This document shows positions 1-64,000 of a stretch of DNA of 64,000 bases, one piece after another. Location of the stretch: assembly GCA_048537945.1 (NCBI GenBank), contig CM108484.1, positions 8,995,785-9,059,784 on the forward strand. Direction: 5' to 3'. The position numbers and the translations under genes were made by a program. The notes beneath the pieces are model-generated. The model saw only the letters and a program-made list of their open reading frames with translations. It was not told the origin of the DNA and did not search any database. The stretch comes from Mnemiopsis leidyi (Eukaryota). Within the stretch, counting starts at the first letter, position 1, and the number at the start of each line of letters is the position of its first letter.

Positions 1-827
1 TGCTGGGTCTTCTCACTTACCGTGTCCATTGGGGGCAAGGTTTGATGACGCGGCTGAGGAGGTGCCTGAAGAGCGATCAGTTCAATTTATCCAATATTTA
101 TGCCTGTCTCAACTCCCTTGCTCAATCATTGAGAGTGAGGCATCAAATGTTTGAAACTCTTTTTGTAATTAGCACAAATTTGAAGTATTGAGAGCAAAGT
201 GTAGTATACTGTATGGCAATTAGGAGCTTTAGCTTGCGGGTGTCCAGAGAACAGTTTACGGTTAAGTTCTTAGCGCAATACCAGTTATCATAGTCCAATG
301 CTCGTATAAATGTGGGTTTACGCAAAATGCTGACACGGTAGTGGTCTCATAATAATTTACGTCTTTGAAACATAATCTTTATGCTGCTTCCAAACATAAA
401 CCTAAAGTTTCAATAAGTTTGCAGAAATATAGTTTCATTAAGTTGGAAGAAAAATGTCGGTACCTTCTTTACATCTTCTCTAGGGAGGTTGGAGTAGTCG
501 TTGGAGTAGGATGGGCGGTTGTTTGCGGAGCTGGTTCTAGGGACCACGCTGTTGCGAGAAGGTGGAGGAGGGTGGGTGGCGACATTATCGTTAATGCTGC
601 TCACACTTCCACTCTGCGGGTTTGATAAGATGATTATCTTATTTAAATTCAACAGATTTTGCCAGTTCACCGGACAGACTGATCTTAATTTAGTAGCCAT
701 ATATAGCAATACCTGAGCTTGAAACAGCTATTTATGCAAAATATATTGATCTTGAAGAGTTGTGAGGCAAAGGTTGTGAGACCTAGGTCTAAATTCTAGC
801 CAGGCTTTCAAAATCACCCCTTACGGC

Positions 828-1070
828 TTACAGTACATAATAAGCACATTGCAAAATGCAAAGCGACTTGATCCCGGTCACTGTACAAATAGAAACTCTA
901 ACCGAGGAATGAGGAAGATCGTAATCGTATGTCTTGTTTTGCGAGAGCATGGTCTGAAGTCTGCCCATCAGTTCCCGGTTCTGATTCTCCAGAAAAGTGT
1001 TCCTCTGTTCCAAGTTGTTGATTCGAAGTTGCAATGCGCTGTTCTGCTCCTTTAGGTGCGATATAACACG
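828..1070 (-). CDS. Tentative terminal coding exon of a leucine-zipper protein (TSC22-box-like?), ending ...RVISHLKEQNSALQLRINNLEQRNTFLENQNRELMGRLQ... then stop
   Basis: Minus-strand ORF with heptad leucines (L at 7-residue spacing). The acceptor ctttcag precedes the exon. The junction with the upstream exon gives ...YIDNKTIMIAKVDSQQ|RVISHLKEQ..., which resembles the TSC22 box (AIDNKIEQAMDLVKSHL...). Confidence 0.3.
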   Translation of the reverse strand, partial: RVISHLKEQNSALQLRINNLEQRNTFLENQNRELMGRLQTMLSQNKTYDYDLPHSSVRVSICTVTGIKSLCILQCAYYVL

Positions 1071-1188
1071 CTGAAAGTTTATCAAAACTTAGAATGGTGT
1101 AGATTACAATATTTTTGATGAAAAGTGCAGACTCTTGACAGCGGCTTGTCGCAACACGACAAGGCGCTACAAAAATTACACACAATAC

Positions 1189-1372
1189 CTGTTGAGAGTC
1201 GACTTTTGCAATCATAATGGTCTTGTTATCAATGTAATCGTCTCTCTCTGGAACCTGGTCGTAGACGGGCGAGGAGTGTCCCTCCTCCGTGTCCTGGAGC
1301 AGTCCCTCGTCGTACACCGGCTCGTTGTCGCTGTACTCGCTCGGCACTTCGCAGTAGGACGGTTCGTCGTCA
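1189..1372 (-). CDS. Upstream coding exon of the same gene (acidic region PSEYSDNEPVYDEGLLQDTEEGHSSPVYDQVPERDDYIDNKTIMIAKVDSQQ)
   Basis: The open frame ends at donor CAACAG|GTATTG and is frame-compatible with the 828-1070 exon. The 5' boundary is approximate. Confidence 0.3.
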
Positions 1373-3125
1373 TCTGGGAAAACGTCTGGTTATGTTACTG
1401 TGAAAATAAGGTGGGGGAGACATTAAGCAATGATGCGATGCAAGGTAGAGGGTATCAAGAGACATTTACAGGATAGTGGAAGATTTGAATAAAAAGATTT
1501 GCTGAAAAACTGGGGATTTCTAAATACAAGTACGAGTAATAAAGAGAGAAGTAATCTACGTTCTAGAACCCCAAACAACCTGGGATCAGTCCTAGAGTGA
1601 CAGCTAGTGTAGGGTTTATAGAAAGATCGGAGTAGTCACTATTGATCTCACACTCTCTACCGCTCCTTGGCTCACTTTCTAACTCTCCCTCCTCCTCAAG
1701 GACAGCGATCCCCTCCTGGTCAGAATCCTTACGGCGCTTAGTGCAGCCACATAGAAATGAAACCATACACAGTGTACACTGAACAAAACTCAGAAAAGGA
1801 GGGTTTACGATTTCAATACGCAAAGTCACACTGTGAAGAATTGTTATCATATATCATGTATCTTATCTCTCATGACTGCCAGCACCACAGCGCTCTACTC
1901 AGAATCCAGATTAATGCAGGCACCAGGCATTGACGGAAATTAGAACTTATGTCACGTTCGGGGCAACGTTGAAAAATTGCCCTTGTCCTATAACTCTACA
2001 TTCTGCGCCGCAAGATTTCTAGATATACTTTAGGTAATGTCTATACGAATATGATTTGAAATTTAACAGACATGATCGTTATGCACAATAAAGCATATCA
2101 ATCTGCTTAGGCCCCGCAGCAATGATAGAGGAGGGGCAGTGGGTCGCTATAGTAACTATTTATAAAAACCTCTTGTATATGTGTAGGTGACCTCTGGTAT
2201 AAGTTAGCACAGCGCGAATCTTTAAGAATTTTTCGACAAAAAGCTTGCTTGTAGTAGGATGTAAGCTTTTTATAAGTACAAGAAAACTAACATGATCCAT
2301 AGCTGACGTTAGTTGCGGGCCGAGAAATTTGCTCCCTCCGCTTGCCCTCCTCAAGGATGTGAGCGATGAGGATTGCGAAATCTTTAGCGCTGAGCGTCCC
2401 CAACTTTTGTCGACCCTGTCGCAAAAGGTATGTGTAAAATAGATCACCGAATAGTTGATACCGCATCATTTGTATCCTTGAGTCTTGTAATGAAACAAAT
2501 TAATCGACATCTTCTCAAAAGAAGGATTCATTAAAGATCTCTGCATTATAGATGGAGGAGAAGAAGACGATTAATTCAGATAATAAAACGTTGAGAATTC
2601 TGTCGAGGTTGTCTATAGGTTGTGATCAATGAGAAATGACATACTTAACATTGTTACTCTAATATTGAATTAAAATTTAATTTGAAGTTTAGGTTTGAGG
2701 AAGCTTCGATATGAACCAGAAAATTACCTGATTCCTCAACGAGCTGAAGGTGGGATTTGTTGGAAGGAAGCGAACGTCTAGGCCATTGTTGTTTTTGCCA
2801 GCTTTCCACACTGACAAGGGCATTAAAATACATATTCATGTGTTTAGTAAACGATTAAAGGTCAAAGGTGCAAAATAAATAACATTTTCTATGTGTCCTG
2901 TTGTTGGTGGTCAGAAGAGAAACACACAGATAATAAGGGCTTGAAATCTTCGTTTAGTTACATCATAAGAGCCTCAAATTATTTATTAATTAGTAGTAAT
3001 TGTTGAAAGTATTAAAATATATCCTTGTACTCTAAGCAATGCACAGACAATGAGTTAAATTATCTTCACAGCCTTGGGACAAAATGAAAAAAGTCCACGA
3101 CTTAAAAGTACAAAAATTCAACTAC

Positions 3126-3198
3126 CTTGTTCGGTTTCACGTCGGTCTACTTCATCGAAAATATCGGCAGCAAGTTCCTCAAACGCTTGGTTGTCAAG
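3126..3198 (-). CDS. Tentative internal exon encoding LDNQAFEELAADIFDEVDRRETEQ, a Spa2/GIT SHD-like motif
   Basis: Bounded by acceptor tttcag| and donor CAAG|GTAGTT. The DIFDEVDRRE motif resembles the Spa2-homology-domain repeat. Other exons of this gene were not found. Confidence 0.2.
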
Positions 3199-3406
3199 CT
3201 GAAACGGTAAAATTGTCATTCAACTTAAATCAGATAAGCGCCAGGCGCCTTGTTTCTGCTTCAGTTTGCGAATCGATAAGGAGTTGTTATCGTGTTTGGG
3301 TGGTAAACCTATTTCAGATCAACATTACAAGAAAATTTGTTTCCCAGAGCGCTTGCAACAAGTGATTATGTATGAAAATGAAAATATTACTGTAGTTATT
3401 GTGTCG

Positions 3407-3596
3407 TAATTATGTCAGGTTACCTGACTCAGGTAGTAATAATGTCAGGTTACCTGACTTCGGTAGTAATAATGTCAGGTTAACTGACTCAGGTAGTAAT
3501 AATGTCAGGTTAACTGACTCAGGTAGTAATAATGTCAGGTTAACCGACTCAGGTAGTAATAATGTCAGGTTAACTGACTCAGGTAGTAATAATGTC
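3407..3596. repeat. Minisatellite, 30-bp unit gtcaggttacctgactcaggtagtaataat in about 6.5 copies; each unit contains the 15-bp palindrome gtcaggtTAcctgac
   Basis: Direct tandem periodicity is visible in the sequence. ORF 3399-3614 is an artefact of the repeat. Confidence 0.9.
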
Positions 3597-4244
3597 GTGA
3601 TCTCCCCCTGTTAAGATTATTTCCGAAAGTCAGGGGATCCACTCTCCATTCTGTATTGTTATCAAAAGCAATTCCCACTTACCATTTTGAGCTTGTTTTG
3701 CGCTTCGATCACGGAAGGTCCCCTGAAAATTACAACTTGGTGAGAATTTAAGTTTTCATACAGAGGATATCATGGATGTTTGCCGTTAGCACTCGTCAAA
3801 ATTGAATTAATTATTTAACCATATATTTCACGATGTCAGTTTAACTTTCCGAGATCTATTCTTGCTTAAAAGTAATTATTACTATTTTTTCTAGCTACCT
3901 CAAGTCGTCTTGCTTTTAATTAATTTTGTTTTGGATAAATGATTGTTCAAGCTTACAGATTTAGTTTTGGATCCTAAAAGAGAGTTAATACCTCTTATTT
4001 TTAAAGCCATCATTAATGTGGTTTTAGCTATGCCAACATTACCAATTACTGTCAAAATGATAATACATCGATCTTGGTAAGTAAAGCAAACGTAAAAAAT
4101 TAAGATTTTCCGTCGTACATAAAAGATACGAAATCAAAAAATTTATCAGCACGGAAACTGCTTCTTCATAATGATCAAACAAAAAAAACAAACAAAATGT
4201 GACTCGAGAATTTCCAAAATACAAAACTGAGTCCACACAGCTCA

Positions 4245-6362
4245 TCAGTGCAAGGATCTCCCAACTGCAATGTCTGAAACAAGTTTCTCCGCCTCAAGCA
4301 GTACATTCAACATCTTGCTACTTGCTTTGCGTTTTCTGGTTATCTTATCAGATTCCTGAACCAAGTCTGCTATCATCTCTTTTGTGTACAGAGACTGTAT
4401 CAGGAGACTGCTAAGGTGAGTTGATAGCTTTCTGACAAAGAATTTCATGACGACTTTAGGTATTGTATCAACGAGATGAGCTCGAACAATACAAAAGTAG
4501 TGTATAAGAAGTTTCTCCATCAACTCTGCTTCTTTGTTAGCTCTTTCTTCGCTCGAGGCGTCTTCCCCTCTCATGTATCTGGTCATCAGTTTCTCCAGGG
4601 CACTTTCCTTGGTTGTGGGCTGATGGTATGTATTGCTCAAGGCTATGCTGTTGGGATTCTGTTTTAGTTTTAGTTTCTCTTTTTCCTCGTCGTGCTCTGC
4701 GAAGAGAGCTGCTGCAACCTGATATCTTTCGATAAACTCCGGATGGTTGGTGTTGATGTAGGCCTTTTCAACCTCCAGATACTCGGCCAAGAACTCCTTA
4801 GCGTCACGAGATTGCTTCATAAGAAAATCTTTAGAAATATTGACCACCTCGCGTTCTAGCTTGGGAAACCTCATCATCACTTTGGCAGCAATCATATCGA
4901 TAGCCTCTGCGATACACTGGTGAGATTTTGAAATAGCATGTTCAGACGGCAAATCAAAGAGATCAAGCTGTTTCAAAATGAGTGTGTTGAACACTCCGTC
5001 AGGAATGAACAAGGCAGGTTGCACGCCGCTTGTTCCCCGGATGACCTCTTTGAGGTTCTTCAAGTTTTTGTCAGCAGGGATAGCTGATAGTGCACTGGTG
5101 CAGTCTCGCTGAAAGACGTTGAACAGTTCAGCCCCAGCAGATGTTTGTTCGGTGACCAGTTTCACTTCGTCTTCTGATTTTATAGATGCTTGAAGCTGGG
5201 TTGACATGCTCTTTTTCACTGGTTTCAGTTTCTTACCAGGCCTCGTGACATTGTAAACAAACTTTCCATCAATGGATTTAGCGATACTATCAGTAAATTT
5301 AGACAAAAGTAGGATCATGGTTTGGTTAGGATCCGTTGGCTCCTCCCCTAAATCTTTTAGGATATCCCGGTGATATGCCTGTTGAACGGATATTTTGTCA
5401 GCTAGAATAGGTAAACACTTCTTCAAATGACTTATGAGGATATCACATAACTGGGTTGTGAGGTACTCAGTGCCCATTCTGTCGGCAAATCCGGGATAGT
5501 TTGCAAGAAAGAAATCCTCTTCCAGTGCAATGATTTTCTCAATAGGTGTTTTTTCAGTCAGCTGTTTGTTGTTTCTGTTTATGACTCCAATGAGTCCTAG
5601 TTTGACGTCCACAGAAGATCCGTTCAAGACGGCGGTTGACTCTTCGTTGTTTTCCATAAGATCACACTTTGTTATGACGGCAATGGTGCGCGATCCAGTG
5701 GGGTCAACTTCTCTGGCCAGCTTTAGAGAGTCCGAGTTAGCGATGTCAACATTTCCAGCCGAGACCGCTAAAATTATACTGTTTTCCTTCACGATGTATG
5801 AGCGGACAAGCTTCTCTATCCGTTGGTCTATGTCCCTCGGTTGATCTCCAACTGGAATCTTGGTGAGACCTGGCAGGTCTACTAGCGTTAGAGACGGGAT
5901 TTTGGTGGAGTAAAGTTTAAGGTGGATAGGGTCATCAGATATTCCTTTATTGGAGCCACACTTCTTATTTGTGTCATCAATAATTTCTTTTTGAATCGAA
6001 TCCATGTTGGTGTAAATCATATCACCACGATGAAGAAATTGAGCCCAGGTTTCAAAACTTTGATCTGGAACTGAAAGCTTGGTAGGATTCTGTACCTTTT
6101 CAGCCCACGAATCGTGATTTGAGCCCCGAATTACTTTTTTGCAGGGAGCTTTTATCATCTGCAAAACAAGAGGTCTTCGGGTAACGATTCCCATTCCTCG
6201 GGGGAGAAAGTTTTGCTTGGCAATGTTTTCAAGAACAGAACTTTTGCCTGTAGATTGAGAACCCACGACTACAATCTGAGGAAGATCTATCTCTTTTGTA
6301 GAAACGCCAGCAGTAGTGAATACATCTTGAAGCCTGTTTAGCGTGGCCAGAAATCGGTCCAT
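4245..6362 (-). CDS. Dynamin-related GTPase, Drp1/DNM1L-like, 705 aa, intronless
   Basis: Single uninterrupted ORF. G1 P-loop GSQSTGKSS, G3 DLPGLTK and G4 TKCD motifs are present. There is collinear similarity to Drp1 (LPQIVVVG.QS.GKSSVLE, RRPLVLQ, IILAV..AN.D.ANSD.LK.AREVDP.G.RT..VITK.DLM) and a C-terminal GED-like region (MIADLVQESDKITRKRKASSKMLNVLLEAEKLV). The start ATG is in context aaagtATGG. Confidence 0.85.
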   Translation of the reverse strand: MDRFLATLNRLQDVFTTAGVSTKEIDLPQIVVVGSQSTGKSSVLENIAKQNFLPRGMGIVTRRPLVLQMIKAPCKKVIRGSNHDSWAEKVQNPTKLSVPDQSFETWAQFLHRGDMIYTNMDSIQKEIIDDTNKKCGSNKGISDDPIHLKLYSTKIPSLTLVDLPGLTKIPVGDQPRDIDQRIEKLVRSYIVKENSIILAVSAGNVDIANSDSLKLAREVDPTGSRTIAVITKCDLMENNEESTAVLNGSSVDVKLGLIGVINRNNKQLTEKTPIEKIIALEEDFFLANYPGFADRMGTEYLTTQLCDILISHLKKCLPILADKISVQQAYHRDILKDLGEEPTDPNQTMILLLSKFTDSIAKSIDGKFVYNVTRPGKKLKPVKKSMSTQLQASIKSEDEVKLVTEQTSAGAELFNVFQRDCTSALSAIPADKNLKNLKEVIRGTSGVQPALFIPDGVFNTLILKQLDLFDLPSEHAISKSHQCIAEAIDMIAAKVMMRFPKLEREVVNISKDFLMKQSRDAKEFLAEYLEVEKAYINTNHPEFIERYQVAAALFAEHDEEKEKLKLKQNPNSIALSNTYHQPTTKESALEKLMTRYMRGEDASSEERANKEAELMEKLLIHYFCIVRAHLVDTIPKVVMKFFVRKLSTHLSSLLIQSLYTKEMIADLVQESDKITRKRKASSKMLNVLLEAEKLVSDIAVGRSLH

Positions 6363-6397
6363 ACTTTATATTACCCTTAAACGAACAGTATAGGTTA

Positions 6398-7022
6398 TTA
6401 AGGGGGAATTGTAAAAATTTAGCTAGACCAACGGACTGTACAGTAACCTAAAGCACCCTAATGGGCATCAAATGCACCACTTATTTTTTGATTCTAAGAT
6501 GACGCATTTTTAAAAATCGCAAAAAGAAAATTTTTCCGAGAATTTGGAAATTTATGGAAATTTACATTGCATGAATAAAACTCAGCCGTTTCTAATTGAA
6601 TCATGCTGAAAATTTGCACGAATTTTATTTATACCTTTGTTAAGCAGCTGTAAAAATTTCACGAAAAACTAATAAAAGTTGACTCAATGGCACCTGTCCA
6701 AAGTTGCCAAGTCCCAAAAATTTCTTTTTTATGTTAACTAACTTTGAAAATTTGCACACGCTACTGTGAAGTGTCAAGCACCTTGAAACTTTGCATACAG
6801 GTAGAAGACAGCGATAGAAAAATTTTGATGCTATGTAAAGTCTGTTTCCAAGGAAAGGGGAAAGATTTATGGACACTTCAAATAAAAGTAGCAATTTATC
6901 TGCCAAATTTCAACTTGAAGACAAAAAAATGTTAGAGCCACCCTTGAGTTGTCTAAATGCCAGATATAAGGTCACTCTTTACGAACATACTTTATCCGAC
7001 CCGGGTGTATTGGTTTTGGGCT
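6398..7022. repeat. Left arm of a large inverted repeat (foldback structure)
   Basis: This arm is the reverse complement of 7441-8078 with a few indels. ORFs 6640-6906(-) and 7550-7837(+) encode near-identical peptides, which is a symptom of the inverted repeat and not of genes. Confidence 0.9.
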
Positions 7023-7440
7023 TAAAATATGATATCAGATACATTTAAACTCTACCATATTTTGTCACTCTTGGACAACTATTGTTCTCTAGCGCATACA
7101 TCTTTCATTTTAGACTATTCTAGACCTCGGCAAACGTATTTTTTGGTAGAAATTAGCTAAGGAGGTCTCTTTCACAACAATACAAAGATAAACATTTTCT
7201 TACTCAAAAGAAAAATCTTTTGCAAGGGTCCCCCCTTGTGTTCAAAATCGAGAATTTTTAAGAAAAACTCATTAGTCACAAAGATTGTTATGACACACTT
7301 TCTTAGACTATTTTTAAACATAGAATTCAAATATGACCATGAAAATTGTTCAAAATTTTCAGAAAAGGCAAAACAAAGAAAAATATACATAAATCACACA
7401 AAGTGTTGTTATGGTAAACATAAAATAGTGTTCGATTTAC

Positions 7441-8078
7441 AGCCCAAAACCAATACACCCGGGTCGGATAAAGTATGTTTGTGAAAAGTGACCTTATATC
7501 TGGCATTTAGACAACTCAAGGGTGGCTCTTACAATTTTTTGTCTTCAAGTTGAAATTTGGCAAAAAAATGCTACTTTTATTTCAAGTGTCCATAAATCTT
7601 TCCCCTTTCCTTGGAAACAGACTTTTCATAGCATCAAAATTTTTCTATTGCTGTCCTCTACCTGTGTGCAAAGTTTCAAGGTGCTTGACACTTCACAGTA
7701 GCATGTGCAAATTTTCAAAGTTAGTTAACATAAAAAAGAAATTTTTGGGACTTGGCAACTTTGGACGGGTGCCATTGAGTCAACTTTTATCAGTTTTTCG
7801 TGAAATTTTAACAGCTGCTTTACAAAGGTATAAATAAAATTCGTGCAAATTTTCAGCATGATTCAACTAGAAACGGCTGAGTTTTATTCATGCAATGTAA
7901 TTTTCCAAAAATTTCCAAATGCTCGGAAAAATTTTCTTTTTGCGATTTTTAAAAATGCGTCATCTTAGAATCAAAAAATAAGTGGTGCATTTGATGCCCA
8001 TTAGGGTGCTTTAGGTTACTGTACAGTCCGTTGGTCTAGCTTCCACAAACCCCTGTTTGCTACAATTCCCCCCTTAAG
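7441..8078. repeat. Right arm of the inverted repeat; the arms are separated by a 418-bp unique spacer (7023-7440)
   Basis: See the left arm. The termini are ttaagggggaattg on the left and caattccccccttaa on the right. Confidence 0.9.
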
Positions 8079-8599
8079 CCTTGTAGCAATAAAATTATGT
8101 GAAAAATCGCAGATAATATTCAATAATTGTATTTTTCTATAGAAAGTATAATTCAAAAGGCATCCAAACGAGAATCTGATTCAAATGGTAGCATACGTAA
8201 AAAATTTCCCCTAAAACGTATCACCGTCAATCGGGCAAGCTCGAAGTCAACGAATATTGATAAGGAATAGAATAATTCTGAAGAACTCAGAAGAAATCTG
8301 GAATAGAAGTAAGTTTCACTGAATTTACACGGTCCTAACTCCTACCTTTTCTAATCTCTTATCTTGAATCCAGAAATTTGCGCTCGACAACTTAGGAGGC
8401 TAGTATATCCTAAATTCTAGACTTAAATTAAAGATGAAATTTCATATTTGGCATATATGTAATATGTAAACAGTATCACGCCACTTACAGTATGACGTCT
8501 AAGGGGGAAATGTTAAATTTTTCAAGTCGATTCGACTGTCCAGGAATTTAATGCACCTTGATAATCGGAATCAATTGCATGTCGTATATTCTTATTTAA

Positions 8600-8930
8600 A
8601 GTCGACGTATTTTAAGAAAATCGGACCATGGTAACTTTTCCGTTAAATTAAAAAATTTCGGAAATTAATATCGTGAACATGGCCGTTTCACATTTAAATA
8701 TGCTGAAAATTGAAACGAATTTGATTGATATTTTTGTTAGGCCCCGTAAGAATTTTTAGTAAACCAAAAATTTCCTAATTCTCGTATAAATTTTCATTTT
8801 GTGATTTTCTAAAATACGTCCCCAAAGAATAAAAAAGACGAGAAATTGATGCTCATAAGGGTGCTTTAAATTTTTGTACAGTCAAATCAACTAGCTGCCA
8901 CAAACCCCTGTTTTCTACATTTCTACTCAG
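8600..8930. repeat. Degenerate third copy of the outer part of the inverted-repeat arm, in the same orientation as the right arm
   Basis: Shared segments such as ...gggtgctttaaatttttgtacagtc...gccacaaacccctgtt... match 7990-8060 at about 70 percent. Confidence 0.5.
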
Positions 8931-10017
8931 ATGTCCCAAACACAATTCACATCAAAACCATTATCATTGGTACGAACTACGAATGCCAAACTTCCTAAAT
9001 CAGTCCTTTGCACAGGATTTTTCACGATTCAATAATCATATATAGTTAGTCACAGTTGTCAGTAGCAAAACTTTGTTGACGTCACTTATATGGCGCTCCA
9101 ATGATCTATAGCAAAGCTGAACAGCTGCTTTTTAATGTACATCTGCCAAATATTTGCAAGACAATGTGAAGTGAAACTGAAATATTCAAATCTATTTAAA
9201 AGTATGCAATTGAGGCTTGAGTGCTCGGCTATTGGCTAATCGCTTGAAATTGAGAATGATTTTCATTTACTGTAGTTGACAGAATTCGAGATTCACAAAA
9301 GGTCAACAGCCAATAACCTAACCCTAATTCAAACATGAAAACAGATGATTATAATTGTTTCTTCCACCAGTCCGTACAGAAACCTATGGCCTATTAAAAT
9401 GATAGCAACCTTGCTATCATTGTGGTACCTTCAATCCAATCCTTCTTTGTCCATGACTGTAAGTAGATACATTTTGAACTATTCCAGCTAACCGGACTGC
9501 TTGAGCAGCTGCGGATAGTAAGTAAAAGTTTCAATAATTCAAGGCTACACGAGACGCACTGAAACCGTAAGTGGGAAATTGATGAAAGTAAGTGTGCACA
9601 AAATAAATCAGGTACAACGTGCGCTAGTCTTGTTCCTAATTTTAATCTCTCCCTGTTAGTTGCCTGGGGAGCTCAGTCTTAGTTGCCTCAGTCTTTGTCC
9701 CCTCTCTACGGAGGAGACCGTGGAGAGAGCCGCGCAACGCCCGGTAACCTGTTTACGACTTCAAACGTAATAAAGAGGCTAGTAAAGTACGATCGATCGA
9801 GAGCTGTGCACATACAGCTCAACGTTTCGTCGCGCGCGTCCAGTCGCGCAAACTGTCACTGATTGGCGATTTGATTTTAAATATTATGTAGTCTCCGCTG
9901 CTTCCTACTCCGATAGATGTATTTCTCAAATGCAGAAGGCCTTTCGGCAAAGTTGTTCCATTGAATACCCTTAAATTGGCCGTTGCAATGGAAAACATAG
10001 AATTTTAAACTCGAAAT

Positions 10018-10835
10018 TGGAAGTGTTCCCACCGTACGATTTTCTTGAAAATTTCAGAGTATGTTCAATTTCAGAGTATGTCCAATTTGGAACAATGGAA
10101 CAAGAAAGTCCAACTCCGTGGTTTTTAAGCTATATCTCGAAAACTAAAAAATAGGCCCCCATTTTTTTCGACGAATTCTTGTAGTATTGATCGATAGGAA
10201 CATTTTGAGAAAGTGTAAAGGAAATTGTACAGTCGGAACACCTCCAAAAAGGCCTTGTTCCATGGTCAGAGTACATATTTCGAGATATTTCCTTGTGTTT
10301 GAGGTTGTATCTCGAAAACTAACACATAGACCCCCCAATTTTTTTACATTTTCTGATAGTTTAGATCAAAAGGAACATACTGTGAAAGTTTAAAGAAAAT
10401 CGCACGGTGGGAACACCTCCAAAAAGGCCTTGTTCCATTGTCAGGGTACATATTTCGAGATATTTCCTTGTGTTTGAGGTTGTATCTCGAAAACTAACAC
10501 ATAGACCCCCAAATTTTTTTACATTTCCTGATAGTTTAGATCAAAAGGAACATACTGTGAAAGTTTAAAGAAAATCGCACGGTGGAAACACCTCCAAAAA
10601 GGCCTTGTTCCATGGTCAGAGTACTTATTTCGAAATATTTCCTTGTGTTTGAGGTTGTATCTCGAAAACTAACACATAGACCCCCTAATTTTTTTACATT
10701 TTCTAATAGTTTAGATCAAAAGGAACATACTGTGAAAGTTTAAAGAAAATCGCACGGTGGGAACACCTCCAAAAAGGCCTTGTTCCAAAATTTTGGCAAT
10801 TTGGAACAATGGAACAAGAAAGTCCAACTCCTCAA
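10018..10835. repeat. Satellite block 1: ~180-bp tandem repeat, about 3.7 copies, subfamily A. It is preceded by an inverted partial unit and bounded by the motif caatttggaacaatggaacaagaaagtccaactcc
   Basis: The 178-180-bp periodicity (e.g. 10240 to 10418) was read directly. The boundary motif occurs at 10083-10117 and 10797-10833. Confidence 0.85.
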
Positions 10836-11045
10836 ATGGAACCATCTATCCACGAACATGATGGATCGATACCACCTATCCATAGGGCATTTCTTCGAAC
10901 CAAAACCACTTTTTATGACACAAGAGGGGTAGAGCAAGTCAAGACCTCGGTCTACAGTGACTTAAGGACGAATCGGCCAGATGTTACACTTGTGATGTCA
11001 CACATGTGACAAAATGTGACGTTTTCAGAACATAGTCGGATCGGG

Positions 11046-11057
11046 CCAATATATAAG
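11046..11057 (+). promoter_or_regulatory. CCAAT box followed immediately by TATATAAG, 36 bp upstream of the transposase-fragment ATG
   Basis: The sequence gggCCAATATATAAGGgagg was read directly. Confidence 0.5.
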
Positions 11058-11092
11058 GGAGGAACGATCCCGAAATATTATCGTCTTTGATA

Positions 11093-11647
11093 ATGGATCC
11101 ATCTACTACTCCAACTATCACCTTTGTTACTGGGAAGAGAGGAGCTCGCAACGCAGTCATCGACAGCTACCGGTACACCAAGAACAGACATCACAAGGAG
11201 AACACCTACTACAGATGCGTCGAACAGACTACCTGTAAGGCCCGCATCACTCTAACTGCCGGAGCCCTCTCTTCTTCTCTGCCTACACACTACCACCCGT
11301 CGCAAGAAGCAACTATCGCAGTGTTGGAAGTGAGGAACTCGATCAAGAAGCGGTCTGCGGAAACCGACTTGATTACAAAAGAGATCGTTGCTGACTCTCT
11401 TGGAGCCTTAGACTTTGAAGGGGTGGCGAACCTCAACTGCAAGATATCCTCCCTCTCGAAAATGGGTAGACGAGCACAACAGAAAGCCAACAAGACACCT
11501 CCACCCCCTACCTCTTTACGAGACATCGCCATCCCCCCTACCTACATGACGAGCTTACAAGGAGAGAACTTGCTGATCTGGGGCTCTGGATATACCGAAG
11601 AGAAATTACGGGGTTTTAGAAGATTATACATTTTGATTATTGTGTAG
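11093..11647 (+). CDS. Fragment of a FLYWCH-type zinc-finger transposase (N-terminus of a MULE/Mutator-like transposase), truncated and degenerate after about 180 aa
   Basis: The FLYWCH pattern fits: F..GKRG....SYRY.......YYRC.....CKARI.......HYHP. The downstream IPPTYMTSLQGENLL resembles the conserved start of the MULE catalytic region. The ORF then terminates early. The listed ORF starts at TTG 11087; the first ATG is at 11093. Confidence 0.5.
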   Translation: MDPSTTPTITFVTGKRGARNAVIDSYRYTKNRHHKENTYYRCVEQTTCKARITLTAGALSSSLPTHYHPSQEATIAVLEVRNSIKKRSAETDLITKEIVADSLGALDFEGVANLNCKISSLSKMGRRAQQKANKTPPPPTSLRDIAIPPTYMTSLQGENLLIWGSGYTEEKLRGFRRLYILIIV

Positions 11648-11689
11648 AATTACGATACAAAGTACCAATACAAAGCTTAATCTTAAAAT

Positions 11690-11920
11690 ACGTTGTTTAA
11701 ATTATTCTGTAAGAATCTGCGAATCAAAAATTATAAAATGTCAAATAAGACGTTTAGCTAAATGGTCCATTAGGTAAATAGTCCGAAAAGAGGACGATTT
11801 AGCTAAAAATGAAACTAGTAACATTTTAGCTATATGGTCCGATCCGGGGACTATTTAGCTAAAATATAATTTAGGTGAAAAGACCCTTTTAGCTAAATAG
11901 TCTGTTAGCTATAAAGTCCT
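11690..11920. repeat. Cluster of six or more short direct motifs TTAGCTAAAT(A/G)GTCC, subterminal-repeat-like, downstream of the transposase fragment
   Basis: Read directly: ttagctaaatggtcc, tttagctaaaaatg, ttagctatatggtcc, tttagctaaaatat, ttagctaaatagtct, ttagctataaagtcc. Confidence 0.5.
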
Positions 11921-12019
11921 GGAATTGTTCAAAAATTTTAGGTTAAACCTCGACACGGAATCATTTTTCCTCAATTTTTTAAAATTTTATAGAATAAACG
12001 AAAATTTTCTGTATTTCAA

Positions 12020-13345
12020 GAATAACTTGGAACACACTAAGAAAATCGTAAGGTCGGAAAACTTCCAAAAAGGCCTGGTACCATGGTCACTGGTCAGCGT
12101 ACATATTATGAGATATTTCCTTGTGTTTGAAGTTGTATCTCCGAAACTAACACATAGACCCCCAAATTTTTTTACTTTTTCTGATAGTTTAGATCAAAAG
12201 GAACATACTGTGAAATTTTAAAGAAAATCGCACGGTCGGAACACCTCCAAAAAGACCCGGTACCAAAATTTCGGCAAAAACCAACTCCGTGGTTATAATA
12301 ATATCGAGAAAACTAACACATAGACCTCAACTTTTTACGACGTAATCTTGTAGTTTGAATAGTAAGGAACATACTGTGAAGGTTTAAAGAGCAATCCTAT
12401 GGTCAGAACACCTCCAAAAAGGCCTGGTACCATGGTCGGCGTACATATTTTGAGATATTTCCTTGTGTTTGAAGTTGTATCTCCGAAACTAACACATAGA
12501 CCCCCAAATTTTTTTACTTTTTCTGATAGTCTAGATCAAAAGGAACATACTGTGAAATTTTAAAGAAAATCGTACGGTCGGAACACCTCCAAAAATGCCT
12601 AGTACCATGGTCAGCGTACATATTATGAGATATTTCCTTGTGTTTGAAGTTGTATCTCCGAAACTAACACATAGACCCCCAAATTTTTTTACTTTTTCTG
12701 ATAGTTTAGATCAAAAGGAACATACTGTGAAATTTTAAAGAAAATCGTACGGTCGGAACACCTCCAAAAATGCCTAGTACCATGATCAGCGTACATATTA
12801 TGAGATATTTCCTTGTGTTTGAAGTTGTATCTCCGAAACTAACAGATAGACCCCCAAGTTTTTTTACTTTTTCTGATAGTTTAGATCAAAAGGAACATAC
12901 TGTGAAATTTTAAAGAAAATCGTACGGTCGGAACACCTCCACAAATGCCTAGTACCATGATCAGCGTACATATTATGAGATATTTCCTTGTGTTTGAAGT
13001 TGTATCTCCGAAACTAACACATAGACCCCCAAATTTTTTTACTTTTTCTGATAGTTTAGATCAAAAGGAACATACTGTGAAATTTTAAAGAAAATCGTAC
13101 GGTCGGAACACCTCCAAAAATGCCTAGTACCATGATCAGCGTACATATTATGAGATATTTCCTTGTGTTTGAAGTTGTATCTCCGAAACTAACAGATAGA
13201 CCCCCAAATTTTTTACTTTTTCTGATAGTTTAGATCAAAAGGAACATACTGTGAAATTTTAAAGAAAATCGCACGGTCGGAACACCTCCAAAAAGACCCG
13301 GTACCAAAATTTCGGCAAATTGGTACCATGGTACCAGAAAGTCCA
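12020..13345. repeat. Satellite block 2: same ~180-bp satellite, about 7 copies, subfamily B (ggcctggtaccatggtcagcgtacatattatgag variant). It ends with a variant of the boundary motif.
   Basis: Periodicity e.g. 12421 to 12601. Consistent subfamily substitutions relative to block 1. Confidence 0.85.
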
Positions 13346-13469
13346 ACTCAGATGATTCCACAAAATTGTATATACTTCTGGTACCTCAGAGCGTCTCCCT
13401 GGAATTTCTTTCATTGATTATGATATAGGTACTTGGTGTATAAGCGGCAATTTCACAGATTAGCCATTA

Positions 13470-13990
13470 TCATACCCCAGACTCCTTAAATGAACGGAAT
13501 GAACGAAAATAAACAATTTTTTGAAGCTGCCCGAAATGTTCTGAAACCGATTGGAATGGGTTGGTGTCGATCTAACTAAGTAACAAGTTTCCCCACTAAG
13601 TTTTGAGGCCCGAGAACGTCTAGCATGGTCACAAGGGCCTGGTTCAAAAGTTGTCCCAATCAGTATCCTAGATTTTGGAACCAAGCTTGGACAGTGATTT
13701 GGGACCCTTAGACAGTGTTCCGTGGTGTTTACATACTATATTTGGATGAGGACCTGACGTTCGCGTGTGGTAGCCCGAAATGACGCCCAGAATCCCCAAA
13801 TGAACGTAATGAATTAAATAAAAAAGAGCAAGTTTTTAAAAGTTTCAGAAATGTCCCGAAACCGATTGAATTTGGTTAGTATCGCTCTAACAAGTACGTT
13901 GTCCTGTAAAACTTGGACGCCCGGGAACGTCTGGAACAGTCACAATGGCCTGGTTGCGAAATTGTCCCAAATTTTCTTGAGAGTTGTGAA
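13470..13990. repeat. Two diverged tandem copies (about 310-bp period) of a unit containing gaacgtctag/ggaacagtcacaa(g/t)ggcctggtt
   Basis: Segments 13470-13690 and 13780-13985 align at roughly 70 percent. Confidence 0.5.
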
Positions 13991-14693
13991 GATGTCTATA
14001 AAAATGTACAAATCATAGGCTTTTAGACGGGGAAACAGGAGCTGTAATAAACTGCCTACTAAATTGAATATTAAATGTTTCTGAGCGGATAAAAGTACGA
14101 TCAAACTTCTAGTGAAACTTTTTTCTCGCTTTTTTTGTCATTATGTGCCCTACTAGTTAGACTAGAATGTATCCTTACCTCAACCGACCCCCCCCCCCAG
14201 CTATTTATGGCCTGGTTTAAAAGCAATAGAACAGCAACCTAACTATGCCTTGGTAAGGCACCCTAAAAATTAAGCTAACAGCCGCAGTCCTAGCAATCAC
14301 ATTCTGTATCACAAAATGTAAATTTAAGTTTGGCTATGAGAATCGAAAATGCTATAAATTTCTTTGTGTTTCATGATAAAGGACCTAACCCTAATCAAAC
14401 CCATGTACCCTATCCCATTGTCAGAGGCACTTTATTAGACGTTAGCCACCATGGCGAACGTAACTTCATGCCACAGTATGACGTAAGTAAATTTGCTCAC
14501 AATGCAAAGTCGCATAAGACATCCTTGATCAGCGTAATATGTGTCACACTGTCGTACCATTGTACAATGTACACCAAGGATTTCGATGGGCAGACTAATG
14601 TTCATAACATTGTGCAATGATTATGCAACTGTTCAATGATTCATAGGAATCAAAATAAGGGTAGCTTTAAAATATATAGCTAATGGACGTCAA

Positions 14694-14827
14694 AATTCTT
14701 GGGGAGGAGTCGGAAATTTTTTATCACGTGTCAGTGTTTCTCGAAACTTATTGGTCGCATCATGTTTCTTATAGGCCAATCGCTGTCACATGAAAAAAAT
14801 CCGATGCGACTCCTCCCCAAGAATTCT
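14694..14827. repeat. Small inverted-repeat element (MITE-like): arms aattcttggggaggagtcg...cgactcctccccaagaattc around a ~95-bp core
   Basis: Arms are visible directly. A related copy lies at 36075-36150 (ggtcaatcgctgccacatgatacaaaaaatatgtgacccttcccaa). Confidence 0.55.
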
Positions 14828-15885
14828 GATGTCCTTTATCACTTATCAGAGCAAATCTTTCCGAAAATTTCATAAGTTCCAAAATGACATTTCAGACAAC
14901 TAAAAGATAATAAATTGCAAGGTCATGTGACATGGCTTCGCTTTAACCACCCTGTTCTAATTTTAGAACTTATGGCAGCTTCCCGGAGGAAGGTCGTGAC
15001 AGTCGACAGTGAGTTTTAAATTCGAGCACTTAACCTATCACAAAGCACAAAGCCGAAATAGTGTAATTAACTTACATCGGCTGTTTCATTACAATTACAC
15101 GTTTAAAATGTGACTTGTAAGAGTAGAAAACTTACCGTCTTTCCATCTCAGGTATGATAATGTGCTGACCGTTTATGTGATCTGAGGGGAGCGTCAGATC
15201 AGATATGAGGTGGTCCGAGAGTGACTGGTGAAAGCTTGACGCTCCTGTTACTTAGCAGGCTTCACCAGGAACATTGATTGACAATTTGAACGTGTACAAA
15301 TCTTGTAGTATGATGACATCTTAAATAGTTTTGAGATAAGTTTTACCACGGGGTGGTATTGTTCGGATATTTAGATAATAATGCTGGACTAAGTATAAGT
15401 CGGTAAAACAAAATGTCTGTATTTCTGTCTTGCCATACATAACTGTATACTTTTAAAGACTTACCTGTACAATGTGTGTACAATGCTTTGTATACCGAGA
15501 ACAGTGTACTGTGTATAATACACATAATATTGTTTAGTGTGAACAGTGTACATTGTACATTGTACTTATATGTACTATACACATTGAAGGTGACTTACCA
15601 GGCTGTTTGCTGTTTATAAAGTATACGAGTCTGTCTGTAAGCTCGTACTGCAGTGACAGTATCCTGTTTGCTGTCTGATAAAACCCACACTTCCTGGGGA
15701 TATCATTTCATGAGCTCAGCTTGGAATTTGAAACATTGTTCAGAATCTAGATCGATAGTCAACTCCGTTGTATACTTTAGTCAACGACATTTCTTCAACG
15801 TCTAGGAATGTTTGGTAAGTTCTCAGAAAAATGTTCCGAACTGTTAACGGGACAATGCTATTTTAGGATATTTTAAATATTTCAC

Positions 15886-17685
15886 GTTTGTGTAGAAGCT
15901 TACAACTACCTAACAGTTTGTGTAGCAGCTTACAACTACCTAACAGTTTGTGTAGCTTACAACTACCCAACAGTTTGTGTAGCAGCTTACAACTACCTAA
16001 CAGTTTGTGTAGCAGCTTACAACTACCTAACAGTCTGTGTAGCAGCTTACAACTACCTAACAGTTTGTGTAGCAGCTTACAACTACCTAACAGTTTGTGT
16101 AGCAGCTTACAACTACCTAACAGTTTGTGTAGCAGCTTACAACTACCTAACAGTTTGTGTAGCAGCTTACAACTATCTAACAGTTTGTGTAGCAGCTTAC
16201 AACTACCTAACAGTTTGTGTAGCAGCTTACAACTACCTAACAGTCTGTGTAGCAGCTTACAACTATCTAACAGTTTGTGTAGCAGCTTACAACTACCTAA
16301 CAGTTTGTGTAGCAGCTTACAACTACCTAACAGTTTGTGTAGAAGCTTACAACAACTTAAAAGTTTGTGTAGCAGCTTACAAATACCTAACAGTTTGTGT
16401 AGCAGCTTACAACTACCTAACAGTTTGTGTAGCAGCTTACAACTACCTAACAGTTTGTGTAGCAGCTTACAACTACCTAACAGTTTGTGTAGCAGCTTAC
16501 AACCACCAAACAGTTTGTGTAGCAGCTTACAACTACCTAACAGTTTGTGTAGCAGCTTACAACTACCTAACAGTTTGTGTAGCAGCTTACAACTACCTAA
16601 CAGTTTGTGTAGCAGCTTACAACTACCTAACAGTTTGTGTAGCAGCTTACAACTACCTAACAGTTTGTGTAGCAGCTTACAACTACCTGACAGTTTGTGT
16701 AGCAGCTTACAACTACCTGACAGTTTGTGTAGCAGCTTACAACTACCTAACAGTTTGTGTAGCAGCTTACAACTACCTAACAGTTTGTGTAGCAGCTTAC
16801 AACTACCTAACAGTTTGTGTAGCAGCTTACAACTACCTAACAGTTTGTGTAGCAGCTTACAACTACCTAACAGTTTGTGTAGCAGCTTACAACTAGCTAA
16901 CAGTTTGTGTAGCAGCTTACAACTACCTAACAGTTTGTGTAGCAGCTTACAACTACCTAACAGTTTGTGTAGCAGCTTACAACTACCTAACAGTTTGTGT
17001 AGCAGCTAACAACTACCTAACAGTTTGTGTAGCAGCTTACAACTACCTAACAGTTTGTGTAGCAGCTTACAACTACCTAACAGTTTGTGTAGTAGCTTAC
17101 AACTACCTAACAGTTTGTGTAGCAGCTTACAACTACCTAACAGTCTGTGTAGCAGCTTACAACTACCTAACAGTTTGTGTAGCAGCTTACAACTACCTAA
17201 CAGTTTGTGTAGCAGCTTACAACTACCTAACAGTTTGTGTAGCAGCTTACAACTACCTAACAGTTTGTGTAGCAGCTTACAACTACCTAACAGTTTGTGT
17301 AGCAGCTTACAACTACCTAACAGTTTGTGTAGCAGCTTACAACTATCTAACAGTTTGTGTAGCAGCTTACAACTACCTAACAGTTTGTGTAGCAGCTTAC
17401 AACTACCTAACAGTTTGTGTAGCAGCTTACAACTACCTAACAGTTTGTGTAGCAGCTTACAACTACCTAACAGTTTGTGTAGCAGCTTACAACTACCTAA
17501 CAGTTTGTGTAGCAGCTTACAACTACCTAACAGTTTGTGTAGCAGCTTACAACTACCTAACAGTTTGTGTAGCAGCTTACAGCTACCTAACAGTTTGTGT
17601 AGCAGCTTACAACTACCTAACAGTTTGTGTAGCAGCTTACAACTACCTAACAGTTTGTGTAGCAGATTACAACTACCTAACAGTT
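15886..17685. repeat. Minisatellite, 30-bp unit cagtttgtgtagcagcttacaactacctaa in about 60 highly homogeneous copies (1.8 kb)
   Basis: Direct tandem periodicity. The large ORFs on both strands (15888-17009, 17006-17725, 17025-17711) translate to a 10-aa periodic peptide and are artefacts. Confidence 0.95.
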
Positions 17686-19542
17686 GCAAGACTCCGGGAG
17701 CGGATGTGTAGGTTTGTGCCTGCATATATGTCGAAAGAGCTCATATAAGACATGAATTAGCCGAGTATTTCATTTAAGTGACATCAGTAATTCCCTTAAT
17801 TCATGGCCATCATTTGATAGGGAAGATAAAATTGTAATGTATATAAGTACATGCAGTTTACACCGCACACATACAGCATATTCACATTCGAATTTACTTC
17901 GCCTTAAACTTTAGGCTATAGTTACAGTTTACAGTTACAAATCAAAATGGAAACAGCGAAGCTGTTTTGCTGGAATTGCTATCCGTTCTAATTACGATGA
18001 ATTAAATCACAATTACACTCACAATTACAATTACACTCACAATTGCACTCACAGGAAATATTTCGAAAAGTATTATGACCAAGTGTGTCCATCAACAGGA
18101 TGGCAGGTGAAGAAAAATATTCCACATTGCCGGAGTGTGCACGTGCTAATGACGTCAATGCGATGCGGATAGTCTGTACTTACACAGGTCAAACATACTG
18201 ATGTAGACCACACAGTGCTTGTAGCTTACATCCTACTCGCTAACTCCATATTGACAGTTGGAGTTCACAGTCAAGTCTTTAGAAAAAATTCGCGTCGTAT
18301 TCTAATGGCGAATATGCAGAAAATATATGAAATTTGAGGACAAAATCTGAACGAATTTTGCGAATCACTGTCTTTGCAGCAAGTACAAACGGTCATATCT
18401 TCAGATACCAAGCATTCAGTAAGTTCACAAAAATGCGAGCCAATCAATAAGAAAGGTTTTAAGAATAGCGTTGCGCAAATAACAAAAGTAGGATTAATTT
18501 GGTTCACGATTGAGGGGGCCGGATTTATCTATGTAAAAATTAAGATTTTGACACTTAAAACATAAAACTAAAAGCAAGAATGTAATTTTATCAAATAATT
18601 TTTAATGTATATTGAAGATCTGCACGCTAATGCATGATGAAGAGGTAAGTGCATGCTTACCTGGCAACGTCATAAGGCGTGTGGTTATCCTTGTTTATAC
18701 GGTTAGGATTAGCACCATAGATAGAAAGCAGTTCGTATTGCAGTAGCTGATCGTGAGCTAGGAATTGGCAAATATTAGACAAGCTTCCGATTTTCCAAAC
18801 ATCTTTGTTTCATTATCAATCCCCTATATAGTCTACTGAGCAGTATGAGGAACTTAAAAACAAATTTATAGTACTAGTACAGGAATAGCTTGTTAGTAAA
18901 GATGGCGGGAACCTGCTGCAAGGTGTAATGGTGTGCTCTGGTCACTGTTACTGCAGTTCACATCAGCTCCCATAACCAACAGTCTCAGTGTAGTCTCAGC
19001 TGAACTTTGTGTTACTGACAGTAGCAGTTGCTGAGAATAGAAAGTACATAACAATATAAGTAACAATATAAGAACTTAACAACATAACATAAGAACTTAA
19101 TTCACAATTAAGACAGACTGAGCAGTTGAGTTGATTGAAACAACGTGTTGAGGAGTTGAAACGTTTTCAAATATCAATCATCAGTAACATCCTTAAATAT
19201 CAACGGTTAAGATCATGATAAAGTGAGCTTAAACAATAGACTAAAAGGATAAAAGGGGGAGTTAAACTGAAAATGCCCAAAACTAGCAAATTCACAAAAG
19301 GCCTAAGCACTCGGGTATGGAGAGTATACTAGTCCCAACATACGGGGGAGAGAGGAAACTAAACAAAAAACTAAGAAAAGCGTTGCGCCCCAAGACAGCA
19401 GGTCCATCAAGTATTGTCCAGTAGAGGAATACCAAACGGATCCACTGTGTTGAGGCCCAACGGTTGTAGAGTTTTATACCTCTGAATAAACCGGTGTTCG
19501 TCTATTTCAAGGGTTTTTGGGCTGCTATTGCAAAAACAAGTA

Positions 19543-20152
19543 CAGTAAACCCTCGATTTACCGGGCATCTCGGAGGAAAGGGTTAAGGCCCGGTAAATAG
19601 AGGGGCCCGGTAAATAGAATTTGATCAAAATTTGGCCTAATTTTAGCCAAAAATAGTAACTTAAGTTATTGATAGCTATATGTAAACGTCATCCTGATCG
19701 AATTTCTTGATAAAAGTACTCCTTGAGGGATTTAGAACTGTGAGAATGGATCCAACGTTCTCAATTACATCTTTAATTAGTAATCTCAAGATCGATCGTT
19801 TTATTGTGTATGTATGCCGTGGTTACGTCACATATATCAACATGAGCTGTCAGCTTGCATGTTAAGGCTCTGTCACGGTGTCACATGGCGAAGAGATACC
19901 AATACCAAAATGTCACCTGTGCCGGTGCCTGCTATTGAAGCTCATATCCCATGGCCTTGTCTGAATCGATCTACGTATCATGCCATCGGCGTATGCGAGT
20001 GTCATGCTAATATACGATCGTGTGCTGGACTAGTGAAAAAAAGACGGGACAATTTTTGTGTGAATAGATTGAACAATTTCGGGGAAAAGGAAGGAGGCCC
20101 GGTAAATAGAGGGACCCGGTAAATAGAGGCCCGGTAAATCGAGGGTTTACTG
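19543..20152. mobile_element. Non-autonomous Tc1/mariner-type element (MITE, 610 bp) with 26-bp terminal inverted repeats (TIRs) CAGTAAACCCTCGATTTACCGGGC, flanked by TA target-site duplications
   Basis: The left end is TA|CAGTAAACCC.... The right end is ...GGGTTTACTG|TA. Subterminal CCCGGTAAATAGAGG repeats are present at both ends. There is no transposase ORF. Confidence 0.7.
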
Positions 20153-22226
20153 TATTTTGAAACATTGATTAAAATCTTCCCGACTTTCCATATTATGGCT
20201 CATTATAAGTACCATTGGACGAAATGTTCGCCGAAAATTTGCAAGCCTTACCTTTTTGCAATTGCACATTATAATGGTTTCACTTCTCATTTTAGTGCGT
20301 CTGACTATATGATATTATTATATGATCAGCGGATAATTTTGTTGATGAATTAGAATATAATGAACTATTTAAAGTTGTAAATATTACATTATTAAGAGAG
20401 TCGACATTTACTTCATCCATCTTCTGACAGAATCGTCCATCCTTGTATTTTGCCAGAATGAAACTCTCTTTGGTTGGCCTGGAAATCATAGCAGTTAGAT
20501 CAAAATATTTCTAAAGATTAAAAAAGTTAATGCCAAATTCTCGATCTTGGCCTATTTCTTCTAACCTTATCATTTTGAAACCTAATGATTATGCTTATCA
20601 TGCCTTTTCAGTATCATTGACATACCTTAGCTTATCAGTTGGGCTAGGTTTTGGTGGATAAGATGAACTTTTAGAGCTTGTGTTATACAGCTCATGTTCC
20701 CAGATGTTATTTGCTCCGTTTTGCACGAGATTGTGCAACATCTGAAATAAAATGAACTCTTTTCGCCACAGTTTCTCACAAAAAGACGTATCAACCAATG
20801 AAACACATTTAACGTTGATAGCAAAATGCATTTTAATCAGTATCATACTTGGAGACGAGGTGGGGCCCAATTCCCATGCTGGAGAGATGCGATTTCTGAG
20901 ATGTGACGTCCTAAAGTACGGTGTATCTGACAACAATCACCACACAACAACACACCTCTGTTTACACTTGCCCATGTTGGATCTGGCAAGAAATAAATAT
21001 GTTTTATTTATCAAAATCAGTAAAAAACGCTAAGAATCATGAAATCATTTTATTCAGCACATATTCCTTAGTCATTCCTTAGTGTTAGTGTACAAACACG
21101 ATTTAATCTTAAAATGATGCTCGAATAATAATAAGAAGGTGAAATCTCTTACCAGGAGCATTGCAATCAGAGCATTTCACATGTTTAAATGCAGTAGCAA
21201 CATATGTTTGCTGCTTGAATGGCATAGCACTTCACCATAAATTCCAAACCTAGAGAATGTATCTGGAATTGTGGCTGAATAAAAATTAAAAGGGTTGAAA
21301 GAAAAAAGATCTGGAACTTCAGATGAGCGGTAATTGTTTTCATTTGTGTCCCATATCCACAAAGTTGGCTTACCAAATAGATAACTGGGGGAAATTCAGG
21401 AAAAATGAGGAAATTTTTGCATCTGAGAGGAAATTTTTTGGTTTGAACTTCCAGAGACGGACTGACAATTGCAGTCAATTAATTTTTTTTAATTTCTTCT
21501 CAAGTTTAAAACTTTTTAAGATATTTTGTGTTTTATTTAAAATAAAGTTCATATTTTATTGACTTTTCATTTGAAGGGAAGAAATCATTGAAATGTTTTA
21601 AATGTTTTTAATGGTCAATGGTAAGAAGAAATTTGATCATTACCATCAAAATTTGATCATAATTTTAGATATTTGACCACATTCATGTTGCTTTTTTGAA
21701 GTGGTCATGGTCCCAATGTTTTATAATTTGACCTAGGCCGAATGGTCAAAAAATCATGGTCATTTTAGCCCCCCCCCCCGGCCCCCCTAATCTCTATCCC
21801 CAAAATTGAAAGTTGAATTTTCATTATCATTAATACACATGATTTCATTTTCTCTTCAAACTAATTATCTACATTTTAATATTCCAATAGAACTATTAAT
21901 TGTTAAGATCAAATCCATAATATTTTCAACACTACTATTATACAAATAATTTGAGTGTGAACATGGTCATTGATAAAATGATTGAAATATTATGGTAATC
22001 TCGCCTTTCACTAGCTACAAGATGTATGTGACAACTCTATAAGTCCTATTAATCATAAAAAAATCCATGAGTGATCAAAATTGTTATTCTCATTAGTCAG
22101 CAGAGGTGGTAATAGACTCTGTTGTCAGATCGTTTGTGACCCTGGACCCCCATTGGGGCACTACCCCATGGACTACAAATCTATGTGAGTAGTTCATTTG
22201 CTAGTTATTGTAATTTTTTCCCATCA

Positions 22227-22261
22227 AATGCCTTTTTGCGCCGAAGGCGCAAAAAGGCATT
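22227..22261. repeat. Perfect 35-bp palindrome aatgcctttttgcgcc-gaa-ggcgcaaaaaggcatt (16-bp stem, 3-nt loop)
   Basis: Checked base by base. Confidence 0.9.
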
Positions 22262-24359
22262 ACTAAGGGTTAACGATCGAGGGGGTGGTTGGAAAATGTG
22301 TATACTAGGTTTATGTCGTGTGTGTGTTACGTTCGTGCCCACGCTCCTTTATCAAACTTAATCATGTATACGAATACAATAATAGCTGTGTTACCAGACT
22401 TAACTGCTTCCGGCCGACGAATTATGCAATGTATACATGATTGCCTCAATTATGTGTTCTAATCATGCAACAATCGCAACAAGATGTACCATCAATCAAG
22501 AGATACGATCAAAATTCTTTTAAACTGAAGTTTTATTGAGTAATTTGTCTTGAATGACAGATTACCTAGATTGAAAGATGAATGTAACACGATTTTAAAC
22601 GTTCAGCCAGACAATTTTAATTAACGACTTATCCACACCATTTGTAAAAACACATGAACGTTGTACAAATAAAGGTCGCATATACAATACAATAATGGCG
22701 ACGTTATGCAGAATCAAGATATTTGAAACAAACAATGAAAGAAACGCGCTATTGTGTTCAAACTTTGCGCGTGCAGCGTGCAGTTTTCAAATCTTGCATC
22801 GAACCGCTACATTAATTCGCGCGTTTAACACGTGCAGAACAATGAAATTGACCGAAATGACGTCTGGTTATTTATTCCTCATTCCGTGAATTGTAATAAC
22901 AATAGGCGATGGCATGACACGGGAAATTCAGCGGTCGCCTGACACAATGAAAGCGGCCGCAAGTCTTGTTATCTTTATCCTCAGTTTTTAGGACCAGAAA
23001 CTGTCTAGAAACCCTTAAATTGCAAAAACTCGAGCACCGCCAACTGATCTGCCGCCGCATGCTGCCTCAGCGAGTAAGACTGGATATTGATTCTGGATTG
23101 GTAAATATGTGTGTTGGAGCAGTACAGTTCACAGTTTTACTACAAATATCCACAAGCATCGCACATACCTATTTTCAATAATAACCACAGACGAGTGTCT
23201 GTGTTGATGTTTACAGGTAATGGGAGCTAATTAATAAGACGGACAACAAAAAAGGCAAAAGATGACACCGGAGACTATAATCTTCTCATTCCTAGGCGCT
23301 GAGCCACTCGACAGTGCGTGGCCTGTGCCTGTGCACGCACAGCCATGGTCACCCCGTACTCGGGTTGCGCGTCAGCGAATGTGGGGTTGGACACATTCAT
23401 TAGAGCTTAGACCAGCTCTTCGTCACAACATACATACATACATACAAGGACGCAAAAATTGCACGTGCCAAAACAGGTCAAATGTTTTAAAACTTTGAAG
23501 TGTTGTAACTCCTGTTCCTTATGTTTGTTGTACTTCTAAGTTATCTTGCCAGGTTCACGAATTAGTGCCAGCAGAAAAATAGGAAAGATTCTGCATGCAC
23601 GTGCCTTCAATGTTTTGCATGGTTAAATTGTGATGGCTGATTCGACATAACTTCGTTTAGATAAAAAATCTAAAGATTGAATGACGGCAATTTGCCATTT
23701 AGCATTCTAGCATTTCATGTTTTGCAGAAATCGGCATTGCAAACACCGATATTATCACTCGCATGGTATTTCGCCAGTACCCGCCCGTGCCAAGTCCAGT
23801 CACTCACGAGCCGCCTCTGCTAATTTGTTTTGTTTCTTCAGTGGTACTAGTCGACATGACATCGAAAGGTATTTCCTAAGAACATAGTCTACGGGTAAGT
23901 TTGCATTAATCATGATTCAGCATTAATCAAAATGCTACAATGAACCCGTGGTAAGGCCATGAAGGCGAAATTTTTCGGAAGGTTAAAGGGTAAAAGGGTA
24001 AAAACAAAATAATAAAATACTTAACGTTGTCAAATAAGTTAATACTGCGTTAACAGTTAAAAAATAAAACATGCATTGTGAAATGAGGAAAACTATTAAC
24101 ATATTGATATAATATTACAATAGAAAATACATTATGAATGAGCCATTAAACAAATCTGAGGTAACTGGTTCACCTATATAATGAAATACATTACTGTTTT
24201 TTAATGGAATTTATTTAGTGGCACGTTTTGAAAATATTAAGCAACAACGAATACCTTTAAAACTCTGGCCAAATCGAAATCGCTATAAAATTAAACTATC
24301 AGAGCTTTGTCCGTTTAACAAAACTGATGGCCGCGACAGTAATGAGTATAAGTAAATTA

Positions 24360-24680
24360 TCAACTTGTCTGACCCTCATTGAAACGAAACTAAAATGCAA
24401 ATGTCGGGAGGGTGCACGCTGCTGTACAACATCTGTGATCTGAACTAAATTTGTTTTTGCTCTAACCAGAGCCATGCTATAACCAGAGCCCTCTTACTTG
24501 TACAGCAGCGCGCGATCCCGTCATTTTATTCTCGGATGAGGTTGTCTGACTTTGTCCGACCCTCATTTGAAGCGAATATGGAATAGTGTGAATATAATGA
24601 CAGGAGGTTGCGCGCTGCCGTACAAGGCCAAGGATGAGGGACAAAGTCAGACAAGACTGAAATTCGAGCCGCGCGCTCAC
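24360..24680. repeat. Cluster of nested or inverted copies of a ~70-bp foldback repeat (TTGTCTGAC(TTTGTCC)GACCCTCAT ... GGGAGGGTG ... GCTGC(C/T)GTACAA)
   Basis: One hairpin is ttgtctgactttgtccgaccctcat...atgagggacaaagtcagacaag. The same unit in other orientations lies at 24365-24430 and 24500-24560. A further copy is at 59645-59715. Confidence 0.6.
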
Positions 24681-24974
24681 GTTCAAGGGATAATTTTGGG
24701 CTAGTTCGTCAAGTAGCATATTGATATGTGCACGCCGCGCAAGTATGTTCTTACGTGCGCAAAATAAAACTTTTGATTCATTTCATTGAGAATAACTAGC
24801 AACAGCTTTCGATTGCCGCCGTATCGTGGACGTTCCATCATATGGTTCCCCAAAGCCGTTACAACAAAAGCAAGGGTATTTAAGAAATCTCGATAAAAAT
24901 GTCGTTAAACAATAATTTACCCTACAATAATAAATTAAAACGGTGAATTGCTTGTTCCCATACGAATTTAAATT

Positions 24975-25226
24975 TTAAAATACGTCAATATCTGAAGGCA
25001 AAGTATGAGAACTCTTAACCTTCCCTAAAGTTAAAATAACGTCCATAAAATACTGATTGCTGTCACACAGGGAACTCAATGTCCTAGTCTGGGCAGTCAA
25101 AGCTGATACAATCCCGTTTAGGGTGGACATTATCTGTGAGGACGTCTTTTTGAGAGCTGGCCCGTGTGTCGTCAAGATGCTGCTGATCCACAGCATGTAA
25201 AAGTGTAGATGTCTTGATGCACCCAA
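24975..25226 (-). CDS. PWP2: PWP2 exon 16 (terminal), ...SRHLHFYMLWISSILTTHGPALKK...LSSLCDSNQYFMDVILTLGK...DIDVF*
   Basis: Acceptor ttcttcag|TTGGGT. The frame continues to a TAA stop. The translation matches the PWP2 C-terminal region (SRHLEFYLLWTHKLLMLHG...LSKLCSWNHYNMQYALAVSK). Confidence 0.8.
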   Translation of the reverse strand: MGASRHLHFYMLWISSILTTHGPALKKTSSQIMSTLNGIVSALTAQTRTLSSLCDSNQYFMDVILTLGKVKSSHTLPSDIDVF

Positions 25227-25341
25227 CTGAAGAAATTCAGTTGTGACGGCCACAACTGACTGTTTACTGTATTCATGAACTTCATAACGTGAAATAACAA
25301 AGAAAAGATAAATAAAACAAGAAAGCAATGCCAATATCAAC

Positions 25342-25499
25342 CTGATCGACGAGGAACTTGAGCAGAGAAGTGAGGTGATGGAGCGGTAAAGCTCCAACCA
25401 CGTAGTGTATCCTGTCCTCAGGGACTTGCTCCAATACCTCCACAACCAGATCACTTGTGTTAAGTCTCAGAGCTATAACCAGGGCTTTCAGATACGATT
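25342..25499 (-). CDS. PWP2: PWP2 exon 15, SYLKALVIALRLNTSDLVVEVLEQVPEDRIHYVVGALPLHHLTSLLKFLVDQ
   Basis: Acceptor ctttcag| and donor CAG|GTTGAT. Matches AILMAFRLNESKLVQEALEAVPRGEIEVVTSSLPELYVEKVLEFL. Confidence 0.8.
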
Positions 25500-26086
25500 C
25501 TGAAAGTTAAGAAATTATAGAAAAATAATCGTAATAAAAATAATGTCCAAAAAGTGCTGTTATAGGTATAAAATGAATCTTGAGTCAAAACAGGAAGCAG
25601 CAAGTATGCTTACAGAAGCACCGCAGTGCAAGGCAGACTGCAGTGGCAGCATTACAACAGCTACATCGTCCTCCAAATATGGAATAATTGGCCAATTTGA
25701 GCAGTATATATCGCCAATGTTTGCATTCTCCTCGCCGGGCTCAGTGGCGTGAGTCTGTAATCCAGTCACTTGGAGGCGCTAAAGGCTTGAATGTCTTGAG
25801 GTAGGGAGTTCTGAGCTGCGCTGTGCTATGTTGAGCTGGTGTCCGCGCTAAGACCGGTGCCAATATGGGTTCCTCTCGGTAGCTTGAGGGGTCCAGGTTG
25901 ATAGTGAGGAGCGTACCGGCCCAGGGACGAAAGTCAGCAGGCAAAAGCTCCCGTACTGGCCAGTAGTGGGATAGCACCGGTGAATAGGCACGTAGTTCAG
26001 CCCTACCAAAACAGGCAAACTTGTCCTTTTGCATTCATATTGTATAATTCTTTTTATCTAATATGAAGTGCACTTTTGTTCTGTAC

Positions 26087-26215
26087 CTGATGCGAGAGCA
26101 GCTCTCATTGTTAAAGGTGTAATGTCTGTGTCAAGGTCCACAGGATCGAATGTCAAGGTGTTGTCAAGGGAGTAGATAAGCAGTCCTTCTGTAGTTGCTG
26201 CACACCAACTTTGAC
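26087..26215 (-). CDS. PWP2: PWP2 exon 14, QSWCAATTEGLLIYSLDNTLTFDPVDLDTDITPLTMRAALAS
   Basis: Acceptor atcacag| and donor CAG|GTACAG. Matches RCWAATTTEGLLIYSLDTRVLFDPFELDTSVTP. Confidence 0.85.
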
Positions 26216-26651
26216 CTGTGATATCATGTCTTACTCTAGTATCGTTTATAGAACTTACACTTTGGCTTTCAGTATTATAAATTCATGTTTTGCAGTCATT
26301 TTCTTATCCATAAACCATCATTTTACCTTTCGATCCACGAATTTCGTAAGAAAACCTCCTATAACTACCAAAATGCAAGAAATAAATGGTTTCACTGCTT
26401 GAAGCTCCATTGCAGGCATAATCAGTAATATATTACAAGTGTGGTGCTGGGCGATTTATGAGAAGTTTCGGGGGAAATAAAGTGGGCACATAATATTCTG
26501 TAATATATCGGCGAGACATTCCATTTGATAATCTATAACGGATGATTAATAACAGACAGTGGGAAACCCAACACACACTTAATTCTCGTAACTGTAGGAG
26601 GAAACGGCTTGTAAATCCCCAGAAGCTAACTTCAATAAAACTCTCACAAAC

Positions 26652-26914
26652 CTGTCGGACAAAACTGGACAGAATGAACGTTGATCTGAGGAGCAACCCT
26701 TCGTTTGGAGAAATCTCCCTTCGATACCCCCGGAAGAGGGATCTCACTTCCATGCTCGTGTTCCTCCGTCTCCATCAGATCTAGCGGGCCCTGGTCTGTC
26801 ATGTTGTCACTCCGCAGAAACTGCAACATCGCATCGTACGACAGGTTGCGCGATACTTCGAACCGCTTGATTAGAACTGTTTGTTCAACGTTGTATATAC
26901 AAAAGTACTTCGAC
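26652..26914 (-). CDS. PWP2: PWP2 exon 13, RSKYFCIYNVEQTVLIKRFEVSRNLSYDAMLQFL...IPLPGVSKGD...VQFCPT
   Basis: Acceptor tctcccag| and donor ACAG|GTTTGT. Matches SKFVCIYHVREQILMKRFEISCNLSLDAMEEFL...IPLPGVRKGD...LRFSPTG. Confidence 0.85.
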
Positions 26915-27095
26915 CTGGGAGACGACTTCACTTTTTAATTATGCTAATCATATTTTGTAGCATAGTGAAGTATAAAAATTAACACAACAGCACTACCGAT
27001 TGAAACGAGACTGACAACCCAGCTTAACCCCGCTCTGCAATATCCCTAAAACTCTGCAATATCCCCAACGGCCAACACTACTGAACAAAACCAAC

Positions 27096-27298
27096 CTGCC
27101 GCCGGCGAGAATCACACTCCCGTCCGCACTATAGCTCAAACTGGTAAAACATCGGTTACGTTTCTGAGACTCTGCCGATATGAGGTCCTCCTTGGAGCGA
27201 CCTGCCCACAAGTCATTTCTCCCTTCTATACTCCCCACAGTGACTCCCAACTTCAAGTTGTAGAACGTTATCTCCGAGTTCAGGGTCGCAACTGCTAT
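27096..27298 (-). CDS. PWP2: PWP2 exon 12, IAVATLNSEITFYNL...GSIEGRNDLWAGRSKEDL...CFTSLSYSADGSVILAGG
   Basis: Acceptor cattctag| and donor GGCAG|GTTGGT. Matches LAVATLNSQITFWDP...GSIEGRHDLKTGRKELDK...FTALCYSADGHSILAGG. Confidence 0.85.
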
Positions 27299-28315
27299 CT
27301 AGAATGGGTTAATGATTAGTGGACTATGTCATTGCGAGATAAGTAATTCGTTTATGGACATGTTAGAACCGCAATTTTATACCTCAATATAATGATAATG
27401 CTTCCAAGTGCCAAAAGCTAAAAATGGATCATTTTCGTTACTTTTTTAGCACAACATAACTGTTATAAAAATGACCCAGTCAAATATAGCCTATAGTCTT
27501 TTTCAAGATGGAACTAACATTAAATATTGTTTATTGGAAAAAAAATTATTTATTTGTTAAGTTTTGCCCCACAATGGCCCTGTTCAGTATTGCCACTACT
27601 CAGCCTGCATTTTAGTGACTATTGCATCGTTCATGATAATTACATGGAAATTCTACTCTCTTAGATGTTGAGATGCAGTTAAGAAATCCCAAGAAATTTC
27701 TCATTCTCAAGGGGTTACACGAAAAGTTATACAGTTACCCGGCTTAAATTTTCTCAAGGTGTCATTTGTGATTTTCAAACAATTATGACTTTTAAGGAGA
27801 ATTAGTCAACAATCTACATGTCGTACCGACCACCAAGTTGGCGAAGATATAATGGATTCGCTCGGGCTACATCATACAACAACATGATCTATACCATCAC
27901 TGATAGATCTTTGACAGGGTGACGCATACAGCCGGGTTTCAGAATTATTGGCGCGTTTTGAAACCTTCTGTGTCTTGTATAATATTATAAGTTTCACGTG
28001 TCTTTAGTATTACAGTTCTAATTATTTACAATATGAAGCTGTCAACAATAAGGTTACAATAAAATTTACCCAGAAGATGACCAGGAAAGTTACTCAAAAG
28101 GTTACCACGATCTTAACCACAATCTTAACCAATTAGATCACTATAAGCAGTACAGTGAGGAACTGTTTAAGAGTCCAGATCGAAACAGTAGTAGTATGAG
28201 GTTTAAGAAAATTTACATTACTTATTCATCATGATGGTTACTGAAACTAATTATGGTAACAATTTAGAATCTGGTTACCACATACCAGTAAAATGACAGG
28301 ACCAGTAGAACTTAC

Positions 28316-28446
28316 CTGGGAGTTATCAGGACTAGCGACCACAGCAGTACAGTCGGAGGAGAGGGCCAGGGTGTCTGTAGTTCCCTTTCTTTCGAACGTG
28401 TCCCACACTCTAGTAGTTTTGTCCCAGGATGAGGATACCAACATTC
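28316..28446 (-). CDS. PWP2: PWP2 exon 11, MLVSSSWDKTTRVWDTFERKGTTDTLALSSDCTAVVASPDNSQ (WD40 repeat)
   Basis: Acceptor aattctag| and a perfect donor CAG|GTAAGT. Matches SVLASASWDKTVRLWDMFDSWRTKETLALTSDALAVTFRPDG. Confidence 0.85.
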
Positions 28447-28687
28447 CTAGAATTTTTGTAGATATTGTTTAGGGCTGGAGGAGCAGAACATTGGGCGACG
28501 TTTAACAATTTTCAAACTGATGACTTTTTAGTTCTCAACAACCCTGTAGTCCTTCACCCTACCAAGAAATCTAAGACCTACAATTGGGTGCAAACCGTAA
28601 AGAAGTTCTTTACTTTTCCGGATTTCAGTACAGTAGTTTACGAACAAGTCCCAGTAAGTATTTCAAAGGTAAAGATTTGTGAAATAC

Positions 28688-28775
28688 CTTCCATAAAGAC
28701 GAGGGAAGAGACAGGACCCTCATGTCCGGATAAGAGTTCCAGTAATCTTCCAGTCTGCATGTTCCATGTACAAAC
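28688..28775 (-). CDS. PWP2: PWP2 exon 10, VCTWNMQTGRLLELLSGHEGPVSSLVFME
   Basis: Acceptor ccttaacag| and donor GAAG|GTATTT. Matches IFVWSMQTGRLLDVLSGHEGPISGLCFNPM. Confidence 0.8.
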
Positions 28776-28980
28776 CTGTTAAGGTAAAAATGTAATGTGT
28801 GAAACTGACTCTAGCTGAGAAATGTGAACTGAGGTGTGAGTAATTTTTTATCAACGAAATGATATTGTTAGAACGATTGGGATTATAAAAACATTGATTC
28901 TTTTGAAACTATGAACGCGTCCAAATACCTCATAGGTGTTTTTCAGCACTACGACAGAATTCCAAAACGAAATATTTTAC

Positions 28981-29089
28981 CTGGAAGGTATCTGTAGTTC
29001 CTGCTGCTACGATTTCCCCACTAGTATCACATGCCACACAACTAAACTGTACTGGCGTTGGACAGGTCATTGTCCGGAAATTCCGGTAC
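28981..29089 (-). CDS. PWP2: PWP2 exon 9, RYRNFRTMTCPTPVQFSCVACDTSGEIVAAGTTDTFQ
   Basis: Acceptor aaccgcag| and donor CAG|GTAAAA. Matches YRNFRTFTSPRPTQFSCVAVDASGEIVSAGAQDSFE. Confidence 0.85.
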
Positions 29090-29257
29090 CTGCGGTTAAT
29101 TACGGAGTACGTGGCAAGAGGTAAACCGAAATCAGCGAACCGCTCAATATTGTAAATAATTGTTAATTTCCTAATGATATTTGATAAAGCTGTAATGACG
29201 GATTCATTGTCATTATCAGCTGTATTATCACAGTTAACAGTTATTTAAAAATGACAT

Positions 29258-29735
29258 TAACCTAACAACGACAGTAATCTAACAACGACAGTTTTCTAAC
29301 AACGACAGTTTTCTTACAACGACAGTTACCTAACAACGACAGTTACCTAACAACGACAGTTACCTAACAACGACAGTTACCTCACAAAAACATTTACCTC
29401 ACAACGACAGTTACCTAACAACGACATTTACCTAACAATGACAGTTACCTAACAACGACAGTGACCTCACAACAACAGTTACCTAACAACAACAGTTACC
29501 TAACAATGACAGTTACCTAACAACGACAGTTATCTAACAACGACAGTTACCTAACAACGACAGTTACCTAACAACAACAGTTACCTAACAACGACAGTTA
29601 CCTAACAACAACAGTTACCTCACAACAACAGTTACCTAACAACGACAATAATCTAACAACGACAGTTACCTAACAACGACAGTTACCTAACAGCAACAGT
29701 TACCTAACAACAACAGTTACCTAACAACGACACTA
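29258..29735. repeat. Minisatellite, 17-bp unit cgacagttacctaacaa in about 28 copies. It lies in the PWP2 intron immediately 3' of exon 8. On the gene strand each unit reads AGGTAACTGTCGTTGTT.
   Basis: Direct tandem periodicity. The array ends 17 bp from the exon 8 donor CAG|GTAACTGTCC, and that donor has the same sequence as the repeat unit. Confidence 0.9.
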
Positions 29736-29751
29736 CTACATGGACAGTTAC

Positions 29752-29917
29752 CTGTAAAGATCGAAAGCCCTGACAGTCCCGTCCAGACTAGCAGACAAGA
29801 CGACATTACCAGATTTCCTAAAGTACACATCAGACACTCCCGCTGTGTGCTCGTTAAAAGTGACGTAACAGAATCCTGTCTCGGTACTCCACACCTTCAC
29901 CTTGCCATCGTCTCCAC
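29752..29917 (-). CDS. PWP2: PWP2 exon 8, GDDGKVKVWSTETGFCYVTFNEHTAGVSDVYFRKSGNVVLSASLDGTVRAFDLY
   Basis: Acceptor ccctggcag| and donor TACAG|GTAACT. Matches GGDDGKVKVWNTLSGFCFVTFTEHSSGVTGVTF...SSMDGTVRAFDLHRY. Confidence 0.85.
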
Positions 29918-29944
29918 CTGCCAGGGAGTAGGGATAATCTGTCA

Positions 29945-32130
29945 GGTATAGAGAAGTTATACCGATACTGGTGATATAGAGAAGTTATACCGATACAGGT
30001 GATATAGAGAAGTTATACAGATACTGGTGATATAGAGAAGTTATACAGATACTGGTGATATAGAGAAGTTATACCGATACAGGTGATATAGAGAAGTTAC
30101 ACCGATACTGGTGATATAGAGAAGTTACACAGATACTGGTGATATAGAGAAGTTACATCGATACTGGTGATATAGGGAAGTTATACCGATACTAATAATA
30201 TAGAGAAGTTATACTGATACTGGTGATATAGAGAAGTTACACCGATACAGGTGATATAGAGAAGTTATACCGATACAGGTGATATAGAGAAGTTAAACTG
30301 ATACAGGTGATATAGAGAAGTTAAACTGATACAGGTGATATAGAGAAGTTATACAGATACAGGTGTTATAGAGAAGTTATACCGATACTGGTGATATAGA
30401 GAAGTTATACCGATACTAGTGATATAGAGAAGTTATACCGATACTGGTGATATAGAGAAGTTATACCGATACTGGTGATATAGAGAAGTTATACCGATAC
30501 AGGTGATATAGAGAAGTTATACCGATACTGGTGATATAGGGAAGTTATACCGATACAGGTGATATAGAGAAGTTATACCGATACAGGTGATATAGAGAAG
30601 TTAAACTGATACAGGTGATATAGAGAAGTTAAACTGATACAGGTGATATAGAGAAGTTATACAGATACAGGTGTTATAGAGAAGTTATACCGATACTGGT
30701 GATATAGAGAAGTTATACCGATACTAGTGATATAGAGAAGTTATACCGATACTGGTGATATAGAGAAGTTATACCGATACTGGTGATATAGAGAAGTTAT
30801 ACCGATACTGGTGATATAGAGAAGTTATACCGATACTGGTGATATAGAGAAGTTATACCGATACTGGTGTTATAGAGAAGTTATACAGATACTGGTGATA
30901 TAGAGAAGTTATACCGATACTGGTTATATAGAGAAGTTACACAGATACTGGTGATATAGAGAAGTTATACCGATACTGGTGATATAGAGAAGTTATACCG
31001 ATACTGGTGATATAGGGAAGTTACACAGATACTGGTGATATAGAGAAGTTACACCGATACAGGTGATATAGAGAAGTTATACCGATACTGGTGATATAGA
31101 GAAGTTATACCGATACTGGTGATATAGGGAAGTTATACCGATACTGGTGATATAGGGAAGTTATACCGATACAGGTGATATAGAGAAGTTATACCGATAC
31201 TGGTGATATAGAGAAGTTACACCGATACTGGTGATATAGGGAAGTTATACCGATACTAATAATATAGAGAAGTTATACCGATACTGGTTATATAGAGAAG
31301 TTACACAGATACTGGTGATATAGAGAAGTTATACCGATACTGGTGATATAGAGGAGTTACACAGATACTGGTGATATAGAGAAGTTACACCGATACAGGT
31401 GATATAGAGAAGTTATACCGATACTGGTGATATAGAGAAGTTATACCGATACTGGTGTTATAGAGAAGTTATACCGATACTGGTGATATAGAGAAGTTAT
31501 ACCGATACAGGTGATATAGAGAAGTTATACCGATACTGGTGATATAGAGAAGTTATACCGATACAGGTGATATAGAGAAGTTATACCGATACTGGTGATA
31601 TAGAGAAGTTACACCGATACTGGTGATATAGAGAAGTTACATCGATACTGGTGTTATAGAGAAGTTATACCGATACTGGTGATATAGAGAAGTTATACCG
31701 ATACTGGTGATATAGAGAAGTTATACCGATACAGGTGATATAGAGAAGTTACACTGATACTGGTGATATAGAGAAGTTACACCGATACTGGTGTTATAGA
31801 GAAGTTATACCGATACTGGTGATATAGAGAAGTTACACCGATACTGGTGATATAGAGAAGTTACACCGATACTGGTGATATAGAGAAGTTACACAGATAC
31901 TGGTGATATAGAGAAGTTATACCGATACAGGTGTTATAGAGAAGATATACTGATACTAGTGATATAGAGAAGTTATACCGATACTGGTGATATAGAGAAG
32001 TTATACCGATACTGGTGATATAGAGAAGATATACTGATACTGGTGATATAAAGAAGTTACACCGATACAGGCAATTAAAGCAGTTATACTGATACAGGCG
32101 ATACAGAGAAGATTTACTGATACTGGTGAC
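29945..32130. repeat. Minisatellite, 28-bp unit gatatagagaagttataccgatactggt in about 78 copies (~2.2 kb). It lies in the PWP2 intron immediately 5' of exon 8. On the gene strand each unit contains TTCTCTATATCACCAG.
   Basis: Direct tandem periodicity with A/G and C/T point variants. The array ends about 25 bp from the exon 8 acceptor. Confidence 0.9.
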
Positions 32131-32319
32131 TGAGGGCGCTGGACAGAGGATCTTTACTTACTTTTAGATAAATAAATAAATTTTCATCGTGAGTGACATG
32201 TGGGATGTCCAGCAAACCCGAATACAGAACAGTACAACAACTTGTACAACTAAAGAAAATGAAGTAAAAGTAACAACTATTATAACTAGAAAGTGAAGTA
32301 ACAGGAACAGCCCACCCAC

Positions 32320-32466
32320 CAGTAGCGATAGAGAGACTGTCTGGACTGTAGGAGACACAGGTCATGTCGTAACTGTGTCCTTGCTGCTTCAACACGTAAC
32401 TCTCACTCTTCCACTCCCACACGAGTAACTGGCCGTGTCCTCTACAGCCAAAACCTAGTAGGTCCC
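32320..32466 (-). CDS. PWP2: PWP2 exon 7, DLLGFGCRGHGQLLVWEWKSESYVLKQQGHSYDMTCVSYSPDSLSIATG
   Basis: Acceptor caatttcag| and donor ACTG|GTGGGT. Matches DWIAFGCSGLGQLLVWEWQSESYVLKQQGHFNSMVALAYSPDGQYIVTGG almost residue for residue. Confidence 0.9.
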
Positions 32467-34030
32467 CTGAAATTGTAGGGTAGTAACTAGTGTATGTATG
32501 TAGTATTTCAAATTCAGAAAATCTAGACCCCTGCACTCCTAAAATTCTATCGTTTTAACGATATCATCTAAATTTTAAATCTAAAGTATTAATCCACATC
32601 AAACGTGTGTAAATAACACATAAATTTGAGGATGTGAATGAAATGTAAATCTATCACAATGAACTTGAAATCTGTTACAGAATCAGCGCAGCATCAGATT
32701 TATACATCATCAATTTTCGAACCAGCACTCTAGAGTCTAAAGATATTAGTCTAAAGATATTACATTTACAATCTAAGTTTGAGGCGTGTGACTCCCAAAG
32801 TAATGTATGTAGTGAAGAGCCGATTTGAACCAAATGTTCCTATTACTCTCGTATTTAAACCGCAGGTGTAATGTAATTTGATCTCGACTACAGTAGTCGT
32901 GTGTCAAGTATTCACAAATTAGTATAAAGGTGGGATTTTGTTAAAGACCAGGGTTACGTCTCTTAACATAGAATACATTCCTAAGCTTAAGAGTATGATA
33001 TGGTTTGTCTGCATCACATTATAGAGCCTAGTATCCGTTTTGCTTCATGTAAATGAATGAAAGTTAAACATTTACACTGGACAATGTACAATTGATGTAC
33101 ACTATTGAAATGTATATCATTGATGTTGAAAACCCACTTATCCAAAGAAGCATTTTATGTGACTTCATAGTTAATATGATAACAATATAAATAAAGAAAC
33201 TTGAGGTTTAGTTCAGCAAACTTTCAATTTTTAACTTGACTTCAACTTGAATTATTTTGATATAAGATTATTCCATGGACTTATTAACCTGAGTCGCCTT
33301 ATACGGATATATATTTTGAGCTATAGGGCGTCGTATAAATAGGCACCTACTTTTTATATTATCATTAATATTGCATTGTCTTGTGTAGAAGGTGTATCAC
33401 AAGAGATAAAGATAGAACACATCACATTGTTTCATTACACATAACATCCAGTCGACACGTAATAACGACCACAGTAGAACGTTTTATATGACGAGTGTAC
33501 CTGCACATGTAACAGCTATGCAGTGACTCAATAAGATTGACGAAATTGGTGCACACTAAACCGCAGATATTACCAAGATCATTACACAGGAGTAGGGTAA
33601 TGTAATTTCTCGCAGGTCGATATTGCAACTATCCGCTAACAAGCTCTCTGTCTCATTATAACATGGCACAGAGATCTGATGTAACTTGAAGTGTGGCAAC
33701 TGGTACGTTCTCAATCCTGAGTTCCCTCATTTTTTTCTTCATTCCACTCCCCACATTCCACTACTTTGATCCCATACCCCAGTGCTTCTCTTCTTCATCT
33801 TTCTCTTATTTTCTGTCCTTAACCTCGTGTAGAGGTGTACTGTGTAGCCTAACCGCCTGATTAATTGCAGAGCGATCGGATCCACGCTTTTCAATCTGCC
33901 TCATGACGCTATATTTAGGCGTGTGTTCGAATATTCAGACTATAGCTGAGGTGCTATTCGTTAACAGAACCAGTATTGTTAACTTAACCGGTACTGTTAT
34001 ATGTGATGTGTATTGGTTTTGTCAACTAAC

Positions 34031-34128
34031 CTGATGGGCTGATAGACACAGCTGATATGTCTTTCTGTGAGATAGAAAGGGTGTGTATCTGATCAAATGT
34101 TGGTAGGTCGTAGAGTGTGAACTGGCCG
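34031..34128 (-). CDS. PWP2: PWP2 exon 6, GQFTLYDLPTFDQIHTLSISQKDISAVSISPS
   Basis: Acceptor aattttcag| and donor TCAG|GTTAGT. Matches GIFHLHELPEFNLIHSLSISDQSIASVAINSSG. Confidence 0.8.
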
Positions 34129-34267
34129 CTGAAAATTCCTTCTATTAATTCTGAACCCAAATATCACAACTTCTACTAATCACAACTTCTACTAATTTTT
34201 CAACTGAGTTCGAGTTTTAGATTACTTTTTACGAGATGAATTTAGGAATGTTCCTCAAAAAACCTAC

Positions 34268-34369
34268 TTGGAGAGGCCAACAACAAGAAGAGCGGACTGA
34301 AGAGCAGCACACGTGACATGAATACCTCCAGCTTGGTTGACGAAGTTCTTAGACCCTACATTCCACTTC
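34268..34369 (-). CDS. PWP2: PWP2 exon 5, (G)KWNVGSKNFVNQAGGIHVTCAALQSALLVVGLS
   Basis: Acceptor catttttcag|G and donor CCAA|GTAGGT. The phase is continuous with exon 4. Matches KYSRLAKYFFNKEGDFNNLTAAAFHKKSHLLVTGFAS. The vertebrate acidic insert is absent. Confidence 0.7.
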
Positions 34370-34894
34370 CTGAAAAATGTATGAAGTTTGTATATTGTTG
34401 GGATGTTGTCCAGGTTCATTTTCAAATTATTACTCTGCCACGATCTGGCGAAAGCGCTTATATACCAAATTTAAAAATTTTGATTCTTTCACTGAACTTT
34501 TCTATCAAGGGTCAACAAGTTCCCCTTTAAATCGTTGGAATGAATTTGGGACCCCAAAATTTGTTCTGTGCTGTACGCACTTGTTGAGAACTATCAATAA
34601 TCGGACAAAAGTGCTTCACGGACAGCGGTTTTTTCAGATTCTCTACTGCCAGAATATGCGGTAAACACCATTTTTCGGTTATGTCACTTCAACACTTTGT
34701 GATCACAAAATGAGGCACAAAAAACATCGAGGGACCATAAAGATGTCAGGATATGATCCTGGATACTAAGCCTTCAACCCATATGCTAGGTAAATATGAA
34801 AACTTTAACATTAAATCAAACAACACTGTTAGTAATCAGCACTTTTTTCATATCTTTACAGAGTAAAAATAACCTCAACTGTTAAAGTTCTCAC

Positions 34895-35124
34895 CCAGTC
34901 GTGGCACTGCGTTCCCATAGGAACATTCCACCATCAGCACTAACTGAAATAACTTCGCTTGCACCGCCCGGTCCAAACCACGCGCCGACCACACTGCGCT
35001 TGTGCCCAGTCAGGGTGACGGCCGTGAAGTCCTCTTCTGGCTCACGTGACAGAACTTTCACAGTCATGTCTACACTACCACACACTAGATACCGGGAACA
35101 TACACTCCAACTTATTGTAGAGAC
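34895..35124 (-). CDS. PWP2: PWP2 exon 4, VSTISWSVCSRYLVCGSVDMTVKVL...VTLTGHKRSVVGAWF...VSADGGMFLWERSATT
   Basis: Acceptor acacag| and donor ACTGG|GTGAGA. Matches TTCIDWTDDSRCFVVGSKDMSTWVF...LGGHKDAIVACFF...SQDGVLCMWQ. Confidence 0.8.
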
Positions 35125-35293
35125 CTGTGTATTCAGTTAGCTAGTTAATATTAGGAATCAGTTGGCAGTATAGTACTCCTTATTATAGTACTGCAAAATA
35201 TAGCACTAGGTATAAAGAGTACCAACATCATTTTAAACTGTAGTGCCAGGTAAGTACTTATAAGTACCGCCCTGCCTGCAAATAGTACTAAAC

Positions 35294-35470
35294 CTCGTCA
35301 TACTGTCCCGGGTAAGTTCTGACGAGGGTGAACGGAGCGAACTCCTTGCTGCTGCCGGGCGCGCGCCAAAGCTGCACGTGCTTTCCGTGTGACACTGCTA
35401 TGTGCGCACCGTCGGGGGAGTAGCTGATTGCTTGGACTGGTTTCTTGAAGTTGTGATGGGCTAGTAATAC
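35294..35470 (-). CDS. PWP2: PWP2 exon 3, VLLAHHNFKKPVQAISYSPDGAHIAVSHGKHVQLWRAPGSSKEFAPFTLVRTYPGQYDE
   Basis: Acceptor cttactacag| and donor GAG|GTTTAG. Matches VLHHFHFKGSVHSVSFSPDGRKFVVTKGNIAQMYHAPGKKREFNAFVLDKTYFGPYDE. Confidence 0.85.
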
Positions 35471-35741
35471 CTGTAGTAAGAGAGGGAAATTTTAGTTCGT
35501 GTATACTGTGCAACATCTGAGATTATTTAGGTAATAGATTCCATACGATTTGTTAAATTCCGTTTATTAAACTATTAAAGTTAAGGAAATTGGGACAAAC
35601 ATATTTATTTCGTGTGGAGCGGTTTTTAACTATTTAAGTCAACCAAAAAATCAGCGTAAATCAAAATAGGAAACATACAATTCCGAATCTGCATAAAGAG
35701 TGATGGGATTAGGTAACAATAACAACGGAAGCGAGTCTCAC

Positions 35742-35868
35742 CCTTTTTCTGACGTTAATGAGAATAGCTCTACCCTCCACATCCACACACAGGAGCATGT
35801 TTCCACAGGGCGATAAGGTGAAACATTCCATGTTCTTTCGGGTCTCGAACGGTAATGTTATCGTCTTA
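35742..35868 (-). CDS. PWP2: PWP2 exon 2, SKTITLPFETRKNMECFTLSPCGNMLLCVDVEGRAILINVRKR
   Basis: Acceptor gaacttcag| and donor AGG|GTGAGA. Matches SDTLPLATRYNVKCVGLSPDGRLAIIVDEGGDALLVSLVCRS. Confidence 0.8.
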
Positions 35869-36074
35869 CTGAAGTTCAAATATTTGGAATTCTTGGTTTT
35901 TGGAACGTTGAAATAAGCATGAGCGGAAAAGGGCGATCTTTGTTTGACAGTCGGAGAAACAGTGGTCTAGTTTTATATTGATTTCGTTAGTAGCATCTTT
36001 TAGTGAGTAACATCTAAATGAAAAATACAGGAGGTATTTTTAGTGGAAGTGGTCACAAATAGTTTGTATCACGC

Positions 36075-36150
36075 GATGGCATTGCTCGATAGTGATTATT
36101 GGTCAATCGCTGCCACATGATACAAAAAATATGTGACCCTTCCCAAAAAA
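36075..36150. repeat. Second copy (partial) of the 14694-14827 inverted-repeat element, inside PWP2 intron 1
   Basis: The shared core is gg(c/t)caatcgctg(c/t)cacatga(t/a)a(c)aaaaaat...gac(c/t)c(t)tcc(c)caa. Confidence 0.45.
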
Positions 36151-36194
36151 CCTTTCTCTCTTAAGATTCTAAAAATGTAAATTTCGTATCAGAC

Positions 36195-36328
36195 CTGCCT
36201 TTCATGTCGAAGATAGTGATTCTACTGCCGACAGGACTGAGTAGTTTGTTGCTGTCTGGGGTGAAGATGAGGTTTCCTCCTTTGTATACGGTGCCACACA
36301 AGTTACTGAACTCATAGCTAAACTTCAT
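36195..36328 (-). CDS. PWP2: PWP2 exon 1 with start codon, MKFSYEFSNLCGTVYKGGNLIFTPDSNKLLSPVGSRITIFDMKG
   Basis: The ATG is at 36328-36326 on the minus strand. Donor GGCAG|GTCTGA. Matches the PWP2 N-terminus MKFAYRFSNLLGTVYRRGNLNFTCDGNSVISPVGNRVTVFDLK. Confidence 0.85.
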
Positions 36329-37157
36329 CTCCTATTTGTGTGACTTTTTTCATTTTCATAGGAACACACTTATTTACTATTCAATCAGCACTGTCTACAT
36401 TGACGGAAAGAAAAAAGGACGTTTAATTTGCTTATTTAAAAGCCTAACAAATTGAACTTCGAGAATTAAATTTAAACAGTTTTCAAAGATAATACTTTTG
36501 ACATTGTGATCGTGTTGAATGTTATCAATTAGACAAGTTGGCCGTTGGGATCGATCTTTGTTGAAATCACTTTGCGATGTTACACAAGGAGCAATTTCTA
36601 AGAGACTATGTCATCATCACTTAGCAATCTTATAGCAGCAAGTCCATTTTAAGTTGAGCAATTGTGGCAAAAGATTGCGCAAATAAAATAATGTTTGTCA
36701 AAAGACAAACCCACTAGAATACTGTTGACGCACAATAAACTATATTGCGCAACACAAGTTATGACTTATGTGTAATAATCTCTCTCAAGGAAATGAATGT
36801 AAAAGAAGTACCGAAATAGTGAAGAAGACATAATGAAAATATAATGACAATTGGAAATCGGTAGGTATAAAATAGTTCCGATAATCTAAATGAAGCTTCA
36901 AGATAATCCAATATTTCGTTACTTTCATCTTTATTAATATCATAAAGTTTATGATTGAAAAGGTAATATCTGATTATTTCTGTACAAATTAGACATAATA
37001 ATTTATTGCGGCCTTGAATATAAAGCTAGGTTAAAAATAAAATATCTTAATATAAACATAGACATAAATTAACTTGTTAAAGTATGAAAATTGTTTGTAA
37101 TTCGTAATCAAAATAGAAACTCGTGAAAAGTCAAATCCGCGTAATCCGACTAAATAT

Positions 37158-37751
37158 CTATCTATCGGCAGGTTTATCAGCCTCACTCTGCTTCTTATTC
37201 TCCTGAACAATTTTAAACCGAACTTCGCTGGCGTGGTCCTCCAGGATACTGTTCACCAGGCCCCGGTGTTTTTCCATGATTGTCCTGCAGCCCGCATGTA
37301 CCTTCCCTCCCTTGAACTTCTGTCTTCTTCTCTTACTGTCTCTCTGTAACTTTACCAGCTCCAGTTTCGACTTGGCTCGAGCTTCCTCTTTCTGTTTCAT
37401 CTTTTCTTCCGGGTCAAATTCTTGGAGATCTGCCAAGTTAAGCTGGTTAGGCAGCTCGCTGCTGTTTTCCAAAAGAAAAGTGTACAGTTCTAGCTTAGCG
37501 GCTGATGGGAGGAGGTTAAAAGCAGCGGTGAAATCCCCAGAAACATGGTTGTTCTCGTACAACTCCGATATTTTGTTTTCTATTTTAGGATCAAGAGATG
37601 GAGGGGACGGTTTTTTTCGTTTTTGAGACGGGGAATAGTTTAGAAACTTTTCTAGATCGTACCCGATGTCGGTGACAAAGTTCTCGATTGTCCGCTGTAG
37701 CTCCTCTATTTTCTCGTACAATTTCACTTCATTGATACTCAGTTCTGACAT
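37158..37751 (-). CDS. Hypothetical 197-aa protein with a K/E-rich coiled coil and a basic C-terminal patch (KRRRQKFKGGKVHAGCRTIMEKHRGLVNSILEDH); single exon; not recognised
   Basis: Clean ORF from ATG to stop with no internal frame problems. Lysine-rich composition fits a nuclear protein. No family assignment is possible without a search. Confidence 0.4.
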   Translation of the reverse strand: MSELSINEVKLYEKIEELQRTIENFVTDIGYDLEKFLNYSPSQKRKKPSPPSLDPKIENKISELYENNHVSGDFTAAFNLLPSAAKLELYTFLLENSSELPNQLNLADLQEFDPEEKMKQKEEARAKSKLELVKLQRDSKRRRQKFKGGKVHAGCRTIMEKHRGLVNSILEDHASEVRFKIVQENKKQSEADKPADR

Positions 37752-39242
37752 TGCCCTGAATATTCGTGCTATCTCAAAAATTATTGCAAATCATAAAATC
37801 GACTGTTTAAAATTTACGGCCATCTTTCTTCCTTAAATCAAACTTTGTAATTGTGTAGTATACTGTAATTAGCAGCTATTGCACTTATTTTGAATTTGCC
37901 GCAATCTCATAAAACGATAATTTTAACGATTTTGTAACATGCCCGAATTGTCAAGCGGTACTTGACAATCTTAGCTCCGAAAAGTAAAATTTTACAGCGA
38001 TCATTAGGTCATTTTAAGATTCTTAAACATCATTTCTGGGGAGATTTATCTCGTCAAATTTTCGCAAGGAACACAATATATACACATATATTCACACCGT
38101 GTGTTAAATCATACTGCCTTTTGCTATGTGACATCGTGTAGTGAATGTGGCCGACAAAAGATAGAAGTAGGAAATTGCTAACTTCGCTTCGGACACAATG
38201 AAGCTCGTACCAAACCTTACTACAGTTATTTTATCTTTTATTGTTATTTACATTCGTGTACCACGGTCTAGATAACAGTTTTCTGAACGCAGAATGTATA
38301 CAATGGAGTATGTGTACTTGAGACGTGACACAGGACTGTGTAGAACTGCAGTGTTCTGATGTGGGAGAGTTCATTATTAACTTATTGGAACAAAATGAAC
38401 ATCACATGATGAATATAGTAGGAAGTATTTCAGCAATTTTACAGACGTAGCCACGTATTTTTCTACAATTTACAACTTAAAAAGGGCTTATTAGGACGGA
38501 AACGAATTCAAGTTGGCACCCTAACTCTTCATCTTTATTCCAATCTTCAATAAATTAATCTAGCAAAATGATACAAACTATTCTCGATCAGGCATTGTTT
38601 TATATATAAATTATTAAGCATAAAGTTTTAAAGTTGAAAATATGCTTTACATTATGTTTTTAACGTGTGTGTCGGTGCAAAAACGTGGTTCTTACCTCTC
38701 AACCTACGTGTTTTATGATATCAAAGTTATTATCCTAAAATATCTTAAATATCCTAAAATATTCAAGACTTTTATTTGCATTTTTATTTGCATTTTCCGT
38801 TCGTTCAGCATAATCAGGTTTTATAAATGTAAATCTATTCAATTATGGAAATTGAGGTTTAAGTAAAAAATTAATTAGAAAAAAACGTCAAAGATCATCT
38901 TAAAACAATTGATCAATTTATTTTTCATTGTATTTTACGCGTAACTGCAGCAAAGTTTAATACATTAAATAGCCCTTGAAACCTCTCTTACACCAATAAT
39001 TTTATGTGAGATCGACTTATCGGTTAACGATTATTGAAAAAATCACTGAGTATTCTCAATCATATGTTCTACGCCAGTTTCAACGCATATGTCATGCAAA
39101 GGGCTATCAAACCTATACAATATACAATATTCAAGTTCATTAAATCAAACCAAAAGAATAATTTTAATTTTCTTTAAGGGTTTCTGAACAATTGTGGTCA
39201 AACAGAACTTGAAATTTAGAAGTATCTATAGCAAGGTAAAAA

Positions 39243-40688
39243 TCAGAGAGTTTTCGATTTGTCTTTCGTAGGATCGATTTTCAGATTATTGTTTGCAGAT
39301 TCTTTTTTTCTGTTGTTTCTACTTCCAAATCTAGCTCGGTTGATAAGGGATCTAGTCTTGTCGATAAAAGAGAAATGTTTAGTAGGAGTTGGTTCGTTCG
39401 AGGTGTCCGCTCGGTCTCCCTCTGTCTTAATAGCCCAGCTAGGTTTTCGAACACCAACCGAATCAAAAGATCCAGTGCTACCTTGGTGAATTTCAAGAGC
39501 TTTGACGGAGTCCAAAGTAGTGCAGGATCGTCTGGTGGACTTGGTGGAAAACTGACGGGCGGGTTTTCTCGGCGGAACAGGATTTCTGGAGACGTGAGGA
39601 GCAGGGAGTTTAGGCGGCAGGATATGCGGACTGGGAGTCACAGTGGACAGGGGCAGTCTGACTTGGTAGGGCATGTAAAGCGGGTCTCCGTTCAAGGACT
39701 GGTGTCTCCTGACCGTTGGTTTTGTGGGTTTCTTGCGGTGCCTAAAGGAGCTAGAGCCACCTAAAGGGCGGAGTTTTGGGAAGGTGTTTTCAGAGGTTAG
39801 CTTTGAGGAGAGATTGAGATCAGTTAGGGCTTGTAAAGCAAGGGCTTTACAGAGAGCGGTGTTTTGGTCGTGACTCTCACCTGGGGCCACCTCTTCAAGG
39901 AGGTTTTCCTGATTTAAGCGAGTTCCATCTTCGACAACCATGCTGTCCCCTTTATTAATTGGAACGACTGTAGGACACTCGGAGGATATTTCCGACAGAG
40001 GTTCGTAGTAGGCTTGAGAACTTTGTGGGAAGACGTGAGACACAGTGTCGTATGATATAGGAGTGCTTAAAGTTGAGCTGTTTATTAGACTCATTCTGTT
40101 TCCCAAATGTCGACTGGACATAGATGCTCTTGAAATGGGCATTTGAGAGGGTGCTTCTGAAGTTATAGGTGAGTTATCTTGAGGAGTTTGGGAAAGAGAC
40201 CAGGATCGAAGTAACGAGCTTGGATTTGAAAAAGGAGTCGAAGGAAAGGAAGCATATGTTGCCATTGTGAACCTACTGTCAGTGTACTCGGATAGACTCT
40301 GCAGAAGGTTTACTTTACTCTCGTCTGTAACTGTAGAGGGTCCTCCTATTTCATGAATTAAAGTGGACGGAGTTTCAGGGTACGCTGCTCCCGTTACTCC
40401 ACCCAAACTCTCCAACAGCTGTAGAGAAGCCCGAGCGTACTGAGCCATCGCTGCCTGGAACTCATTCTGGGGCTCCATGTTGTCAAGTGTCTGAAAAGCA
40501 AGTCTGAGGTCGCCCCGACAGGAGGTCATCTGAGTGAGCGAGGCTGAGGCGATGTTATCCATCGTGCTTACAACATCACTCAAATGATGCGACTCCCATT
40601 CCGGCGAGCCCGGACTCCCACCACCGGAAACGATGTGCTGCAGCGCATCCCGCAGATTCAATTTCATGTCATACCGACATCTAATCAA
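39243..40688 (-). CDS. Hypothetical 481-aa S/P/T-rich, predicted disordered protein. It could be the large terminal exon of a bigger gene. Not recognised.
   Basis: A 1.4-kb ORF in an AT-rich genome is unlikely by chance. The N-terminal 100 aa (ALQHIVSGGGSPGSPEWESHH...AMAQYARASLQLLESLGG) are less biased in composition. A possible acceptor lies right at the start (ttgattag|ATG). Confidence 0.35.
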   Translation of the reverse strand: MIRCRYDMKLNLRDALQHIVSGGGSPGSPEWESHHLSDVVSTMDNIASASLTQMTSCRGDLRLAFQTLDNMEPQNEFQAAMAQYARASLQLLESLGGVTGAAYPETPSTLIHEIGGPSTVTDESKVNLLQSLSEYTDSRFTMATYASFPSTPFSNPSSLLRSWSLSQTPQDNSPITSEAPSQMPISRASMSSRHLGNRMSLINSSTLSTPISYDTVSHVFPQSSQAYYEPLSEISSECPTVVPINKGDSMVVEDGTRLNQENLLEEVAPGESHDQNTALCKALALQALTDLNLSSKLTSENTFPKLRPLGGSSSFRHRKKPTKPTVRRHQSLNGDPLYMPYQVRLPLSTVTPSPHILPPKLPAPHVSRNPVPPRKPARQFSTKSTRRSCTTLDSVKALEIHQGSTGSFDSVGVRKPSWAIKTEGDRADTSNEPTPTKHFSFIDKTRSLINRARFGSRNNRKKESANNNLKIDPTKDKSKTL

Positions 40689-41380
40689 AGGCTAAAACGC
40701 ACGTATGTCAATTCGAAGTTGGGAGATAAGTTAAAAATATGCACTGTCGTCAGAAAAAAAGATGTAATGTAGCCAGTACATGGGCTGGGGCGAACTGTGT
40801 GGCTTGAAGTCGAGATGTCATAGGCTTCTCTAATTGGACGAAACTAATTGCATAAAATTATCAGCCTAATTTTTAGGTGCAAATACTTGCTGAAATTAAT
40901 TAACGAATTCCAAAGTTCCTTTTGAAGTTTTATGCGTAAAGTTGGTTGATTAATATTCATGGGCTCATACCAATTTTTCCCGGAATTTTAACGCTCGTGA
41001 AGGCTTTATTTATCGTAAAACAAAGTTTATCACAAGAAAACGTAAATTGCAAACAAAGAAACCAGTGACCAGCCAGCAATAATTACAAAGGGAATATTTG
41101 CAACTATCATAAATCAGCCTAACAAAAAATACTCATAGCGCCATAACGTCAAGAGTGCTACTGCTTAAATGTCAACATTTGCCCTTCAGCACAAGAATTC
41201 ATATAAAAACGTCAGCATTTATAAAACGTCCGGTTAACGTCAGGTGTCTAAAATAGACTTGTAAAAAATTGCCGAAACCAGCGGCAAACAAAATAAAGAT
41301 ATATCTTGTCATCAACTCAAAGGAAAGAGAAAATTTGAAAAATTTCCCCCCTAGATATCCAAATTCCAGACTGCAGTCGG

Positions 41381-41905
41381 CTACTCTAGGTATCTGACCC
41401 GCTGTGCGGCAATATAAAACCTGGTCTTATCGGTAATGTCGTGCCAACCTATCGGTCCCACCTCGCAGTCCGCACAAGACAGAAACTTGATGTTCTCCAC
41501 AAGGTGAGAGACACCGATATTCTCGAATGCCATCAAAGAGTTGAGTAACCAGAACCTGGTCACTATCTCATGCTCGGGTGCGTCTACTTTGTACCGAGAC
41601 ATCTTCATTTCACTCTCCACCAGCACAGCCGTGTCTGCTAGACAGATCTTGCTCCTGCATCTGGGGCAGTGGATCTGCTTGTTCTTACTCCCCATCTCAC
41701 ACTCAACAGACTCGCAGCCCACCAGGGGCAGGTTGGCTGACTGGTTGGCGTTGTTCTCGCTTGATATTGGAGTTCCTCCCATTAGAAGTTTTTGGATTTC
41801 TCGGAGTTGTTCTGCTGTCAGCTGCTGCTGGGGAATGATGTCGTTATCTGTAGGGAGCTGTTCTGTGGAATCAGAGGAGGGTTGTTGCTCGGTGTTACTT
41901 GACAT
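41381..41905 (-). CDS. RABIF: MSS4/RABIF-type Rab guanine-nucleotide exchange factor/chaperone (Mss4 domain) with a ~70-aa Q/S-rich N-terminal extension, single exon
   Basis: The C-terminal 100 aa carry the Mss4 signature: HCPRCRSKICLADTAVL...RFWLLNSLMAFENIGVSHLVENIKFLSCADCEVGPIGWHDITDKTRFYIAAQRV. Compare human WLVEDMFIFENVGFTKDVGNIKFLVCADCEIGPIGWHCLDDKNSFYVALERV. Confidence 0.8.
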   Translation of the reverse strand: MSSNTEQQPSSDSTEQLPTDNDIIPQQQLTAEQLREIQKLLMGGTPISSENNANQSANLPLVGCESVECEMGSKNKQIHCPRCRSKICLADTAVLVESEMKMSRYKVDAPEHEIVTRFWLLNSLMAFENIGVSHLVENIKFLSCADCEVGPIGWHDITDKTRFYIAAQRVRYLE

Positions 41906-43451
41906 ATTAGCCTGTCACAGAGATTGTATTAGGATATTATAAGTTTAAATCAATCATTCATCGACATTATGGAGGAAAACAACTGAACATGATGTTTTAA
42001 AATAAATCATATTGAAGTTTGAAAATTACTTCTATTATAATGATCAAAGAAATGGCAAATTATGTGATTCAAACTTCATATTATAAAATTCACTTTTATC
42101 ATTTTGAAAAAAGGAAGAAACTTTCGTTTTCACAAAATTTATTCAAATTTAACTCGTAAATATTCTATACAGTTCTACATTGAATACATTCGCACAATTT
42201 GTTGAAATCATTTCCATCTGTAATCAAAATAGCTACAATCACAATTTTCTAATAAATAAAATAATTTTTTATCATAGATAGTAATTCGCAATTTTACCAT
42301 TTATTTTAACTGTTAACTTTTCCAATAGTTTTGGCTAAAAATTCGTTGAAATTTTGGGCATGACATACCCATTTAGAAAATTAAATGCCACTTTTAATGT
42401 AATGCAATTTTGCAATGCACGCACCCTTTAAAGAAACTCAAATCTTTCAGATTATTCAAATTGCAATCCTCATCGTTCACCGAATTTAGAAAGAAACCAG
42501 TCCTCTCGTTTTGTGTCTCAATCATAAATATTGCTCTGAGAACATGAGTGCGCAATACTTAGACAGCAGGATACAGAAAACTAAAATTGTAATCTTTAAC
42601 TAAAACGAAAGTCATAAACACAAAACATTAGCTCAACAAATCGCTTACAAGTTACTTAATTATGCAGATTGCACGCGATGCCTCTGATATATAAAACGTG
42701 AAATATCTCACATTTTTAAGTTTGATTATCTGAGTCTGGCCAATATCCGGGCTGAAGACTTACAAAAGATATATTGTGAAAACTTCTGATAACACAAAAA
42801 ATTTTGTTAGTTACTCAAGAATGTTGCACTAAAAGTAAAGTTGGTCTGAGATCCAATAAGATTCGTCATAGTTATAAACTATCAATACCTCCCTCATTTC
42901 ATTTCTTGCGGTTTCGTTAAAAGAATTACAACCGAAGTTGTATAGCTACAGATTTCACATTGCACAAGAAAATTAAACCGACAAATTGAAAAATACATCA
43001 TACATCATAAATATTAGATATTAGATATATGATAATACATCAATAATAAATAATTTTTAGAATCAGATTAAACGAAATACCACACAAAATGCAAATTCAT
43101 TAAAACTTCTTCAAGCGGAGATACTAAAACCAAAAAGAACCAAAACCATGGATCTAGATTTTCAAGCCTCAAAAAGCCTAGCCATATTTCTACTAATTTC
43201 ATCTAGATAAAAAATATCTCAACCTGTTAGAAGCCAAGCTCTGCAGGGCTTGCAGGCCGAACACAATCATTTTATAAGATAGACTTGTACATGGGTGTAA
43301 TCATCACATTTAAAGACCACTGTTCCAACTTCTGCTGGTTTAATCACTAATTGTTCACACGAATGCCATAAACTACATATGGTGACACGTTTTTAATAGT
43401 GGATGTTGGAGAGTCCACACTGTACAGGCCTACACGCTAATAAACTTAGAC

Positions 43452-43541
43452 TCAACACAAACATGATGAATCAGAGGCCTGAGATTTGTTGAGAGGGACT
43501 GTGTCTGCTTTATCTTCCAGGTCATTTACGCTATCGGCCAT
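43452..43541 (-). CDS. RAB3: Rab3-like GTPase exon 6 (terminal), MADSVNDLEDKADTVPLNKSQASDSSCLC*
   Basis: Acceptor cctttcag|. Ends with the CLC prenylation motif and a TGA stop. Confidence 0.7.
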   Translation of the reverse strand: MADSVNDLEDKADTVPLNKSQASDSSCLC

Positions 43542-43718
43542 CTGAAAGGAATGGGGTTTTATTTTACGACCTAAAATAGGAAAATTCTGATTCCGTTTTC
43601 AAACGTTCGATGTCTGGAGTTCAGACGCAGCGTATTTTACAATCTTATGAGAAACTTTTTGTCATGCTACTGATTTGAAAGTAAGTTCGCTAATTGGGCT
43701 ATTCTTGAGAAAGGTTAC

Positions 43719-43823
43719 CTGCACACATATCGAGCTCACTAGAGCATGAAACGTGGATTGTACACTGTCTGAAGTTTTGGCGCTTGCTTCAAAGAAATCA
43801 TATCCCAACTCACTTGCGAGATC
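43719..43823 (-). CDS. RAB3: Rab3-like exon 5, DLASELGYDFFEASAKTSDSVQSTFHALVSSICVQ
   Basis: Acceptor aaattccag| and donor GCAG|GTAACC. Matches Rab3 [33 protein letters not shown]. Confidence 0.8.
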
Positions 43824-43954
43824 CTGGAATTTATAAAATTGGAACATAATCCAAACTTATTGCGATCTATGCATATGATGAAATCGATCTAGACAGGTTT
43901 TCCCAAAAACAAAATATATCTAGCATAGTCTTAGTGACCAAGTGTGCGACAGTA

Positions 43955-44100
43955 ACAGTGAAACCTCTATTTACACGGTAACTAGAGGCACGGTAAAAAG
44001 ATGTTTTACTGTATCGAGAAATAATTGGGGAAATGGAGAAGCCCGGTGAATCGAGGGACACGGTAAATAGAGGCACGGTAAATAGAGGTCTAACAGTACT
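43955..44100. repeat. Rearranged fragment of the Tc1-type MITE family (CCCGGTGAATCGAGGG, CACGGTAAATAGAGG motifs) inside Rab3 intron 4
   Basis: Shares terminal and subterminal motifs with the 19543-20152 element. Confidence 0.45.
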
Positions 44101-44103
44101 TAC

Positions 44104-44199
44104 TTTGCCACGTTGGGTCGGCACGGCACGCTGGTCCTCCAAATCGCTCTTGTTCGCCACAATGATAATCTGTGCGTTCCCGAAACTATGCTGCTGGAC
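44104..44199 (-). CDS. RAB3: Rab3-like exon 4, VQQHSFGNAQIIIVANKSDLEDQRAVPTQRGK (G4 NKxD)
   Basis: Donor AAA|GTAAGT. The acceptor is an unusual AAG. Matches [32 protein letters not shown]. Confidence 0.7.
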
Positions 44200-44719
44200 C
44201 TTGTGATAATGTATCTGTGTTTAACATTAAGAGGACAGTTCTCGAGAAGTATGTGCTTCTCACAGCCCGCTCTCAACACGCCTCTCAGTAAAACAAGTGT
44301 CTTTGTGGCTGGACTTTTGTGCTGTACAAAAAAACCGGAAGTGACACACAACACAGAACGAACTACACTTACACATCCTTTGTATACATATTTTCTAGAC
44401 AACATGAGAGGAGATGTTATCTACATGCCACATACTACATTGTCACACTGAACGTTAAGCTTACCAAAAGAATTTGGCATGCTTCTGTAGCAAGAGGAAA
44501 GCCTCTGGACAAATGACAAAAATCAAATTTAAAAAGAAGTCTGAAGTTACAGGACAGTAAATAGCAATGTCAGTGCGTAGCAGTATTAAGGAATTTTAAC
44601 ATAACGAAAAGTCACTAAATGGAATTTTCTAATAAGTAAATTATCTTGCCATTTTTCATCAACACAAATACTATTTTATTTGCAAATAAAAGTTTATGCT
44701 AATTGATAGACATAAGTAC

Positions 44720-44833
44720 CTGACTCAGCCAATTCCTTATGTCAAGAAAAGATGTTTCGTTGGTAATATCATACATGACTAGAAATCCCATGGCATGGCG
44801 GTAGTACTGAGTTGTTATGATCTTATACCTCTC
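44720..44833 (-). CDS. RAB3: Rab3-like exon 3, [38 protein letters not shown]
   Basis: Acceptor cattttcag| and donor CAG|GTACTT. Matches [38 protein letters not shown]. Confidence 0.85.
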
Positions 44834-45000
44834 CTGAAAATGGGATTAAATTTGGAGTAATCAATATCATCATGTAATCATGTATGTTCACAAGCATAGC
44901 AAATAGATCGATAAAAATAATCAATGATTATACTGGGAATTTTAAAACAAATTGTAAACGGTCAAGTTCAGCCGGTTTAAGTCATCAAAAGATGTCCAAC

Positions 45001-45120
45001 CTGACCAGCAGTGTCCCAAACTTGAAGTTTTATTCTTTTATCTTTTACTGTTACAGTTTTAACTTTAAAATCAATCCCAACTGTGCTCACAAACGCTGGA
45101 TTAAATTTTCCCTCACAATA
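45001..45120 (-). CDS. RAB3: Rab3-like exon 2, [40 protein letters not shown] (switch I/II)
   Basis: Acceptor ttttttcag| and donor CAG|GTTGGA. Matches [40 protein letters not shown]. Confidence 0.85.
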
Positions 45121-45365
45121 CTGAAAAAATTATAACTCGTTATTTCAACCCTAGGCCCAAACAAATCAGAACAGTGGTCAGAAACACATATCATAATATT
45201 ATAAAACCGGTATATGAAAATCAGACCAACACTCATGGTGGTATGTGGTATTTTTATTACAATATATGCCAATAGTGTGAATTCGAACATGATTATGTGT
45301 AAACTAATTACAATATGATATGATAGGAACATACCAATTCTTCGAATGTACATGGTGATACATAC

Positions 45366-45503
45366 TTGTAATAAGAATGAGGTCTTGCCAACTCCAGAGT
45401 TTCCAATCAGCAGAATTTTAAACATGCAATCGAAATTCATGTCACTGTACTCTGCCCCAGGATTGCTTTCCGCTAATGGTGTTTCTGAAGCAGTTGGAGC
45501 CAT
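45366..45503 (-). CDS. RAB3: Rab3-like exon 1 with start codon, MAPTASETPLAESNPGAEYSDMNFDCMFKILLIGNSGVGKTSFLLQ (P-loop)
   Basis: Donor CAA|GTATGT. Matches the Rab3 N-terminus ...[29 protein letters not shown]. Confidence 0.8.
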
Positions 45504-46049
45504 TGCAAACAGAGCAGAAGTGAAGCCTTTACATCATTCTAAGAAAAAGTTGGGGGTTACTAATATTTCATAATTAATAAGTACCATCTAATTTAGTGTG
45601 AATTTTCAGTTTATGTATGAAATATTGGCAGATAATTTGATTAGTCTTAATAAGGGCGTTTTGTGCTTGTGGTGCATTAAGTGTACGAAATTGTGTATTA
45701 GCTTTTTAAAAATTCAGACAGGATTTCGAAATCCAACTCATCTTTGATCAGTTTTAATATAATACACCCTAATACATTTCTTTCATTCACTACACAAATA
45801 TACATTATATCCACTTGTCAAACAAAGACATTATGACTCCTAGATTTTTTAGCAGTAAGGAATATAAAATAGGGATAGGACCATAAAGTTATAAAACATC
45901 TTTTCATCTTTAAGAATTCTCACAACAGATCTTTGCAACAAGTCTTCAGAGTGTTTGTTCAGTACCATAACATCACTTTGGCTGCCTTTGCTAATGTCAA
46001 TAGATCAATAGTCAACTTCAGCTTCAGTACAAATTTGATGAGAAATTGC

Positions 46050-46487
46050 TCACTTGAAACTACCAGTGCTTAATGTAATTGTGTCAAGATATTCAATGGG
46101 CTGGGGAGGAGCAGTTTCTTCTTCACTGATTTCAGCAGAAACAAATGCTTTTAATTTGAAGTTTTTCAAATTAGGCACAACAAGTTGAGGGATCATCAAA
46201 GGATCTTCTACAAAAGCACTTGAGTCTTTCGATAAGTAACCATACTGAGAGGTGGTTCTTTTATTATATCTCCAATACGACCCAGTTCGGTCATCCTTTC
46301 CAGTTTTTGGTCCCCTGTGTTTGAATGGCTTTATGAACCTGTCTCGTCGAATACAAGCACTAGCAACACGCCCAATAATTCCAGTTGTCATTAACCTTGC
46401 TGAAAGATTGTCAATTATTGAACTCCATATACTATATATAAGAAATTCAAATATACGTAATTGAACAGTGCTAAAATTTTCATACAA
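46050..46487 (-). CDS. Hypothetical 145-aa basic protein (...GIIGRVASACIRRDRFIKPFKHRGPKTGKDDRTGSYWRYNKRT...), unrecognised
   Basis: ORF only. The composition is compatible with a small organellar or ribosomal-type protein, but no confident family match was found by eye. Confidence 0.25.
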   Translation of the reverse strand: MYENFSTVQLRIFEFLIYSIWSSIIDNLSARLMTTGIIGRVASACIRRDRFIKPFKHRGPKTGKDDRTGSYWRYNKRTTSQYGYLSKDSSAFVEDPLMIPQLVVPNLKNFKLKAFVSAEISEEETAPPQPIEYLDTITLSTGSFK

Positions 46488-47047
46488 ATCTTAAGAATAC
46501 ATCAAAATAAGACAACATTACAATTTGAAAATCAGCACAGTAACAAAGTTTTAGGACATGTCACTTATGGTGATCTTGACTTGAAAGCAAATATTTGCTG
46601 TATGGGGCATAAGGCCCATATCCTTAAATAATTCAGAAAAAAATTGGGAGAAAATTTTATTGACCCAGGCTTTTGTCAATTATTACTAGCGACGCCCTAT
46701 CACCCATTTGAAAGCCTTGCATAAGAGAACCATTTGCCCCTTCAGAATTATGCATAATTGGATTTGAATGTGAATCAAATTTTCACAGCAAAAACACAAA
46801 ATTATAACAAGTGTTATGGCAGCTATGTTTTGTCAGTAATGATTGCTTTGGCTTCTTCTTTGTAGGGGGATGTGGCGCTTAAAAGAAGTAGCACCGCTGT
46901 GAGATAAGGCAGGGACGGCCTTGTACTCTCCCCAGTCATGTAATTTAGTTTAAATTTTTGAGCTCTGGTTATTCCATATCGTTGTTTGTGCCAATCAGTG
47001 TTGGTTGAAACGATTCGTGGAACATATGTAGTCGACTATTTTCCTGA

Positions 47048-48810
<1,763 letters not shown>

Positions 48811-48818
48811 ATAGTAGC
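48811..48818. repeat. Right 8-bp target-site duplication ATAGTAGC of the hAT element
   Basis: See 47082-47089. Confidence 0.75.
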
Positions 48819-49035
48819 AATTAAAGAATCGTCCTCTCCTGTTAAACCACATTGGATACTGCCCAATAAAGTGGATCATGGTTTTCTCCTCCATAGAGCA
48901 GTGAGGATATATCTTAAAAATGCTCTTGGGTTTGTACTTATTAAGGTGGTAGTTCAGCTCACAGTGACCCGTAAGATACTGAGTAGCTGCCCTAAGTTTG
49001 TTTTTGCCAAGATTGGACAGGGACTTGGTGTAGGA

Positions 49036-50012
49036 CTAATGCCATACCATGCGAAAGTGTGGCCACATGTCCTTCCACCTTTCCCTCATCTTTCGGTGAC
49101 TTTGTTGCCTGAGAGTTTTCTTCCACACTGTCCTGGGGACAGGAAGAGTTACACTCTCTGCTTCGTTGTCACCGGATCCTTTCTTGGCAAGTTCATCTGC
49201 TTTTTCGTTTCCCAGATAGCCCTTATGAGCAGGTCTCCACCTTAGTAGGACATTGTTGTCTTTCCCAAGTTTGTGGAGCTCATTTTGTGCTCTCTGAGTT
49301 GTTTTTAATGTTATAATAGTGCTGTCTACCGCTTTGATTGTGGCTTGACTGTCACAGTTGATTATAATTGTGTTATTTTTAGTGCCTCCGTCTATCAACA
49401 GTTTCGCTGCTTGTTCAACGGCATAAGCTTTTGCTTGAAAGACTGTAGAGTGTTCTGCAATATGAAACGCCAATTTGAATTCCACTCCCATTATCAGGAA
49501 TGTATACTCCGGAGCCGACCTTTTCATCCATCTTGGCAGTGGCGTAACGTAGTAGGTCTAGCCAATATGGCGCCCCTCGGCGATGAAAATGCGCCCCTAA
49601 TTGGCGCCCCTGGCGTCAGGGCTTACTTGAAGCAATTTGTGAAAAAATGGCCGAAAAATCTAAATAAATAGTGAAGTTATTAAACCAAACACTCGATTTT
49701 GCTAGTCGCGCAGTTAATCTTGCAAAATTGTCCCATATTTTTAATGACGATTTGGCGCCCCCTGATGACGGCGCCCCCCGGCGTAGCCGGGGTGGCCGGG
49801 GCATCGTTACACCGCTGCATCTTGGAACCATCTGTATAGCACAAGATAGTTTCTGCATTCCGTTCAGGCTCCCTATAGTCATCGAGGACAGGAATTTTTA
49901 TGTTAAGTGTACTTGTTTGTTGATCCTGCTCTCTGTCTGCTAAGTTGACTCCACTCAGAAGCTTTCTGCAAAGCTTTGTATGGGTCGTGAGGTTGCCTTT
50001 CTCGTTTATCAT
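49036..50012 (-). mobile_element. 3' fragment of a non-LTR retrotransposon (LINE) encoding the ORF2 C-terminal RNase H domain, interrupted by a MITE insertion. More decayed ORF2 remnants extend to about 50760.
   Basis: RNase H motifs ...ILCYTDGSK | [insertion] | ...FKLAFHIAEHSTVFQAKAYAVEQAAKLL...IIINCDSQATIKAV...RWRPAHKGYLGNEKADELAKKG are followed by a stop. Frames upstream are broken. Confidence 0.6.
49527..49817 (+). mobile_element. hAT-type MITE (291 bp). TIRs CAGTGGCGTAACG...CGTTACACCGCTG. Perfect 8-bp TSD CATCTTGG. It is inserted inside the LINE RNase H coding region.
   Basis: The TSD lies at 49519-49526 and 49818-49825. A second copy of the same element is at 62393-62671. Confidence 0.75.
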
Positions 50013-50939
50013 TGGCTCAATTCTCTATTGGTTATTCCAGGTTTGGGAAGGTAAATCCCAGTTTAGTTGGTCCAGCATTCGGGGACATGACCACTGATAA
50101 AGCTGGCTCTCGCTTTAGATGCGAATTCCTGCCTTATTTGTGTCAGTCCTTTCTGACCAATGACCATAATTGGTAGAATGCCATCGGGACCAGCAGCTGT
50201 CAGCCCGTCGAACTCTAATAGTGCTCTTTCGACTCTCCTCTTGCCTCTGTGAGAATATGTCGTCAGGATTCCATTTTGGATCGACGGTCACATACTCGCC
50301 AGTTGTGCGGTCAACGAGGGGTGCACTTGGCTGCCTGTGAATGCTGAAGTGCGTGTGATCCATCATAACGTTTAAGGTTTCCTTTTGAGTCTCCGTGAGA
50401 ACTGAGACTTCCATCGGGTTTTCTGACTGAGTTCAGCCGTGTAGTTTTGTTTTCCTTGGCCTTGATTACCGCAGCTATGTCCTTTTGGAGCTGGATCTGG
50501 CTTCCAATTTGACGCAAAATTCTCGGAATTTTACTTTTTTGGTGTACCCGACAAGTCTGTGGCATTCCGCTTGATGCGAGCGGTGTTTCGACCAGTCTTT
50601 GCCTGCTCTGGTTGATCTCGCTTGTCTAAAGCGAAATCGCATGCCGGCTTGTGCATCTCGAACTTGCTTAGTCTCCCATGGCGGGGCTTTGATTTTGTTA
50701 GAAACACATATCTCTGGCGATGCAATGCAGAATTATATGCTTTTATGATGTTGTCAGCCAATTTCTTGGCGGCTTCATCAATATTATAATTTGAAAGGTG
50801 GCATGGCTGATAGTGATGGCAGACGTTTTCACCCTAATGAACGTATCTGTATCAGCTAGCCATTGATTGTTTTGTCAGTTGTTATCATAAAATGTCAGAT
50901 TAGCTGTGATTCTCACTTTATGTAACAACAAAATGATTG

Positions 50940-50998
50940 ACGAGATTATATCCGTCTAACGTTCAGCTTAAGCTGCGTGAGTCGGGTATCACCGCGAC
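50940..50998. repeat. ~60-bp repeat atccgtctaacgtt...cagcttaagctgcgtgagtcgggtatcaccgcgacaac with an inverted partner at 61341-61400
   Basis: Reverse-complement match to 61341-61400, apart from a 13-bp insertion in the partner. Homology ends sharply at ...gcgacaac in both copies. Confidence 0.6.
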
Positions 50999-51126
50999 AA
51001 CAAAATGATAATCACAACATTTACAATAACAACATAAACACAAACTCAACGGGCGATGCGCGTCTAGAATTTCTTCGAAATTCATAGACGGGTGAAAAAC
51101 CTCATTCGAGCGCTAGGAAAGAGACT

Positions 51127-51146
51127 GTACGTGCGCGCGCACGTAC
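51127..51146. repeat. Perfect 20-bp GC-rich palindrome gtacgtgcgcgcgcacgtac
   Basis: Checked base by base. Confidence 0.85.
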
Positions 51147-51296
51147 GCATTTATCACGCAATGTTGCAATAATTACCTTAATGCCAGCAGGCAGCAACTT
51201 CGTGTGAACTGTGATAACTTCCCAGATAACTTGGTTTTAGACAAGAAACAAAATCTTTCCACCGTGTGAATTTAAAAACTGATGAAGATTGTAAAC

Positions 51297-51503
51297 TCAT
51301 ACAATAAAGCTTTTGGTCATATTATCATACTCATAGTCCGTCCAGCAATCTTCATAAGTCAAAATTGAATTTGAAGCGACATAATAATTTAAAACGCAAT
51401 TCAAAACATTAGCAGAGCAGAGAGCCTGTCCTCCGGACGGGTTTCCACACTTACACACCAATAGAAAGATAACAATAACACTCAAAAGCATGCTAACACG
51501 CAA
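51297..51503 (-). CDS. Speculative 68-aa ORF with an N-terminal hydrophobic signal-like segment (MLLSVIVIFLLV) and six cysteines; small secreted cysteine-rich peptide candidate
   Basis: ORF only, in an AT-rich region beside degraded transposon sequence. No similarity was recognised. Confidence 0.15.
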   Translation of the reverse strand: MRVSMLLSVIVIFLLVCKCGNPSGGQALCSANVLNCVLNYYVASNSILTYEDCWTDYEYDNMTKSFIV

Positions 51504-54119
51504 CTGTAATAAATGTGTGCAGTTGCTTCGTTCGATGAAATGGTGATGCTTAATTTAACTATGACCAAAACTAGGTCAAAAGACTGCGCCAAGAAAGGTC
51601 CTTTTTAACCGCTTACTTCGTAAAAAACAAAGCGAAAACAGGTAATTACTCGTCTATTATTCAAATCTTGAAAACTGCTTAACTGCTATTTCACTTAATC
51701 AAGAAAATTCTGGCTTTTCCGTCTCTGAGTTATTTGCTTCTGATTGTTGTAGCGGCTCGGGCTAGATTTGTAGCTCATGCGAAGGTTTTCGGAAGACCAA
51801 GTAGTTTCGAGGGCAGGGATCTGTAAAAAAGAAGTGAGGAGCAGATTTCACTATTGTATTATAACTATAAAAACAAGAAAAGCAGAGACATAATTACAAT
51901 GCTCGAGCACTGGGCATGTTATCTAATTCTATGACACTACTGACGGTCTAACCGTCTTAAACCTACTAGTTTACTTTATATAAGTCTAGTATGAATTGGC
52001 AGATCCATACAGATTCTTAGTTCTTAGTTGTTAGTTGAACTGAATTCTAAAGAATACGCGTTGCTATCTATGCTATGGCAGTAGCCATGCGCAGTTTTGT
52101 TGCGTGTCGATTCGAGCGCTCTCGGATTATACATACCTAAACGCATCTAAACTGCTTGTCTGCCCTTGTTGTGTGGTACAGTAGACAAGGTACTATGTAT
52201 CTACTATGTATCTACTGTACATTGTTTACATCATGAGAGACATTTTATCAGATATCTATGTTGCTGATTTGGATATTTTGAAGGACGCTGGCACTGGATA
52301 TGTTATCATGAATTGGTAAATGGTAATGTGAGGACAGCAATGAAATGCATATCTCATTAAGAAGCAACTTCAGAAAAGATCATGAAACAGCGAATAACTA
52401 AGGGTAATTTGGCGAAGACATTTAAAGAAGGGTTTGAAACGGTTTATTCACATCGTAACACGTTTAAATCGTCAAGAGTTTCTACTGAAAAGCTTAAGTC
52501 TGAGCTGATCGTAGCACAGCGGTCAGTTGTTGAATTGTAGTAGCAGGTACTGGACGCCGAGAAACAGTAACTTCAGAGTCAGGCAGAGAAAGTTCAGAAA
52601 ATGTCTACCGTTGCTGACACTGCGGTCGAAAAGGGAATGCGATCATTCAGGCATTATTCGTCGATTATCGAGGACAATCAAGGATTCAGTACCAGTTTCG
52701 TCAGAGCAAACACCAATAAAAGAAGAAAGTTTGCGAGGGGCAGTTACTGATTTAGATGACAATTCATCGAGAAATTTTGTCTTGTTCGGACTCAGAGAGG
52801 CGTCAGAAGATCTTGACAGTAAGATCACGAGTAAACGTGTTTAATTACCTCGTAAGTAAACTCGTTACTTTAGTTTGATAATATTGAGGAGAAACCGAGT
52901 TTTGAAGCTGTGCGGATCGGGGAGCAGTCATGTCAGACGATAAAGACAGGCCAGTGAAAATCTGCCCCCGCAAATCAGAAACTGTTCACAAAATCTTACA
53001 GACAGCGAAATAGCGTATTGGAAAGTTAATTTTCACTAGACAGATCGCCCGAAGAGCGGATTAAGCATAGACAAATTGTTGCAGAAATGAGGAGATTTTT
53101 ATCATTAATCATAACAGAGGTTTTCTGTTGAAGAAAAGAAATATTACATGAAATAGGCTGGCTGGAGTACTTTAGGGCGATCTTAAGCAAGCAGCGATCT
53201 TAAGATAATAGCACGAGAGTCCCTCAACGTCATTTTGGACAGTCAGTTGAGTTTGAGAAAAATAATATCATTCTTTATTTTGATTTCGGTGAAAGTATTA
53301 AACTTTGATTCATAAATCTTGTTTCCTTAACACACCAAACTTACTGTATGTAGTTGTCTTGAAACTGGGTAGTCTCTAGGTCGGTAACAAGAAATGTAGG
53401 GGTTTCGTTCATTGTTGTGCTCCTTCCTCGAGTCTACAAGCATTAGCAATCAGACTGAATTCTGGAATGAAGATAGCAGTTAGGATAGTCGTCTTAATAT
53501 CCGAGCGTGTTAGTTTAACTTTTAAGACTTCGGACAGTTCAAACAACCTTGCCAACCTTATATATTTTCTAATAGTAAGTGTCACTAGTCAACAGTCCCA
53601 AATCGATATTCGCAGTTCTTTTCCATACCTTGAAAAGCGTCCGTTTGGTCAATCCATCAGGTTGAAGGTCACAGGTTAGATAAAAAAGGCACTTCGCGGA
53701 CGATTCTGTTTCTTTAAGTATTCGGTGATGTCGTGTCCAAAATATCGCAGCCGACCTGCGATTGTTTTGCTAAACTAACTTTCACGAACAACACACTATT
53801 GGTGGAATAACTGTGACTTACCACAACTACGTTGCGAGTTCTACACAGTTTGCTGTATTACAATTAGTAACAGTAATATAATAACGGACATTAGATACGC
53901 AGATATTGTGCGAAAAGTATGCAGATGAACTAAGATTATAGGAGATGCACACATATTTCAGGATCACAATATAACAGGAGTTTGATGGTGATTACATGAA
54001 GAAATAATCAACAAATTACAACAATTCAAAGGCCAAACGTCGAGAAACAAGCTATGATGTAGTCAAAAAATTATTATGTATATTATGATGCACGTAGTAG
54101 TCGCAGTCCATGTGGTAGT

Positions 54120-54372
54120 ATTAGTAGTAGTAGTAGCAGCAGCAACAGCAGGAGGGGGAGGAGGAAGAGGACTGAGAAGGGGTAGGGGGAGGAGGAGGAG
54201 GAGGAGGAGGAGGAGGAGGAGGAGGAGGAGGAGGAGGAGGAGGAGGAGGAGGAGGAGGAGGAGGAGGAGGAGGAGGAGGAGGAGGAGGAGGAGGAGGAGG
54301 AGGAGGAGGAGGAGGAGGAGGAGGAGGAGGAGGAGGAGGAGGAGGAGGAGGAGGAGGAGGAGGAGGAGGAGG
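54120..54372. repeat. Compound trinucleotide microsatellite (AGT)n(AGC)n followed by about 61 pure copies of (GGA)n
   Basis: Read directly. ORFs 54063-54434(-) and 54076-54381(+) (poly-L/poly-R) are artefacts. Confidence 0.95.
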
Positions 54373-57300
54373 ACTAGATGATACGTCAAACCCGTGTACC
54401 GTCTTACGTTAGTTTTGTAGTTTAAAATTCGCAATCGCCTTTCAATCCTGAATATCCTAGATACGCGACAATTACATTTACAAGGACCTTTAATTACATG
54501 GAGTTAAAGTGAAATGAGTGAATTAACATGCGGTAACAAGTTGATAGTGGCAATTGCTATGTTTTAACTTTCAAGTCGCTCTGCACGATATAACATCGTT
54601 GAGGTGGAACTACTAACATGCCCATAAAATGATATGGATAACCTACAGAGTTGCAACAATCTTACTACAATCATGTGTAGAAACGCTAAAGTCAGAATCG
54701 CACGCCAAATTAGTACCTCGCCAATACGCTAAGCTATAACAGCGTATCAGAGCCAACTATCGACAGTCGTAGGCTACATTTTCATTATCATTGTTATTTT
54801 GATAAGTGATTGTCAATGAAATTTACTGATCAGGGGAATATCACAGTATGGTTTTTGAATAACAGTTCTGAAATCCAGTCTGCGCTGGAAAAGAACGTCC
54901 GTGTAAAAGAAATGCGCGGTACTCTTATATTCTGCATTACTAATCACTCTAAATTTGACTAGTAAAATAGTTGAAAATGGGACAGGCCAAACTACAATGG
55001 ACTTTTGACTAGTGAGTGGTGATGGCAGCGAACCGATTAAAGTAACACTCTTGTCTGTCTTACGTTCAGTCTAGAAATGGAAAACAGCGTATCATGCTTG
55101 CATACTGGCGTGGCGCAAGAAACGAACATTTAGTAGAACAGTAAAATAAATACGTTATTTTGGAGGGTCCTTTTCAAAACGGCCGTACATATTTTGTTGA
55201 AACAGTGCATTTTACTCTAGACCTCGATAGTCAGAGAATATATCAGAGTTACTGAGCAGATTCTGGAAAGGAGAATCTGCACTCGCGGTTTGTGCATTTA
55301 ATTAGTAAGGAGCATTTCGTGTCAGCCAATGTTCACCACTGACTACTGGGTAATATTCAGGATGTCGGGTCAGAGTCAGTGTCTTACCCCACTTATTTTA
55401 TCAGTGTCTTACCCAACTAGTTTTGTGTAGGTTGTTTTTTAAACAAGTTATTTAGCGATATTCACATCATACATGAGATTAAGATTTATAGATTAGGAAC
55501 ATTTGAAATCGAATTTTAACGTGAGGAATATTGAGTGATGGCAGTCACTAGTCAGTTCTTAGTATTGCATTTATATCAAGCTCTATTACTCTATTAATAC
55601 ACTGTGACTAACCTGAATTGAGACGCATGTCTCTTGTTCTGCTCTGCTGCTGTGTTACACATTATATTATATCAGGATACAGTTCTTAAATCTGGCGGAT
55701 AAAAAATTTGTGTTATTATCTTAATTCGATAAGAGGGGTTTTTAGGGACATGTTTGGTCAATTAGAGTTTAACTAGGTTTGTGTTTAAAGGTGTTAAGAA
55801 ACGCTAAGATACAATTACTAATTAGGATACAGTACACTTTAAGATCATAGTTCGACTTTAATAGAAAATGATCAATTTTCTTGAAACAGTACATTCATCA
55901 CAATTCACATCAATGATCTGACCTTTAGATATACAAATATATAAATGCCTTCTTGCAGGGAGCTAAATATTTGGACTTAACGGAGGCTTATCCTCTTGAT
56001 AATCCCATTTAAACTCACGAACACTACAAAAAGGGATGTTGAAAAGTTTTTTCAGCATGATACAGTCACTAATTGGGATAAAACATTGTAGCCACTGTGA
56101 TAACTTGATACTTATTTATAATTTAAGCGCTTTAACATTTATGGCTCCTCGTGTTTGAGGAGTAATGGAAAATTTAATAACAAAATCACATATAAACTGA
56201 ATGCCTTAATCAAAATCTAGGATATAAATTAGTATTACCTTTAAATAGAAGTTAGCACTCGACATTAAGTTCACTGTAGAATTCAAGAATCAGACCAAAT
56301 CTGGACAAAATGATATCCTGCAAGTGGGATACTTATTGTAAATTGACTTAAAATTTATATTAAATGTAAATGTATTTAATACAATAATACATTACACAGT
56401 TTCATAATTCATTGAATGTACATTGTAATGTACATTTACATTGAGTATATGTACATTTAGTGTACTATGTGTACACAATGTCAACTGTACAATATATAAC
56501 AATAAGTGAACTCTAATTTACCATTGATTGCACAATATGAAATGCATGTTGGGTCTATAATAAAATTATGATAAGTGGATGACTGTACCACGTGGCTTAT
56601 GTCAAAAAGATTATTTACTTTTGAGAAACGCTATTATAATCACGGTAGAAAACAGAATAAAACTATCATTACAGCGACGCCACTCACCATGCGTACAATT
56701 GCTTGGCTGGGCAATTTAGTTCGAGTTTCGTAGTGTTTAACAAACTATACTGACAACTCGATACGCCATCAGTCTTGGTTCAATGTTTAAGAGACAATGT
56801 AACAGCATCCATTTCACGTATTCATCTCATCCTTTTCCTAAAATTTTAATTTACAAATATAGACCACAGTTTCTAGTTTCAACTATACATAACTTTCTAA
56901 CTTTGAAATATTAGTAAACGTTTATTAACATTTTTGACAAAATAAACTCTTAGTATACATTACATGTTCATTGCACATTGTGGATTAATGCCTTGGATTA
57001 ATGTCTTGATTTGACAATCGTAACTTGAAATAAAAAGTTTTCCAAATTTCTTTTAAATACTAGCAGAACACAAATTATAGTTTCTGATAGTGATCAGATA
57101 GATTTTAAAACAGTTTTATAACCTAAAAACATTCTCTGATTACCAAGGTTGAGTGGCTAGAACCGTCTCAGCAAAATCTGTAGGGCCGTTTGGGAATTAG
57201 GGCCCTCAAGACATAGGACCCGTTTTATAATCTCAAAATATTCTCAGATTAAACTTCATACTGACGCAGGGTTGACGGTTAGCGCATTCTTCTATTAAAC

Positions 57301-58739
57301 ATATCTTTGAGATAGTATAGAGTCTGTAGCATTCACAGTGCAGATTTGTAAGCAAGAAAAGAGATGTTGAAAGTCGCTCGATTCTCGATTTTGAGCCAAT
57401 AGAGCCTATAAAAGTTGTCATTTCGATGATAAAATTTCAAAATTTTGGTGAAAACAAGTGAACTTGGTGACAACTCGCTTAAAATTAAGATTGACAGCCA
57501 TATATATTGTATAAGCTGGCTAGTAACAGGCTATAAGCCGTTGTGGCCTTTAGGACAGAACCATTAAGCAACAATCATTCTGGATCAGCTCTGAGCAGAC
57601 AGAATATAACCAGAAGAAGAGCGAAAGTTGTGGTAGTTGTTCTATTTCTAATAGGCGAACTTATAGATGAAATAATTTAATGATCATGGAAAACATGTTG
57701 GATTTATGTGCATTAATGTGCAATAATCAGTTTAGCGAATCTTCAAATACTGCACGTAGCTTTATAGAGAGACAAGAAGTGTTACCAAACAAATGTGCCT
57801 AAGAGCTATTCAAAGCAAAATCAAGATAGTGTTCTATCCAGAAAGTCGGTAAAAAGTTTGAGAATCGCACATTAGAGGTTCAGCCATCCGACAACATGCT
57901 AACTAGCAAAGGCGAAACTGTGATTCAGGGAAACAAGGTTCGCCGTTCGAGTGACGGGATAAAATCTTAACATGTAGGTGCAGTGAAGAGGTTCAGGGAG
58001 GGAAAATTGAAAATGGACTAAGACATTATTGTTGGGATAACTAACTTACTAACCACAACTACGCTGCGAAATCGGGATCAAGTCAATTTGCAGTAATATG
58101 TAATTTGCAAAAAGGGCAAAATTTGCAAAAACGAAGTGCAAAAAACAGCGAAGAATTGGGCCTATCATTTGTGCACATGCATTTTCAGCAAAGACTGAGG
58201 TAAATTAGCGAGCAGGAGTTTAATCATGTAAAATAGTGGAAAGATACAAAAAGCTATTTAAAGAGTAGGGTCATTAGTTGAGTTGACAAGATTCTGTAAT
58301 ATTCAAACTTATATCAAAGGCGGTTTTTCGGCCAGTAAATTAAACAATTGTACTTGCCTCCGGCCAAACATACCATGAGTGATAAGATGGCATCATGGAC
58401 AACAACCCCAATTGATATGACCCCTATGATAAGACCACACAATGTAAATTGTAAATTTACAAATCTTCTATGAAATTATAATTGGCTTAGTGAAAGCGCG
58501 AAGTTTACCGCTAAAAAGGTGTTTCTAGGAAGACTATCACTAGGAAGACTATCACAGAAAAATTACACTATTTATACAAAATCTATGTGTGTCCCGTTTA
58601 AGTTAAGCAATTTCAAGTTCCAACGAGAAAAGACCTTATACTGCATTTGAGATAAAAGATAATCGATGAAGATTTAGACGTGTCTGGGTTTCATAATGTT
58701 TTCGTGGATCTTAGTTTTGATTTTGTGATGCTAACTGAG

Positions 58740-59640
58740 GAGGAGAATGAACATGCTGTTCAAGTGTACCACGAAACGTCGTCCCTAACGAAAGTTCGGC
58801 GCTCCTTGAGGAAGCGCCATGGCCACCACGCAAAAAAACTTGCCTAGCATGAACACTCTCAGACATGTTGTGAACAACTTCAGTATATTTGGGGGAGTTC
58901 AGGAGATCTTCGATTAAAGAAGATGAGGTCAGGAAGGTTACAACTCTCTATGGATCGTCTCAACTTCTTTCTTTGCGCACAGCGTCAAGTAAAACAGGCT
59001 ATCAAGACAAAAATTGCGTACGATTCTTTGCAAGAAAATTCTGAAGGACGCTTACTAGGTCAAACTCCGAATTGCTTTAAAGAAAGTTAGGGAAAGACAA
59101 GAATTAACTGTTGTGAGAACTTGCTTCAGACAAAAAGCATTTTGTCCAAAGTTTGGTTTAGTGATACATCATGGTTTAACAGTGATGGAATCGCTCAAAA
59201 GAAAATTCAGTACAATTGGATGCAGTTATAGCGCCCCTCAAAAGTCAGCTGACGCAAATAAAAGTAATGGTTTGGGCGGCAGTAAGCTCAAAAGGCGTTA
59301 TTGGACCTTATTTTTTCATAAAAATGTCACATGTCACGGTCAATAAAGAAACATATGGTGATTGTGTGTTGTGGTTTGTCAAGAAATTGAAGGAAAAACG
59401 TTATTTCAAGGTCCACTAGGTTCATGAATGACGGAGCACCGTCACACACGGCCCTAAGAAGTCGAAATCTCATCACACAGCATTTTGGTGAAAGAGCAAT
59501 TAATAAGTTATTTCACTCCCGCAAAGTTTTCGGAATCTGGGACAGTCCCTTCACGTCAATCGCTTCTCTGAAGCGAGCTATAACCTGGCCGAGCTATAAC
59601 ATGGCCAGGATTCAATAAATTGGCATAAGACGTGATTTTT
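58740..59640 (+). pseudogene. Decayed Tc1/mariner-superfamily transposase gene (C-terminal DDE region), split over three frames by frameshifts and stops
   Basis: Conserved blocks appear in different frames: VWFSDTSWFNSDG (first D region), VMVWAAVSSKGVIGPYFF, FMNDGAPSHTA (third DDE residue block) and WPSYNMARI. No intact ORF remains. Confidence 0.6.
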
Positions 59641-59644
59641 CACA

Positions 59645-59715
59645 TTTGACTGTTGCTTGTACGGCAGCGCCCACCCTCCCGACATTCGAATATGAGGGTC
59701 GGACAAAGTTAGACA
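59645..59715. repeat. Single copy of the 24360-24680 foldback repeat family, immediately 3' of the Tc1/mariner pseudogene
   Basis: ttgtacggcagcgcccaccctcccgacattcgaatatgagggtcggacaaagttagacaa matches the 24540-24600 unit in reverse complement. Confidence 0.55.
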
Positions 59716-61049
59716 AACTGTCGCAGTTAAGGACAGATAAAAGAAGTGTATTAAAAATGAGGGATTTTGATCTTAGATAAATATAAATGTTCATTGATTT
59801 CATATAAAACGTTTTATATTATTTGGTTGTAGGTCTATTGATTATGATTTAAACTATTTCAACACTATACAAATTAAATACATTTATTAAGTGTTATGTC
59901 CTGATGATGGTGTTGTTACACAGAAATATATAGCTGCATTGCTATTAAAAATCCTATGCCTATCACTTGAGTCAAGAAGAGAATTGCAAAACCACGTTTA
60001 ACTCAGTTTCTTATGCGACTCATAAACAATTATCCGATCATTCAGTTAAGATTAAGATGCAGTTAAACTTTAAAATCGTCGGAATAAAACGGGACGTAGT
60101 ATAGACCACGGTATTGTATATAATTCACATTTTGGTGGTATTAGGTGCGATAGTATAAATTATAATGCTTACCAGTGCTGGCATCGTAATATCATTTACG
60201 GGTGCAATAAGAGTGGAGTGTGATCATCTACTATAAAACCATATAAAAACGACCACTGTGGTCGTGTGGAAATAGTGAGGAATCCAAGCGAAATGGAAAT
60301 AATCTAAGTTTTGGGTACCCTGTAAAATAGCACAGGTGATAAACAACTGTGATCGTCTGTAAGTGTAGATAAAGACGTGAACACCTTGCAACTTCAGTAA
60401 CATTATTTGAAGGAATCGCCATGAGCCCATAAGAGAACTAGTTACTTGAGATCCAGCAAATTCATATAAAAAAAGTAGAATTCACCGTACAGGATTTACA
60501 ACACGTCGTAAGGGCGGCAAATGGGATTTCTGCAGATTCTTTTAAAATTGAAATAGTGGCTGGGCTAGTACTAGATCTGGTAGCAGAGAGTTCGAAAAAC
60601 ATACCTGTTGGTAAACAGCCTATGAGATCAAATTACTTAAGCGTAGAGTTGAGTAACAAATCGGTTGGAAGTAGAATTAACTATAAGGCAACCGGCAATA
60701 CCATACATCATCAGTGGTCACATATATTCGATTACACATTACGATTAAAATGTTGTTTTTAAACTCTATCGGCCATCCCGGTTCAACGTCCAAGCCAATC
60801 AGCCTAGCAAGATTCAAAATTAGACTATTTCAAATCTGCAGGCGAAGTGCAGACAGTACAAAAACATTCATTATTTAAATAGTGTAACAGGATAGGCTGC
60901 AGTTTTAAACTGTAGTCTGAATGACTGAATCACAAATGAAGCCGGGTCAAGTACAGCTATAACAGCACGATACAAACAGCCACAGGCAACTAAGCACAGC
61001 TACCAGTACCAGTACCACGTTTTAAAACGTGGTCTTGGATAACTCGCTT

Positions 61050-61760
61050 TCCAGTGCCGAAATTTTCAAACTCGCTCGCAGATGCTGGACGATAGCTACA
61101 TCGCGCGGCGCCACGTGACCAAAACAGCACGCGTTTGAGTCACGTGGCGTGAGTCACATGCGCAACCGCTCGACCAATCTCATTCTACGGCACTTTTCTG
61201 CCGTAAAACTCGAGGTTTTTCCACCTACTGTCGCCAGGCCAGAAATGCGTGACAGCGCGTGATGGCCGCGACAGTAGGTTATCAACCTACAAACACAAAC
61301 CTGAAAATCGAAATCTTCCAAGCGAAAGGGCCCTGGTTAGAGTTGTCGCGGTGATACCCGACTCACGCAGCTAAAGCTGAACGTTTCGTTAGAACGTTAG
61401 ACGGATGCATGTCGTTGCCGCGTGCCCCAAAAATTTTCAATTTCAAATTTATTTGACGAGATGATATCCGGTCCGTTTAACATTCTAAGGAGAGCAGCAA
61501 ACTGCGCGGGGAGCCGTATAACGCGAGTCGGGTAACACCTAAACAAAAATTTGTTAAAACTTTGAGAACGTGAGACTAGACAAGCGTGCCCCACCAAACG
61601 AAACACCAGATGTGGCAGAAAAATTCTAGCTGCGCGGTGCATGAGCCCAGCCACCGCGCGCGCGGCGTAAGAACCCTGCACATATAAAGCACTAGCACCT
61701 GTATGAGCTTTTGCGTCGCGCGTCCGTCCTAATTTCGCGCTAAGCTTGCACAAGGTCATA
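61050..61760. promoter_or_regulatory. CpG-rich island in an otherwise AT-rich window. It carries two TGAGTCAC motifs (TRE/AP-1-like), one directly abutting a CACGTG E-box (gagtcacgtggcg), plus an inverted CACGTG E-box pair, a CCAAT box and long GCGC runs.
   Basis: Composition and motifs were read directly. ORF 61397-61759(-) shows no coding periodicity and is considered an artefact. No associated gene was identified. Confidence 0.25.
61341..61400. repeat. Inverted partner of the 50940-50998 repeat
   Basis: See 50940-50998. Confidence 0.6.
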
Positions 61761-62392
61761 CGTGTTCACTGTTCAGCAAGTCTCGGACAAAGTCCGGGTA
61801 ATTGTGTATAGCAACTGTTAAATAAAATGCAAATGAGACCATAACTATTAAGAACTCATAATTACACGTAAACTGCACTGTGTGCCTATTATTAAATATG
61901 AACAAACTAAATGTAGTTCTTGATATATGAAAATCCCATCAGTGATCTTAGCAATATTTTTAAGCAGCTAATGGATGAGAATTACAATTTTGGAGAATTG
62001 GATGTTGAATGTTGAAGAAATAAGGACTGAGCTTTGAATCTTTGTCGAGTCTTTGGTCTCCAAAATTACACTTATAATTGTCTTATTGATTGCAACGGAC
62101 CAGTCAAGTTACCATAAAGTAAAACTTCATTAATAAAGACTATCAACTATGGGAAAGAATTGTGAGAAAGCATGAAACCTGTTTGATATTGCCCCAGTAA
62201 ACGAACATTTAGATTATGCATTATTTAGACAAAGATTGTATAAAGCGGAAGAGTCGACACTTAAATTAGGATATGAGAGAAAGATAAAAATACTATCCTT
62301 AAGATAAGCTGTAAGCTGCTTTATTCCTACTTATTTTGTATTTTGTTACACCTGTACCCAGGCTTTTACAGTTATACTGAAGGGGCTCCTGG

Positions 62393-62671
62393 CAGCGGCG
62401 TAAAGATGCCCCGGCCACCCCGTCTACGCCGGGGGCGCCGTCATCAGGGGGCGCCAAATCGTCATAAAAAATATGGGACAATTTTACAAGATTAACTGCG
62501 CGACTAGCAAAATCGCGTATTTGGTTTAATAACTTCACTATTTATTTAGATTTTTCGGCCATTTTTTCAAAAATTCCTTCAAGTAAGCCCTTACACCGGG
62601 GTGCCAATAAGGGGCGCATTTTCATCGCCGAGGGGCGCCATATTGGCTAGACCTACTACGTTACGCCACTG
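62393..62671 (-). mobile_element. Second copy of the hAT-type MITE (279 bp), in inverted orientation. Perfect 8-bp TSD GCTCCTGG.
   Basis: TIRs are cagcggcgtaaag...cgttacgccactg. The TSD lies at 62385-62392 and 62672-62679. The internal sequence is about 90 percent identical to 49527-49817. Confidence 0.75.
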
Positions 62672-64000
62672 GCTCCTGGAAGATTTAAGATCTTTTAACC
62701 CTCCTCATTTAACCCTCAATCACGGTTTCCTGGTCATTCGGCTGAGTCGACCGAAGAAGATTTTACCGCCAAAGAGGGCCTTGTTGGTTTTACCGCCGGT
62801 TTCATATAATTGTATAATTCTATGGCTGGGGCATTTTGCACAATTAATATGTTTACTATACCTAATTTATATGATTCTTGTTGTAATTTGCTGGTTGTTC
62901 TTTTGTTAAAGATACAATTAAAAAGAGTTTACTAAAAATACAGTGTAGTCATGGCACTGTAGACTGGTCTGAACTGAACTTTGACTTCAATGAACTTTCC
63001 TTTTAAGAGTGAAGAATAAAAGAATATGAAAACAATCAGCCTGGCCTCGCCACATAGTATTTTGTATGCGTCTGAAAGTTGAAACATAACCAACTAAATC
63101 TGGCCTGTTCCACTTGCCATCTTTACCATTTTCTCATGCCAACTCCTCAATCCACTTAGAAATCTAATATAATATAACGTCTAAGCAGTACGAACTCGAG
63201 ACTCTGAGTAATTGAGTCGCTCAAACACATACTATTGTTTAGTCAAAATACGGAAGACGCTAATTATTTTGACAAAAGACTATGAAAAGCAAATCTTTCA
63301 TAGCGCGATAACGTCGCGCGCTGTTATATATGTAGACCCTTGTTTACAATATTGCGTCAACAACTGGCACATTGCAACATGTGCATGTTTGTTTTTTAAG
63401 AGTTAACACAGTGTAAACGTGTGACAAGTAAATCCTGAAAATGGCACAACGGAACTTTACTTTACTTTAGCTGAGATTAACAAAATCCTGATTAACACCC
63501 ACAGATATTAAGACATGGCAAACTCCGACCGCAGTGGTAAAGGCGATACCCCCCCTTTTTTTCTCGGTTTATGTTCGTTGTGTAATTTCATTTTGATTTT
63601 TTATTTAACTTTCATCTTACCTTTGCTAGATATTCGCTCTTTTTTGTAAGCAACAATGAACTGTGACTTTACATTAAATGTGAGCCGTGCTAATAACATC
63701 CTAAGGCAGGGACTTACAATGAGATTATAGAACAGCAAAGTATTTGGTAAAGCTTGCTCAATAATCCCGCCGTCCTGGCGGTGTGTGTCCACCATGGATA
63801 TTATTGGTTAATTCATGTCTAAAGTGCCGCTCGCTCGTGCTGACTAATGCAACTACAAGCACACCAAGTTCGTAAACTAATCTACTTTATATTAGCAAAG
63901 TTAGGTTGGGAGATGTGTATTATATCGTATGACTACCATCCGCATCCTCACAGTTGTCGACGCGGACCAATATTATTAATAAGAGTCGCGTCAGCAATTG

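What the first reader, a model, noticed from the sequence alone, without database searches (positions are those of the whole stretch)
4245..6362. Intronless, strongly diverged Drp1-like dynamin in a locus where neighbouring genes are intron-rich
The 705-aa ORF keeps every dynamin G-domain motif plus a GED. It is clearly Drp1-type and not classical dynamin, because PH and PRD domains are absent. It is single-exon, whereas PWP2 has 16 exons and Rab3 has 6 in the same window. It also carries lineage-specific insertions, for example the K-rich segment KKLKPVKKSMSTQLQASIKSEDEVKLVTEQ. Canonical Drp1 is highly conserved across metazoa. An intronless divergent copy therefore suggests a retroposed paralogue that has acquired a new function, rather than the housekeeping mitochondrial-fission gene. 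Its promoter region abuts a 1.7-kb foldback inverted repeat starting 36 bp upstream of the ATG.
Basis: partly seen in the sequence, partly recalled or inferred. Interest (0 to 1): 0.6.

Follow-up and report, generated by a model that had tools for sequence, protein, structure and literature searches.

The report
Ctenophore-specific intronless Drp1 paralogue, nested
This is a working extra copy of the mitochondrial-fission GTPase Drp1 in the comb jelly Mnemiopsis; it belongs to a comb-jelly-only family of intronless Drp1 copies and sits inside an intron of another gene, which makes it a modestly interesting gene-family expansion and not a recent retrocopy.

Summary
Window 4245-6362 (-) is an uninterrupted 705-aa ORF with Dynamin_N, Dynamin_M and GED, no PH or PRD, and intact GTPase motifs. 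Its best sequence and fold match is human DNM1L. The 1.7-kb inverted repeat starts 36 bp upstream of the ATG.

The window is Mnemiopsis leidyi (GenBank KAL5256597.1, "hypothetical protein").

- It is a paralogue. A more canonical DNM1L (G009771) exists elsewhere in the genome, along with at least three further Drp1-type genes.
- Intronlessness is family-wide. Every ctenophore paralogue I could check is a single ORF, and the canonical ctenophore DNM1L has only one intron, against at least 17 exons in Nematostella.
- It is old and constrained. A syntenic orthologue exists (dS 0.9, dN/dS 0.04). No poly(A) remnant is left.

- The gene is nested, on the same strand, in an intron of a GIT-type ArfGAP gene. 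The orthologous locus has the same arrangement.
- The inverted repeat is a lineage-specific transposon insertion, absent from the orthologous locus.
- The K-rich insert expands stalk loop L1N^S, and the partner loop has R403 changed to Q. Assembly interface 3 is therefore remodelled.

Function beyond "GTP-driven membrane remodeller distinct from canonical Drp1" is inferred, not shown.

The parts
4245..6362 (-). Complete single-exon CDS (705 aa plus stop) of a Drp1-type dynamin-related GTPase; identical to GenBank KAL5256597.1 (ACHWQZ_G011744, Mnemiopsis leidyi)
5667..6275 (-). GTPase domain core (Pfam Dynamin_N, aa 30-232) with G1 GSQSTGKSS, G2 T61, G3 DLPG and G4 TKCD
   Evidence: omega 0.00-0.03
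6051..6110 (-). 20-aa G-domain insert SWAEKVQNPTKLSVPDQSFE (aa 85-104), at the position of the Drp1 80-loop/A-insert (position from my own knowledge). Found only in the window gene, its orthologue (L001) and the L002 paralogue.
   Evidence: omega 0.18-0.39 for the wider aa 73-106 block; in frame and conserved at amino-acid level
4719..5633 (-). Middle/stalk region (Pfam Dynamin_M, aa 244-548)
5151..5243 (-). K-rich insert (about aa 374-404), which expands stalk loop L1N^S. Predicted as a beta-hairpin (strands 370-375 and 402-407) bearing a low-confidence loop. Present with variable sequence in the P0001 to P0021 clades; absent from canonical DNM1L and from the 601-aa clade.
   Evidence: (omega 0.22-0.85; present in cDNA L006); role of the loop from PMC6743466
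5016..5027 (-). L2^S motif GVQP (aa 446-449), in place of GPRP 401-404 of human Drp1; R403 is replaced by Q
   Evidence: alignment; PMC6743466 for the L2^S loop and the R403C disease allele; the GPRP 401-404 numbering is from my own knowledge
4272..4538 (-). GED (aa 609-697), forming the last stalk helix and the BSE helix
   Evidence: omega 0.016
6376..6383 (-). Splice-acceptor-like tttaag|GG, 13 nt upstream of the ATG; conserved as ttttag|GG in the orthologous locus. Candidate spliced-leader or 5'UTR acceptor (inferred).
   Evidence: ctenophore SL biology from PMC8527503
6398..8064 (.). 1.67-kb foldback inverted repeat (TE-like), with partial copies at about 8534-8883. It is inserted between the ORF and its ancestral upstream DNA and is absent from orthologous locus L001.
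15597..21225 (-). Upstream exons of the host gene: GIT-type ArfGAP, encoding ArfGap plus ankyrin repeats. A further 'exon' at 9426-9512 in the old gene model has no counterpart in L001 and may be spurious.
3..3201 (-). Downstream exons of the same host GIT gene (GIT_SHD, coiled coil, GIT1_C); the gene runs off the window end

Best explanation
The ORF is a functional member of a ctenophore-specific subfamily of intronless dynamin-related GTPases. The subfamily arose by duplication from the ctenophore DNM1L (Drp1) lineage.

Shown:
- Mnemiopsis keeps a slower-evolving canonical DNM1L (G009771) plus at least four derived paralogues: G011744 (this window), G018495, G013585 and G010167. They lie on contigs of four different lengths (G009771 and G010167 share one length).
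- This copy lies in the same orientation inside an intron of a GIT-type ArfGAP gene. The arrangement is kept in a related species at dS of about 0.8-0.9.
- The gene is under strong purifying selection.
- All catalytic GTPase residues, the BSE and the four-helix stalk are retained.
- The two loops that form stalk interface 3 and contact the MiD receptor in human Drp1 are remodelled. L1N^S carries a roughly 30-residue K-rich insert, and L2^S has R403 changed to Q.

Inferred:
- The protein still dimerises and hydrolyses GTP to remodel membranes.
- It polymerises with its own geometry, and probably does not co-assemble with canonical Drp1 or use its adaptors.
- The basic loop at the stalk tip contributes to membrane or partner binding. 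That would give it a separate target membrane.
- Its mRNA is made independently of the GIT mRNA, probably through the acceptor 13 nt before the ATG (spliced-leader trans-splicing). This would also explain why a 1.7-kb transposon 36 bp upstream is tolerated.
- The founding copy, and/or this dispersed copy, may have arisen by retroposition. The parent has only one intron, so this cannot be proven.
For: Identity and fold.

Organism and paralogue census.

Canonical gene is Drp1-type: (593 bits to DNM1L, against 485 for CmDnm1 and 458 for dynamin-1).

Phylogeny: (NJ, 172 sequences, 619 columns, 200 bootstraps).
- All 25 ctenophore-type sequences are monophyletic at 100%.
- The canonical ctenophore DNM1L (P0028, 99.8% identical to P0266) is their sister at 98%.

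Intron structure: single ORFs; canonical gene has one GT-AG intron of 203 or 717 nt; Nematostella has at least 17 exons.

Orthology and selection:
- the locus is collinear on both flanks.
- dS 0.92, omega 0.042.
- host GIT exons give dS 0.79.
- core domains have omega 0.00-0.07 and the inserts 0.18-0.85.
- canonical gene 96.8% identical against window gene 92.5% for the same species pair.

Nesting.

Expression of the family. L006 is a cDNA-like contig with an adapter, a 13-nt leader starting TGAG, the full ORF, a 3'UTR and poly(A). Searches give a second such contig.

Interface biology: PMC6743466.

Nested genes and spliced leaders in ctenophores: PMC8527503.
Against: - There is no transcript evidence for this gene itself. 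The cDNA evidence comes from a 74-78% identical relative in another species.
- The spliced-leader inference rests on an acceptor-like motif and on a 4-nt TGAG at the 5' ends of two contigs, which is weak.
- The tree is neighbour-joining only. Deep nodes are unresolved: 31% support for joining metazoan Drp1.
- Functional divergence is inferred from two loops. The K-rich loop evolves nearly neutrally, so it may be a tolerated disordered insertion and not a functional element.
- No retrocopy hallmark (poly(A) tract) survives, and target-site duplications were not systematically searched for.
- An older Mnemiopsis gene model fused this ORF in frame with GIT exons.
Confidence: 0.78

Rival explanations
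1. It is the single housekeeping Drp1 of Mnemiopsis, merely fast-evolving and stripped of introns by lineage-wide intron loss.
For: Intron loss is indeed lineage-wide in ctenophore Drp1 genes. Even the canonical ctenophore DNM1L is only 45-47% identical to other animals' Drp1.
Against: A distinctly more canonical DNM1L exists in the same genome and in Bolinopsis. It scores 593 bits to human DNM1L, against 401 for the window protein. It retains a normal-length L1N^S loop and the R of the L2^S motif (GTRP). It also evolves more slowly: 96.8% against 92.5% identity for the same species pair.
Confidence: 0.03
2. It is a recent, possibly dead, processed retrocopy of an intron-rich Drp1 parent.
For: The CDS is intronless. 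The location is dispersed, inside another gene's intron. LINE-type reverse-transcriptase and RNase H fragments occur in the window.
Against: The ORF is intact in two species with dS 0.92 and omega 0.042. There is no poly(A) tract after the stop codon. The parent lineage has only one intron. The subfamily includes a cydippid (Pleurobrachia) sequence, P0017, so it is old. A family member is expressed as a polyadenylated mRNA.
Confidence: 0.04
3. The ORF is not an independent gene but a giant internal exon of the GIT gene, giving a GIT-dynamin fusion protein as in the old 1267-aa gene model.
For: It has the same strand as GIT. The old model UPI0004EA9227 (P0275) joins GIT exons to ORF residues of about 34-698.
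Against: The ORF has its own conserved Met-start N-terminus (MDRFLATLN...) and its own stop after the conserved C-terminus, like all its unlinked paralogues. The paralogous loci read here show no GIT exons within 10 kb. A relative's cDNA is monocistronic with a 13-nt leader and poly(A). The current GenBank annotation separates the two genes. GIT architecture is complete without the ORF.
Confidence: 0.05
4. The derived subfamily has taken on an Mx-like or otherwise non-fission role, for example innate immunity. This would explain repeated duplication, dispersal and a rapidly changing surface loop.
For: The expansion is lineage-specific, with extra unlinked copies in close relatives (L002). The stalk-tip loop evolves almost neutrally (omega up to 0.85). 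The oligomerisation interface is remodelled.
Against: Core domains are under very strong constraint (omega 0.00-0.07). No site-level positive selection was tested. Sequence similarity to Mx is far lower than to Drp1 (169 against 401 bits). There are no expression or induction data.
Confidence: 0.1

Closest known systems
Drp1 / DNM1L (human; PDB 4BEJ, 5WP9, 8T1H) and its ctenophore orthologue (Mnemiopsis KAL5259437.1; Bolinopsis XP_063678953.1)
   Same: G domain-BSE-stalk-GED architecture with no PH or PRD. All GTPase motifs are present. It is the best sequence match (E 8e-119) and the best fold match (TM 0.91 to 4BEJ_B). In the tree the window clade is sister to ctenophore DNM1L (98% bootstrap).
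   Different: - Only about 37% identical to bird Drp1 and 41% to the ctenophore's own DNM1L.
- The L1N^S loop carries about 30 extra residues in a K-rich insert.
- L2^S reads GVQP in place of GPRP (R403 to Q).
- There is an extra 20-aa G-domain insert.
- The B-insert is short (about 50 aa) and carries a subfamily-specific conserved motif (KLMTRYxxGEDxSSEERANKEAEL).
- It has no intron at all, and it is nested in a GIT intron.
Lineage-specific dynamin-related protein expansions (plant DRP1-DRP5, ciliate Drps, vertebrate Mx). The comparison is from general knowledge, not tested here.
   Same: Duplication of a DRP scaffold, with changes concentrated in stalk-tip and insert regions that set membrane or partner specificity.
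   Different: This one is restricted to ctenophores, every member checked is intronless, and I found no description of it in the searchable literature.
Parallel nested intronic genes of ctenophores (Schultz et al. 2021, PMC8527503)
   Same: The gene lies wholly inside one intron of a host gene, on the same strand, and is flanked by a TE on one side. This matches the class reported for Hormiphora (2357 nested genes, many parallel to the host and TE-flanked).
   Different: Here the nesting is shown to be conserved between two species. The guest is a member of a multigene dynamin family.
Fungal Vps1 and classical dynamin-1
   Same: The GTPase-BSE part scores almost as well against Vps1 (295 bits) as against the Drp1 GTPase-BSE construct (301 bits). 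The overall stalk fold is shared with dynamin-1.
   Different: Against full-length chains Drp1 leads clearly (401 bits, against 317 for dynamin-1). There is no PH or PRD. The phylogeny places the gene with ctenophore DNM1L.

Membership tests
Dynamin superfamily large GTPase | G1 P-loop GxxxxGKS, G2 Thr, G3 DxxG and G4 T/NKxD motifs in a Dynamin_N domain | tested here: met
   Pfam Dynamin_N 3e-48. GSQSTGKSS, T61, DLPG and TKCD are present, and their key residues are invariant in a 54-sequence alignment.
Drp1/Dnm1-type dynamin-related protein | Architecture of G domain + middle/stalk + GED, without a PH domain or proline-rich domain | tested here: met
   Pfam finds Dynamin_N, Dynamin_M and GED only. 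The AF2 model matches 4BEJ_B at TM 0.91.
Drp1/Dnm1-type dynamin-related protein | Closer to Drp1 than to Vps1, classical dynamin, Mx or OPA1 | tested here: met
   PDB phmmer scores: DNM1L 401 bits, CmDnm1 334, dynamin-1 317, Mx 169, OPA1 79. In the NJ tree the clade is sister to ctenophore DNM1L at 98%. Deep placement among eukaryotic DRPs is unresolved (31%).
DNM1L orthologue (the housekeeping mitochondrial/peroxisomal fission gene) | Being the one-to-one orthologue, i.e. the closest relative of DNM1L in its genome | tested here: not met
   G009771 (P0266) in the same genome is closer: 593 bits to DNM1L against 401, and 45-47% identity to bird and cnidarian Drp1 against 37% to bird Drp1.
DNM1L orthologue (the housekeeping mitochondrial/peroxisomal fission gene) | Conserved 12-residue L1N^S loop and L2^S loop with R403 (interface 3 and MiD49 contact) | tested here: not met
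   L1N^S carries about 30 extra residues. GPRP is replaced by GVQP. Loop definitions are from PMC6743466. G362/G363-equivalent glycine G410 is retained.
DNM1L orthologue (the housekeeping mitochondrial/peroxisomal fission gene) | Mitochondrial or peroxisomal fission activity and recruitment by Mff, Fis1 or MiD adaptors | not testable with these tools
   Needs localisation, knock-down or rescue experiments.
Processed retrogene | Lacks the introns present in the parent gene | tested here: inconclusive
   The CDS is intronless, but the parent lineage (ctenophore DNM1L) has only one CDS intron. The contrast with the 17 or more exons of Nematostella applies to the whole ctenophore family.
Processed retrogene | Remnant of a 3' poly(A) tract and flanking target-site duplications | tested here: not met
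   There is no A-run in the 1 kb after the stop codon. Target-site duplications were not searched for systematically. At dS of about 0.8-0.9 since the species split, such marks would be expected to have decayed.
Processed retrogene | Located at a new locus unlinked to the parent | tested here: met
   The window gene is on a 20.87-Mb contig, inside a GIT intron. The canonical gene is on an 18.53-Mb contig. Other paralogues are on 15.61-Mb and 17.08-Mb contigs.
Parallel nested intronic gene | Whole gene inside a single intron of a host gene, on the same strand | tested here: met
   GIT exons encoding ArfGap+Ank lie upstream (21225-15597). Exons encoding GIT_SHD+GIT1_C lie downstream (3201-3). 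All are on the minus strand. The layout is the same in L001.
Classical dynamin | PH domain and C-terminal proline-rich domain | tested here: not met
   No Pfam PH hit, and the protein ends 8 residues after the GED.

The most novel reading that the evidence does not exclude
Ctenophores evolved their own multigene family of intronless Drp1-derived GTPases. In these proteins a re-engineered stalk interface 3 (expanded basic L1N^S loop, R403Q) insulates them from canonical Drp1 and directs them to a different membrane or role, possibly defence-related. Their expression from same-strand nested positions would depend on spliced-leader trans-splicing to release the guest mRNA from the host's pre-mRNA.
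Probability: 0.2. Interest if true: 0.55.

Novelty: new member of a known kind. Interest (0 to 1): 0.33.

Why it matters
Drp1 is usually a single, highly conserved gene in animals. A ctenophore-wide family of at least four extra, intronless, faster-evolving Drp1 copies is a natural experiment in how dynamin polymers are re-specified, because the oligomerisation and receptor interface has changed. It could point to organelle or membrane processes peculiar to ctenophores.

The locus is also a clean, conserved example of a same-strand nested gene in a genome with pervasive spliced-leader trans-splicing. That makes it useful for asking how host and guest transcripts are separated.

There is a practical point for annotation. 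An older Mnemiopsis model fused this gene with GIT, and RefSeq's Bolinopsis model for the orthologue looks partial.

None of this overturns current understanding. It is a lineage-specific gene-family expansion.

Tried and rejected
- Looking up the Mnemiopsis paralogues' own loci (P0001, P0008, P0031) with the look-up of encoding contigs failed, because they are not on record. I used ENA assemblies of related ctenophores instead.
- I first read P0003/L002 as the orthologue of the window gene and derived an "8x faster" rate. I rejected this. For the same species pair the canonical gene has dS 0.20 and L001-L002 has dS 0.81, and L002 is not syntenic. L002 is therefore an older unlinked paralogue. 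The clean comparison gives roughly 2.3x.
- I tested whether the two inserts are unspliced introns and rejected it. They are in frame and conserved at amino-acid level. The K-rich one is present in a cDNA.
- I could not homologise the single ctenophore DNM1L intron with a Nematostella intron, because it lies in the unalignable B-insert.
- A search for a Hormiphora-like spliced-leader gene in the window found none.
- Literature searches for ctenophore Drp1 or dynamin found nothing specific.
- No ML tree software was available. The NJ backbone is unresolved below the ctenophore clade.
- The prokaryote-oriented promoter and terminator scan was not used, because it does not apply to a eukaryotic locus.
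Full report
**1. Observation**

Window 4245-6362 on the minus strand is an uninterrupted ATG-to-stop ORF of 705 aa.
- Pfam finds Dynamin_N (3e-48), Dynamin_M (2e-52) and GED (2e-19), and nothing resembling a PH or proline-rich domain.
- Against all PDB sequences the best hit is human DNM1L/Drp1 (E 8e-119, 401 bits). It is ahead of red-algal Dnm1 (334), dynamin-1 (317), Mx (169) and OPA1 (79).
- G1 GSQSTGKSS, G2 GIVTRRP, G3 DLPG and G4 TKCD are present. Their key residues are invariant in a 54-sequence alignment.
- An AF2 model (mean pLDDT 81.5) superposes on nucleotide-free human Drp1 4BEJ_B with TM 0.91 and rmsd 3.6 A.
- The inverted repeat has arms 6421-7028 and 7435-8041 at 93-97% complementarity. 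A short extension reaches 6398 and 8064.
- A WD40+Utp12 (PWP2-type) gene is split into at least 13 ORF segments at 24978-36331.

**2. Organism and family**

The protein is 100% identical to GenBank KAL5256597.1, "hypothetical protein ACHWQZ_G011744" of the ctenophore Mnemiopsis leidyi. The same genome encodes several more Drp1-type proteins:

| Gene | Protein | Length | Identity to window protein |
|---|---|---|---|
| G018495 | P0008 | 687 aa | 71% |
| G013585 | P0278 | 678 aa | about 55% |
| G010167 | P0031 | 601 aa | 38% |
| G009771 | P0266 | 647 aa | 41% |

G009771 is the important one. Its Bolinopsis orthologue is named "dynamin-1-like protein" by RefSeq. It scores 593 bits to human DNM1L, against 485 for CmDnm1 and 458 for dynamin-1. 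It is 45-47% identical to chicken and Nematostella Drp1, whereas the window protein is 37% identical to the chicken protein. Nematostella and chicken Drp1 are 66% identical to each other. So the window gene is not the ctenophore's closest Drp1 orthologue. Even that orthologue is unusually diverged.

In a neighbour-joining tree (172 sequences, 619 trimmed columns, 200 bootstraps):
- all 25 ctenophore-type sequences form one clade (100%);
- the canonical ctenophore DNM1L is its sister (98%);
- the whole group joins metazoan Drp1 only weakly (31%).

Long-branch attraction would pull the fast clade away from the slow ctenophore DNM1L, not towards it, so I regard the sister relationship as credible. 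The clade includes a Pleurobrachia protein (P0017; I recognised the "sb|" identifier style from memory). If that assignment is right, the subfamily predates the lobate-cydippid split.

**3. Intronlessness is family-wide**

The unnamed relatives come from ENA long-read assemblies whose genes were called as plain ORFs. A full-length call in such an assembly means an uninterrupted gene.
- I read four such loci: P0002 (L001), P0003 (L002), P0007 (L003) and P0034 (L004). In each, the ORF length equals three times the protein length plus a stop codon.
- The canonical DNM1L appears in two such assemblies as a 536-aa ORF plus a separate GED ORF.
- Mapping P0266 onto these loci shows exactly two coding exons, separated by one GT-AG intron of 203 nt (L005) or 717 nt (L008), just before the GED.
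- Nematostella Drp1 spans 11.3 kb with at least 17 coding exons.

The massive intron loss therefore belongs to the ctenophore Drp1 lineage as a whole. The derived paralogues differ from their parent by a single intron.

**4. Age, orthology and selection**

L001 (sample ERZ25070731) is collinear with the window on both sides of the gene.
- The dynamin pair has dS 0.92, dN 0.039 and omega 0.042.
- The flanking host-gene exons give dS 0.79 and omega 0.016. The pair is therefore orthologous and the divergence is substantial.
- Per-region omega against L001 and L002 is 0.00-0.07 for the G domain, 0.01-0.07 for the main stalk and 0.02-0.07 for the GED.
- The G-domain insert has omega 0.18-0.39 and the K-rich insert 0.22-0.85.
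- For this species pair the canonical DNM1L is 96.8% identical and the window gene 92.5%, so the window gene changes about 2.3 times faster at the protein level.

I first treated P0003/L002 as an orthologue. However, the two ENA species are close (canonical DNM1L dS 0.20), while L001 against L002 gives dS 0.81, and L002 has no GIT exons nearby. L002 is therefore an additional, older, unlinked paralogue that shares the G-domain insert. The family is larger and more dynamic than the Mnemiopsis list suggests.

There is no poly(A) remnant after the stop codon.

**5. A nested gene**

An old Mnemiopsis model (UniParc UPI0004EA9227, P0275, 1267 aa) sits in the same 90% cluster.
- Mapping it onto the window shows that it fuses the ORF with multi-exon sequence on both sides, all on the minus strand.
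- The N-terminal part is ArfGap plus ankyrin repeats. The C-terminal part is GIT_SHD plus GIT1_C. These are the two halves of one GIT-type ArfGAP.
- The dynamin gene therefore lies inside the GIT intron between the ankyrin and SHD exons. That intron runs from 15597 (or 9426 if the doubtful exon is real) to 3201.
- L001 has the same layout: GIT exons at 1404-5194, the dynamin at 8819-10969, and GIT exons at 13064-17072.
- Schultz et al. 2021 report 2357 nested intronic genes in Hormiphora. Many are parallel to the host and flanked by TEs (PMC8527503). This locus is a typical member of that class.

A GIT-dynamin fusion protein is unlikely:
- The ORF has the family's conserved Met start and its own stop.
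- The unlinked paralogous loci read here have no GIT exons nearby.
- A relative's transcript is monocistronic.

**6. Expression and the upstream region**

Logan contig L006 (SRR26183979) is a cDNA of a family member that is 74-78% identical, depending on the alignment method. It consists of a TruSeq adapter remnant, TGAG, 9 nt, the ATG, the full 677-aa ORF, a 3'UTR of about 320 nt and poly(A). A second cDNA-like contig (L009) also carries TGAG within its first 9 nt.

Ctenophore spliced leaders end in AATTTGAG and are found on at least 56% of mRNAs (PMC8527503).

In the window an acceptor-like tttaag|GG lies 13 nt before the ATG. It is conserved as ttttag|GG in L001.

The 1.67-kb foldback element is absent from L001. 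There, about 114 nt correspond to window 6381-8150, and the ancestral upstream DNA resumes beyond 8064.

I infer that the mRNA 5' end is defined by splicing, probably trans-splicing, at this acceptor. That would explain both how a same-strand nested gene yields its own mRNA and why a transposon 36 bp upstream is tolerated. This is inference from weak sequence hints. I have no transcript data for this gene.

**7. How the protein probably works**

The catalytic G domain, the BSE helices and the four-helix stalk are intact and strongly constrained. GTP-dependent G-domain dimerisation and stalk-mediated assembly are therefore expected.

The distinctive changes cluster at one site:
- The K-rich segment interrupts the first stalk helix exactly at loop L1N^S. 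The model predicts strands 370-375 and 402-407 carrying a low-confidence loop.
- In human Drp1 this loop has 12 residues. It contacts MiD49 and the L2^S loop (402-409, including the disease residue R403) of the next molecule at stalk interface 3, at the stalk tip (PMC6743466).
- Here L1N^S is about 30 residues longer and basic.
- The L2^S motif GPRP reads GVQP. It is GIQP or GYQP in sister clades and GTRP in the canonical ctenophore protein.

I therefore propose that the subfamily polymerises through a remodelled interface 3. It would be insulated from canonical Drp1 and its adaptors, with the basic loop available for membrane or partner contact. The near-neutral evolution of the loop's sequence cautions that only its length or charge, if anything, is functional.

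**8. Verdict**

The reasoning from intronlessness to retroposition is not decisive, because the whole ctenophore Drp1 family is intron-poor. The copy is ancient, conserved and nested.

It is a new, apparently undescribed member of a lineage-specific subfamily of a well-known protein kind (searches found no literature). It is of moderate interest to people working on dynamins or ctenophore genomes, and it is not a surprise at the level of mechanism.

Noticed in passing
window 3-3201 and 15597-21225 (-): A GIT-type ArfGAP gene (ArfGap + Ank + GIT_SHD + GIT1_C) hosts the dynamin in one of its introns. An older Mnemiopsis gene model (UPI0004EA9227, 1267 aa) fused the two genes. An 'exon' at 9426-9512 in that model has no counterpart in the orthologous locus.
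   Followed up: yes
window 41384-41914 (-), next to 43713-45452 (-): A single-ORF Mss4/RABIF gene (Pfam Mss4 1.9e-28) lies about 2 kb from a multi-exon Rab3-like gene, so a Rab chaperone/GEF sits beside a Rab. It also shows that this locus is not uniformly intron-rich.
   Followed up: partly
window 3406-3596: A 30-nt minisatellite (6.4 copies, 95% match) whose unit contains a palindrome (GTCAGGTTAACTGAC). It lies in the GIT intron about 650 nt downstream of the dynamin stop codon.
   Followed up: no
window 10133-10787, 12039-13294 and 15886-17685: Two arrays of a 175-nt satellite and a 60-copy 30-nt array, all inside GIT introns.
   Followed up: no
window 29237-29732 and 29947-32129: A 17-nt array and a 78-copy 28-nt array inside an intron of the PWP2-type gene. 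They account for the GC-skew spike (0.40) at 30-32 kb.
   Followed up: partly
window 54150-54373: (AGG)n microsatellite, 74 copies. It gives long poly-R/G/E ORF artefacts in six-frame translation.
   Followed up: no
window about 49039-49557 (-), and scattered + strand ORF fragments in the 21.3-64 kb scan: A LINE-type RNase H/RT fragment, and mariner-like and hAT-dimerisation-like ORF fragments recognised by eye. Retroelement machinery is present in the neighbourhood.
   Followed up: no
L001 10986-11066: In the orthologous locus the last 81 nt of the dynamin CDS are tandemly duplicated immediately after the stop codon (81% identity to window 4245-4325).
   Followed up: no
L004 10001-11806 and 21329-21806: Two 601-aa G010167-type dynamin genes in opposite orientation about 9.5 kb apart, surrounded by LTR-retrotransposon ORFs (RVT, RNase H, integrase). 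This is a local duplication in a TE-rich region.
   Followed up: no
L002 (ERZ25071805 ctg2836) compared with L001: A second window-type gene shares the G-domain insert, but it is non-syntenic and has dS 0.81 between species whose canonical DNM1L differs by only dS 0.20. It is an extra, older paralogue for which I found no counterpart among the named Mnemiopsis proteins.
   Followed up: partly
L006 1-36 and L009 1-36: Both cDNA-like contigs of family members carry TGAG at their extreme 5' end, matching the last 4 nt of the ctenophore spliced leader (AATTTGAG). This is a weak hint of SL trans-splicing 9-27 nt upstream of the ATG.
   Followed up: partly
P0019 (Bolinopsis microptera LOC134823134): The RefSeq model for the Bolinopsis relative of the window gene is 570 aa, carries only a Dynamin_N hit and covers 42% of the query. 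It is probably a truncated or chimeric gene model.
   Followed up: no

Follow-up and report, generated by a model that had tools for sequence, protein, structure and literature searches.

Organization of the locus

We analyzed a 64-kb stretch of Mnemiopsis leidyi DNA (the window), in which two same-strand arrays of a 175-bp satellite, blocks A and B, are separated by 1.2 kb of unique DNA that contains an ORF for a FLYWCH zinc finger protein (Table 1). The arrays are out of phase with each other across this insert. Sequence identities, domain content and an element terminus demonstrated the components of the locus, which is probably a composite of two unrelated repeat types, a dead Phantom-like MULE copy and the satellite arrays that flank it; the order of events at the locus we infer. 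It is an ordinary locus, with a decayed DNA transposon next to short satellite arrays in repeat-rich M. leidyi DNA.

Segmental duplication of the blocks was considered and dropped because neither their left flanks nor their right flanks are homologous; sensitive BLAST detected no similarity in either comparison (left with left, right with right). Rfam and tRNA scans of positions 9000-14500 returned no matches, and thus offered no hint that the satellite unit derives from a SINE or a tRNA. The arrays are located approximately 4 kb from an intronless dynamin-family ORF.

Table 1. Coordinates of features at the satellite-transposon locus (numbering of the window).
Feature	Position	Strand	Evidence
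Inverted partial R satellite unit, left edge of block A	10017-10071	-	Repeat search and nhmmer
17-bp tandem duplication at junction of inverted piece and motif	10050-10088	+	TRF, direct reading
Satellite block A	10082-10831	+	nhmmer with R and D profiles, TRF, motif search, unit list
Unique 217-bp stretch, contains CCAAT	10832-11048		Sensitive BLAST
Proximal 5' transposon region, TATA-like box	11049-11092	+	Identity to L005
184-aa FLYWCH ORF	11093-11647	+	Pfam, BLASTP, alignment, 532 relatives
Coding stretch kept here, deleted in L005	11399-11600	+	Comparison with L005, L004, L006
3' subterminal and terminal repeat cluster of transposon	11754-11925	+	Motif scan, L004 ends, five element ends
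AT-rich 113-bp spacer, transposon terminus to block B	11926-12038		Local alignments
Satellite block B	12039-13350	+	TRF, nhmmer, unit list, identity matrix, L007 alignment
Block B, R unit with 7-bp insertion	12039-12220		
Block B, D unit with ~21-column deletion within 35-bp motif	12221-12387		
Block B, R1 unit	12388-12562		
Block B, four near-identical R2 units (98-99%)	12563-13261		
Block B, motif variant at the end of the final D unit (D positions 1-89)	13316-13350		

The ORF encodes the N-terminal region of a FLYWCH-MULE transposase

The predicted protein is a 100% match to P0001, the M. leidyi hypothetical protein ACHWQZ_G011745, which is encoded on a contig of 20.9 Mb. An earlier interpretation made from the letters of the DNA (the sequence-only reading) had proposed a FLYWCH zinc finger, and the HMM search was positive: Pfam FLYWCH (PF04500), a zinc finger of the WRKY-GCM1 fold, matched residues 11-68 (E 9.6e-9; 35.7 bits, cut-off 23.6). 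The zinc ligands C42, C48, H66 and H68, invariant in the family, are all kept. Following the finger, a linker that is conserved in FLYWCH-MULE transposases extends to about residue 170, and the ORF aligns to the N-terminus of FLYWCH+MULE transposases of 450-520 aa. Using BLASTP, residues 11-175 were aligned with the first 179 residues of P0022, a 472-aa M. leidyi protein with both domains (64% identity, E 5e-79), and with P0026 (36% identity, E 2e-34). A phmmer search against 1.84 billion representatives recovered 532 relatives of the ORF, and FLYWCH and MULE were both present in 10 of the 10 longer relatives tested (362-1261 aa).

The ORF had also been described as reaching the conserved start of a MULE transposase. 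What follows the finger is indeed homologous to the N-termini of MULE transposases, but the ORF includes none of the catalytic Pfam MULE domain, which gave no match in the ORF even at E-values up to 10. The alignment to P0022 stops at residue 179 and the MULE domain of that protein starts at 196; P0022, P0025, P0026 and P0027 all carry FLYWCH together with MULE PF10551 at about residues 190-290. The last ~14 codons of the ORF are 3' UTR read-through, and their tail, KLRGFRRLYILI, is common to P0007, in which the sequence ahead of the tail differs from that of the ORF. A selected short isoform, suggested by ORF ends that cluster near residue 170-180 in several paralogues, was dropped because the causes differ, with a deletion in the window copy and a frameshift in L006.

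For a domesticated factor, purifying selection and transposon-independent orthologues would be expected. The ORF does not fit this picture: it differs from L005, its nearest copy, by 7 nonsynonymous and 4 synonymous codon changes, two residues that are invariant in the family have private substitutions (G25S, within DGYRY, and a D-to-G change in WDSG), and it is embedded in 5' and 3' transposon sequence.

The transposon copy is internally deleted and retains one end

Candidate relatives of the element were collected with a hand-made composite query. A FLYWCH-alignment search of metagenome and viral contigs yielded no confirmed related loci. The window matched L005 at 11049-11398 (94% identity) and 11600-11815 (91%), and at 94-96% from 11049 onward; exactly upstream of 11049 the two sequences diverge. 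A TATA-like box (TATATAAGG, 11050-11058) is situated about 43 nt 5' of the ATG, and a TATA-like element occurs at an equal distance in L003, L004, L005 and L006. An apparently intact CCAAT-TATA promoter had been claimed here; the position of the TATA-like box is conserved, but the CCAAT is not conserved in related elements, lies beyond the similarity to L005, and the 5' terminal repeats are missing. With sensitive BLAST, the 217 bp that contain the CCAAT showed no similarity to related elements in their 5' regions, nor to the rest of the window, and their assignment as transposon 5' sequence was dropped for lack of similarity, the related 5' regions themselves being mostly not mutually alignable. 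This stretch may be foreign DNA, or else 5' transposon sequence particular to the subfamily.

Homology to the coding sequences of L004 and L006 stops at 11595-11601, which places the breakpoint of an internal deletion at about 11600-11605. The whole catalytic domain and the C-terminus have been removed, and full-length relatives extend about 300 residues further. Downstream of the ORF, seven copies of TTAGCTAAATRGTCC were found on both strands at 11754-11919, with 0.28 expected. The sequence-only reading had taken this cluster for subterminal transposon repeats, and L004, a complete element of 1.9 kb, agrees with it: the same motifs make up both of its inverted ends, which share a perfect 33-nt inverted repeat. 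The 3' terminus of the window element, ...AGTCCTGGAAT, is at 11925, and in five element ends, drawn from four other loci, similarity breaks off directly after GGAAT(C/T). A motif scan of the window revealed no such cluster 5' of the ORF or ahead of block A, so that terminal repeats are present at the 3' end only.

Target-site duplications of the Phantom type measure 8-11 bp, usually 9 bp. By eye, the nine bases on each side of L004 do not match, and none can be read for the window copy because its 5' end is missing. The one mark of transposon insertion at this site is the intact 3' terminus, which suggests that the element inserted here. Beyond it, local alignments of the 113-bp spacer to the satellite gave z = 1.7-3.9, and one control segment gave an equal z; in shuffling and control tests, a degenerate-satellite identity did not hold up for this spacer or for 9900-10016 (z no greater than 3.9, control equal). 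The spacer is at most weakly similar to the satellite, of which it may be a degenerate piece. The transposon may or may not have targeted the satellite, the other option in the sequence-only reading, at a site with no legible duplication, arrays out of phase and this spacer beside the terminus.

Since the MULE domain is absent from the ORF and present in full-length relatives, the window copy is a non-autonomous remnant of the family; it is internally deleted and has no 5' terminal repeats. Paralogues carry many different internal deletions, and L006 is frameshifted. The ends of the intact element are built of 15-bp repeats (TTAGCTAWAWRGTCC) in both orientations, which are probably transposase binding sites. 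An internal deletion close to 11600 has cost the window copy its catalytic half, as usually happens when gap repair of a cut-and-paste element is interrupted. What remains is the TATA-proximal region, the 184-codon ORF (FLYWCH, linker and 14 read-through codons) and a genuine 3' end. With neither the catalytic half nor the 5' terminal repeat cluster, such a copy would make no transposase and would not be mobilisable in trans.

The satellite consists of two unit types and two subfamilies

TRF reported one array at 10133-10787 (period 175, 3.7 copies, 92% matches, score 1070) and another at 12039-13294 (period 175, 7.2 copies, score 1927). The two blocks had thus been recognized correctly in the sequence-only reading, but their period is 175 and not the 180 bp given there. 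Searches by nhmmer with unit profiles confined the satellite to 10017-10831 and 12039-13350, with no further copies elsewhere in the 64 kb. Regular units are 94.9% identical inside block A, 95.9% inside block B and 89.4% between the blocks, and 7 fixed differences distinguish them, in agreement with the two subfamilies, A and B, that had been proposed. The monomers are arranged head to tail in tandem and are homogenized by array, as in a satellite.

Units are of two types, the regular R unit (175 bp) and a variant D unit (189 bp) that holds a 35-bp motif. Block A (0.75 kb) has the order D-R-R-R-D', with D positions 54-187, three R units (10218-10742) and D positions 1-89, and amounts to 1.05 copies of a 714-bp higher-order period. 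The order in block B (1.3 kb) is R-D-R-R-R-R-R-D'. We suggest that the arrays change via unequal exchange, and the four 98-99% identical units of block B resemble the product of a recent local amplification.

Variants of subfamily B also occur in two contigs of other origin. One of them, L007 (ENA metagenome assembly), consists purely of a 364-bp D+R1 repeat with the full motif and without flanks, and it closely matches window positions 12221-12562; D and regular units thus take turns in this independent contig, as a higher-order repeat of 364 bp. L008 contains B-type units in yet another arrangement and is a contaminant contig in a Staphylococcus epidermidis assembly, so that the same satellite turns up within a bacterial genome assembly. 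A protein search with the satellite ORF recovered two small contigs only, and scans of viral, JGI metagenome and prokaryote genome collections did not detect the unit.

Block edges and the shared array end

Exact copies of the 35-bp motif lie at 10083-10117 and 10797-10831, with a chance expectation of 0 matches, and an 83% variant ends block B at 13316-13350. It had been proposed that the same motif bounds both arrays. This stands for block A, with its two exact copies, and for the right end of block B, but at the left end of block B the motif is absent. Nor is it solely a boundary: it is part of the D unit, with an internal block B copy at ~12262-12290 that bears a ~21-column deletion, and it occurs in full in L007.

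The left edge of block A begins, as had been noted, with an inverted partial unit, 55 nt that are 87-89% complementary to R units and match R profile positions 151-174 and 1-30 on the minus strand by nhmmer. At 10050-10088, AATTTCAGAGTATGTYC is repeated 2.3 times (TRF period 17, 95% matches), and an AATTT/CAATTT microhomology is common to the junction of the inverted piece and the motif. Together, the inverted 55 nt, the 17-bp duplication and the AATTT microhomology resemble the outcome of a replication template switch.

At their right ends, both arrays stop at about D position 89, ...GTCCAACTC, within 1 bp of each other. This common end point is not what random decay or unequal exchange, in a simple history, would predict. 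Just upstream of it is a hairpin of 10 bp in block A and 8 bp in block B, which differs between the subfamilies by two compensatory changes: subfamily A has TTGTTCCA/TGGAACAA, subfamily B the palindrome TGGTACCA. Its folding z is about -1.7, and it is represented by the two block copies only. The covarying inverted 8-mer pair leaves room for a mobile carrier of the satellite, and the 8-mer is a candidate protein-binding or hairpin site. To our reading, these data comprise the first description of a 175-bp Mnemiopsis satellite, one that has two units in its higher-order structure and an inverted 8-mer that covaries.

Origin of the satellite and status of the ORF

The sequence-only reading had offered the possibility that the satellite originated from internal tandem repeats of the Mutator-like element. 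In the form considered here, the source would be internal or subterminal repeats of the FLYWCH-MULE element, and all of 10018-13345 would be one element. Repeats do lie on either side of the transposase remnant, repeat-rich ends are possible in MULE and foldback-type elements (PMC3169594), and the 7-mer AAAGTCC is found both in the satellite motif and in the transposon repeat, although its 6 copies in 64 kb are near chance. Against this, the arrays are direct and not inverted, the 3' terminus of the element falls inside the interval and the satellite starts past it, no 175-bp repeat is present in complete L004 or in the partial elements L001, L002, L003, L005 and L006, and pure tandem satellite without transposon sequence exists (L007, L008). 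Because the repeats are missing from L001-L006 and the satellite is outside the terminus, the idea is unsupported; the one-element reading is largely refuted, and we give it almost no credence. The satellite is neither derived from the transposon nor carried by it. A different carrier is less easily set aside, yet still unlikely: a non-autonomous mobile element, resembling a Helentron-derived HINE or a tandem-repeat MITE, would have the arrays as its central tandem repeats. Its 5' end (CCGTGGTT...) and its 3' end, formed by the hairpin and then GAAAGTCCAACTC, would be fixed and the number of units between them variable; blocks A and B would have inserted independently beside the dead transposon, or would be head-to-tail copies in tandem there. 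The block ends agree to within 1 bp of the same D position (by a rough estimate, a chance of <1% for a period of 364-714 bp), and constant D halves surround 1 (L007), 3 (block A) or 5 (block B) regular units. Head-to-tail junctions, in which ...GTCCAACTCC abuts GTGGTT..., are found in L007 and in deleted form at 12262-12290, the hairpin before the common end has compensatory changes, subfamily B occurs in two other sources, and bivalves have satellite carriers of this kind (PMC7492417, PMC3879986). All of this but the shared end point is nevertheless accounted for by a plain higher-order repeat (D + n R); L007 is purely tandem without flanks, inspection by eye showed neither subterminal inverted repeats nor a left-flank microsatellite, the ends do not fit TC...CTRR, the hairpin is unremarkable in energy, and its covariation comes from two subfamilies only and could be produced by conversion between inverted copies. 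Again by eye, no complementary pair of 11-12 bp was apparent that would join the proposed 5' end to the 3' region. On neither strand do the array ends match the signature of Helitron ends (5' TC, 3' CTRR), which was rejected. It is somewhat more doubtful still that the 175-bp repeat, rather than being a passive satellite, is carried by a ctenophore mobile element not yet described, with a 3' end set by the hairpin of co-evolving inverted 8-mers; if so, the two blocks would have integrated independently and would stop at one and the same nucleotide. More speculatively, the shared AAAGTCC core might let a FLYWCH transposase or the truncated 184-aa product act on satellite ends.

The KP element of the Drosophila P element is a truncated transposase that acts as a repressor. 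As in KP, an internal deletion here has left a putative DNA-binding domain without catalysis under the presumed promoter of the element, and the ORF could be functional, either as such a repressor at the terminal repeats or as a Mnemiopsis FLYWCH 'transcription factor'; we consider this quite improbable. The frame is open with all four zinc ligands, the TATA-like box is at the conserved distance from the ATG, predicted binding sites lie 100-280 bp downstream, the NCBI assembly annotates a gene, and 16 FLYWCH genes have been reported as expanded in Mnemiopsis (PMC10027918). Against this, the 7 nonsynonymous and 4 synonymous differences are close to neutral expectation, two family-invariant residues have private changes, the C-terminal tail is read-through, and the paralogues show scattered, different deletions and a frameshift, as in decaying copies. 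The FLYWCH gene model ACHWQZ_G011745, at least, is a transposon remnant, and its close relatives P0002-P0010 are likewise copies with a deletion or a frameshift. Transposon copies may therefore make up part of the 'expansion of FLYWCH transcription factors' reported for ctenophores.

Relation to known elements

Cg_HINE elements are Helentron derivatives of Crassostrea gigas (PMC7492417), and DTC84 is a tandem-repeat MITE of Donax trunculus (PMC3879986). The satellite resembles both in its short dispersed arrays, roughly similar monomer length, variable unit number between constant flanking modules, stem-loop near the right end and proximity to fragments of other transposons. It differs in having no subterminal inverted repeat pair or left-flank microsatellite (by eye) and no recurrent unique flanks; its 'flanks' are a diverged satellite unit, and in L007 the modules form a plain tandem higher-order repeat. 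With the mollusc satellites of Satovic et al. 2016 (PMC5139131), it shares abrupt transitions to other DNA, an array end beside a palindrome or hairpin, transposon fragments beside arrays, and subfamilies homogenized inside arrays, but the present arrays measure just 0.75 and 1.3 kb and are ~4 kb from the intronless dynamin-family ORF.

In the Phantom subclass of Mutator (Marquez and Pritham 2010, as cited in PMC3169594; Dupeyron et al. 2019, PMC6446971), the member Tm1-A of root-knot nematodes has FLYWCH at 5-66 and MULE at 197-294 of 496 aa (PMC3169594), and full-length M. leidyi proteins are alike, with FLYWCH at 15-72 and MULE PF10551 at 196-288 of 472 aa. The ends are likewise foldback-like, with a variable number of 14-15-bp repeats, and many internally deleted non-autonomous derivatives exist. 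The window copy departs from Phantom in lacking the catalytic domain and the 5' end, and its host is a ctenophore; it is called Phantom-like here on the basis of architecture only. In the main text of the 2019 survey (PMC6446971), the terms 'ctenophor' and 'Mnemiopsis' are absent. The locus documents a Phantom-like, foldback-ended FLYWCH-MULE family in Mnemiopsis, in which some members appear to be full length and many others are deletion derivatives.

The satellite-flanked ORF derives from a FLYWCH-MULE transposase

The 184-aa ORF lying between the two satellite arrays (11093-11647, + strand) was 100% identical to the Mnemiopsis leidyi hypothetical protein ACHWQZ_G011745, encoded on a contig of 20.9 Mb, which identifies the window as nuclear DNA of a ctenophore. 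Its FLYWCH domain exceeded the Pfam gathering score (E 9.6e-9). An initial homologue search returned short Mnemiopsis-like proteins only, which were parts of one longer protein, joined at differing points and sharing motifs that include DGTF, CYFHF and RSNNFVEGWH. A composite of these pieces, which served solely as a search query, recovered the M. leidyi protein P0022 (472 aa) and three others (P0025, P0026 and P0027), all four with FLYWCH and MULE (PF10551) domains in Pfam, the latter at ~190-290. Residues 11-175 of the ORF matched P0022 at 64% identity (E 5e-79), and P0026 was matched at 36% (E 2e-34). Exhaustive phmmer searching of 1.84 billion representatives yielded 532 relatives, among which many alignments reach query residue ~175 in proteins of 450-480 aa, and both domains were present in 10/10 longer relatives scanned (362-1261 aa). 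Thus, the sequence-only reading of a FLYWCH finger followed by the start of a MULE transposase is upheld for the finger and for the homology to transposase N-termini, but not for the catalytic domain: the ORF ends 17 residues short of it, and contains finger and linker with nothing catalytic. Two relatives had unusual architectures, SET (PF00856) plus FLYWCH in P0036 (304 aa) and four FLYWCH fingers plus one MULE domain in P0053 (1261 aa).

The closest copy, L005 (the contig encoding P0007), matches 11049-11398 (94%) and 11600-11815 (91%), and homology to the coding sequence of two further related loci, L004 and L006, stops at 11595-11601. The ORF tail KLRGFRRLYILIIV is also found in P0007 behind quite different sequence. 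It is thus part of the 3' UTR, which a deletion inside the window copy, near 11600, has brought into frame.

Downstream, the motif TTAGCTAAATRGTCC occurs seven times on both strands at 11754-11919 (0.28 expected). The earlier proposal that this cluster represents subterminal transposon repeats gained support from L004. This deletion derivative of 1.9 kb is complete and belongs to a sister subfamily, and the same motifs build both of its ends as inverted clusters that include a perfect 33-nt inverted repeat. When five ends were aligned (3' ends of the window copy and L004; reverse-complemented 5' ends of the related loci L001, L002 and L003), all lost similarity directly after ...AGTSnnGGAAT(C/T), which sets the element terminus at 11925. 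A motif scan of the window found no cluster upstream of the ORF or of the first satellite array; therefore, the window copy has lost its 5' end. The L003 element (341-2233, - strand), also a FLYWCH-MULE deletion derivative, lies beside hemocyanin/tyrosinase-domain ORFs on a 3.5-kb metagenome contig.

In architecture and ends, the family matches the Phantom subclass of Mutator, also treated in PMC6446971. Tm1 of root-knot nematodes (496 aa; FLYWCH 5-66, MULE 197-294) ends in tandem repeats of ~14 bp and duplicates 9 bp of its target (PMC3169594), and our family resembles it in the FLYWCH and MULE order of full-length relatives and in its ends of short repeats.

A TATA-like box lies ~43 nt upstream of the ATG, and because the distance is similar in L003-L006, it is probably the predicted promoter of the element itself. 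This retains half of the CCAAT-TATA promoter proposed previously. L005 departs from the window directly upstream of 11049, exactly between the two boxes, and attribution of the CCAAT to the element is not possible. The segment 10832-11048 showed no similarity to the 5' regions of related elements or to the rest of the window.

Satellite arrays and their relation to the transposon

Tandem Repeats Finder gave the satellite a period of 175, and not the ~180 bp first estimated, in two arrays. The arrays (blocks A and B) are built of regular 175-bp units (R; types R1 and R2 in block B) and a 189-bp variant unit (D) that carries a 35-bp motif.

Satellite units and other tandem repeats in the window
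Feature	Position	Description	Source
Tandem repeat	3406-3596	30-bp x6.4	
Dynamin-family ORF	4245-6362 (-)	705 aa	
Block A	10082-10831	D(54-187), R, R, R, D(1-89); 1.05 copies of 714-bp period	
Satellite array 1	10133-10787	3.7 copies	Tandem Repeats Finder
Block B	12039-13350	R, D(deleted), R1, four R2 units 98-99% identical, D(1-89)	
Satellite array 2	12039-13294	7.2 copies	Tandem Repeats Finder
84-nt copies	13493-13576 and 13808-13891	71% identity, 315 bp apart	
Tandem repeat	15886-17685	30-bp x60	
Tandem repeat	29237-29732	17-bp x29	
Tandem repeat	29947-32129	28-bp x78; strong GC skew, +0.40	
Tandem repeat	54150-54373	(AGG)74	

In nhmmer profile searches of the whole 64 kb, the satellite was limited to 10017-10831 and 12039-13350, and no further copy of it or of the transposon piece was found in the window. 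Two subfamilies, as first proposed, are real: regular units were 94.9% identical within block A, 95.9% within block B and 89.4% across blocks, with seven fixed differences. The analysis likewise confirmed an inverted partial unit of 55 nt (10017-10071); together with a 17-bp duplication and AATTT microhomology it forms the left edge of block A, which looks like the outcome of a replication template switch.

Copies of the 35-bp motif (GAAAGTCCAACTC) beginning at 10083 and 10797 are exact, whereas the one at 13316 is conserved to 83%. The motif had been taken as the boundary of both arrays, and it does sit at both ends of block A and at the right end of block B. However, a protein search with the translated satellite unit found two small outside contigs, of which L007 (ENA metagenome assembly, 504 bp) holds a D unit (189 bp) with the full motif followed by a regular unit; therefore, the motif is internal to the variant unit and not a boundary alone. 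Should 'k141' in its name denote the assembler k-mer, the 504 bp would correspond to one 364-bp period plus a 140-nt overlap. L007 closely matches 12221-12562 (~97% by our own count from the alignment), with a deletion of ~21 alignment columns inside the motif of the window copy. The second contig, L008, has B-type units in a different arrangement again. This 283-bp contig (AKGO01000053.1, assembly GCA_000276425.1) was submitted under the name Staphylococcus epidermidis NIHLM057 and annotated with a 'hypothetical protein HMPREF9989_03434'. Its sequence is 1.6 units of the Mnemiopsis satellite, and it is almost certainly ctenophore DNA contaminating a bacterial assembly. Scans of viral, JGI metagenome and prokaryote genome collections gave no match to the unit, and a search of metagenome and viral contigs with the FLYWCH alignment confirmed no related locus.

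An origin of the satellite from internal repeats of the transposon, as suggested earlier, is thus not supported: the 175-bp repeat is absent from all six transposon loci (L001-L006), and the satellite lies outside the terminus at 11925. A single insertion into one continuous array likewise lacks support, the two sides being out of phase and of different subfamilies. The 113-bp spacer (11926-12038) resembles the satellite only marginally. The 7-mer AAAGTCC is common to the satellite end motif (10105, 10819, 13338) and the transposon terminal repeat (11913); its six copies in 64 kb are near chance expectation.

We also considered that the blocks are a satellite-carrying mobile element with a fixed start (CCGTGGTT) and a fixed end (GTCCAACTC). 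Both blocks stop at the same D-unit position (...GTCCAACTC), and constant D halves surround a varying count of regular units. Every A unit contains the 8-mer TTGTTCCA, whose reverse complement TGGAACAA is present twice in the A motif; subfamily B has the palindrome TGGTACCA in place of both, so that two compensatory changes keep a hairpin of 10 bp (A) or 8 bp (B) just before the common array end. In shared end, hairpin and variable unit count the arrays resemble satellite-carrying Helentron derivatives (PMC7492417) and tandem-repeat MITEs (PMC3879986) of bivalves. However, the hairpin energy is ordinary (z about -1.7), neither subterminal inverted repeats nor a microsatellite could be seen by eye, and flanks that recur were not seen either; we regard a mobile carrier as unlikely. 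Altogether, the first description holds and its interpretation does so in part: the DNA that the two arrays of an independent 175-bp satellite enclose holds a Phantom-like FLYWCH-MULE remnant, which is dead.

Decay of the ORF and FLYWCH gene models

Across the first 102 codons, seven nonsynonymous and four synonymous changes separate the ORF from L005, a nearly neutral pattern. Two residues that never vary among the relatives are altered in this ORF alone (G25S in DGYRY; D to G in WDSG). Its paralogues carry many differing deletions, and L006 a frameshift. Such substitutions and deletions are typical of non-autonomous copies in decay. A KP-like repressor function of the truncated ORF is possible, and retention of all four zinc ligands is in its favor, but it is unsupported and unlikely, with the near-neutral changes and the substitutions at invariant sites against it.

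The ACHWQZ_G011745 FLYWCH gene model is a transposon remnant. Among the window ORF and proteins P0002-P0023, FLYWCH-only gene models of Mnemiopsis look like internally deleted or frameshifted FLYWCH-MULE transposase genes. P0002 (187 aa; its cluster has 15 members) corresponds to the N-terminal ORF of a transposase gene in L006 that is almost full-length. A frameshift breaks this gene (region 640-740) within 28 AT-rich nucleotides ending ...TTTCTCAG, and the downstream ORF carries on with HLMLDGTF... Mukherjee and Moroz described 16 FLYWCH 'transcription factors' expanded in Mnemiopsis (PMC10027918); this expansion may perhaps consist partly of transposon remnants.

Surroundings of the locus

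The dynamin-family ORF ~4 kb from the satellite is uninterrupted and encodes a complete GTPase (Dynamin_N, Dynamin_M, GED); therefore, the arrays have an apparently intact gene close by. The 84-nt pair, a short way beyond the right end of block B, is another low-copy repeat.

What the first reader, a model, noticed from the sequence alone, without database searches (positions are those of the whole stretch)
29258..32130. PWP2 exon 8 is sandwiched between two different minisatellites whose repeat units look like splice sites
Downstream of the exon, in gene orientation, about 28 tandem 17-bp units each read AGGTAACTGTCGTTGTT, which is a strong 5' splice-site mimic (AG|GTAACT). The genuine donor CAG|GTAACTGTCC is simply the first unit. 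Upstream of the exon, about 78 tandem 28-bp units each contain TTCTCTATATCACCAG, a pyrimidine tract followed by CAG that mimics a 3' splice site. The array ends about 25 bp before the true acceptor. Together they make a 2.7-kb intronic field of decoy splice signals around a 166-nt WD40-coding exon of an essential ribosome-biogenesis gene. The arrays may have arisen by local duplication of the real splice sites. They could influence exon-8 recognition through decoy or enhancer-like effects, or create length-polymorphic alleles.
Basis: partly seen in the sequence, partly recalled or inferred. Interest (0 to 1): 0.7.

Follow-up and report, generated by a model that had tools for sequence, protein, structure and literature searches.

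The report
Splice-site-like minisatellites flanking PWP2 exon 8
Two real tandem-repeat arrays flank a constitutive exon of the comb jelly (Mnemiopsis leidyi) PWP2 gene; the downstream one grew out of a duplication of the exon's own 5' splice junction, the upstream one resembles a 3' splice site only at chance level, and both look like neutral intron bloat rather than a regulatory device.

Summary
On the minus strand, PWP2 coding exon 8 (29917-29752, 166 nt) has a 28-bp x 78 array upstream (29947-32129) and a 17-bp x 29 array downstream (29237-29751). The window is Mnemiopsis leidyi: a 16-exon model translates exactly to GenBank KAL5256599.1.

- **17-mer array.** It starts at intron base +1, and the real donor CAG|GTAACTGTC is its first unit. 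All 28 units sit in perfect register; 22 begin GT and 27 end AG. A close relative has 5-6 decayed units at the same place. Bolinopsis microptera has an exact 12-nt copy of the exon 8/intron 8 junction 23 nt downstream. This matches the 'mirage' minisatellites described so far only in amphioxus.
- **28-mer array.** It is specific to M. leidyi and shows no similarity to the real acceptor or the flanks. Its acceptor-like motif scores 4.8 bits against 10.7 for the real site, and about 14% of random 28-mers would carry one as good.

Any decoy use gives a stop codon within 1-3 codons, and the deposited protein sequence uses the canonical junctions. RNA data and within-species length polymorphism could not be tested. 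Best reading: neutral, lineage-specific intron expansion. Moderate-low interest.

The parts
32320..32466 (-). PWP2 coding exon 7 (147 nt), donor CTG|GTGGGT
   Evidence: Spliced model that translates exactly to P0121
32130..32319 (-). Unique 5' part of intron 7 (190 nt). Together with the 29-nt 3' spacer it corresponds to the whole 211-213-nt intron 7 of the closest relative.
   Evidence: Global alignment to intron 7 of L001 and L002
29947..32129 (-). 28-bp minisatellite, 78 copies. Consensus in gene orientation is TCACCAGTATCGGTATAACTTCTCTATA. Each unit has a TATAAC branch-point-like motif, a pyrimidine-rich stretch, and then CAG (49 units) or CTG (20 units). The edge units at the 5' end are degenerate.
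   Evidence: Acceptor-like score 4.8 bits.
29918..29946 (-). 29-nt unique 3' end of intron 7 carrying the real branch-point-like CTGAC and the acceptor CCCTACTCCCTGGCAG|G. At 10.7 bits it is the second strongest acceptor in the gene.
29752..29917 (-). PWP2 coding exon 8 (166 nt, WD40 repeat). Its length is not a multiple of 3, so skipping it would shift the reading frame.
29721..29751 (-). First 31 nt of intron 8, GTAACTGTCCATGTAGTAGTGTCGTTGTTAG. It holds the functional donor (CAG|GTAACT, 8.6 bits) and equals two degenerate 17-mer units.
   Evidence: (0 of 1000 shuffles) and the alignment to relatives
29237..29720 (-). 17-bp minisatellite of 28 units in perfect register, consensus GTAACTGTCGTTGTTAG. 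Unit junctions read TTAG|GTAACT. There are 22 donor mimics of 6.3 bits or similar, and the main variants are CpG transitions (GTCGTT to GTTGTT or GTCATT).
29090..29236 (-). Unique 3' part of intron 8 with the acceptor TTAACCGCAG|G
28981..29089 (-). PWP2 coding exon 9 (109 nt)

Best explanation
These are two independent, lineage-specific intronic minisatellites that inflated two ancestrally short introns (about 210 and 230 nt) of Mnemiopsis leidyi PWP2. They have no dedicated function.

**17-mer array.** It is a junction-seeded ('mirage'-type) array.
- An old tandem duplication of the exon 8/intron 8 boundary (CTTTACAG|GTAACTGTC) existed in the common ancestor of the lobate ctenophores compared here, or recurred in them.
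- In the Mnemiopsis lineage its intronic part was amplified to about 29 copies. The mechanism is inferred to be replication slippage or unequal exchange.
- Every unit therefore inherits a donor (AG|GTAACT) by descent, not by selection.

**28-mer array.** It arose later, only in M. leidyi, 29 nt upstream of the acceptor, from sequence unrelated to that acceptor. Its pyrimidine-CAG motif is incidental.

**Why splicing stays correct (inferred, not shown).**
- The real acceptor is about 6 bits stronger than the decoys.
- The real donor is the first one and has the better -3 base.
- Because each 17-mer unit runs from GT to AG, any internal splice removes whole units and regenerates the same junction.
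- Any mRNA that keeps array sequence hits a stop codon within 1-3 codons and should be removed by nonsense-mediated decay.
For: **Identity and gene model.** The window is M. leidyi PWP2, and the 16-exon model translates exactly to P0121.

**Arrays are real.**

**17-mer descends from the junction.**
- The array starts at intron +1, and the first 31 nt align to 2 units (0 of 1000 shuffles).
- 28 units lie in perfect register; 22 begin GT and 27 end AG.
- Species X (L001/L002, about 94% aa identity, collinear) has a 4-6-unit decayed array at the same site. It includes CTTTGTAAG|GTAACTGTC, a copy of its own junction CTTTATAG|GTAATTGTC.
- B. microptera has an exact 12-nt duplicate, CTTTACAGGTTT, 23 nt downstream of the junction.
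- A more distant ctenophore has none.

**28-mer is unrelated to the acceptor.**
- It is absent from species X, B. microptera and L003.
- The M. leidyi flanks (190 + 29 nt) align along the whole 211-213-nt intron of the relative.
- The unit shows no similarity to the flanks or the acceptor.
- Acceptor-like sites of 4 bits or more occur 4.9 times per kb in non-array introns, so about 14% of random 28-mers would carry one. Decoys score 4.8 bits and the real site 10.7.

**Minisatellites are common in these introns.**
- B. microptera PWP2 has a 9-mer x 11 array in intron 1 and a 16-mer x 21 array in intron 6.
- Introns differ by kilobases between the two haplotigs of species X.

**Canonical junctions.** The deposited 837-aa protein, which my canonical-junction model reproduces exactly, is held under GenBank KAL5256599.1 and UniParc UPI0004EA565F.
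Against: - No RNA data were available, so use of the decoys, or an effect on splicing efficiency, is not excluded.
- The splice-site scores come from generic matrices recalled from memory plus only 15 sites of this gene.
- Two large arrays lying within 215 bp of each other is somewhat unlikely for 3 large arrays scattered over 64 kb (rough P about 0.04). This hints at a local instability hotspot that the neutral model does not explain.
- A second large array in the window (15886-17685) also has a TTAG|GTAG unit junction and is weakly similar to the 17-mer (9-17 of 1000 shuffles).
- In M. leidyi itself, similarity of the unit to the exonic side of the junction is not significant.
Confidence: 0.72

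Rival explanations
1. The arrays are functional splicing elements. Multiple U1 snRNP binding sites downstream and pseudo-acceptors upstream would tune definition of exon 8 as enhancers or decoys, or protect the pre-mRNA. They would be maintained by selection.
For: - There are 22 decoy donors at about 6.3 bits, close to the median of real donors in the gene (6.8), and a 12-fold enrichment of donor-like sites in the array.
- 45 decoy acceptors score near the median real acceptor and sit about 18 nt downstream of a TATAAC motif.
- The 17-mer motif has persisted at this junction in two species.
Against: - Copy number differs about 5-fold between close relatives. The 28-mer is absent from every other species examined, and B. 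microptera and L003 manage with introns of about 155-230 nt.
- The relative's units are decayed, and some have lost the GT.
- Variants are typical CpG decay.
- Every decoy use gives a premature stop codon (reading frame).
- No RNA evidence was available.
Confidence: 0.1
2. One or both arrays are copies of a dispersed satellite or the internal repeats of a transposable element that landed in these introns. In that case any splice-site resemblance is coincidental.
For: - The 28-mer appears as a clean insertion relative to the other species and has no local progenitor.
- The 17-mer shares TGTTAGGTA/AACTGTT with the 30-mer array at 15886-17685 (9-17 of 1000 shuffles).
Against: - There is no non-repeat element sequence, terminal repeat or extra DNA at the array edges. 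The flanks add up to the ancestral intron length.
- Neither unit occurs elsewhere in the 64-kb window.
- The 17-mer starts exactly at the donor and has an orthologous proto-array.
- An unbiased test for a shared core among 14 tandem-repeat consensus sequences is not significant.
- Metagenome scans found nothing, but they are uninformative because this genome is not in that collection.
Confidence: 0.12
3. The arrays, or their copy numbers, are artefacts of assembly.
For: Long perfect-register arrays are hard to assemble. No second M. leidyi assembly could be retrieved for this region.
Against: - The arrays contain structured variant units (26 distinct 28-mers, repeated multi-unit variant patterns, degenerate edge units), as real minisatellites do.
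- An independent assembly of a relative carries the 17-mer proto-array.
Confidence: 0.04

Closest known systems
'Mirage' minisatellites of amphioxus (Adh3, globin, troponin C and PGBD5 genes). Source: Canestro et al. 2002 NAR 30:2871, as cited in PMC3087553 and PMC3902484.
   Same: - Tandem minisatellite-like duplications that copy an exon/intron boundary and its splice signals.
- Unit sizes of 10-160 bp.
- Copy number differs between haplotypes or species.
- The mRNA is reported to be normally spliced despite the AG/GT-bearing copies.
- Both 5' and 3' boundaries can be affected.
   Different: - Described only in cephalochordates; this case is a ctenophore.
- In M. leidyi the amplified unit is essentially the intronic half of the junction. 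Only AG, plus a weak and non-significant resemblance, comes from the exon side. The relatives do show copies that span the boundary.
- At about 29 copies it is larger than the cited globin examples (3-6 copies).
- The 28-mer array is not a mirage at all.
Recursive splice sites (ratcheting points) of long Drosophila and vertebrate introns. Consensus is a pyrimidine tract followed by CAG|GTAAGT (own knowledge: Burnette 2005; Duff 2015; Sibley 2015).
   Same: Each 17-mer junction, GTCGTTGTTAG|GTAACT, places an acceptor-like and a donor-like site back to back, so splicing to it would regenerate a 5' splice site.
   Different: - Known recursive sites are single, conserved sites in introns of tens of kilobases. 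Here there are 28 copies in a 662-nt intron.
- They are neither conserved nor needed.
- No RNA evidence exists for them.
Ordinary intronic VNTRs and minisatellites, some associated with splicing variation in human (PMC10078293)
   Same: Intronic location, unit length of 17-28 bp, variant-repeat structure, degenerate edges and lineage-specific copy number.
   Different: The 17-mer's first unit is the functional splice donor itself, which is not a general property of VNTRs.
Intron gain by tandem duplication of an AGGT-containing segment (own knowledge: Rogers 1989; Hellsten 2011). PMC3087553 proposes the same route for mirages.
   Same: A tandem duplication creates extra AG|GT junctions that the spliceosome could use.
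   Different: No new intron or exon has been created here. The duplication lies within an existing intron and only lengthens it.

Membership tests
Mirage minisatellite (amphioxus type) | Head-to-tail tandem repeat of minisatellite unit size inside a gene | tested here: met
   17-mer x 29.2 copies at 89% matches. 28 units lie in perfect register.
Mirage minisatellite (amphioxus type) | The repeat unit is a copy of an exon/intron boundary, including the splice signal | tested here: met
   The array starts at intron +1, and the real donor AG|GTAACTGTC is the first unit (0 of 1000 shuffles). 19 units carry the exact AGGTAACT.
Mirage minisatellite (amphioxus type) | Copies include exonic sequence, so the unit spans the boundary | tested here: inconclusive
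   In M. leidyi the last 30 nt of the exon are not significantly similar to the unit (358 of 1000 shuffles). Relatives do show it: B. microptera has an exact CTTTACAG|GTTT duplicate, and species X has CTTTGTAAG|GTAACTGTC against its junction CTTTATAG|GTAATTGTC.
Mirage minisatellite (amphioxus type) | Duplicated splice signals do not disturb normal mRNA splicing | not testable with these tools
   The only evidence is indirect. The deposited 837-aa protein (GenBank and UniParc accessions) uses the canonical junctions. No RNA-seq was available.
Mirage minisatellite (amphioxus type) | Length instability or polymorphism | tested here: inconclusive
   Between species the copy number is about 29, then 4-6, then 2 junction copies, then 0. 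Within M. leidyi it was not testable because no second assembly could be retrieved.
Mirage minisatellite (applied to the 28-mer array) | The unit is a copy of the neighbouring acceptor boundary | tested here: not met
   There is no similarity to the acceptor region plus the start of the exon (798 of 1000 shuffles score at least as high) or to the 5' flank. There is none to the relative's intron either (260 of 500).
Recursive splice site (ratcheting point) | Juxtaposed 3' and 5' splice-site consensus (pyrimidine tract, AG|GTRAGT) | tested here: met
   Unit junctions read GTCGTTGTTAG|GTAACT. The acceptor half scores 4.3-4.5 bits and the donor half about 6.3 bits.
Recursive splice site (ratcheting point) | Located in a very long intron and conserved across species | tested here: not met
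   The intron is 662 nt long. The units are decayed or absent in relatives.
Recursive splice site (ratcheting point) | Splicing intermediates detectable in RNA | not testable with these tools
   No RNA data.
Transposon-borne or dispersed satellite | Copies at other loci, and element sequence or terminal repeats at the edges | tested here: inconclusive
   There are no other copies in the 64-kb window. The flanks account for the whole ancestral intron. The rest of the genome could not be searched, and the metagenome scans were empty.

The most novel reading that the evidence does not exclude
Minisatellites seeded on splice junctions ('mirages') would not be peculiar to amphioxus. They would also arise in ctenophores, and the exon 8/intron 8 junction of PWP2 would have been duplicated repeatedly, or persistently, across at least three lobate species. 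That would point to a duplication mechanism linked to splice junctions, or to a tolerance filter. Arrays whose unit runs exactly from GT to AG are 'splicing-neutral', because any internal splice deletes whole units and restores the junction. Such arrays could therefore expand freely and act as a general route of intron growth, and potentially intron gain, in early-branching animals.
Probability: 0.15. Interest if true: 0.6.

Novelty: new member of a known kind. Interest (0 to 1): 0.3.

Why it matters
- **Taxonomic reach.** If the reading holds, boundary-duplicating minisatellites extend from cephalochordates to a ctenophore.
- **A dated example of intron growth.** Here a 5' splice junction duplication becomes a 500-bp array, and an intron grows 11-fold (about 213 to 2402 nt) by minisatellite expansion alone.
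- **A natural test of splice-site choice.** The spliceosome faces 22 near-identical donors and about 45 plausible acceptors around an exon that cannot be skipped in an essential ribosome-biogenesis gene.
- **Limits.** It does not reveal a new mechanism or a new class of element, and nothing here indicates a function.

Tried and rejected
1. **Amphioxus origin.** I suspected this from the 'mirage' literature, but the protein search shows Mnemiopsis leidyi.
2. **A core motif shared by the window's tandem repeats.** I considered AGGTA, AACTG or GGTAAC as a recombination or Myb-like core. An unbiased k-mer sharing test on 14 consensus sequences is not significant (P 0.1-0.9). AGGTA in 3 arrays is within chance.
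3. **Hairpin-driven slippage.** Both arrays fold no better than shuffles as single-stranded DNA (z = +0.7 and +1.4).
4. **A local progenitor of the 28-mer.** I looked in the acceptor region, the flanks and the relative's intron and found none.
5. **The 28-mer as a donor mimic through CG|GTATAA.** By hand calculation with the matrix it scores about 0 bits, and no array GT site reaches 4 bits.
6. **Other M. leidyi assemblies or haplotypes, to test polymorphism.** P0121 is not on record. One 6.6-kb Logan contig stops 4 kb short of the arrays. An exon 11 ORF look-up failed.
7. **Scans of JGI metagenome contigs for both units.** There were 0 hits, which is uninformative.
8. **Gene context of the other two AG|GT arrays.** Pfam scans of nearby ORFs gave only a weak GIT_SHD hit and a FLYWCH hit, so the context is unresolved.
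9. **The primary 'mirage' paper (PMC117041).** It is not held in the library, so it is cited second-hand.
Full report
**Observation.** Tandem Repeats Finder reports a 17-bp array of 29.2 copies at 29237-29732 (89% matches) and a 28-bp array of 78.0 copies at 29947-32129 (92% matches, no indels). With up to 3 mismatches the two units match 27 and 75 times, only inside these arrays, against 0.17 and 0.00 matches expected from shuffles. Between the arrays, on the minus strand, lies a 166-nt open segment encoding GDDGKVKVWSTETGFCYVTFNEHTAGVSDVYFRKSGNVVLSASLDGTVRAFDLY. It matches 'periodic tryptophan protein 2' and WD40 families.

**Organism and gene model.**
- A 761-aa draft of the protein matches 'hypothetical protein ACHWQZ_G011746 [Mnemiopsis leidyi]' (P0121, 837 aa) at 99%.
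- A spliced model with 16 coding exons and GT-AG introns, built from the window, translates to P0121 exactly.
- The exon in question is coding exon 8 (29917-29752). Intron 7 is 32319-29918 (2402 nt, the longest in the gene, 91% array). Intron 8 is 29751-29090 (662 nt, 75% array).
- That exact 837-aa sequence is held under GenBank KAL5256599.1 and UniParc UPI0004EA565F. Since my canonical-junction model reproduces it, the deposited annotation uses the canonical 7-8-9 junctions. This is the only splicing evidence I have, and it is indirect.

**Anatomy of the 17-mer array.**
- In gene orientation, intron 8 begins GTAACTGTCCATGTAGTAGTGTCGTTGTTAG. It is followed by 28 units in perfect 17-nt register with consensus GTAACTGTCGTTGTTAG.
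- The first 31 nt align to two units with score 38, against 13.2 +/- 3.0 for shuffles (0 of 1000). The array therefore begins at the first base of the intron, and the functional donor is its first unit.
- 22 of the 28 units start with GT and 27 end with AG, so most unit boundaries read AG|GT.
- With a generic 5' splice-site matrix (values recalled from memory, so approximate), the real donor CAG|GTAACT scores 8.6 bits and the commonest decoy TAG|GTAACT about 6.3 bits. The 15 real donors of the gene range from -0.3 to 12.7 with a median of 6.8.
- The intron holds 26 GT sites of 4 bits or more, essentially all in the 496-nt array. The 6142 nt of non-array intron in the gene hold 27.
- The main unit variants are GTCGTT to GTTGTT or GTCATT, which are CpG transitions.

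**Anatomy of the 28-mer array.**
- 77 units lie in register with no indels. The consensus is TCACCAGTATCGGTATAACTTCTCTATA, there are 26 distinct variants, and variation concentrates at five positions.
- 49 units have CACCAG and 20 have CACCTG.
- The acceptor-like motif CTCTATATCACCAG|T scores 4.8 bits on a generic 3' matrix, near the median of the real acceptors (4.5). The real exon 8 acceptor, CTACTCCCTGGCAG|G, scores 10.7 and is the second best in the gene.
- Acceptor-like AG sites of 4 bits or more occur 30 times in 6142 nt of non-array intron. A random 28-bp unit would therefore carry one about 14% of the time.
- The array ends 29 nt before the exon.

**Comparison with relatives.** Four orthologous loci were retrieved.
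- *Species X* is an unidentified lobate ctenophore, represented by two haplotigs of ENA assembly ERZ25070731 (L001 and L002). It is collinear with window 24879-42410 and about 94% identical in PWP2 exons. It is not B. microptera.
  - Its intron 7 is 211-213 nt with no 28-mer. The 190-nt and 29-nt flanks of the M. leidyi array align along its whole length.
  - Its intron 8 is about 230 nt and carries 4-6 decayed 17-mer units.
  - Those units begin with CTTTGTAAG|GTAACTGTC, a copy of its own junction CTTTATAG|GTAATTGTC that includes exonic bases.
- *Bolinopsis microptera* (L007, GCA_026151205.1; protein XP_063675016.1) has short introns 7 and 8 without arrays.
  - Its exon 8/intron 8 junction CTTTACAG|GTTT is duplicated exactly, 23 nt downstream.
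  - The RefSeq protein requires the upstream copy, because using the second copy would add 23 nt and shift the frame.
- *A more distant ctenophore* (L003) has introns of about 155 nt and neither array.

The junction duplication is therefore old or recurrent. The 17-mer array arose in the lineage shared by M. leidyi and species X and then expanded about 5-fold in M. leidyi. The 28-mer is specific to M. leidyi.

**Origin of the 28-mer.** The unit has no significant similarity to the real acceptor region (798 of 1000 shuffles score at least as high) or to the 5' flank. It has none to the relative's intron either (260 of 500). No transposon-like sequence sits at its edges. The claim that it arose by duplicating the real acceptor is not supported, and its source remains unknown.

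**Consequences of decoy use (from the reading frame).**
- Exon 7 ends in phase 1. Splicing to a decoy CACCAG| would read G-TA TCG GTA TAA, a stop after three codons.
- Exon 8 ends in phase 2. Any retained array sequence reads AG-G TAA, a stop after one codon.
- Exon 8 is 166 nt, so skipping it shifts the frame.
- All aberrant products are thus predicted targets of nonsense-mediated decay (inference).
- Because 17-mer units run from GT to AG, an internal splice between any unit donor and any later unit acceptor removes whole units and restores the same junction (inference). The array is therefore largely self-correcting.

**Is this a general phenomenon?**
- Two other arrays in the window also have AG|GT unit junctions. 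One is a 30-mer x 60 at 15886-17685 (TTAG|GTAGTT on the minus strand). The other is a 30-mer x 6.4 at 3406-3596 (CAG|GTAGTA on the plus strand).
- The first is weakly similar to the 17-mer (9-17 of 1000 shuffles).
- An unbiased k-mer sharing test over 14 tandem-repeat consensus sequences shows no more sharing than shuffled sets, and I could not establish gene context for either array.
- Minisatellites without any splice-site likeness are common in the short introns of these genes. One example is (AATTCTTTA)x11, 16 nt into intron 1 of B. microptera PWP2. Intron lengths also differ by kilobases between haplotigs.
- With introns of about 200 nt, any array is necessarily close to a splice site. 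This largely explains the 'sandwich'.

**Comparison with known systems.** The 17-mer array fits the 'mirage' minisatellites of amphioxus. [quoted passage not shown] They have been proposed as a route to intron gain (PMC3087553 and PMC3902484, both citing Canestro et al. 2002). I found no report of them outside cephalochordates, and no paper linking Mnemiopsis with minisatellites in this sense. The unit junctions also resemble recursive splice sites, but the intron is short and the sites are not conserved. The 28-mer is an ordinary intronic minisatellite.

**Verdict.**
- Descent of the donor array from the real donor is supported.
- Descent of the acceptor array from the real acceptor is rejected.
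- A function in splicing is untested and unlikely, given the rapid turnover between species.
- The most likely account is neutral, lineage-specific intron expansion that is tolerated for three inferred reasons: a strong real acceptor, self-correcting unit architecture, and nonsense-mediated decay.
- It counts as a new member of a known kind (a mirage-like array in a ctenophore). Interest is about 0.3.

Noticed in passing
window 25734-26030 (+): A full-length metazoan SRP (7SL) RNA gene (Rfam RF00017, 226 bits, E 1e-60) lies inside PWP2 intron 14 (26086-25500), antisense to PWP2. The region is about 84% conserved in species X.
   Followed up: partly
window 15886-17685: A 30-bp x 60 minisatellite at 97% matches. 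On the minus strand each unit is GTAGTTGTAAGCTGCTACACAAACTGTTAG, so every junction is TTAG|GTAGTT. It is weakly similar to the 17-mer (9-17 of 1000 shuffles). No coding exon or Pfam hit lies nearby, so it is unknown whether it is intronic.
   Followed up: partly
window 3406-3596: A 30-bp x 6.4 array, GTAGTAATAATGTCAGGTTAACTGACTCAG, with CAG|GTAGTA junctions on the plus strand. It lies between a 706-aa dynamin-like ORF (4248-6365, minus strand) and a weak GIT-SHD ORF (2290-2499, minus strand). The splice-like motif is therefore probably on the non-transcribed strand.
   Followed up: partly
L007 9061-9418 (Bolinopsis microptera PWP2 intron 6): A 16-bp x 21 minisatellite (TAACAGTGTTAGTTAG) ends a few bases before the acceptor of exon 7. 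Its units contain GTTAGT and TAACAG, which resemble local donor and branch/acceptor motifs. It is a different intron from the M. leidyi arrays.
   Followed up: partly
L007 9937-9971 (Bolinopsis microptera): An exact 12-nt duplicate of the exon 8/intron 8 junction, CTTTACAGGTTT, lies 23 nt downstream. This gives two identical candidate donors. Only the upstream one keeps the frame of the RefSeq protein.
   Followed up: yes
window 10133-10787 and 12039-13294, with an ORF at 11057-11644 (+): Two blocks of a 175-bp tandem repeat flank an ORF with a FLYWCH zinc-finger domain (Pfam E 1e-7). This may be a transposon-derived unit.
   Followed up: no
window 54150-54373: An (AGG)74 microsatellite of 224 bp.
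   Followed up: no
window 20094-20145 and 44044-44088: The same short tandem motif, CCCGGTAAATAGAGG, occurs at two distant places in the window. This suggests a dispersed repeat family.
   Followed up: no
L001 versus L002 (species X haplotigs), PWP2 intron 9: The two haplotigs of one assembly differ by about 1.9 kb in intron 9 (about 200 nt against about 2100 nt). They also differ in the 17-mer proto-array, which shows large intron-length heterozygosity.
   Followed up: partly
window 29237-29751 and 29947-32129: The dominant unit variants in both arrays are transitions at the single CpG of the unit (GTCGTT to GTTGTT or GTCATT; TCGGT to TCAGT). This is consistent with methylation-driven decay inside a gene body.
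   Followed up: no
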